A DNA stretch of 32,000 nucleotides from an uncultured Chloroflexia bacterium (GCA_963704755.1 OY969938.1:2970001-3002000); one strand, 5' to 3'; positions 1 through 32,000 are shown, counted from the first letter of the stretch. Notes: generated by a model from the sequence alone, not told the origin. Program-made: numbers and translations.

Positions 1-1
1 A

Positions 2-667
2 TATGTTATGTCCTGGTACCGCGATTACCCGGTCGGCGTGGTTTCGCTAACTTCGGAAAATATTCTCAAACCCGCCGATCTGTCCGGCAAGAAGATCGGC
101 ATTCCGGGGCTGTACGGCGCCAGTTACATCGGCTTCGAGGCGCTGCTCTCGGCCGGTGGGATAAAAGAATCCGACGTCACCCTGGATTCGGTCGGCTATA
201 ACCAGATCGAAGGTCTGACCTCCGGCCAGGAGCAGGCCGCGGTGATTTACGTGACCAACGAGCCGATCCAATTGGAGAGCGAAGGGTACCAGGTCAATGT
301 GATGGGCGTGTCCGATTACCTGGCCATGGTCTCGAACGGGTTGATCACCAACGAGCAGACCTTGCAGCAAAACCCGGACCTGGTCAAGCGCATGATCCGT
401 GCTTTTATCCGCGGCATTCAATATACGGTCGATAACCCCGACGAGGCTTATCAGATCACCACCCGTTACGTGGACAGCTTGAGCACAGCCGACCAGACCG
501 TCCAGAAAGCCATTCTCAACGCCACCATCAAACTTTACCAGACTGACCCGTGGGGCCAAAGCGATCCGCAGGCCTGGGACAATATGCAAAAGGTGCTGCT
601 GGATATGACCTTGCTGAAAAGCCCGCTGGATCTTAGCCAGGTCTTCAGTAACGATTATTTGCCTTAG
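2..667 (+). CDS. ABC transporter substrate-binding protein, NMT1/SsuA/TauA-like, C-terminal part (5' end is upstream of the window)
   Basis: The frame is open from the window edge to TAG at 665-667, so the Met at 8 need not be the start. An ABC ATPase of the nitrate/sulfonate/taurine type starts 11 nt downstream, the usual partner of this binding-protein family. The family call rests on recalled sequence character (KKIGIPGLYGASYIG...), not on a search. Confidence 0.6.
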   Translation, partial: YVMSWYRDYPVGVVSLTSENILKPADLSGKKIGIPGLYGASYIGFEALLSAGGIKESDVTLDSVGYNQIEGLTSGQEQAAVIYVTNEPIQLESEGYQVNVMGVSDYLAMVSNGLITNEQTLQQNPDLVKRMIRAFIRGIQYTVDNPDEAYQITTRYVDSLSTADQTVQKAILNATIKLYQTDPWGQSDPQAWDNMQKVLLDMTLLKSPLDLSQVFSNDYLP

Positions 668-678
668 GATGAGCATGT

Positions 679-1428
679 ATGGCTGAGCAAGATACTGTCC
701 TGGATGTGCGCAAACTGGGGATTATTTTCCCGGGCGAGAACGGCGGCTTGCAGGCGATCCATGACCTGTCATTTACGGTCAAGGCGCAGGAATTCATCTG
801 TATCCTGGGACCATCCGGCAGCGGCAAGAGCACTTTGCTGCGGGTTCTAGCCGGTTTACTGCCTCCCACCCGCGGTGAGATCCATTACAGTGGTGACCGC
901 CAGCCGCGGATCGGCTTCGTGTTCCAACAGGCCAATTTGATGCCCTGGCGCACGGCTATTCAAAACATTACCCTGCCGCTGGAAATGCAAGGTGTGCCGG
1001 TTGCGGAAGCCCACCGCCAGGCGCAGGAGCTGATCGAGCGCACCGGGCTGACCGGGTTCGAGTCGAGCTGGCCGCGGGACCTTTCCGGCGGTATGGCGCA
1101 GCGGGTGGCCATCGCCCGGGCGCTGATCCAGGACCCGGACCTGCTTCTCCTGGATGAGCCTTTCGGTTCACTGGACGCACTGACCCGCGATCACATGGGC
1201 GCCGAACTGCTGCAACTGTGGCAGGCCCAGCGCAAAACGGTGATCCTGGTGACCCACTCGATTTCCGAAGCGCTGCTGCTGGCCGACCGGGTGCTGGTGT
1301 TCACTCCTCGCCCGGGCAAGCTGGCCCTGGATTATACCGTCGGGCTGCCGCGCCCGCGGTCAGAGGAAATGCGTTACAGCCCCGAATTTGGCGAAATGTC
1401 GCGCCAGCTTAAAGCCGCCATCGGCTGA
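679..1428 (+). CDS. ABC transporter ATP-binding protein (nitrate/sulfonate/taurine NitT/TauT type)
   Basis: 249 aa. Contains Walker A GPSGSGKST, signature LSGGMAQR, Walker B LLLLDEPF and H-loop VTHS. ATG at 679 is preceded by AGGATGAG. Confidence 0.9.
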   Translation: MAEQDTVLDVRKLGIIFPGENGGLQAIHDLSFTVKAQEFICILGPSGSGKSTLLRVLAGLLPPTRGEIHYSGDRQPRIGFVFQQANLMPWRTAIQNITLPLEMQGVPVAEAHRQAQELIERTGLTGFESSWPRDLSGGMAQRVAIARALIQDPDLLLLDEPFGSLDALTRDHMGAELLQLWQAQRKTVILVTHSISEALLLADRVLVFTPRPGKLALDYTVGLPRPRSEEMRYSPEFGEMSRQLKAAIG

Positions 1429-1436
1429 AGTTGTGT

Positions 1437-1491
1437 AAACAAGAATTCGCGGTTTTGGCTGCATTGCAGCCAAAACCGCGAATTCTTGTTT
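1437..1491. terminator. Bidirectional hairpin between convergent genes (perfect 26-bp arms, 3-nt loop)
   Basis: aaacaagaattcgcggttttggctgc-att-gcagccaaaaccgcgaattcttgttt. It lies 9 nt after the ABC ATPase stop and 19 nt after the stop of the minus-strand cyclase gene. Confidence 0.7.
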
Positions 1492-1509
1492 GCGCAGTCA
1501 GGCGCAAAA

Positions 1510-4500
1510 TCAGGAAGGAATCTCTCCCTTGAGGATATCGGTGTTGTAAAACTTGAACTGACCTTTTTCCCAGACATACAAGGTGTTCTTGCCCGAATGT
1601 TTGGCCGCGTACAGGGCCTGGTCGGTGCGGTTGATCAGCATTTCCAATGAAAAACAATCTTTGTCCAGCCAGCTCAAGCCAATGCTCACGCTGACCTGTA
1701 TACGCTGATTTTCGGCATACTCGATGCCGTTGTATAACCCTTTTTTGAGCCGCAGGCCCACCTTGATGGCTCGTTCCATTTCGGTCTCGGGCAGCAAGAT
1801 GATAAATTCGTCGCCGGCGTAGCGGGCGGGGATATCGGCCTGGCGCAGCACGTGGCGGATGCGGTTGCCGATAAACTCGATCAGCTTGTCGCCGGCCTGG
1901 TGGCCGTAGGTATCGTTGACCAGTTTCAGCCCGTCGATATCGATCATCATCATCGCCATGGGGTTGCCGTAACGCCGGGCGCGGTAAAATTCGTTGCGGG
2001 CCAGGTCGAAGAAATAGCGCCGGTTGTACAGCTCGGTCAGCGGATCGGTGATGGCCATGTGTTCGGTGCGCTCGTACAGGCGGGCATTTTCGATCGCAAT
2101 GGCTGCCTGGTTGGCAAAAGCCTGGGCCAGGGTGGCATCTTCGGGGGTATAGACGTTGGGGGTGCAGCTATCGATGGTCAGGTAGCCGGTCACGTCGCCG
2201 CGAGCGAACAGGGGAATGCCCATCCAGCCGCGCACGTGTTTCGAATCGCCCCAGTGGTTGAAGCGTGGATCGGTTTGCGCATCCGCCAGGACCATGGCCT
2301 TGCGTGTGGTGTAGCTTTCGATGGTGAGCTGGTCGTTGAGCGGGTACATCTGGCCGAGCAGCTTGTCCGAATCGTCGAAGCCGCGGGCCGCGACGATGCG
2401 CAGTTGTTCGCCTACCCGCAAAAAGACCGTGCAACTGTCGAATGGGACGACTTTATCCAGGTTGGTGATGATCTGGTCCAGCACGTGGTCCACGTTCAAA
2501 GCGGAGGTCACGGCATTGGAAACCTCACGCAACGTTTCAGCCTCTTCGGCCCGCCTTTGGGCTGCCTCGAACAGGCGCGCATTTTGAATGGCCTCGCCGG
2601 CTTCCCGTCCCAGGGTAACCGCCAGGGGAATATCCCGCTCCTGTAAAACGTGATTGGCGTCGTAGGTCAGGAAGTTCATCGTCCCCATAATTTCTTCGCC
2701 TCCGCTGACCGGCACGATCAGGGTGGAGTAAACCTGGTCGGTAAGCATGGGCTGGGCCAATTCTGCCCCGGCCTGGAGGTCGTCAACCAACAGCGGTTCG
2801 CGCTCGCGGAAAACCTTCAGGTTAAGGCCGGACTGGATACAGGCCATTACATTGGCCGAAAGGTCGTTGGTTTGGTAAATATTCTTGATCTCGAGTTTGC
2901 CGGCCTTGGGGTCGTTGAGCAGCAGAACGGTGGCCTGGGCGCCGATCAGTTCACAGCTCAACCTTAAGATGTCGTTCAGTACGGTGGACAGGTCCAGGTT
3001 GCTGCCGATACGCTGCAAGATGTCGTTCAGCCGGCGGGTGCGGTTGAGCATTTCCGCCGTTTCCTGGTAAAGCAAGGCGTTCTGCATGGCCAGGCCGGCC
3101 TGGGAGGCGAAGGCCGACAGGATTTGGAGGTGTTCCTGGTTGTAGAAATTGACCTGGCACTTATCCAGGTTAAAGAAAGCCAGGGTCTCGTCGTGGGCGA
3201 TGATTGGGGCGCCGATCCAGGACCGGATGTAGTTGGTGGCATCGAGTGTGACCCAGCCCGGGTATATGCTGGTATCCGCGATGATCATGGGCTTTTTATG
3301 CTCCAGCATCCATTGGAAGTTGGTGGTTTCCTGGATGTTGAACACAAATTGGCTGATAGCGTTGGGAATGTCAATCCCGAATTTTTCGTAGCCCAGGCTG
3401 CGAATGATGATGGCGTTCTTTCCTTTGACCAGGGTCACATTCCCCGAATCGAAAGGCACCACGCGAATCAGTTGCTCGAGCATATTATCCAGGGTCCTGT
3501 CCAGGTCGAGCGACATGGTCATTTCCACGCCAATCTCGCGCAGGGCATTGGAGACTTCGCGCTGGCGATGCTCGGCTTCCATCGTGCGGCGCAGCTCTTC
3601 TTCGCTCTTTTTGCGCGCGGTGATGTCGCGCACAACGCCGATAAAGCTGGTCGGGTTGCCGCCGGGGTCATTGATGACGGTCAGCATTAACTCGGCCGGG
3701 AATGGATCGCCCTGGATGGTCAGCGCAGTAAATTCGACTTTCTGCTGTTGGCCGAGTTTTACGGCGTTCTTGACTACCTCGCGGATACGGTTGTGTTCGT
3801 CGGGAGCGATAAAGTCGTAGACCCAGCGCCCGGCCAGGTGCTCGTTCGGGGCGGCCGCCAACATCTTCACTGCCACCTGGTTGTAGAGGATCAGGCAGCC
3901 GTCCAGGGTGATCATCAAGATGGCATCTGGAGAGGTCTCTACCAGCAAGCGGTAGCGCGTTTCGCTTTCACGCAAGGCTTCCTGCACCCGGTACATTTCG
4001 CTGATGTCGCGGAAGACGATCAGGCGCCCGGCGACGCTGCCGTCCTGGTTGTACAGAGGCCGGATGCGCAGATCGAATTGGCGTGGAAATGCGCCGGTCT
4101 CGTACGTAACCTGTTCGTGTACGCCCGTATGGTCCGCCAGGCGGGCCATTAAAAGGTTCCACGGGCGGGGATATTCCATCAAGGCATGGCCAACCACCTG
4201 GTCGCGGCTGCTCTGCAGCAAGCGGCAGGCGCTGGAATTGATGTCGATCACGCGGTTCATCTCGTCCAGCAAGATAACGGCGTCATCCATGATCTCGATT
4301 AGCACGTCCCGGCCGCGCGGGGTCAGGTCCAGCAGGTGGTAACGATATACCCCAAGCACGATCAGGGCTCCACTGATGATGAAAGAGAAGGGAGTCAGGT
4401 CCAGGCCGGGCAGGGGCATGCGGCCGAACACGTACGTGAAATTGGCCAGCCAGGGAGGCAGCATGGCCAGAATCAACAGGATGGTTTGCGTTTTGAAGAT

Positions 4501-5025
4501 GTTGGATGTACGCGTCAGGTGATAGAGCAATATCACCGAGCCGGCCATAACCAGTGAATAGGAGTAGATCGTATGGACCCAGAAGAGCGGTCCGTGGTCC
4601 AGCGCCAGGAAAACAAATCCGCCCTGGCTGACCATGAATTTGGCCGGGTAATACAGCCGGCTGAGCGGGCCGGTAGTCAGGCTCAAGACGACAAAGGCGG
4701 GTTCAATCAAAAACCACAAGTGAAATTTGGAGGCGAGCCGGTTGGTCCGGCCGGTATAGTTCAGCGAAAAAATAAACCAGGCCGGCGGGATAAGCAAGAT
4801 ACCGGCGTAGCTAAACATATCTATCAGTTGCTTGGGGTAAAAATCGACCAACAGCTCCTGCACGGCCAAGAAGCCCGACCAGAGCGAACTGCCGATCATC
4901 AGCACAGCAATAGCGACCGCTCCGCTGGTGGGACGGCGTCTCCAGGCGGCAATCGCCAGAAAAGCTGAAATTGTGGCAGCTACCAGTAATGCGAAGAAAA
5001 TGGGTGGAAGTTGAATATGAGCCAA
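1510..5025 (-). CDS. Membrane sensor diguanylate cyclase: about 7 TM segments, 2 PAS, 3 GAF, C-terminal GGDEF domain (AGDEF variant)
   Basis: 1171 aa with a TTG start at 5025. The first ~235 aa hold seven hydrophobic segments. PAS-like blocks include ESETRYRLLVETSPDAILMI. Three GAF C-termini end in QNALLYQ, QNARLFE and ENARLYE. The GGDEF domain shows [30 protein letters not shown] and RQADIPARYAGDEFIILL. Confidence 0.9.
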   Translation of the reverse strand: MAHIQLPPIFFALLVAATISAFLAIAAWRRRPTSGAVAIAVLMIGSSLWSGFLAVQELLVDFYPKQLIDMFSYAGILLIPPAWFIFSLNYTGRTNRLASKFHLWFLIEPAFVVLSLTTGPLSRLYYPAKFMVSQGGFVFLALDHGPLFWVHTIYSYSLVMAGSVILLYHLTRTSNIFKTQTILLILAMLPPWLANFTYVFGRMPLPGLDLTPFSFIISGALIVLGVYRYHLLDLTPRGRDVLIEIMDDAVILLDEMNRVIDINSSACRLLQSSRDQVVGHALMEYPRPWNLLMARLADHTGVHEQVTYETGAFPRQFDLRIRPLYNQDGSVAGRLIVFRDISEMYRVQEALRESETRYRLLVETSPDAILMITLDGCLILYNQVAVKMLAAAPNEHLAGRWVYDFIAPDEHNRIREVVKNAVKLGQQQKVEFTALTIQGDPFPAELMLTVINDPGGNPTSFIGVVRDITARKKSEEELRRTMEAEHRQREVSNALREIGVEMTMSLDLDRTLDNMLEQLIRVVPFDSGNVTLVKGKNAIIIRSLGYEKFGIDIPNAISQFVFNIQETTNFQWMLEHKKPMIIADTSIYPGWVTLDATNYIRSWIGAPIIAHDETLAFFNLDKCQVNFYNQEHLQILSAFASQAGLAMQNALLYQETAEMLNRTRRLNDILQRIGSNLDLSTVLNDILRLSCELIGAQATVLLLNDPKAGKLEIKNIYQTNDLSANVMACIQSGLNLKVFREREPLLVDDLQAGAELAQPMLTDQVYSTLIVPVSGGEEIMGTMNFLTYDANHVLQERDIPLAVTLGREAGEAIQNARLFEAAQRRAEEAETLREVSNAVTSALNVDHVLDQIITNLDKVVPFDSCTVFLRVGEQLRIVAARGFDDSDKLLGQMYPLNDQLTIESYTTRKAMVLADAQTDPRFNHWGDSKHVRGWMGIPLFARGDVTGYLTIDSCTPNVYTPEDATLAQAFANQAAIAIENARLYERTEHMAITDPLTELYNRRYFFDLARNEFYRARRYGNPMAMMMIDIDGLKLVNDTYGHQAGDKLIEFIGNRIRHVLRQADIPARYAGDEFIILLPETEMERAIKVGLRLKKGLYNGIEYAENQRIQVSVSIGLSWLDKDCFSLEMLINRTDQALYAAKHSGKNTLYVWEKGQFKFYNTDILKGEIPS

Positions 5026-5222
5026 TCTGCCTGCACCTGTAGAGGGATTATTGGTTTATTAGCAAACAGATAAAAAGGGGAAGGAATATGAGTAAGCCAT
5101 TGGCCAATAAAATCGCATTTTTAATTATACAGGTGATCTATAAAATTTTAATAAACGGAGGATAAATATGGATTTAATTTTTAATAACAGTGTTGCAATT
5201 TGGCTGTTAGCGGCTTGTAGCC

Positions 5223-5377
5223 CGGCTTTCAAGGCCGGAGATATGTAGGTTGGGTTGCGGGCTCTTTTATAACGCCGGCACATGGCGAGGCTTCCGGTTT
5301 GGCGGGCTTTCCCCGCAACCCAACGGGGGATTGACCCGGCCAGCGCCCCTTACCCTAACCCCTCTCCCAGAAGCGGG
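5223..5377 (+). repeat. Direct repeat copy 1 (155 bp, 249-bp period)
   Basis: Aligns base for base with 5472-5626, with 7 mismatches counted by eye. Confidence 0.9.
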
Positions 5378-5471
5378 AGAGGGGCGAAGATGGCGACCGA
5401 GGTCGCGGCAACAAAAACACGAAGCCCCACCTGCGTGGGGCTCAACCCGGCACGGATTGCCTTTTCATGGT

Positions 5472-5626
5472 CGGCTTTCAAGGCCGGAGATATGTAGGTT
5501 GGGTTACGGGCTCTTTTATAACGCCGGCACATGGCGAGGCTTCCGGTTTGGCGGGCTTTGCCCGTAACCCAACGGGGAATTGACCCGGCCAGCGCCCCTC
5601 ACCCCAACCCCTCTCCCAGAAGCGGG
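5472..5626 (+). repeat. Direct repeat copy 2 (155 bp)
   Basis: See copy 1. It starts cggctttcaaggccggagatatgtaggttgggtt and ends cccctctcccagaagcggg. Confidence 0.9.
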
Positions 5627-5933
5627 CACGGTGGCCAGGGTCCTTGCTAGTCCATATATATCCTCGCTGACCGGCGCTCTGCCCCCTTTCCCCGCTTCCC
5701 CCCAAATCAAAAGCCGATTTGGAGGGAAGAGCCAAATTCCTCGCTTCCAAATCTTCTCGCTGAAATTCGCGCCGCAACTTTCATAACTTGCGGGTTCTGC
5801 TACCCCCCCCGGCTTTGAAAGCCGGGCTACTAACAGCTAAGAGCTAACAGCTTCCCGCTAACAGCCATCCGATGCCGTTTTATGATAGGATATTCCTGCG
5901 GCTGAAAGATCGATCCATGACCTTATTGTTAGA

Positions 5934-7217
5934 TTGAAAGGGATGATCCCATTGGCGAATATCGATGATCTGATTAATAAACTGCCGGTTGAGACGCGCG
6001 ACATTTTTCGCACGATCTGGGAGAGCCTGGCGCCAGACGATCGCCTGAGCCTGCTCTCGCTGCTGGAAGGGCTGCCCTCGGATGCCAACCTGATTCGCTT
6101 GCTGATGCGTCTGTCCACCAACCAGTTCCGCCTGGCTTTTGGGCAAAAACGGCGCGTGGCTATCGTCGGGCCGGCGAACGTGGGCAAATCGACCCTTTAC
6201 AACCAGTTCATTCATACCAAAGAGGAGCGGGCCGAGGTCAGCCCGCTACCGGGCACTACCCGGGTCTCGCAGCAAGGCGACGCGGGTCTGTTTTCGATTG
6301 TCGACACCCCCGGCGCAGATGCAGTCGGTGAGGTGGGCGAGACCGAACAGCAAGAAGCCCTGGCGTCGGCCGGGCAGGCGGATTTTCTGCTGATTGTTTT
6401 CGACGCCATCCAGGGCATCAAAAAGAGCGAGCTGGACCTGTATTACCAGCTTTTAGGACTTAAAAAACCGCACCTGGTCGTCTTGAACAAGATCGACCTG
6501 GTGCGCAAAGAGAGCAACCAGGTGGTGGCGCGGGTAGCTAAAAGCCTCAACCTGGAACCCGAACAGGTCATTCCGGTGGTCGCCCGCAGCGGGGAAGGGC
6601 TGGCGCATATCCTCAGCGCTATTTCGATGGTCGAGCCTGAGATTGTGGCTGCCCTGGGGCGCGGCCTGCCGGAATATCGCTGGCAGCTCGCCTGGCGCTC
6701 GATTGTTGGGGCCACCTCGGCCTCGGCAGTGATTGCCCTGGCTCCGCTGCCGGTGATCGACTTTGCGCCCCTGGTCGTAACCCAGTCGGTTATGGTGCTG
6801 GGGATTGCCCGGATTTATAATTACCGCATTAATCTGGAACGCGCCCGGGAACTGGTGGTAACCTTTGGCCTGGGGTTTTTGGCGCGGACGTTGTTTGCCG
6901 AGTTCAGTAAACTGGGCGGATTACCGGGCTGGGTGCTTTCGGCAGCTATTGCCTCCTCGACCACGGCCGTGATGGGTTACGCGGCTGCAATCTGGTTCGA
7001 TCGCGGCGAGCGGCTTTCTGCCGAAGCGCTCAAAGACCTGACCCGTACTTTGACCGGGGTATTCCTGGACAGTTTGAAGGATTTTGGCAAACGCAAACCA
7101 GACCGGGCTGGTTTAGAGAAGCGCATCGGCGATGCATTACAACAATCAACCCTTGGGGAGGAACATACCACAACCGATGAGGATGTCGAAGATCAATCTG
7201 CAAAAACTGGTCGGTAG
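5934..7217 (+). CDS. GTP-binding protein with C-terminal DUF697-like membrane domain
   Basis: GTPase motifs are G1 GPANVGKS, G3 DTPG and G4 NKID. The C-terminal hydrophobic region (IVGATSASAVIALAPLPVIDFAPLVVTQSVMVLGIARIYN) is typical of DUF697/YcjF-like domains. The start is ambiguous: TTG 5934 or ATG 5943. Confidence 0.8.
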   Translation: MKGMIPLANIDDLINKLPVETRDIFRTIWESLAPDDRLSLLSLLEGLPSDANLIRLLMRLSTNQFRLAFGQKRRVAIVGPANVGKSTLYNQFIHTKEERAEVSPLPGTTRVSQQGDAGLFSIVDTPGADAVGEVGETEQQEALASAGQADFLLIVFDAIQGIKKSELDLYYQLLGLKKPHLVVLNKIDLVRKESNQVVARVAKSLNLEPEQVIPVVARSGEGLAHILSAISMVEPEIVAALGRGLPEYRWQLAWRSIVGATSASAVIALAPLPVIDFAPLVVTQSVMVLGIARIYNYRINLERARELVVTFGLGFLARTLFAEFSKLGGLPGWVLSAAIASSTTAVMGYAAAIWFDRGERLSAEALKDLTRTLTGVFLDSLKDFGKRKPDRAGLEKRIGDALQQSTLGEEHTTTDEDVEDQSAKTGR

Positions 7218-8100
7218 CCGCTATGGGGTGGGGTTTGCCATCTGGCTCAGCCGGGCCGTACCCCCCTGGTTAGGCTATAAAATCGCGGTTTTGGCGGCCA
7301 GAATTATCGTTTCTAGCAAAAAGAGTGAGATGGGCCGGGCCGTCCGCGCCAACCAATGGATGGCCAGCGGAAAGAGGCTTTCCGGCCGGGAGCTGGAGAA
7401 ACAGACTTACCAGGTCTTTCGCACCAACGTTTACTGTTTGTATGACTATTACCACAACCTGGACCGCCCCCAGGCCGTCCGGGATATGGTCGATTTCGAC
7501 CCGAGTTTCAAAGCCATCCTGACCCAAATCGAGAGCGGCAATTCACCGGCGATGTTCCTGATGCCGCATTTGAGTAATTACGACCTGGCCGGGCGGGCCC
7601 TGGCGCTGTATGGCCTGAAATTCCAGGTGCTGTCCTATCCCCAGCCGCCCAGCGGATACCAGTTGGCCAACCAGTTGCGCCAGGAGGGCGGTATGGAAGT
7701 GACGCCCATGTCGATCCAGGCGGTGCAGCAGGCGCGCCAGCGGTTGAGAGCCGGCGGAGTGGTCCTCACCGGGGTGGACCGGCCATTGAGCGACAGCCGC
7801 TATTTTCCCGCATTCTTTGGACAGCCGGCCCACCTGCCGGTGGCTCACGTCCAACTGGCTTTGCAGGTGGACGTGCCGGTGTACGTGGTGGCCTGCATCC
7901 AGACCAGCCTGGCCCATTACAAGATTGTCGCCAGCCCTAAATTGACCTTGCAACACTACCCCGACCGGGAGACCGGGCTGGTCAAAAATGCCGAGATTAT
8001 TTTGGCCGAGGTCGAAAAACTGGTCCGGGCTTATCCCACTCAATGGGCCATGTTCTATCCGGTCTGGCCCGAGGTGTTACCCAAAATAACCCAACCGTGA
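7177..8100 (+). CDS. LpxL/HtrB-family (lysophospholipid/lipid A type) acyltransferase
   Basis: HX4D motif in MPHLSNYDL, plus LRAGGVVLTGVDRP and FFGQPAHLPVAHVQLAL, as in the Lip_A_acyltrans family. The start is uncertain: ATG 7132, 7177 or 7183. Every option overlaps the GTPase gene, which ends at 7217. Confidence 0.7.
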   Translation: MRMSKINLQKLVGSRYGVGFAIWLSRAVPPWLGYKIAVLAARIIVSSKKSEMGRAVRANQWMASGKRLSGRELEKQTYQVFRTNVYCLYDYYHNLDRPQAVRDMVDFDPSFKAILTQIESGNSPAMFLMPHLSNYDLAGRALALYGLKFQVLSYPQPPSGYQLANQLRQEGGMEVTPMSIQAVQQARQRLRAGGVVLTGVDRPLSDSRYFPAFFGQPAHLPVAHVQLALQVDVPVYVVACIQTSLAHYKIVASPKLTLQHYPDRETGLVKNAEIILAEVEKLVRAYPTQWAMFYPVWPEVLPKITQP

Positions 8101-8171
8101 GATGGAAATGGAGCCTGGCCTCCGCCAATTGTTCTTGGCCGGCAGCATTTTGCCTGGGACATCTCATCCAA

Positions 8172-8220
8172 AAAATTGGGTGTACCAGTGGATTTCCACA
8201 GGTACACCCAATTTTGTTTT
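8172..8220 (+). terminator. Intrinsic terminator after the acyltransferase gene
   Basis: aaaattgggtgtacc-(14-nt loop)-ggtacacccaatttt followed by gttttcg. Confidence 0.7.
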
Positions 8221-8357
8221 CGCGAATAGAGCATCTATGCCGGTCCAGGATTGTCCCGCCAGTCATCGTTTCTGAAAGGTTCGAAGTCAGAACAAACCAA
8301 TTACAATTAGAACTGCGCGGATTGACAGTACAATTATCGTATTTATTGGAGAGCAAT

Positions 8358-11300
8358 GTGGCAGACGAACAAACCATTATTCAACAAATAAATGCTCTGA
8401 CGGTACAATTCACTGCCGGGCTGCCGGGCCAATTGGACGAGCTGGAGCAAAAATGGGGCCAAATCCAGCCTGAGTGGGAAGCGGGTTCAATCGAAAGCCT
8501 GCGCCGGCAGGTCCATTCGCTGGTAGGAACCTCCGGATCGCTGGGTTTTAAATTAATTGCTCAAACTGCCAATAAACTGCAAATTCTACTGAACGATTAC
8601 ATCAAAGAAGGGCAGGACGGGCAACCGCGCCGCGAGGAAGTCGAAGCGGCGTACCTGGCCTTACGGGGTGCTATCCGCAGCGATCACCAGATCGATATGA
8701 GCGAGCTGAACCAGGTGCTGGATTCGGCCCGGATTATCACCGCCAACCTGCAAGAAAAGAGAGCCGACCGGCTGATCTACATGGTCGATGACGACCAGAT
8801 CCAGGCAGCCGACCTGGCGGCCCAAATCGGCTATTTTGGCTATGCGGTCCAGATTTTCAACGCGCTGAACGAACTGGAAGAGGCGATCCGCAAGACCATG
8901 CCCACCGCGCTGCTGATGGACGTCAGCTTTCCGGAAGGGCGCATGGCCGGCTATGAAGCCATCGAATCTTTGCAGGAGAAAATCCCTGAGCTGCCGCCGG
9001 TTATTTTCGTGTCGGTCAACGATGCCATTGATTTTCGTTTACAGGCCGTGCGCGCCGGGGGCCGGGCTTATTTCACCAAGCCGGTCGATATCGGCGACCT
9101 GGTGGATGTGCTCGACCGGCTGATCTTCCATGATAATATTGCGCCTTTTCGCGTGCTGATCGTCGAGGACTCGCGGGTGCAGGCCAACTATATCGCCGTC
9201 CAGTTGAAGAAGGCCGGCATGATCACCGAGATCGTGGCCGACCCGCTCCAGGTCATCGATTATCTCATCCGTTTCAACCCGGATATGCTGCTTTTGGACA
9301 TGTACATGCCCAACTGCACCGGCATGGAACTGGCCCAAATTATCCGCCAGATGGAGCAGTTTATCAGTGTGCCGATCGTGTTCCTTTCGGCAGAGACGGA
9401 TAAGGATAAACAACTGGCCGCGATGGGCATCGGCGGGGATGACTTTCTGACCAAGCCGATCGAGCCCGATCACCTGATCGCCGCGGTGACCACGCGCATC
9501 GAACGCTACCGCAAGCTGCGCATGTTGATGATCCACGACGGGCTGACCGGGCTGTTGAACCACAGCATCACCAAAGAACGGCTCTCGCAGGAAGTCGAGC
9601 GGGCCCGCCGGCAGACCGAGCCACTTTCGTTCGCCATGCTCGACCTGGATAACTTCAAACTGGTCAACGATACCTATGGCCATGCTTCCGGAGACCGGGT
9701 ATTGAAGAGCCTGGCGCACCTGCTGCGCCAGCGCCTGCGCAGCACCGATACCATCGGGCGCGTGGGTGGTGAGGAATTCGCGGTCATTTTCCCCAACACC
9801 GAGGAACAGAAAGCCGCCCGCATCATGCAGGAGTTGTGTGAGGGCTTTGCCAAAATCCGCCACTACAATGGGGAAGAAGAATTCCTGGTTTCCTTCAGTT
9901 GTGGTGTGGCTTCCTTCCCGGATTTCGAGCGCGCGGATATGCTGAGCGAAGCAGCCGACATCGCCATGTACGCAGCCAAAGCGGCCGGGCGTAGCCGGGT
10001 CTTCACCGCCAGCGAGAATGCCGGGCCGGTCTCATTTACCTCGTCCAGGATGACCTTCCCGTATCCAACCGGGCTGTCCTTTGACGCCCTGTACGAGAAC
10101 CTTGTCCGCCACGTCAAGAGCGTGATTATCCGCTTCGATCGCCAGGGGCTGGTTACGTTTGCCAACCAGTACGCTCTGCACTTTTTTGGATTCAGCGAAA
10201 GAGAACTGGTCGGGCAGCCAATCGCCGAAACCATTTTCCTCAAGAGTGAGACGTGTGTCCACGAACTGAAGGCGATGATCGCCGGGATTGTACGCCATGC
10301 GGACCGCTACGAATCGGTCGAAAATGAGTGTGTCCGCAAAGACGGCAAAAAAGTCTGGATGGCCTGGAGCTATACGCCGGTGCTGGATGAAGACGGCGAC
10401 CTGATCGAAATATTGGGAATGGGGAACGATATTACCGATCAAAAGAATGCCGAAAAAGAGCTGGTGCGCTCGGTGACCTACCTGGGGACGATCAACCACA
10501 TTTCCCAGACGATCATGAACCAGCAGAACTTTAAGGAGGCAATCGCCGATGCATCCGCCGAAGTGGTCAAGCTGTTCAATGCCCAGCACGTGGGGATTGG
10601 GCTGCTCGACGAAGATCGCACCGTCCTCAACTTTATCGGCAATTCAGAGACCGGCTGGAGCGAAACCCTGGACCGGCCTAACCAGATCTTCCTGGCCGAA
10701 GAGCCGGCCTCGAATCAGGTCATCCAAAACGGCAAGGCCATTTTTATTTCCGATGCCACCCGCAATCCTTTATTAGCCGATACGCGCGGCCTGATGGCCA
10801 AGCACAAGGTCAATGGTCGCACGATCGTGCCGTTGATCGTGGGCGGCATGGTCATTGGAACGATGAATATCGACCTCGAAGACCCGGAGCGTGAGTTTAC
10901 CACGACAGAATTAGAGCTGGCCGAGACGATTGCCGGGTCGATCGCCGGGGTGATCAAAATCAGCAACCTGTTCAACGCCGAGCAACACCAACGCCACTAC
11001 TTCGAAGCGCTGGTCGATAATATCCCGGTCGCGGTGGAAATCATCGATACCGATTCCCGCATCCAATCCTGGAACCCGGCGGCGGAAGCCCTGTTCGGGT
11101 TTAGCGCCGAGGAAGCCATCGGCCGCAATATCGACGATCTCCTGGCTTCGGACGAGACCCGCGATGAGGCCGTCCGGCTGACTCAGAAATCGATGCGCGA
11201 AGGGGAGTTGATCCATTTCATTACCCACCGTACGCGCAAAGACGGCAGCCGGGTAGAAGTCGAGCTTTTCGCGGTCCCCATGTTCAGGAACAAGCAATCC

Positions 11301-13379
11301 ACCGGCAGCCTGGCGATCTACCATGACATCACCGAGCTGCAGCATGCCCGCCGCGAGGCCGAGGCGGCCAACGAGGCCAAGAGTTCGTTCCTGGCCACCA
11401 TGAGCCATGAAATCCGCACGCCGCTAAACGCGATTGTCGGCATGACCACACTGCTGCTGGATACCAAGTTGAACCAGGAGCAGCAGGAATTTACCGAGAC
11501 CATTCGTTCCAGCAGTGACGCGCTGCTGACCATCATTAACGACATTCTCGATTTCTCCAAAATCGAGGCCGGACGGATGGAACTGGAGGAGCAGCCTTAC
11601 GATTTGCGCGAATGCATCGAATCGGCCTTCGACCTGGTGGCCCCCACGGCGACCGAAAAGGGCATCGACCTGGCTTATTCGCTGGATAACAACGTGCCCT
11701 CTTTTGTAGTCAGCGATTCGACCCGCCTGCGCCAGATCTTGATCAACTTGTTGGGAAACTCGCTTAAATTTACCAACCAGGGTGAGGTCGTCCTGTCCGT
11801 TTCGGCGACCACGCCCACTCCCGCTGAAAATGAGCCGGTCCAGTTGCACTTTGCCGTGCGGGATACCGGTATTGGCATCCCGTCCGACCGCAAGGACCGG
11901 CTGTTCCGTTCGTTCAGCCAGGTGGACGCCTCGACGACCCGCAAATATGGCGGTACCGGCCTGGGACTGGCCATCAGCAAACGCCTGAGTGAGTTGATGG
12001 GCGGCAGCATGTGGGTGGAAAGCGAGGGCGTCTCGGGCAAAGGGTCGACCTTCCACTTTACCATCCTGGCCCGGCCGTCTGAAAAGCCGGTGCCCGTCTT
12101 CCTGAATGCCCGCCAGCCGGAACTGAGCGGCCGCCGGGCGCTGATCGTGGACGACAACGCCACGAACCGCTACATTTTGATGCGCCAGCTTCAGTCCTGG
12201 GGCATGATTCCCCAGGAGACGGCCGATCCGCGCCAGGCCCTGGCCTGGATTGGGGGCGGACGCGAATACGACCTGGTTTTGCTGGATATGCAAATGCCCG
12301 ACATGGATGGGGTCACCCTGGCGGCCGAGATCCAGCATGGCTCGCTCCAAAAAGCCGATCTGCCGCTGGTGATGTTAACGTCGCTGGGGCTCAAGGATAT
12401 CGGCAGCGAGAATGTTAAATTTGCTGCCTTCCTGACCAAACCGATCAAACCGGCGGTGCTTTATACCACTTTGTTGGAGGTGTTCGGCGCCCAGGAAGTG
12501 GAGCTCAAACAGGTTAAAGAGAGGCCCATTGTTGAACCTTCGCACGAATCGCTGTCCTCCCTGCGTATTTTGCTGGCCGAAGATATGACGGTCAACCAAA
12601 AGGTGGCCCTGCTGCTCTTAAAGCGGATTGGCTGCCGGGCGGATGTGGTCGGTAATGGCCTGGAAGTTCTGGATGCACTACGACGCCAGGTATACGATGT
12701 GATTTTGATGGACGTGCAAATGCCGGAAATGGACGGGCTGGCGGCCGCCAGGGCGGTCCGCGGGGGAACCTGGGGGGATTCGCAGGAATCTCACGAGGCT
12801 TTTTCCCAGCCGTATATCATTGCCATGACGGCTAACGCGATGCAGGGCGACCGCGAGGATTGTATTGCCGCCGGCATGGACGATTACATCAGTAAACCCG
12901 TTCAGATCGAGGAACTTTCTCAGGCGCTGGACCGGGCAGCCAGGTCGCGCAAGATCAAGATCGAGCCGGCGCCTCCGCCCATTGGCAGCGGGGTCGCTCG
13001 AAGCGAACTAACCGGCAGTGCGGCCATCGACGCCGAGATCTTTGGTAAGTTCTGCGAAAGCCTGGGCGAAGAGAACCAGTTCATGATCGATTCGCTGGTG
13101 CAAGATTTCCTGGCCGAAGGCGAGCAGCTCACCGCCGAAATCCATTCGCTGAACGAAGCGACCAACCCGGAGAGCTTCCGGCGGGCGGCTCATTCCCTGA
13201 AATCGAGCAGCCAGATGTTCGGGGCCCTGGCTTTATTCCAGACCTGCAAAGAGTTGGAGCAGGAAGCGCGATCGGGCAGCCTGGAGCACGTGGCTCCTTT
13301 GATCGAAAAAATAGACGCCGATTTTTCAGCGGTTCAAGAGGCTTTACTGGGTTGGCTCAATTCGAAAACCCTCCTTTAA
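8358..13379 (+). CDS. Hybrid phosphorelay / diguanylate cyclase megaprotein: Hpt-REC-REC-GGDEF-PAS-GAF-PAS-HisKA-HATPase_c-REC-REC-Hpt
   Basis: The likely start is GTG 8358 (or TTG 8346), after GGAGAG at 8349-8354. The open frame back to 8043 crosses the previous gene and its terminator. Hpt1 is [13 protein letters not shown] (His codon 8514-8516). The receivers carry LLMDVSF..YFTKP and [13 protein letters not shown]. The cyclase site is [14 protein letters not shown] (GGEEF 9765-9779). The H-box is SHEIRTPLN (His 11406-11408). The ATPase shows GNSLKFT, DTGIGIP and [10 protein letters not shown]. The second receiver pair carries [14 protein letters not shown] and [14 protein letters not shown]. 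Hpt2 is [13 protein letters not shown] (His 13191-13193). Confidence 0.9.
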
Positions 13380-13591
13380 AAATATGGCGAGAACGGCCTT
13401 GCCATTCGTGATTTTCTGGCGAAATCCATGATTTCCCTTCGGCTCACTTGATAGGTTAATTGTGCATTCTAATGAAAAAAATACGGATTTGGGGTGTGTG
13501 CAGGGAACGTACACCTCAACCCCGAGAATTTCGCCTCTGAGCCTGGGCAGTTCCGTTAAAAATTCAAATTTTAGAGATTAAGAGCAGGCCA

Positions 13592-15685
13592 ATGAAAAAA
13601 TTCGAGACCAATCTTCCGGCATTGAGGCTAGCCCTGCTATACGTTGCCCTGGCGGGTTTGTGGATTTTGTTTTCCGACCGCATCCTGGCGGACCTGGTGC
13701 ACGACCCGCAAGAGTTGACCCGCTGGCAAAGCTATAAGGGTGTAGCCTTTGTGTTGATCATGGCCCTGCTGCTATTTATCGAGCGTTCGCGGGCAACCCG
13801 CTTGGACCGGATCCGCAACGAGATTGCCCAGCAAAATACAGCCCTTTTCGAGCAAACCCCCAACCCAACTTTTTTGGTCAACCTGGACAACCTGGATATC
13901 CTTGAAGTCAACCGCTCGGCCCAGGAATTATACGGTTTTAGCTATGATGAGTTCCTCAGCATGCGGCTGAACGACCTGGTCATTGGGCTGACACCCGAAC
14001 TCATCGATGATCTGAAAGCCCTGGAAGAGGATGAAACCCGCACCCGCGAGACCCGCCATCGCACCCGTGACAGGCGCGTTCTGGAGTTGTATGGCATCGT
14101 TCGCCGGATGAGCTGGAAAGGTCATTCGGCCGGCCTGTTTGTCTTCACCGACATGACCGCCCGCAGACGCATGGAGGAGCGGGTCGAAAACATCCGCAAA
14201 GAATTGCAGGCCATCGTCGACGCTTCGCCGCTGGCCATCGTCGCCGTGGACCGGAACTCGAATGTGCTTTCCTGGAACACCGCGGCCGAGCGGATATTTG
14301 GCTGGCGTGAAGAAGAGGTTTTAGGGAAACCCTTGCCGTTCGTTTCGCCCGAAATGGAAGAGGAATCGCGGGTGCTGCGCGAAGGCATTGCAATCCGGCG
14401 CGTCAACCAGACGGTGCTGGTGCACCGGCAGCGCCGGGACGGGTCTATTGCTACCTTGAACGTCTCCCTGGCGCCCCTGGTGGATGCCGAAAATCATGTA
14501 ATCGGGGTGATGGAGATGGCCGCCGACGTGACCGAGCAAAGTAAAGCGGAAGAAGAACTGCGCACCACCCGTGAGCTTTTGACCGGCTTGCTGGAAAACG
14601 CCCCGCTCCCGATCTACATCACCGATCCGGGGCATAAACTTTTGCTGGTCAACCATGCCTGGGAAATCAGCAATGGGATGTCGCGCGCCAGCGCCGTCAA
14701 CAAAACCATGGAGGAGGTTTATACACCGGAGGCAGCCCAGATGTTCATCAGCTCGGACCGCGAGGTTTTCGAGACCGGCAGAGTGATCGAAACCGAAGAT
14801 TATGCCGACATGGAAGGCACCCGCCATTATTTTCGCACGATCAAATTCCCTTTGCTTGGCATGGGCCATCATATCGAGATGGTGGGGGGCATATCCATGG
14901 AAGTTACCGAGCGCAAGCAAATGATGGAGATGTTGACCCGCTTGAACAACGAGCTCGAGCAGCGCGTAGCGGACCGCACGGCCGAACTGGCGGCTAAAAA
15001 CGCCGAGTTGGAGACCTTTGCCTATTCGGTTTCACACGATCTGAAGGCCCCTCTGCGCGGGATCGATGGCTACAGCCGGCTGCTTCAGGAAGAATACAGC
15101 GGTAAGCTGGATGAGGATGGCCATCATTTCTTGGAGGCGATCCGCTATTCGAGTACCCAGATGTCTCAGTTGATCGATGACCTGCTGCTGTATTCTCGCA
15201 TGGAGCGGCGCAAGATCAATTTGATCCCGATCGACCCGCAGCGTTTACTGGAAGGGATCCTGGCCAGTTTCGAGAACGACATTCGTGACCGGGATATTCA
15301 AATTAAAGTCGATATTCCCTTTCCAACGGTTTACCACGATGCCGAGGGCTTGCAGCAGGCGCTGCAAAACCTGATCGATAACGCGATCAAGTTTACCGCC
15401 AGGACACCCCAGGCCGTCATCGAAATCGGCGGCCGGCAGACCGAATCCAAGCATATCTTATGGGTCAAGGACAACGGCCCGGGTTTCGACCAGAAATACA
15501 ACAAGCGCATCTTCGAGATCTTCCAACGCCTTTACCGGGTGGAAGATTATCCCGGCACCGGCATCGGCCTGGCTATCGTCCGCAAAGCCATGCAGCGCGT
15601 TGGTGGAGATGTCTGGGCCAAATCGACCCTCGGCGAGGGCAGCACGTTTTACCTGGAGATTCCGATACCGGAAGTTGGCGTTTAG
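13592..15685 (+). CDS. Membrane-anchored PAS sensor histidine kinase
   Basis: 697 aa with two N-terminal TM segments and about three PAS blocks. The H-box is FAYSVSHDLKAPLRGI. ATPase motifs are DNAIKFT, DNGPGF and GTGIGLAIV. Confidence 0.9.
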   Translation: MKKFETNLPALRLALLYVALAGLWILFSDRILADLVHDPQELTRWQSYKGVAFVLIMALLLFIERSRATRLDRIRNEIAQQNTALFEQTPNPTFLVNLDNLDILEVNRSAQELYGFSYDEFLSMRLNDLVIGLTPELIDDLKALEEDETRTRETRHRTRDRRVLELYGIVRRMSWKGHSAGLFVFTDMTARRRMEERVENIRKELQAIVDASPLAIVAVDRNSNVLSWNTAAERIFGWREEEVLGKPLPFVSPEMEEESRVLREGIAIRRVNQTVLVHRQRRDGSIATLNVSLAPLVDAENHVIGVMEMAADVTEQSKAEEELRTTRELLTGLLENAPLPIYITDPGHKLLLVNHAWEISNGMSRASAVNKTMEEVYTPEAAQMFISSDREVFETGRVIETEDYADMEGTRHYFRTIKFPLLGMGHHIEMVGGISMEVTERKQMMEMLTRLNNELEQRVADRTAELAAKNAELETFAYSVSHDLKAPLRGIDGYSRLLQEEYSGKLDEDGHHFLEAIRYSSTQMSQLIDDLLLYSRMERRKINLIPIDPQRLLEGILASFENDIRDRDIQIKVDIPFPTVYHDAEGLQQALQNLIDNAIKFTARTPQAVIEIGGRQTESKHILWVKDNGPGFDQKYNKRIFEIFQRLYRVEDYPGTGIGLAIVRKAMQRVGGDVWAKSTLGEGSTFYLEIPIPEVGV

Positions 15686-16402
15686 CTGTTAGCGGTTAGC
15701 ATTTAGCTGGGTGGGCGCAGGACCCAATCGAGAGGCTGGCGAATTACCGGTTTGGCCGGCATTCCAAAGCCTGCCTGTAACCCGGCGGTATTTATACCGC
15801 TGAATTCGATTTAAGGAATTTCTTGCGCATCGTCAGCGGATATTCTTATCGACGCGTGGCCTGGCAGCGCTAAAAGACAAATTTGCCCGCCGTTTGCCGA
15901 CCTGTTCACCTTCGAGGAGCTCTTCTGCCATTTTGCCTGCCTTCTCATTCGAAGTTATAATAAATAGGCAAATTAAGATCGTAATACTGCGATATTCAAA
16001 TACAGAATTCTTGTACCTGCTCTTAAAAAGTTCTCGAATTGAGGTGTATGAGCAGGTTTAGCCCGCACATCCTCTTAAGTTCGGGGTTCTTACCTGTCAT
16101 GCTGAAGGGTTACGAATTCTTCATGATCCAGGAAAGTAAAAATGTCGACCATTTGTTTTGAAACAGTGGTCCTTAAAATCGCAACCTGTACACCGAACCC
16201 GAGGTCTTGAAAAATGGCGGGCTGGATGAACCAACCCAAACGAACGAATAAAGACCCCCAGTGGATATTTGGAGAAGAGCGGTAATTCTGCTCAAGGTGG
16301 TGGAAACACAGTCGGCCCGTTCTGGGGTCGTGCTGCTTCAGAATCTATAAGAGGGATTGGAGGAGCTTTTCGGCGCTCATTCAATCGACAAGGAGAGGAA
16401 TC

Positions 16403-17071
16403 ATGAAATTATTGCTCACTTCCGGTGGCATCCGCAACAACAGCATCCGCACCGCTCTGATGGATCTGCTGGATAAACCAATTGGCGAGTCTGACGCCCT
16501 TTGCATTCCAACCGCGTCGTACGGGCACCTCACGGCCGGCCCGGTTGCGGCCTGGCGCTTCATCAGCGGGCAAGAACCTAGAGCCCCCATGTGTGAATTG
16601 GGCTGGAAGTCCTTGGGCGTGCTGGAGCTTACCGCGCTGCCCAGCCTCGACGAATCGCTTTGGGTTCCCAAGGTCCGGGAGGCGGACGTTCTGCTGGTGA
16701 ATGGCGGCGATCCCTTGTATCTGTGCTACTGGATGCGGCAGTCCGGACTGGCGGACCTCTTGCCATCGCTGCATGCGGTATACGTGGGGTTGAGCGCCGG
16801 GAGTATGGTGATGACCCCCAGGATCGGGAAGGAATTCGTCCAATGGACTCCGCCCTCCGCTAGCGATGAAACCCTCGGCATGGTGGGTTTTTCGATCTTC
16901 CCGCACCTGGATCACCCGGAGCTGCTGGACAATACTATGGCCAACGCGGAAAGATGGGCCGCCGGTATGCCGGTGCCGGCGTACGCGATTGACGATCAGA
17001 CCGCCATCCAGGTGGTCGACGGAGAAGTCGAAATTGTCTCCGAAGGCCATTGGAAACGGTTTACGCCCTAA
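16403..17071 (+). CDS. Peptidase S51 / type 1 glutamine amidotransferase-like protein (dipeptidase E family)
   Basis: Starts MKLLLTSGG. Contains LLVNGGDPLYL and the nucleophile elbow GLSAGSMV. AGGAG at 16391-16395 precedes the ATG. Confidence 0.75.
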   Translation: MKLLLTSGGIRNNSIRTALMDLLDKPIGESDALCIPTASYGHLTAGPVAAWRFISGQEPRAPMCELGWKSLGVLELTALPSLDESLWVPKVREADVLLVNGGDPLYLCYWMRQSGLADLLPSLHAVYVGLSAGSMVMTPRIGKEFVQWTPPSASDETLGMVGFSIFPHLDHPELLDNTMANAERWAAGMPVPAYAIDDQTAIQVVDGEVEIVSEGHWKRFTP

Positions 17072-17098
17072 CCGGCAGGTTGGGGCGAGACGGTGCCG

Positions 17099-17749
17099 CT
17101 AAAACCCCATCTCTTTGGTAAACATATCCAGGACGTCGGGGTCGAAGTGTTTACCCCGTTCCGACAGGATATACTCCTGGACCCTTTTCAATTCCCAGGC
17201 GGGCCGGTAAGGCCGGTCGGAGAGCAGCGCGTCCCACACGTCCACAATCGAGAAAATGCGGGCCGCCAGCGGGATCTGCTCGCCCTTTAGTTTGCGCGGA
17301 TAACCACCGCCGTCCCAGCGTTCGTGGTGGCAGTAGGGGATATCGATGGCCGGGCGCAGATAGGCAATCGGCGCCAGCATATCGTACGCATATTGCGGGT
17401 GCATGCGCATGATCGACCATTCGTTGTCATCCAGCGGGCCGGGCTTGTACAGAATCGCGTCGGGCACACCCATTTTGCCGATATCGTGCAGCAGCGCCCC
17501 ACGGCGAATATGTACCAGTTCGTCGGCGCTCAACCCGGCGGCCATGCACAGGCGCACGGTCAATTCAGTCACTCGCAGGGTATGGCCCTCGGTCTCCTTG
17601 TCGCGCAGGTCCAGCGCTCGCGACCAGCCTTCGATCGTGGCGTCGTAGGCCCGGATCAAATCGGTATTCGAGCGCTGCAAATCTTCGAAAAGGCGGGCGT
17701 TATCGACCGCGATGGCGGCCTGGCCGGCCAGAAGCTCCAGAAAATGCAG
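17099..17749 (-). CDS. HD-GYP phosphodiesterase domain: downstream, out-of-frame part of the response-regulator gene
   Basis: Reads LHFLELLAGQAAIAVDNARLFEDL (end of a GAF domain), then ETEGHTLRV, HDIGKMGVPD and HHERWDGGGYP. No usable ATG lies ahead of the domain, and the frame continues from the upstream ORF once one base is removed (see findings). Confidence 0.7.
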   Translation of the reverse strand: MHFLELLAGQAAIAVDNARLFEDLQRSNTDLIRAYDATIEGWSRALDLRDKETEGHTLRVTELTVRLCMAAGLSADELVHIRRGALLHDIGKMGVPDAILYKPGPLDDNEWSIMRMHPQYAYDMLAPIAYLRPAIDIPYCHHERWDGGGYPRKLKGEQIPLAARIFSIVDVWDALLSDRPYRPAWELKRVQEYILSERGKHFDPDVLDMFTKEMGF

Positions 17750-19508
17750 TCCAATCCGGGTTGTGGATCGGCCCGCTGCGCAGGTATACTTCCAGCGCGC
17801 CTTCCAGGTCGCCCTTGGCCAGCAGGGGAATGGCCATGCAGGTCTTGAAACCCTCCCGGCGCAGGTTCTCCTGGATTCCGGCCAGCTCGCGCGGAAAATG
17901 GCCGTTATCGCTTTCCAGGTCGAAGACCGAGATATTGTTAAATTGTTGTGCGGCCATCCCGGCGTAGCCGCTGCCCATTTGCAGGCGGGCGGACTTGGGG
18001 AAATTGTTGTTGAATCCTTGTTGGGCCACATACTCCAGGGTTCTCAAGCCGGGGTGGTAGAGCAGGATCGCGGCCGCATCTACGTTTAGCAGCTTGAGCA
18101 TCTGGTCCAGCACAACCCGCAGGGTCACCCGCAGGTCCATATTCGAGCTGATCGCCTCGTCGATGGCGCGCAAGGCGTTCAACTGGTGTAGCTGCTGCTC
18201 GATCTTTTGAATCGAGGTTTTTCGTTCAGTAATGTCTTCGATGGCGACGATCACCCGCCCGAGGGTCTTTTCGAAGCCCGAAAGCGCCAGCCAGTACATG
18301 TTGGTCGTAATTTCGTGCCCGTCGAATGTCTGGTTGGTGGTTTCGATGTTAAAACTGGTCGCGCCTTTGGAAATCATGACAAACTCATGATGAAGCGGCT
18401 GCCAGTTGTTGAACCCTACCAGGGGGGTCAGGTTATCCAGGTTGCAGTTGTCGTCTTCTAACTTATACAGCTTGCGAGCAGCCCGGTTCATTTCACGCAC
18501 TTTGACCAGCGCGAACAGCCGGTAGATCTCTTCGCTGTGGTCTTTGAGATATTGCTCGAAATTGCCTACCCCGGCGGCTTGCAGGCGGTGAATTTCCGCC
18601 AGCGCATCGGAGAAGTCCTCTTCAACCATGGCGATGGGTGAATCGATGAACAACGAGCGGTAGCGTTTCTCGCTCTCGGACAGAGCGACTCGCTCGCGGG
18701 CCAACTGGTGGCGGTGAAAGGCATCTTCCAGCACCAGCGGAAGCCGGTTGAGGTAATCGAGGGTTTTGGGCAGGTAATCGGAAATACCCAGCTTTACGGA
18801 TTGGAGCGCGATCTCTTCGGCGCCCTGGCCGGTGACCAGAACGATCGGCAGGTCCACCTTGCGGATCTGGACCAGATCCTTGACCAGCTCGAGCGCATTG
18901 ATCCCCGGGAGCCGGTAATCCACCAGCAGCAGGTCGATCTCGGATTGCCAGTCGGGGCGCTCGAAAAATGCCAGCACGCCATTGGCATCATGGACCACCT
19001 GTAAGTTGATGTAAGGCGCGTGAGCCTCGAAATGGCGGCGGGTGAGGTCGATGTCCACAATGTTATCTTCGGCGTATAACACCCGCAGCGGATGCGCCTT
19101 GCGGAACGCGCGGCTGCGAAGCTGCTGGTGAACCGCCTCGATCGTCGGCGCAAGCCGTTCGAGGTAATCGCCGCTTTTGATCATGTAATCGTCGGCGCCG
19201 GCTTTCAATGCCGCTACCACCAGCTCTTCGTCGCCATTGCCGGTGAGCAGGACTGTGCCGACCGGGATGCTCTGGCTGCGGATGTGCGAGAGCAGAGACA
19301 ACCCGTCCCCATCGGGCAAATTACGGTCGATCAGAACGACATCATAGGGATTGGCTTTTCCCCCGCCCAGTTCTTTCAATGCTTCGGCCTGTGTGCCAAC
19401 GATAATTAATTTGATATGGGATGCTTTGCGATCAAGTTCCAGTCGAGCCAGCTCGGCGTCGCTGGGATTATCTTCTACGTATAATACGGAAATCGGTTCG
19501 ATTTTCAT
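17700..19508 (-). CDS. Response regulator REC-REC-PAS-GAF (upstream part of a frame-disrupted REC-REC-PAS-GAF-HD-GYP gene)
   Basis: REC1 shows VEDNPSD..VVLIDRNLPDGDG..YMIKS. REC2 shows AEDNIVD..LLLVDYRLPG..YLPKT. A PAS-like block follows, then a GAF domain that stops prematurely at TAA 17702-17700. Confidence 0.8.
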   Translation of the reverse strand: MKIEPISVLYVEDNPSDAELARLELDRKASHIKLIIVGTQAEALKELGGGKANPYDVVLIDRNLPDGDGLSLLSHIRSQSIPVGTVLLTGNGDEELVVAALKAGADDYMIKSGDYLERLAPTIEAVHQQLRSRAFRKAHPLRVLYAEDNIVDIDLTRRHFEAHAPYINLQVVHDANGVLAFFERPDWQSEIDLLLVDYRLPGINALELVKDLVQIRKVDLPIVLVTGQGAEEIALQSVKLGISDYLPKTLDYLNRLPLVLEDAFHRHQLARERVALSESEKRYRSLFIDSPIAMVEEDFSDALAEIHRLQAAGVGNFEQYLKDHSEEIYRLFALVKVREMNRAARKLYKLEDDNCNLDNLTPLVGFNNWQPLHHEFVMISKGATSFNIETTNQTFDGHEITTNMYWLALSGFEKTLGRVIVAIEDITERKTSIQKIEQQLHQLNALRAIDEAISSNMDLRVTLRVVLDQMLKLLNVDAAAILLYHPGLRTLEYVAQQGFNNNFPKSARLQMGSGYAGMAAQQFNNISVFDLESDNGHFPRELAGIQENLRREGFKTCMAIPLLAKGDLEGALEVYLRSGPIHNPDWTAFSGASGRPGRHRGR

Positions 19509-19557
19509 TTGCGCCCGGTTGCCATTTAGTTGGGTCTGGTTGAGTTTTTACGTGACT

Positions 19558-19998
19558 TCATAGATTTACCCGCGGAGCGGTGTTCAGCATGGTCCAATAG
19601 ATTTCGATTTCTCGGGCCACTTCCATGAATTTCTCAAAGTTGACCGGTTTGATGATATAGGAGTTTGCACCCAGGCGGTAGGCCGTTTCGATATCGCGGT
19701 CTTCGGCCGAGGTGGTCAGAACCACCACTGGAACTTTTCCCAATTGAGGATGGCTTTTGAGGTTTTGCAACACTTCCAGGCCATCGATCTTGGGTAACTT
19801 TAGGTCCAGCAGAACCAAAACCGGGAAGGGGTCGGGGACTTTCCAACCCAGGATATAATCCAGGGCTTCCTCGCCATCTCGGGCAACAATGAATTGGTTG
19901 AGGACCTTGCGGCGGGTAAAGGCACGCCGGGTCAGATCGACGTCTAACGGGTTGTCCTCAACAAGCAGGATAGGTTGATTATAGTTGATTTCGCTCAT
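19558..19998 (-). CDS. Single-domain CheY-like response regulator (Rcp1-like receiver)
   Basis: Reads MSEINYNQPILLVEDNPLDVDL..VLVLLDLKLPKIDG..VVVLTTS..YIIKP. ATG 19998 is preceded by GGAG 7 nt upstream. The TTG at 20043 in the ORF track adds an unlikely 15 aa. The gene lies 49 nt upstream of the REC-REC-PAS-GAF gene on the same strand. Confidence 0.85.
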   Translation of the reverse strand: MSEINYNQPILLVEDNPLDVDLTRRAFTRRKVLNQFIVARDGEEALDYILGWKVPDPFPVLVLLDLKLPKIDGLEVLQNLKSHPQLGKVPVVVLTTSAEDRDIETAYRLGANSYIIKPVNFEKFMEVAREIEIYWTMLNTAPRVNL

Positions 19999-20339
19999 AA
20001 AATATCTCCGGAAATGTCCCTCCTCAGTCGTTAGTCCGAACAAACAGATATTAGCGCTATCTTATTAAAAGAGCCTATTGCTTTTCCACACGTTCACGCG
20101 CAAATAATGGCCGCACCAGCAGGTTAATGGGTATGAAATTGCTTGAAGTGGAATTTGTGTTTGAACGTGAGGCGCCGCGAAGGGCATAGAAAGCAATATC
20201 CTGCCATAACCGCCCGAGCGATAAGCCGGGTATGAACGGTTATAGCCTTGACTACATATTAGCACAGAACTAAAAGTATTTATAAGGTTTTGTTAAAAGT
20301 AAACGTAAAAATACCGTTAATTTTTCTTAAGGTGTACGG

Positions 20340-20500
20340 TTGGAAATTGCCTGGCGGCAACAAAAATTGACATTTGTGGCCCGAATCGTCGCCAGTGACC
20401 CACCGCTAGCGTTTAACTCGGTAGCCTGGCTTTCGAATGCGGAATTTACCGCCAGGGTTTCGCCCTCGCCCAACCCCTCTCCCGGCAGCGGGAGAGGGAC
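20340..20500. repeat. Repeat cluster B: degenerate members of the same hairpin-module family
   Basis: ggcggcaacaaaaa resembles the cgcggcaacaaaaacac module. gtagcctggctttcgaatgcgg resembles gtagcccggctttcaaggccgg. caacccctctcccggcagcgggagaggg resembles taacccctctcccagaagcgggagaggg at 5355-5383. Confidence 0.6.
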
Positions 20501-20531
20501 CAAGAGCACGACAAACGACCTATCTTTGTAT

Positions 20532-20594
20532 AGTAACTACTCAGGCAGGTTAAGAAGGGGAGGGTGTTTCTTCTGCGATGGCTGAGTAGTTACT
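20532..20594. mobile_element. 63-bp MITE-like element: 13-bp perfect terminal inverted repeats flanked by 6-bp direct repeats
   Basis: The inverted ends are agtaactactcag (20532-20544) and ctgagtagttact (20582-20594). ttgtat abuts both ends (20526-20531 and 20595-20600). It may also act as the terminator of the EamA gene ending at 20603. Confidence 0.5.
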
Positions 20595-20602
20595 TTGTAT
20601 AT

Positions 20603-21493
20603 TTACTTAAGCCCGGCGGCGGACAGCCCGACCGGTTGGGTTGCGGCCCGGCGCACAAACCACTCGTTGAGCGCCAGGGCCACCAGCAGAATCGACCCGC
20701 CCAGCAGCAGGTGGGGAATATCGGCTTGCTCGCCGAAAAAGAGCAGGGAGACGGCCACTGCCAGGGGAACCTTCAGGTTGTTGAAGATTGCCAGCGTTCC
20801 GGCATTGACCTTGCGCGCGCCGACGTTCCACAGAAAGAAGCAGACCCCCGAGGCGATGATCCCCAGGTATACCAGGGTCAAGACTTGTTCGCCGCCCAGG
20901 CTGAAGGACGCCTGGGGAGTGGTAATCGCGGCCGGGATGGCGGCGGCGGCAAAACCGCCCAGGTACATCAGCCCAAATATATTTTGGTCTTTCAACTGAG
21001 GGCTGGTGCGCATAATCTCTTTGTAATAGATCTGTCCAAAGGCAAAGGCCAGGTTGCTGACCTGCACGATCAGAAACCCGCGCAGCAAGTCGGGTTGGAA
21101 CAGGTTGCCCTGCTGGACCACGGCCGTTCCGGCTATCGCCAGGATGGTCGCGACCAGGCTGGCCCAATGGAAGCGCCGGCGGAAGGCATCATTGATCAAG
21201 GTGACGAACAGGGGGGTGAAAATGGTAAACAGGGCTACCTGGTAGGCCTGAAGATAGCGGAAGGAGTAAATATAAGTCACATACATCAAGCCATACTGCA
21301 CCGCACCGGCCAATACCAGGCGCAGCCCGTTCTTGCGGCTGACCCCGCGCAAGCGCAGCAGCGGCAGAAAGACCAGCAGAGAGAGCAATAAACGTGCAGC
21401 GGCCACGAAATTAGCGTCCAGGCCGGCCAATTGATCTTTAATCAAGCCAAAAGAGAAGGCCCAAACCAGGGAGACAAAGAAGAGATAGAGCAT
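20603..21493 (-). CDS. EamA/DMT-family transporter (10 TM)
   Basis: 296 aa with two similar hydrophobic halves and an N-terminus (MLYLFFVSLVWAFSFGLIK) typical of the EamA family. Confidence 0.8.
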   Translation of the reverse strand: MLYLFFVSLVWAFSFGLIKDQLAGLDANFVAAARLLLSLLVFLPLLRLRGVSRKNGLRLVLAGAVQYGLMYVTYIYSFRYLQAYQVALFTIFTPLFVTLINDAFRRRFHWASLVATILAIAGTAVVQQGNLFQPDLLRGFLIVQVSNLAFAFGQIYYKEIMRTSPQLKDQNIFGLMYLGGFAAAAIPAAITTPQASFSLGGEQVLTLVYLGIIASGVCFFLWNVGARKVNAGTLAIFNNLKVPLAVAVSLLFFGEQADIPHLLLGGSILLVALALNEWFVRRAATQPVGLSAAGLK

Positions 21494-21602
21494 GATTTTT
21501 TCACCTGTAAGAGAGAGGGGATTCGGTTTTCGGTTCCCGGCTCTGCCGGGGTGGACATCCAGGACGTTTACATAAACCCAAAACCCGCAAACAGGTAACG
21601 CA

Positions 21603-21657
21603 AATCAAAAGATTGGCTAATTGACAGTTACGCTGTCAATTAGCCAATCTTTTGATT
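21603..21657. repeat. Perfect palindrome, 25-bp arms, 5-nt loop
   Basis: aatcaaaagattggctaattgacag-ttacg-ctgtcaattagccaatcttttgatt. It lies between two minus-strand genes, in addition to a separate GC-rich hairpin at 21667-21696. Confidence 0.85.
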
Positions 21658-21666
21658 AAATAGATC

Positions 21667-21696
21667 GAGGGAGGGGGGTAGGGAACCCCCTCCCTC
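21667..21696 (-). terminator. GC-rich hairpin downstream of the lipoprotein gene
   Basis: gagggaggggg-(8-nt loop)-ccccctccctc. The flanking T-tract is weak on the minus strand. Confidence 0.4.
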
Positions 21697-21744
21697 TTTA
21701 CTGGGGGGCGGAATAAAGCGTGGTAAACCCCCAGTCCCGGATGT

Positions 21745-22650
21745 CTAAGGACTGAATTCGGCAAAAATACTTTGTGCGAACTGATTCAACTCATCCCGCG
21801 ATAAGTCCGGCACTTGCTGTGTACCTCCACCCCGAAACGACAGATCGTATTGATAACCATCTGCCACCCCGTCGTTGGTCGAATAATCTATGGCAGCGTA
21901 AGTGTCGACCCAATTATACATGAATTGTAATTCTTGGGAAGAAAGCAAAAATCGGTTTACTAAACCGTTTTCGTCTTGATTACAGGCACTCAGGTATGCC
22001 CAGCCGCTGTCGAAAATTTGCAACTGGCTGCATCGCCCGACGATCCCACCCGAACGCTGCCAGGAGATCACCAGCCCGGGAGGGCTGTCTGGCGTGGATT
22101 GGCTCGCAGCAGCCACCGCAACCAGCCTGGCCCAGGCAGCCAGGGCGCGCTGCTGGTCAGAGGTCGCTGCCTCACTGCCTTTGCCGGTAAAAGTCACTTC
22201 TCCGCTGGGAGTATCGGCGCTAAAGGAGGCGAAGCGCCCGACCAAATCGGAAAGCTCCTGCGCCCGGCCGGAGTCACTGAAGGCGCTGCCGCTCAATGCT
22301 GCGCTGCACCCCCCCTGGGCGATCCCGGTCGCGCTGACCTGGATGTACTGGCAATCCGGCTGGTCAGGATCGATTGTGACCTGCAGGTTGGGCTGGCTGA
22401 CGGGGATGGGCAGAATGTTGGCCAGGGCTACCTGGCTGCCATCCTGGTTGGTGTGATATTCGTAGCTAAGGCCGTTGACTGTGAACAGGATGCGATAACC
22501 GGGCACGAGCACCTGTGCGCAGGATAAACCGGAGGTGTCGACGCCCAGGCAGGCGTCTGCCCAGGTGGCCGGCAGAAGCGAAACGACCTGGATGTTGTCA
22601 GGAGTCACCGATAGCAAAGAGGCCAGCGCCTGGCGAGAGGCTTCCACGCC
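21745..22650 (-). CDS. Lipoprotein, downstream part (second Cys-domain copy plus C-terminal domains); out of frame with its N-terminal part
   Basis: Contains SRQALASLLSVTPDNIQVVSLLPATWADACLGVDTSGLSCAQVLVPGYRILFTVNGLSYEYHTNQDGSQV, a paralogue of the domain in ORF 22598..23086. The ORF-track Met at 22812 lies inside the overlap and is probably not a real start. Confidence 0.6.
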   Translation of the reverse strand, partial: GVEASRQALASLLSVTPDNIQVVSLLPATWADACLGVDTSGLSCAQVLVPGYRILFTVNGLSYEYHTNQDGSQVALANILPIPVSQPNLQVTIDPDQPDCQYIQVSATGIAQGGCSAALSGSAFSDSGRAQELSDLVGRFASFSADTPSGEVTFTGKGSEAATSDQQRALAAWARLVAVAAASQSTPDSPPGLVISWQRSGGIVGRCSQLQIFDSGWAYLSACNQDENGLVNRFLLSSQELQFMYNWVDTYAAIDYSTNDGVADGYQYDLSFRGGGTQQVPDLSRDELNQFAQSIFAEFSP

Positions 22651-23086
22651 GGCCGGCTGGCCCAGGGTCGAACTCGACCGGGCGGACCACGCTGCCGGTC
22701 GAGTTGGTCCGAAACTCGTAGAATTGACCGTTTGCCTCCAGAACGACCGAATAACCGCTGACGACGGTTTGCGTGCAGAGCTCGCCCGGCGCGCCCAATC
22801 CCAGGCAGCCATCCGGCCATTGGGCCGCTTCGAAACTTGAAATGGTAATCGCTTGGATTGGCAGCTCCAGCAGGTTCGATAAGGCTTGCTGCGCGGCCAA
22901 AATCGCCGGAGGCGGTACCGGGGTCACTTCCACTGAAGGGGTCTGGCCCGGAATGATCGTGAGCGTGGCGTTATTATACAAGCCGGGCAGGGGTGTCTTG
23001 CGGTCCACGGGCGGCGTTTGGACGGCCGCCTGGCAGCCAGCCAGAACCAGCCCGCCTAGCATCAAAAGCAGGGTTAGTCTGCGCAT
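22598..23086 (-). CDS. Lipoprotein, N-terminal part (signal peptide with lipobox plus first Cys-domain copy)
   Basis: Starts MRRLTLLLMLGGLVLAGC (lipobox LAGC). The domain reads AQQALSNLLELPIQAITISSFEAAQWPDGCLGLGAPGELCTQTVVSGYSVVLEANGQFYEFRTNSTGSVV. Confidence 0.65.
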   Translation of the reverse strand: MRRLTLLLMLGGLVLAGCQAAVQTPPVDRKTPLPGLYNNATLTIIPGQTPSVEVTPVPPPAILAAQQALSNLLELPIQAITISSFEAAQWPDGCLGLGAPGELCTQTVVSGYSVVLEANGQFYEFRTNSTGSVVRPVEFDPGPAGRRGSLSPGAGLFAIGDS

Positions 23087-23139
23087 AGGAGAGAACCTTT
23101 CTCTCGAAAGATCGAGGATGTCCTATATCGATCGCGGCC

Positions 23140-24093
23140 TTACGGATTGCCCAAACCGGTCAGGCTCAGGCTGCGATCCCACAATTGGCGGGCAATATCC
23201 TGGTCGTACGAAATAGCCGAAGAGCGTGCCACGTGCTTCTTGACAAAATATTCGCCCGTTGTGCCGTCTAATTCCATAGACGACGCCAGGTACACGGAAG
23301 TTTCCGCGCCTTTTTCAGGTGAAATAGCGCCGATCTGGACCAGGGGCATCAAGGCGCCTACCAGGCCGCCGTTGTTCTTGCCAAAGTTGCTGGCGACGAA
23401 CCCGGGATGCAGGCAGTTCACGGTCACGCCGCTGTCTTTTAGCCGGCGCGATAGCTCGTGAGTGAAATAGATGTTCATCAGCTTCGAGCGCCCATAGACG
23501 GACATGCTGCGGTAGTGCTTCTCGCTGTTCAGGTCATCCAGGTCCAGCGATTGGCCGCCGTGAGCCATCGAGGAGACGTTCACGATCCGGGATGGGGCGC
23601 TGGCAATGATCAGGTCCAACAAAAGGTTGGTGAGCAAAAAAGGCGCCAGGTGATTGAGGGCCAGCGTCATTTCGAAACCGTCGGCACTCAAAGTACGCTT
23701 GAAGAATACGGCCCCGACATTATTGACCAGAACGTTTAATTGATCGTACCGGTGGCGGTATTCGTCTGCCACGCGGCGGACCTCGGCTTGCGAAGAGAGA
23801 TCACCGATCAGGGTGTCAATCTGGTTATTGCCGGTTTGTTCACGCAGGTCGCGAGCGACCTGGTCTGTTTTTTGGGGATTGCGTCCCACCAAAATCAGGT
23901 GGGCGTGCATTTTGGCTAATTCCCGGGCGGTCACCAGGCCAATGCCGGCGGTTGCTCCGGTAATCAACACTTTTTTATTTTCAACAAATGTAGCCGTAAA
24001 ACTGCTCCTTCCAATGGGCACTGCCGGGCCAATTGGCATCCAGGAAAAGGCATGCTTGGCCGGGCAGGTCCGTTCTTTGTACGATTTGTGCAT
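23140..24093 (-). CDS. Short-chain dehydrogenase/reductase (SDR) family oxidoreductase
   Basis: Cofactor motif VLITGATAGIGLVTA, then NNVG and catalytic YGRSKLMN. The start is ambiguous: ATG 24093 or ATG 24039. Confidence 0.85.
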   Translation of the reverse strand: MHKSYKERTCPAKHAFSWMPIGPAVPIGRSSFTATFVENKKVLITGATAGIGLVTARELAKMHAHLILVGRNPQKTDQVARDLREQTGNNQIDTLIGDLSSQAEVRRVADEYRHRYDQLNVLVNNVGAVFFKRTLSADGFEMTLALNHLAPFLLTNLLLDLIIASAPSRIVNVSSMAHGGQSLDLDDLNSEKHYRSMSVYGRSKLMNIYFTHELSRRLKDSGVTVNCLHPGFVASNFGKNNGGLVGALMPLVQIGAISPEKGAETSVYLASSMELDGTTGEYFVKKHVARSSAISYDQDIARQLWDRSLSLTGLGNP

Positions 24094-24268
24094 TGATTAT
24101 ACTAACGATATCTAAGAATATTCAGTAACGCAGCATTTAATCCTTTTTTAGCGAATGAATCGGCGCAGGGGCGGTTTTACCGTCCCTACCGTATACAAAT
24201 TCTTTTTAATGGGTTCACATCTTAATAAAAGAATTTATGTGCCTTTCGGCACATTTCAAAACAACAGG

Positions 24269-24297
24269 TTGGAAAATCAAAAAGGGGAGACTATAAT
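24269..24297 (+). promoter_or_regulatory. Sigma-70-type promoter TTGGAA-17-TATAAT
   Basis: The -35 is at 24269-24274 and the -10 at 24292-24297. GAGGA at 24307-24311 and ATG at 24319 follow. Confidence 0.55.
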
Positions 24298-24318
24298 TGT
24301 TTTAACGAGGAATTAACA

Positions 24319-25122
24319 ATGGATGAAAAACAGCTTAAGAACCACCAGAGGATCAATGATATCCTTTTAGGCCCCCTAGAACGTCCGGCGTTGGCCTGGT
24401 TAGCTCGTAAAATGCCGCCCTGGGTTACCCCCGACCTGTTGACCGCGACGGGTTTACTTGCGAGCATCTTGATTTTTGCTAGCTATTGGCTGACCTCGTA
24501 TAGTAAGAATTTCTTGTGGTTGGCTTCCTTTGGATTCTTGTTGAATTGGTTTGGGGATAGCCTCGACGGGTCATTGGCACGTTACCGTCATATCGAACGG
24601 CCTCATTACGGCTTTTTCATTGATCACGTTGTAGATACTTTTAGCGAGATTCTGGTCTTTGTAGGAATTGGCCTTTCCCCCTATGTGGATATCCGCATCG
24701 CTTTGTTCGGCCTGGTCAGTTATTTGAACATCACGATCCTGGTGTACCTGATGATGATCACCAGGGGTTTCTTTAGAATTTCCATGTGGAAAATCGGACC
24801 GACTGAGATCCGGGTAATTGCCATTCTGGCGAACACAGCTATCTTTTTCATCGGAAACCCCTCGATTACGACGATGTTCGGCGCGCTGACGCTCTATTCC
24901 GCGGTTGTGGTCGCATTAGCGGGGCTGCTGCTGCTGTTCTTTGCCATCCAAACATTTCAAAATGCGGCCACCCTGGCCCGCGAGGATGATGTAAACCGCG
25001 TGCGCAAGCAGGAAAAAGAAGCCGAAAAGTTGGCCCGCAAGGCTCAAAAGGACCACGAGCGGATGCTCCGGCGGGGTCGCAAGCACGTCAGCACTGAAAA
25101 GCAGGCTCACACCAGCGCTTGA
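24319..25122 (+). CDS. CDP-alcohol phosphatidyltransferase family protein
   Basis: The signature D-x2-DG-x2-AR...G-x3-D-x3-D reads GDSLDGSLARYRHIERPHYGFFIDHVVD. Multiple TM segments and a charged Lys/Arg/Glu C-terminal tail. Confidence 0.85.
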   Translation: MDEKQLKNHQRINDILLGPLERPALAWLARKMPPWVTPDLLTATGLLASILIFASYWLTSYSKNFLWLASFGFLLNWFGDSLDGSLARYRHIERPHYGFFIDHVVDTFSEILVFVGIGLSPYVDIRIALFGLVSYLNITILVYLMMITRGFFRISMWKIGPTEIRVIAILANTAIFFIGNPSITTMFGALTLYSAVVVALAGLLLLFFAIQTFQNAATLAREDDVNRVRKQEKEAEKLARKAQKDHERMLRRGRKHVSTEKQAHTSA

Positions 25123-25170
25123 ATTTAATGTCGTGACCTGCCTGGCGCGGTCACCCGATTCGCAATAATT

Positions 25171-25205
25171 ATGCCGGCCCTTTATCAGGGGCCGGCATTT
25201 CTTAT
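25171..25205 (+). terminator. Intrinsic terminator
   Basis: atgccggccc-tttatca-gggccggcat followed by ttcttatt. Confidence 0.7.
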
Positions 25206-25263
25206 TACTTTCTTAGAATCTCGACCTGGGTAAGGTTTCCTTAGAAATTTTATATAAATCGCA

Positions 25264-25291
25264 TTGACTTTACCTTTAATACCCATATAAT
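25264..25291 (+). promoter_or_regulatory. Near-consensus sigma-70 promoter TTGACT-16-TATAAT
   Basis: The -35 is at 25264-25269 and the -10 at 25286-25291, in an AT-rich gene-free stretch. Confidence 0.6.
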
Positions 25292-25297
25292 ACAATT

Positions 25298-25505
25298 TAC
25301 TTACCGATACACAGTTTTCTATAACGGCACCGTAGTTGGTAAGAAATATCGTAACTAAATTCGAACAATATTCCGTCCATTTAGTTACGAAAGGGATCTT
25401 TTAGCGGCGTTGACGTGTATGCCTGATATGGTCGCTGCCTTCCTCGTGGAATGCGGGTATACACTGAGCCAGTAGCGAAACCGGCATCAGGCCGGTTTTA
25501 TTTAT
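25298..25505 (+). ncRNA. Candidate structured leader or small RNA (~200 nt) ending in an intrinsic terminator; class unknown
   Basis: It starts just after the promoter above. It contains a perfect 12-bp stem (tcgtaactaaat 25348-25359 with atttagttacga 25379-25390) and an 8-bp stem (cttaccga with ttggtaag). The terminator is aaaccggc-atcag-gccggttt followed by tatttat (25478-25505). No ORF is present. Confidence 0.35.
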
Positions 25506-25575
25506 CGTTCATCGTTTGATTATTGTTTTATTGACTTCATTGTTTCATCGGAAACAATGGCTTCGGAGGGAAGCT

Positions 25576-26751
25576 ATGAAAAGCACCGCGCAATCGTTTC
25601 GGAAAACATCTAGGATGGCCTATAGTCTCGGTGCAGTTTTACTGGTGGCCGGTTTACTGTTGGGGATGTTCACCAGTGCTGCCAGTGCAAATGACACGAC
25701 TGGAAACGATATAGAGCATCACCGGACCAGCATACCTACTGCCACCAAAACACCGGTCAGACCCACCAATACCCCAAATCACGGCCACGATTGGTATACC
25801 AAAACACCTGAAAGCACCAAGGCTCCGGCAATCACTAAAACGCCTGTCTGCACCAGCATCCCGGAGATTACCAACACACCGGCAAATACCCATACCCCCG
25901 TGTTCACCAGCACAGCGGTGAATACCAGTACTCCCGTGTTCACCAACACAGCGGTGAATACCAGTACTCCTGTGTTCACCAACACACCGGCGAATACCAA
26001 TACCCCGGAGTTCACCAATACGCCGCAATATACGAATACCCCAGATATTACTAATACACCGGCGAACACCAATACCCCGGAATACACCGAAACGCCGACT
26101 TTCACCAATACTCCGGTGAACACACAAACCGAAACGCCAACCAATACCCCCACGTATACGCCTACATTTACCGCGACGTATACCGCTACCAACACACCTA
26201 CCGCCACTCAAACCTGGGAAGCTGGCCATACCCCCACGCCTTTTGAAACCGCACTGCCATCCCAGACGCCTACAGTCCCGCCGCAGTTGACCCCGCAATA
26301 TACCCCCACCGGTACGCAAGAGCCTTCCAGCACGCCAACTGCAACGGCCACTCAGACGGCCATTTCGCCCGCAACGGCCACGCCCACGGTATACGTACCG
26401 CCGGTATCACCGACGCACACGGCAACGCCTGCCCAATACGTTCCATCATCCACACCGCTGCCGACAACTGCCACGCCTGTTACGACCGAGGTGACCAGCC
26501 CGACGCCGACCGATGGGACCACGCCGGATCCAACGCCGACGACGGTATCCGTCAATGTACAGACGACCCCCCAACCGCCGGCGACTCTGGCACCGCCTAG
26601 CAGCACGAACTCGGATGTGCTTATCCCGGTCACCGGCGCGGACCTGACGCTGGCCGGCCGCCTGAATGCGATCCGCCTGGTGCTGACCAACCTGGGCCTT
26701 ACCTTGATCGGCTTTGGCCTGATCATGCACGGCCTGGCGAACAAGAAATAG
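25576..26751 (+). CDS. Secreted Thr/Pro-rich repeat protein with LPXTG-like C-terminal sorting signal
   Basis: ATG 25576 follows GGAGGG at 25565-25570; the ORF-track TTG at 25516 is less likely. The signal peptide reads [24 protein letters not shown]. There are nine 12-aa xTNTPxNTxTPx repeats. The C-terminus is IPVTG, a hydrophobic segment ([20 protein letters not shown]) and ANKK. Confidence 0.75.
25867..26190 (+). repeat. In-frame 36-bp tandem repeats (about 9 units, decaying)
   Basis: Units 25903-25938 and 25939-25974 differ at 2 of 36 positions ([12 protein letters not shown] / [12 protein letters not shown]). Confidence 0.85.
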
Positions 26752-26764
26752 TGGGGAATGCAAA

Positions 26765-26804
26765 TGTAAAGGAGGGCAGGCTCATCAGCCTGCCCTCCTT
26801 TACA
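26765..26804 (+). terminator. 18-bp-stem hairpin after the Thr/Pro-rich gene
   Basis: tgtaaaggagggcaggct-catc-agcctgccctcctttaca. No clear T-tract follows. Confidence 0.55.
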
Positions 26805-26844
26805 GCTAAAACAAATCGGGTAACTGCTCGGCCAGCGTAAAAGA

Positions 26845-26904
26845 GAGGGGTGTTTTTATTGTTTTTCATTGCGTAGCACACGAGAAACAATAAAAACACC
26901 CCTC
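26845..26904 (-). terminator. 20-bp-arm hairpin downstream of the GNAT gene
   Basis: gaggggtgtttttattgttt...aaacaataaaaacacccctc. On the minus strand it is followed by tctctttt. Confidence 0.5.
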
Positions 26905-26957
26905 ATTTTCTAATTGGCTTGAGTAGTAACCAAATAGGGCCTTTGTCCAGGGCGAAA

Positions 26958-27407
26958 CTACACCTGTGGGTCCAATTTCTTCTCCATCCAAACCACCTGG
27001 GTAGGCCCAAAATAATGGCCCGGCATGCCGGCCATTTCGAAGCCGGCCTTTTCGAAGAACCCGGTCGTGTTCAGGTGGGATTGGCAGGATAACAGGCTGT
27101 AGCCCCGCCGGCGCGATTCACTTTCGACGGCGTCCAGCAGCATGCGGCCGATCCCGCGGTGTTGATATTCCGGCGATATGGCCAGGTGGGAAAACCAGCC
27201 GGTCTGGGGATCTTTCTCCAGCAGTTTGACCACTCCGGCGATTTTGCCTTTCTCGCTATCGATGGCCATAAAGTGCTGGCTGATGGGCTCATAGTCGTCT
27301 TTTTCGGTGCCACGCGGCATGCCAAACGGTTCGCGCAGCACGTGATAGCGCAGGTCGTAGTAGTCTTTGAATTCTTCCCGGGTCTGAGGCGATTTAATTT
27401 CGATCAT
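26958..27407 (-). CDS. GNAT family N-acetyltransferase
   Basis: 149 aa. The acetyl-CoA motif is QHRGIGRMLLDAV and the C-terminus reads GFFEKAGFE. GGAGGA precedes ATG 27407. Confidence 0.85.
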   Translation of the reverse strand: MIEIKSPQTREEFKDYYDLRYHVLREPFGMPRGTEKDDYEPISQHFMAIDSEKGKIAGVVKLLEKDPQTGWFSHLAISPEYQHRGIGRMLLDAVESESRRRGYSLLSCQSHLNTTGFFEKAGFEMAGMPGHYFGPTQVVWMEKKLDPQV

Positions 27408-27483
27408 GGTTCCTCCGTTGCAATGCCAATCATATCTGAAAAAATGCGGATCGGGTCAGTTTCGGGCTCCTGTTAAAAAGTTT

Positions 27484-27533
27484 CCGAATTTGAGCTGTTT
27501 GCGGGGGCGCCCCCGCAAACAGCTCAAATTCGG
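27484..27533. repeat. 50-nt perfect palindrome between divergent genes
   Basis: ccgaatttgagctgtttgcggggg-cg-cccccgcaaacagctcaaattcgg. It lies upstream of both the GNAT gene (minus) and the GH31 gene (plus). Confidence 0.85.
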
Positions 27534-27559
27534 GGGTTCTTCCCATCCAGGCTGAGCAG

Positions 27560-27587
27560 TTACTTTTGCCTTAACTAATGCTACAAT
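27560..27587 (+). promoter_or_regulatory. Possible promoter TTACTT-16-TACAAT for the GH31 gene
   Basis: Hexamers are at 27560-27565 and 27582-27587. This would give a ~200-nt 5' UTR containing a 15-bp hairpin (27650-27692). Confidence 0.3.
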
Positions 27588-27799
27588 AGACGAGGAGCGG
27601 GGTTACAACCTACCCGGAAAAACATCTCCATTGAAAAGGCAGAAGATAATTTCATTCAGAGGAAGCGCACATACCCTTTCTTCTGAATGAAAACTTTGCT
27701 CCTGAAAATCGTTTTTTAAAGAATAGAAAATCATTACCGATCGCAGGATGATTGGATATTAATACAGCGCCGGGGTACCGGCCTGCCGGTGAGGGATCA

Positions 27800-30118
27800 A
27801 TGACCATTCAATCCATTACCCAAAGCGACCCGGCCGCGGGCAATTATTTCCATCTTTTTCAAGTTGCTGCCGGCCGGTTGGGGATTGCATTTTTGCAGCC
27901 CGACCTGATCCGGGTACGGCTTGCCCCGGGTGAATTTTCTGCCCGGCGCTCGTGGGCAATCACACCCGAGGATAAGCAATTCCCCGGAGCGCCGGTCGAA
28001 GTCAGCCAGGCCGGCGACCGGCTGCGCCTGGATGGCGGCATGTTGGCCGTGACCATCGACGTCGAGTCCGGTTGTGTGGGCTTCGAAGATGCCCAGGGCC
28101 GCTACCTGCTAACGGATGCCGAACCGGCAAAAGTCGGCCCGCAGGGGGTGGACTGCCAGAAAATCGCCCTCCCGGAGGAGTACTTCTACGGGTTCGGCGA
28201 GCGGGGTGGGATCAACCTGGAGCGCAGCGGGCGTCTGCTGAGCAACTGGGCCACCGACCCGGCCAATTTGCACGGCCTGGGCCTCGACCCCATGTACATC
28301 GCTGTGCCGGTTTTCTTATCGATTCGCCCGGGCGGGCCGGCATACGCGGCCTATTTCAATAACACCTGGAAGAGTTCTTTCGATTTGCGTGATCCGGGGC
28401 GGATCAAGTTCCATGCCGAAGGCGGCGAACTGGACTATTACCTGGCTTACGGGCCGACCCCGGCCGAAGCGCTGGCGGTTTTGGCCCAGGTGCTGGGCAA
28501 TATGCCGCTGCCGCCGCGTTGGGCCCTGGGGTATCACCAGAGCCGCTGGAGTTATGTGCCCGAGCGGGAGTTACGCCGGATCGCCGGCGAAATGCGCGAA
28601 CGCCAGATCCCTTGCGACGCCATTCACCTGGACATCGATTACATGAATGGCTACCGGGTATTCACCTGGAACCCGGCTCATTTCCCGGACCCGGCGGCCG
28701 TAGCTAAGGATTTGCGTTCCGAGGGGATCCGCCTGGTGGCGATCATCGATCCGGGCGTGAAGGTAGATTCGAAATACACGGTCTATAACGATGGCCGCGC
28801 CCGGGATTGTTTTGTGAAAAATCTCAAAGGCACCGTCGCGCACGGTTATGTCTGGCCGGATGACTCTGTCTTCCCGGATTTCCTGCGGTCGGAAGTGCGC
28901 GGCTGGTGGGGCAACCAACAAAAAGCACTGACCGAAGCCGGGGTAGCCGGTGTATGGAACGACATGAACGAGCCGACCCTGTTCAGCCTGCCGTTCAGCC
29001 AGGGTGGCGGGGACGTGGGTACGCTGCCTGAAAACAGCCCGCAAGGTGGGCCGGCGGAGCAATCTACCCACGCTGAAGTCCATAACCTGTACGGCCAGGG
29101 CATGGCCCAGGCCTCTTATGAGGGGCTGCGGCGCCTGCTCAACGGTGACCGGCCGTTTGTGCTCAGCCGGTCGGGTTTTGCCGGCATCCAGCGCTGGACG
29201 GCTTCCTGGATGGGAGACAATAATTCCTGCTGGGAGCATCTGGAGATGAGCCTGCCCCAATTGATGAATATGGGCCTCTCCGGCATCCCCTTTGTGGGCG
29301 TGGATATCGGCGGCTTTGGCGGTAATGCTACCCCCGAGCTGTTTGCCCGCTGGATCGAAGCCGGGATACTGTATCCCTTCTGCCGTAACCACAGCGCGAT
29401 CGGTACAAATCCGCAGGAGCCCTGGGCGTTTGGCCCGCGGGTAGCGGAAATTGCCCGCACTTACCTCAATCTGCGCTATCGATTGATGCCGTATCTGTAT
29501 TCGCTGTTTCGCCAGGCGTCGGAAATGGGTGAGCCCATTTTACGGCCCCTGTTTTACCATTTCCCGGATGACCCGGCCACGTTCCAGTTGAGTGACCAGG
29601 CCATGCTTGGGCCGTTTTTGCTGGCTGCGCCGGTGCTGAAACCGGGGCTGACGGCTCGGGCAGTCTATCTGCCGGCCGGGGTCTGGTACGACTATTGGAC
29701 CGACGTGGCTTACGAAGGACCGGCGTACATCCTGGCCCAGGCACCGCTGGACCGTATGCCGTTATATGTGCGGGCCGGGGCGATTTTGCCAATGGCGCCG
29801 CTGATGCAATATACCGACGAGAAGCCGCTCGATCCGCTCACCCTGGAGATTTACCCGGGTTCAGGGACCTTCAGCTTGTACGAAGACGATGGGCATTCCT
29901 ACGAGTATATCGGTGGGGAATTTTGCCACACCGATTACCGCACCACCGGCGCCAGCAGTGGGGTGGTGCTGGAGATCAGCCAGCGGGAGGGATTGTATGC
30001 GCCGCCTTCCCGGCGGGTCCTCGTGCGGGTCCATCAAAAACCGGGCCTGCTGCCGGCCGAAGAGACTTTCGACGATGACGGCACCCCACGCCGCCTGGTC
30101 TTTGCCCTGGAGGCGTAA
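27800..30118 (+). CDS. Glycoside hydrolase family 31 alpha-glucosidase
   Basis: The nucleophile region is GVWNDMNEP and the acid/base region is FVGVDIGGF; WMGDN is also present. ATG 27800 follows GAGGG. The TTG at 27752 in the ORF track is less likely. Confidence 0.9.
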   Translation: MTIQSITQSDPAAGNYFHLFQVAAGRLGIAFLQPDLIRVRLAPGEFSARRSWAITPEDKQFPGAPVEVSQAGDRLRLDGGMLAVTIDVESGCVGFEDAQGRYLLTDAEPAKVGPQGVDCQKIALPEEYFYGFGERGGINLERSGRLLSNWATDPANLHGLGLDPMYIAVPVFLSIRPGGPAYAAYFNNTWKSSFDLRDPGRIKFHAEGGELDYYLAYGPTPAEALAVLAQVLGNMPLPPRWALGYHQSRWSYVPERELRRIAGEMRERQIPCDAIHLDIDYMNGYRVFTWNPAHFPDPAAVAKDLRSEGIRLVAIIDPGVKVDSKYTVYNDGRARDCFVKNLKGTVAHGYVWPDDSVFPDFLRSEVRGWWGNQQKALTEAGVAGVWNDMNEPTLFSLPFSQGGGDVGTLPENSPQGGPAEQSTHAEVHNLYGQGMAQASYEGLRRLLNGDRPFVLSRSGFAGIQRWTASWMGDNNSCWEHLEMSLPQLMNMGLSGIPFVGVDIGGFGGNATPELFARWIEAGILYPFCRNHSAIGTNPQEPWAFGPRVAEIARTYLNLRYRLMPYLYSLFRQASEMGEPILRPLFYHFPDDPATFQLSDQAMLGPFLLAAPVLKPGLTARAVYLPAGVWYDYWTDVAYEGPAYILAQAPLDRMPLYVRAGAILPMAPLMQYTDEKPLDPLTLEIYPGSGTFSLYEDDGHSYEYIGGEFCHTDYRTTGASSGVVLEISQREGLYAPPSRRVLVRVHQKPGLLPAEETFDDDGTPRRLVFALEA

Positions 30119-30494
30119 GGGGGTAAATCACGGAGGCACAGAGTACACGGAGAAGAAATTAGGAAATAAATGTAGCCCGGCTTTCAAAGCCGGGGGGGTA
30201 GCTGAGGCTGTGAGGGAAGAATCTGGCTCTTCCCTCCAAATCGGTTTTTGATTTGGGGGGAAGAGGGGAAGCGGGGCAAAGAGCCGGCCAGGCCCGCTAG
30301 GCCGGAGTGATGGCGGTTAAAAACCGCATCTACAAGTACACGAAGATCCACCTTCGTGGGTCTCCTTTTCGATGTAGACCGCGTTCAATGGCCGAGATGC
30401 TGCCCGGCCAGTGTTTTCTCGGGTTCGAAACCCGAGCTACCCAATCGAGACTGTCCCGGCTTTCAAAACCGGCTATAAAAAGACCCTCCAGGCC

Positions 30495-30744
30495 GGGTTG
30501 AGCCCCACGCAGGTGGGGCTTCGTGTATTTGTTGCCGCGACCTTGGTCGCCAACGCCGGCAGCAAAGCCCGGTAAAACGAATGCCCCATCCGTAATAATG
30601 CAGCCCTTACGCCCCCGGCTACGAACAGGGTTTCGCTAATCGCTAACGGCTAACAGACCGACGGTGGGTTACGGGCAGGACCTGGTAGGCCAGGCCGGCC
30701 GGCAGTTCGCCGGTGTGCTTAATGAGCCCTGCACCCACCTTACA
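30495..30744 (+). repeat. Tandem repeat copy 1 (about 250 bp)
   Basis: Runs from gggttgagccccacgcaggtggggcttcgtgtatttgttgccgcgaccttggtcgcc to gagccctgcacccaccttaca. Confidence 0.9.
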
Positions 30745-30771
30745 AGCCGATATTCAATCGGGCATAGGTTT

Positions 30772-31009
30772 GGGTTGAGCCCCACGCAGGTGGGGCTTCG
30801 TGTATTTGTTGCCGCGACCTTGGTCGCCAACACTGGCAGCAAAGCCCGGTAAAACGAATGCCCCATCCGTAATAATGCAGCCCTTATGCCCCCGGCTACG
30901 AACAGGGTTTCGTTAATCGCTAACGTCGGTGGGTTACGGGCAGGGCCTGGTAGGCCAGGCCGGCCGGCAGTTCGCCGGCATGCTTAATGAGCCCTGCACC
31001 CACCCTACA
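30772..31009 (+). repeat. Tandem repeat copy 2 (about 238 bp; 12 nt shorter at the gctaac motif)
   Basis: It matches copy 1 apart from a few substitutions and one indel: cgctaacg-gctaacagaccga-cggtggg in copy 1 versus cgctaacg-t-cggtggg in copy 2. Confidence 0.9.
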
Positions 31010-31032
31010 TTTCTTATGGCTAATAGCCACTC

Positions 31033-31443
31033 TCACTTCTGAGTCAAATCTTCCGGGGTAAACGCCTCGGGGAGCAAATCCCGCAGGGGCATCTCGTGCA
31101 GCAGGGTAGCGTGGTCATCGGCGATGAGCACGCGGGTATCCAGGCCGAACTCGGCCAGCACCTGGCGGCAGGAACCGCAGGGCGAGCCGCCGTTGGCCGT
31201 GACCACAGCGATGGCCTCGAACTTGCGTTCCCCATCCGAGACGGCCTTGAATACGGCTACCCGCTCGGCGCAGATGCCGGTAGGGTAGGCGGAGTTCTCG
31301 ATATTGACCCCCGTGTAAATTTTTCCAGAGGCGGTCAGCAGGGCGGCGCCGACCGCGTAATGTGAATAAGGCGCGTAGGCTTGTTCACGCGCCTGGGTGG
31401 CCATCTCGATCAATTGTGACTGCATTTCAGGGCTTAACGTCAT
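31033..31443 (-). CDS. cdd: Cytidine deaminase
   Basis: Starts at MTLSPEM. Zinc motifs are CAERVA and PCGSCRQ, and the length is ~136 aa. The ATG at 31443 shares one base with the TGA of the upstream gene (TGATG). The longer ORF-track start at 31536 overlaps that gene. Confidence 0.85.
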   Translation of the reverse strand: MTLSPEMQSQLIEMATQAREQAYAPYSHYAVGAALLTASGKIYTGVNIENSAYPTGICAERVAVFKAVSDGERKFEAIAVVTANGGSPCGSCRQVLAEFGLDTRVLIADDHATLLHEMPLRDLLPEAFTPEDLTQK

Positions 31444-32000
31444 CAGGGGTTTCCTCGTTTTAATGGTACGGCCTGGCGCAGCGCACGCACAGTGCGGATC
31501 CGCCGGCCGCTGACCTGCTCGACGGCCAGGTCCCAATCTTCGATCCGGATATGTTCACCGCCAATCGGGACGCGCCCGATATTACTATAAATGTACCCGC
31601 CTAACGTGTCGGCCATGTCGGTGACCAGGTGGGTGCCCAACAGCTCGTTGAGATCGTCCAGGCCGATCCGCCCGCTGAGGATGCATTCGTCTTCGGAGAG
31701 CTGCTGGAAGAGCAGTTCCTCGCCCTGGTCGTACTCGTCGCGGATCTCGCCGACGATTTCCTCGACGATGTCCTCCAGGGTCACCAGCCCGGCCATACCG
31801 CCGTACTCGTCCACCACGATGGCCATGTGGATGCTGTGGACCTGCATTTCCCGCAGCAGCTCGTCCACCTTTTTGGCCTCGGGCACGTAATAGGCGGGAC
31901 GCAAGAAGGGGCGGATGTTTTCGGGCTCCTCGTCATCCAGCGATGCGCGCAGCAGGTCTTTGGCGTACAGCAGGCCGATCACGTTGTCGATCGTCTCTTC
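31443..32000 (-). CDS. CNNM/hemolysin-family transporter, C-terminal CBS pair plus CorC_HlyC domain (5' end outside the window)
   Basis: Reads HMAIVVDEYGGMAGLVTLEDIVEEIVGEIRDEYD, followed by the CorC_HlyC-type tail DTLGGYIYSNIGRVPIGGEHIRIEDWDLAVEQVSGRRI. The frame is open to the window edge. Confidence 0.8.
   Translation of the reverse strand, partial: EETIDNVIGLLYAKDLLRASLDDEEPENIRPFLRPAYYVPEAKKVDELLREMQVHSIHMAIVVDEYGGMAGLVTLEDIVEEIVGEIRDEYDQGEELLFQQLSEDECILSGRIGLDDLNELLGTHLVTDMADTLGGYIYSNIGRVPIGGEHIRIEDWDLAVEQVSGRRIRTVRALRQAVPLKRGNP

Follow-up and report, generated by a model that had tools for sequence, protein, structure and literature searches.

In PleD of Caulobacter, the first receiver (REC) is the phospho-acceptor and the second is a degenerate adaptor. 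PleD (PDB 1w25, 2v0n, 2wb4) and the protein described in this work share the REC-REC-GGDEF order, the GGEEF motif, and an RxxD I-site five residues upstream of it. However, PleD has no Hpt domain and no kinase, whereas in this protein both receivers are intact and, across the family of its N-terminal cassette, REC1 is the degenerating one. DgcR of Leptospira biflexa (PDB 6zxb, 6zxc, 6zxm) is, among solved structures, the closest to the REC2-GGDEF part by sequence and provides a plausible activation model, but it is a two-domain protein with no counterpart of the Hpt, REC1, or the kinase.

The hybrid kinases ArcB, BarA, and TorS share the HisKA-HATPase-REC-Hpt core with all catalytic boxes. In contrast to these kinases, the protein in this work lacks a transmembrane or periplasmic sensor, carries two receivers behind the kinase, and has an added N-terminal Hpt-REC-REC-GGDEF. 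The GGDEF domain of SgmT is a non-catalytic receptor located after the kinase, while ShkA senses c-di-GMP via a pseudo-receiver. In contrast to SgmT, the GGDEF domain here has all catalytic motifs and precedes the sensor domains. In Myxococcus, the hybrid kinase SgmT has been reported to bind c-di-GMP through its C-terminal GGDEF (PMC3509222). SgmT (PMC3509222) and ShkA (PMC6969517) likewise link a kinase with c-di-GMP signalling, either within one protein or within one pathway.

The CdgK/CdgS relay of Anabaena PCC 7120 has been reported to run from H1149 to D1604 of the second REC, then to H1757 of the Hpt and D60 of a REC-GGDEF cyclase, which is thereby activated; this relay does not need the first REC (PMC9927289). 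The kinase CdgK has multiple PAS/GAF domains and the order HisKA-HATPase-REC1-REC2-Hpt, and its relay has the same logic as the one proposed here; however, CdgK and CdgS are two proteins, CdgK is membrane-bound with CHASE, and the cyclase side has neither an Hpt nor a second receiver (PMC9927289).

Gene and domain architecture

The window (the whole stretch of DNA that was analysed, 32,000 nucleotides) contains one gene that encodes all of the domains listed below, where the coordinates are followed by the strand.

8349..8352, +, GGAG, ribosome-binding site located 5 nt ahead of the GTG, seen in the sequence itself
8358..13379, +, entire gene of 1673 codons plus stop, starting with GTG
8385..8702, +, N-terminal Hpt (aa 10-115), Pfam Hpt; H53 at 8514-8516
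8769..9125, +, REC1 (aa 138-256), Pfam 59.8 bits; D145, D146, D188 (8919-8921), S219, K241
9147..9503, +, REC2 (aa 264-382), receiver joined to the cyclase, Pfam 87.9 bits; E270, D271, D314 (9297-9299), S344, K366
9525..10007, +, GGDEF diguanylate cyclase domain (aa 390-550), Pfam 155 bits; RSTD I-site 9738-9749, GGEEF 9765-9779
10080..10472, +, PAS1 (aa 575-705), Pfam PAS_9/PAS_4/PAS, about 50 bits
10500..10967, +, GAF (aa 715-870), Pfam GAF_2 50 bits, GAF 46.9 bits
10989..11351, +, PAS2 (aa 878-998), Pfam PAS 65.6 bits
11364..11582, +, HisKA/DHp (aa 1003-1075), Pfam 85.5 bits; H-box SHEIRTPLN, H1017 at 11406-11408, invariant
11700..12077, +, HATPase_c (aa 1115-1240), Pfam 101 bits; N box N1130/N1134, DTGIGI 1169-1174, GGTGLGL 1198-1204, boxes invariant
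12129..12491, +, REC3 (aa 1258-1378), Pfam 58 bits on a clipped segment; D1265, D1266, D1310 (12285-12287), T1341, K1361
12555..12932, +, REC4 (aa 1400-1525), split over two Pfam test segments; E1408, D1409, D1452 (12711-12713), T1491, K1513
13020..13352, +, C-terminal Hpt (aa 1555-1665), Pfam 53.8 bits; motif HSLKSSS, H1612 at 13191-13193, invariant
13384..13405, +, terminator-like hairpin, then T-rich tail, 5 nt past the stop, consensus match only

The stop-to-stop frame spans 8043-13379. The GTG start at 8358 has GGAG ahead of it, and the 105 codons 5' of this start have no Pfam matches and overlap with the acyltransferase gene that precedes this one (7132-8100). The database copy of the protein (P0001) is 1673 aa long and begins at the same start; identity and coverage are both 100%. 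The GC content is even throughout the ORF while the intergenic flanks are AT-richer, and the gene is monocistronic. The window also contains other possible partners, namely a PAS-PAS kinase gene that lies immediately downstream, a gene for a lone REC, and a REC-REC-GAF-HD-GYP gene. No membrane segment was found in the protein, where the top 19-residue Kyte-Doolittle mean (1.62) lies inside the GAF domain. The protein is a soluble, cytoplasmic signalling protein, and the bacterium that encodes it is a member of the Chloroflexota of Anaerolineae type.

The domain order is Hpt-REC-REC-GGDEF-PAS-GAF-PAS-HisKA-HATPase-REC-REC-Hpt. All 12 domains score above the Pfam gathering cut-offs, which confirms the twelve-domain reading given in the preliminary description, and the REC scan of the whole protein returned four REC stretches. 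The repeated domains are mutually only 23-35% identical and are therefore neither a repeat nor an assembly artefact. Two widespread cassettes are joined in the protein: an Hpt-REC-REC input that drives a GGDEF domain, and a PAS-GAF-PAS sensor on an 'unorthodox' hybrid kinase. One chain thus holds a sensor kinase, the parts for a four-step phosphate relay, and a predicted c-di-GMP-making enzyme. It consists of known parts in an unusual arrangement and is not a new kind of system.

Conservation was examined in 16 full-length orthologues (54-72% identity). The three histidines H53, H1017, and H1612, whose codons were read directly and lie where the preliminary description had placed them, are invariant in these orthologues, as are the four phospho-Asp residues and their Lys. 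The same description had counted seven potential phospho-sites, which is right, and had considered the acidic pair, phospho-Asp, Thr/Ser, and Lys of all four receivers to be intact, which the codon check and the orthologue alignment bear out. The other receiver and motif residues either do not vary or show conservative substitutions (S/T at 219, E/D at 270 and 472). The identical 12-domain order was identified in 17 protein clusters and two genome-scan loci that may overlap those clusters, and four further related clusters differ only by the absence of PAS1. Two related MAG loci (L006 and L010) are interrupted. The orthologues have unrelated neighbourhoods with no conserved partner genes, which fits a self-contained pathway.

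N-terminal Hpt, receivers, and cyclase

The N-terminal Hpt matches PF01627 with 39.3 bits over aa 18-102 (cut-off 24.6). The AF2 model exhibits helices at 4-36, 42-62, 65-84, and 89-108, with H53 within helix 42-62 of this helical bundle. H53 is conserved in all 16 orthologues, and 193 of 194 cassette proteins have an equivalent His. ArcB, Ypd1, and CheA P1 show the usual Hpt motif, H-x-x-K-G, in which the Lys is at H+3. The motif at H53 is H-S-L-V-G-x-x-G-S-L-G-F, which retains the Gly at H+4 and lacks the Lys at H+3: this position is V in the present protein, mostly A in the cassette family, and K in only 4 of 78. The top solved-structure match of this domain is BRIC1 (6ff6, E 7e-5), and the other weak matches are mostly CheA P1 (8c5v, E 0.005; 1i5n, E 0.03).

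The REC2-GGDEF part has DgcR as its first solved relative by sequence with 217 bits (6zxm, aa 267-552), followed by PleD (188) and WspR (150). Foldseek returned the same three proteins as top matches, with PleD first (E about 1e-26, about 450 aligned columns). The protein stays below the equivalog cut-offs of the first two: the PleD model (NCBIfam NF007135) scored 194.6 bits against a cut-off of 474, over model positions 150-455 only, and the DgcR model (NCBIfam NF047654) scored 199.8 bits against 500. The AF2 model of aa 1-556 has a pTM of 0.56, at which the placement of domains relative to each other is uncertain, and in its Rec-to-GGDEF linker, helix 370-393 is followed by a break of low confidence at 390-400.

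The GGDEF domain belongs to PF00990 and scores 154.7 bits with TIGR00254 (cut-off 37.4). GGEEF (470-474) with the RSTD I-site (461-464) five residues upstream was found as previously described. D429/D431, N437, D446, GGEEF, and K541 are invariant in the orthologues and R545 is nearly invariant; judged against PleD, we take these residues to be the metal- and GTP-binding catalytic positions. By its sequence, the domain carries every motif of an active diguanylate cyclase.

The receivers differ in how constant they are. Only 133 of 194 members of the wider cassette family retain the full REC1 quintet (acidic pair, phospho-Asp, Thr/Ser, and Lys), whereas the REC2 quintet is kept in 88/88 proteins of a first set and 184/194 of the larger set. 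The earlier label of a 'PleD/WspR-like' module thus stands for the REC-REC-GGDEF order and motifs; it fails for the receiver roles of PleD, as across the wider family REC2 is the constant receiver and REC1 is often degenerate.

Sensor-kinase half

The kinase half is a class I hybrid ('unorthodox') kinase with the H-box His, the N, G1, F, and G2 boxes, the receiver Asp, and the C-terminal Hpt His. There is nothing unusual about the C-terminal half, an HK-REC-REC-Hpt cassette. Its best NCBIfam matches are the TorS, BarA, and ArcB equivalogs, which scored 450, 440, and 427 bits against cut-offs of 676.5, 890, and 838, respectively, and were rejected. A CheA-type (class II) assignment was also rejected, with the H-box present and no CheW domain found by Pfam.

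Among 33 other HK-REC-REC proteins, the REC4 quintet is intact in all, and the REC3 quintet is largely retained and clearly degenerate in two. The C-terminal Hpt is HptB-like, has 7c1i as its best solved relative (E 6e-12), and, unlike the N-terminal Hpt, carries HSLK with the Lys at H+3.

Distribution of the Hpt-REC-REC cassette

The preliminary description had considered an N-terminal Hpt ahead of REC-REC-GGDEF fused to a kinase as an unrecognised architecture. A profile search with Hpt+REC1 (E<=1e-30, clusters at 50% identity) refutes this claim, as it identified 2,258 clusters, where rank 150 still scored 258 bits, and the cassette also occurs fused to hybrid kinases. The Hpt-REC-REC cassette occurs in at least 140 and up to 2,258 clusters, and the novelty of the architecture was overstated. 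The cassette family spans Chloroflexota, Desulfuromonadota, and Alphaproteobacteria. Literature searches for the architecture returned no match, and apparently there is no study of either the exact 12-domain chain or the cassette. No curated family model or characterised member was found for the cassette, and no NCBIfam equivalog cut-off was reached.

Stand-alone Hpt-REC-REC-GGDEF proteins of about 550 aa account for 84 of 142 new representatives. Some cassette proteins are fused to hybrid kinases in several domain orders, to EAL, or to SpoIIE. Hpt-REC-REC is a widespread mobile cassette that recurs with varied outputs. Relatives P0163 and P0222 also have an Hpt at each end, while P0026 and P0027 exhibit REC-HisKA-HATPase-REC-Hpt-REC-REC-GGDEF, which is the order of a linear relay. 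Some relatives consist of Hpt-REC-REC-PAS-HK-REC with no output domain. Of 18 other complete fusion proteins that join the cassette to a hybrid kinase and are not orthologues, 16 have the N-type Hpt as their sole Hpt, which implies a relay from the kinase REC via the N-type Hpt to REC1/REC2.

Proposed relay and alternative explanations

We favour, with modest confidence, a relay in which the PAS/GAF domains of this protein would drive phosphoryl transfer from H1017 to D1452, an Hpt, and D314, and thereby switch on the cyclase; the domains, the sites and their conservation, and the compared architectures are shown, whereas each transfer and its direction are inferred. A signal sensed by the PAS/GAF domains would set the autophosphorylation of H1017, and the phosphoryl group would pass to D1452 of REC4, which was chosen as the acceptor because its active site never varies in such kinases. 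From D1452 it would move to an Hpt histidine and then to D314 of REC2, the cyclase-fused receiver. Like the receivers of DgcR-, PleD-, and WspR-type enzymes, REC2 would, once phosphorylated, turn on c-di-GMP synthesis, and the RxxD I-site would impose product inhibition. H53 would be the port that normally feeds REC1/REC2 in the cassette, while H1612 may have the same task or may pass phosphate on to other regulators. It is plausible that the relay is intramolecular. The two Hpt domains exceed the need of a single linear relay, and the wiring is under-determined; a covariation analysis (MI-APC) of 194 sequences did not tell Hpt-REC1 coupling apart from Hpt-REC2 coupling. REC1 and REC3 are strictly intact in the subfamily, which suggests more than a simple four-step chain, and both probably act as extra gates or sinks in this protein.

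The two halves may instead be wired separately and joined in one chain for co-expression or co-localisation, so that other hybrid kinases feed H53 and the kinase half exports via H1612, e.g., to the nearby HD-GYP regulator. We regard this as possible but doubtful. The 84 stand-alone representatives must be served in trans, HK-REC-REC-Hpt proteins are common alone and serve separate regulators (e.g., CdgK), and further kinase and receiver genes lie within the window. However, the sole N-type Hpt beside a hybrid kinase in those 16 fusions argues for transfer in cis, the orthologues have no conserved partner genes, and all seven sites are invariant in one conserved chain.

Rather unlikely, in our judgement, is an elaboration of the favoured relay into a branching, self-contained one. 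Phosphorylated REC4 would split its phosphate between two non-equivalent Hpt domains, where the N-terminal Hpt would feed its own cyclase via REC2, with REC1 as a second gate, and the HptB-like C-terminal Hpt would export, e.g., to the nearby REC-REC-GAF-HD-GYP phosphodiesterase. More generally, Hpt-REC-REC would represent a large unstudied 'Hpt-coupled' class of receivers.

It is improbable that the extra receivers and Hpt domains serve mainly as phosphate sinks or feedback, with phosphorylated REC1-REC2 or the protein's own c-di-GMP regulating the kinase in the manner of ShkA or CckA and the kinase not driving the cyclase. The REC-REC pair of the output-less Hpt-REC-REC-PAS-HK-REC relatives can act only on the kinase or on partners, and c-di-GMP control of hybrid kinases is known from ShkA (PMC6969517) and SgmT (PMC3509222). 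Against this stand the REC2-GGDEF unit, which is a canonical, fully intact receiver-cyclase nearest to DgcR, and the kinase half, where no c-di-GMP-binding motif was noticed in the general analysis.

Direct phosphorylation of the N-terminal Hpt by the ATP-binding domain, CheA P1-like and bypassing the H-box, would agree with the mostly CheA P1 structure matches of this Hpt, but it is very unlikely given that the HisKA H-box is intact and invariant, Pfam finds no CheW-like or P2/P3-type domains, and the majority of cassette proteins lack any kinase domain. The earlier worry about a chimeric assembly, and likewise a sequencing error that fused two genes, can be dismissed: nothing was found in favour of either, the 12-domain order recurs in those 17 clusters and two loci from different sources and independent assemblies at 54-72% identity, the composition is even along the ORF, and the internal domains are mutually divergent.

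Significance

If the favoured relay is intramolecular, the protein would be a compact natural pathway from sensor to second messenger in one protein. With four receivers and two Hpt domains tethered, it would then be suited to the study of specificity and direction in phosphotransfer. If REC4 does divide its phosphate between the two Hpt domains, one protein would set c-di-GMP synthesis and breakdown reciprocally. Hpt-REC-REC-GGDEF is a very large family, apparently with no curated model or studied member, and the cassette family reverses the rule known from PleD on which receiver is the real one.

Reading frame and domain organisation

The gene under study (8358-13379, + strand) lies in a stop-to-stop reading frame of 8043-13379. 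The start codon proposed in the preliminary description, position 8358, is a GTG with GGAG located 5 bases upstream, and P0001, a database entry of 1673 aa that is 100% identical to the protein encoded in the window, begins at the identical codon. The 105 extra codons upstream of 8358 overlap the preceding lipid-A-acyltransferase-like gene (7132-8100). No Pfam family matched these codons, and a start other than 8358 was rejected.

The protein has twelve domains in the order that had been described, Hpt-REC1-REC2-GGDEF-PAS1-GAF-PAS2-HisKA-HATPase_c-REC3-REC4-Hpt, and each domain scores above its Pfam gathering cut-off. The lowest-scoring domain is the N-terminal Hpt (39.3 bits vs cut-off of 24.6), and the Pfam search supports this domain together with both N-terminal receivers. 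The codons of the three histidines (H53, H1017, and H1612), the four receiver quintets (acidic pair, Asp, Ser/Thr, and Lys), RSTD, and GGEEF were checked and found at their assigned positions. The N-terminal Hpt is without the usual Lys at H+3. The protein exhibits no 19-residue window hydrophobic enough for a membrane helix, hence it is predicted to be cytoplasmic. A CheA-like identity was ruled out by the intact H-box and the absence of a CheW domain.

Orthologues and authenticity of the gene

A search of 5.8 billion proteins identified 25 clusters at 1225-3720 bits, and the next best match scored 797 bits. The architectures of the matches were assigned with domain HMMs built from the orthologue alignment. 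The identical order of twelve domains is exhibited by 17 of the 25 clusters, four clusters lack only PAS1, and four are fragments. The subfamily variants are P0014, P0016, P0021, P0022, and P0023, the last with ~170 additional residues between GAF and PAS2. All twelve domains are also present in two MAG loci from the genome scan, L004 (‘uncultured Chloroflexia’, 70% identity) and L005 (Ornatilinea sp., 63%), which may overlap the 17 clusters. The nearest named genus in the scan is Ornatilinea (Anaerolineae, Chloroflexota). As far as seen, the family is confined to Anaerolineae-type Chloroflexota. Orthologous genes in two MFD MAGs (L006 and L010) are interrupted, with ORFs of 1206 aa and 496 aa whose domain order ends early; these interruptions are probably assembly frameshift errors.

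Across 16 full-length orthologues (54-72% identity), no variation is seen at the three histidines, at the phospho-Asp and Lys of each of the four receivers, at RxxD, or in the N, G1, and G2 boxes of the kinase; the other active-site residues either never vary or change only to similar amino acids. The N-terminal Hpt is poorly conserved in these orthologues apart from H53. The GC content is even along the ORF and drops in both flanks, a terminator-like hairpin is located 3' of the stop codon, and the repeated domains within the chain share only 23-35% identity. Together, these results exclude a recent internal duplication and a fused pseudogene. An assembly chimera is likewise excluded, since the same domain order is exhibited by many clusters and loci and the composition is even.

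Two cassettes in one chain

The protein is a fusion of two cassettes, each of which is common by itself. The PAS-GAF-PAS-HisKA-HATPase-REC-REC-Hpt half is a usual ‘unorthodox’ hybrid kinase. HisKA-HATPase-REC3-REC4(-Hpt) is present in dozens of matches, and a solved chain, 7c1i, matches the C-terminal Hpt at E 6e-12. Among 33 non-orthologous HK-REC-REC proteins, the REC4 quintet is retained in all, and the REC3 quintet is largely retained and clearly degenerate in two.

The N-terminal third is a cassette in its own right. Stand-alone Hpt-REC-REC-GGDEF proteins of ~560-620 aa are present in Ornatilinea apprima, Anaerolineae, and Chloroflexales, and also in Geobacter, other Desulfuromonadaceae, Rhodospirillaceae, and Azospirillum. 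Other forms add PilZ-REC (Nitrospiraceae) or PAS-GGDEF-EAL (P0109), and a kinase-first form, REC-HisKA-HATPase-REC-Hpt-REC-REC-GGDEF, is exhibited by P0026 and P0027. A search of 1.84 billion representatives with the Hpt+REC1 profile identified 2,258 clusters at E<=1e-30. This number is a ceiling, given that a multi-REC protein can accumulate score over its receivers; the full-length matches listed give a floor of ~140, and the match at rank 150 scored 258 bits across the entire profile. The 142 new representatives comprise 84 with Hpt-REC-REC-GGDEF, 11 with REC-Hpt-REC-REC-GGDEF, and ~19 with Hpt-REC-REC-(PAS)-kinase, two of which (P0163 and P0222) also end in Hpt. At least two new representatives (P0162 and P0165) end in EAL by Pfam, and several others have a C-terminal extension without a domain assignment.

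In the genera Chloroflexus, Roseiflexus, Oscillochloris, and Viridilinea, ~35 clusters (P0036-P0071) of ~940 aa exhibit the order Hpt-REC-REC-GGDEF-REC-SpoIIE(PP2C). In their parts they resemble the HptB/HsbR/HsbD pathway of Pseudomonas, with the parts fused in a single chain. Another protein, P0135 (4858 aa), consists of HAMP, at least 15 Hpt stretches by Pfam (30 stretches with the Hpt+REC1 profile), and a C-terminal HATPase_c. Seven phospho-sites per chain are not unique to the twelve-domain protein. ChpA of Pseudomonas also has more than seven in one chain.

Conservation of phosphorylation sites in the cassette

The Hpt His is retained in 193 of 194 cassette proteins and the REC2 quintet in 184 of 194 (88/88 in the first set), whereas the REC1 quintet is retained in only 133 of 194 (REC1 Asp in 182). 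By these counts, Hpt and REC2 form the constant partnership of the cassette, and about a third of the lineages can do without REC1 as phospho-acceptor. In the Chloroflexus SpoIIE type, the acidic pair of REC1 is changed to R/H-N, Ser/Thr to Ala, and Lys to Arg, yet the His of Hpt remains. Of the 22 members of the twelve-domain subfamily, 21 carry a fully intact REC1. The receiver roles of PleD, where the first REC is the phospho-acceptor and the second a degenerate adaptor, are thus reversed in the cassette family, with REC2 constant and REC1 variable; the twelve-domain protein does not follow the PleD rule.

The stand-alone homologue L008 (locus coordinates 5818-7560) of Ornatilinea apprima P3M-1, the only cultured close relative, has Val in place of the Hpt His and T-T in place of the REC1 acidic pair, with REC2 and GGEEF intact. 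Four Hpt-REC-REC-GGDEF homologues from Geobacter and Desulfuromonadaceae (L018, L020, L021, and L037) exhibit GGQKF instead of GGEEF and keep RxxD and an intact REC2; their products may be c-di-GMP receptors, not cyclases.

Structure and covariation

The nearest solved relative of REC2-GGDEF is DgcR (217 bits), followed by PleD (188) and WspR (150). The AF2 model of residues 1-556 is of moderate quality (pLDDT 75.6, pTM 0.56). It exhibits a bundle of helices, in which helix 42-62 carries H53, as well as two CheY-like domains and a GGDEF fold; in Foldseek it matches PleD, DgcR, and WspR best. MI-APC covariation over the 194 cassette sequences is enriched in intradomain pairs. The top interdomain pairs join Hpt 15/62/75 with REC1 221-226 and REC2 275/282, and they fall repeatedly on a handful of columns and probably mark subfamilies. 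Typing of the four receivers as ‘intermediate’ or ‘terminal’ by the FATGUY feature was dropped, as this motif is not general according to its own source paper (PMC9981736).

Neighbouring genes

The genes for c-di-GMP signalling are dense in the window. The neighbouring genes are as follows.

1510-5025, - strand: 1171-aa protein with HisKA_7TM, PAS, GAF, and GGDEF
13592-15685, + strand: non-hybrid PAS-PAS-HisKA-HATPase kinase, 212 nt 3' of the twelve-domain gene
17099-18031, - strand: HD-GYP ORF, ~4 kb from the twelve-domain gene
17700-19508, - strand: REC-REC-GAF ORF, overlapping the HD-GYP ORF
19558-20043, - strand: stand-alone receiver gene, 161 aa, immediately 5' of the HD-GYP regulator gene and co-oriented with it

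The first product is predicted to be a diguanylate cyclase joined to a 7TM membrane sensor. The two overlapping ORFs resemble a single REC-REC-GAF-HD-GYP phosphodiesterase gene that a frameshift has divided, and the C-terminus of GAF carries on in the other frame (‘...NPDW’ / ‘IGLHFLELLAGQAAIAVDNARLF’). The frameshift may be genuine, making the gene a pseudogene, or may come from a sequencing error. The pairing with the PAS-PAS-HisKA-HATPase kinase is not conserved beside the orthologues.

Putative phosphorelay and relation to known systems

By analogy, the cyclase end would work like PleD, DgcR, or WspR, and the kinase end like ArcB, BarA, TorS, or CdgK. No NCBIfam equivalog cut-off was reached at the cyclase end (PleD 195 vs 474, DgcR 200 vs 500) or at the kinase end (TorS 450 vs 676, BarA 440 vs 890, ArcB 427 vs 838), which places the protein, as judged by these scores, outside the named families. 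SgmT and ShkA are known combinations of kinase and c-di-GMP signalling whose logic is unlike that of the twelve-domain protein.

We infer that the relay most likely runs H1017 -> D1452 -> Hpt -> D314. The PAS/GAF input would set the autophosphorylation of H1017, the phosphate would pass to D1452 of REC4 and then to an Hpt, and its transfer to D314 of REC2 would switch on c-di-GMP synthesis, with product inhibition via RxxD. The cassette-type Hpt stands in linear relay order in P0026 and P0027, between the kinase receiver and REC1-REC2, and it is the sole Hpt in 16 of the 18 complete fusions that join the cassette to a hybrid kinase outside the orthologue group; this comparison argues for the N-terminal Hpt taking part in cis. 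The C-terminal Hpt (H1612) may feed REC1/REC2 or pass phosphate out of the chain, for instance to the nearby HD-GYP regulator. No conserved gene neighbours were found when the orthologue neighbourhoods were compared, which fits a self-contained device. The experimentally worked version, split over two proteins, is the Anabaena CdgK/CdgS relay, where the phosphate passes from H1149 to D1604 of the second REC, to H1757 of the Hpt, and to D60 of the cyclase, and where the first REC of CdgK is dispensable (PMC9927289).

The refuting outcome named in the preliminary description, an architecture both widespread and already characterised, is half borne out: the N-terminal architecture is widespread, and no characterised member was found. 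The literature searches returned nothing on Hpt-REC-REC-GGDEF, Hpt-REC-GGDEF, Hpt-REC-REC, or an N-terminal Hpt with a diguanylate cyclase, and the genome surveys in which both domains are named contain no description of the Hpt-REC-REC-GGDEF architecture. No curated NCBIfam model of the family was found, and the literature indicated no studied member. For specialists, the Hpt-coupled receiver cassette and its reversed receiver roles are of note, if not startling.
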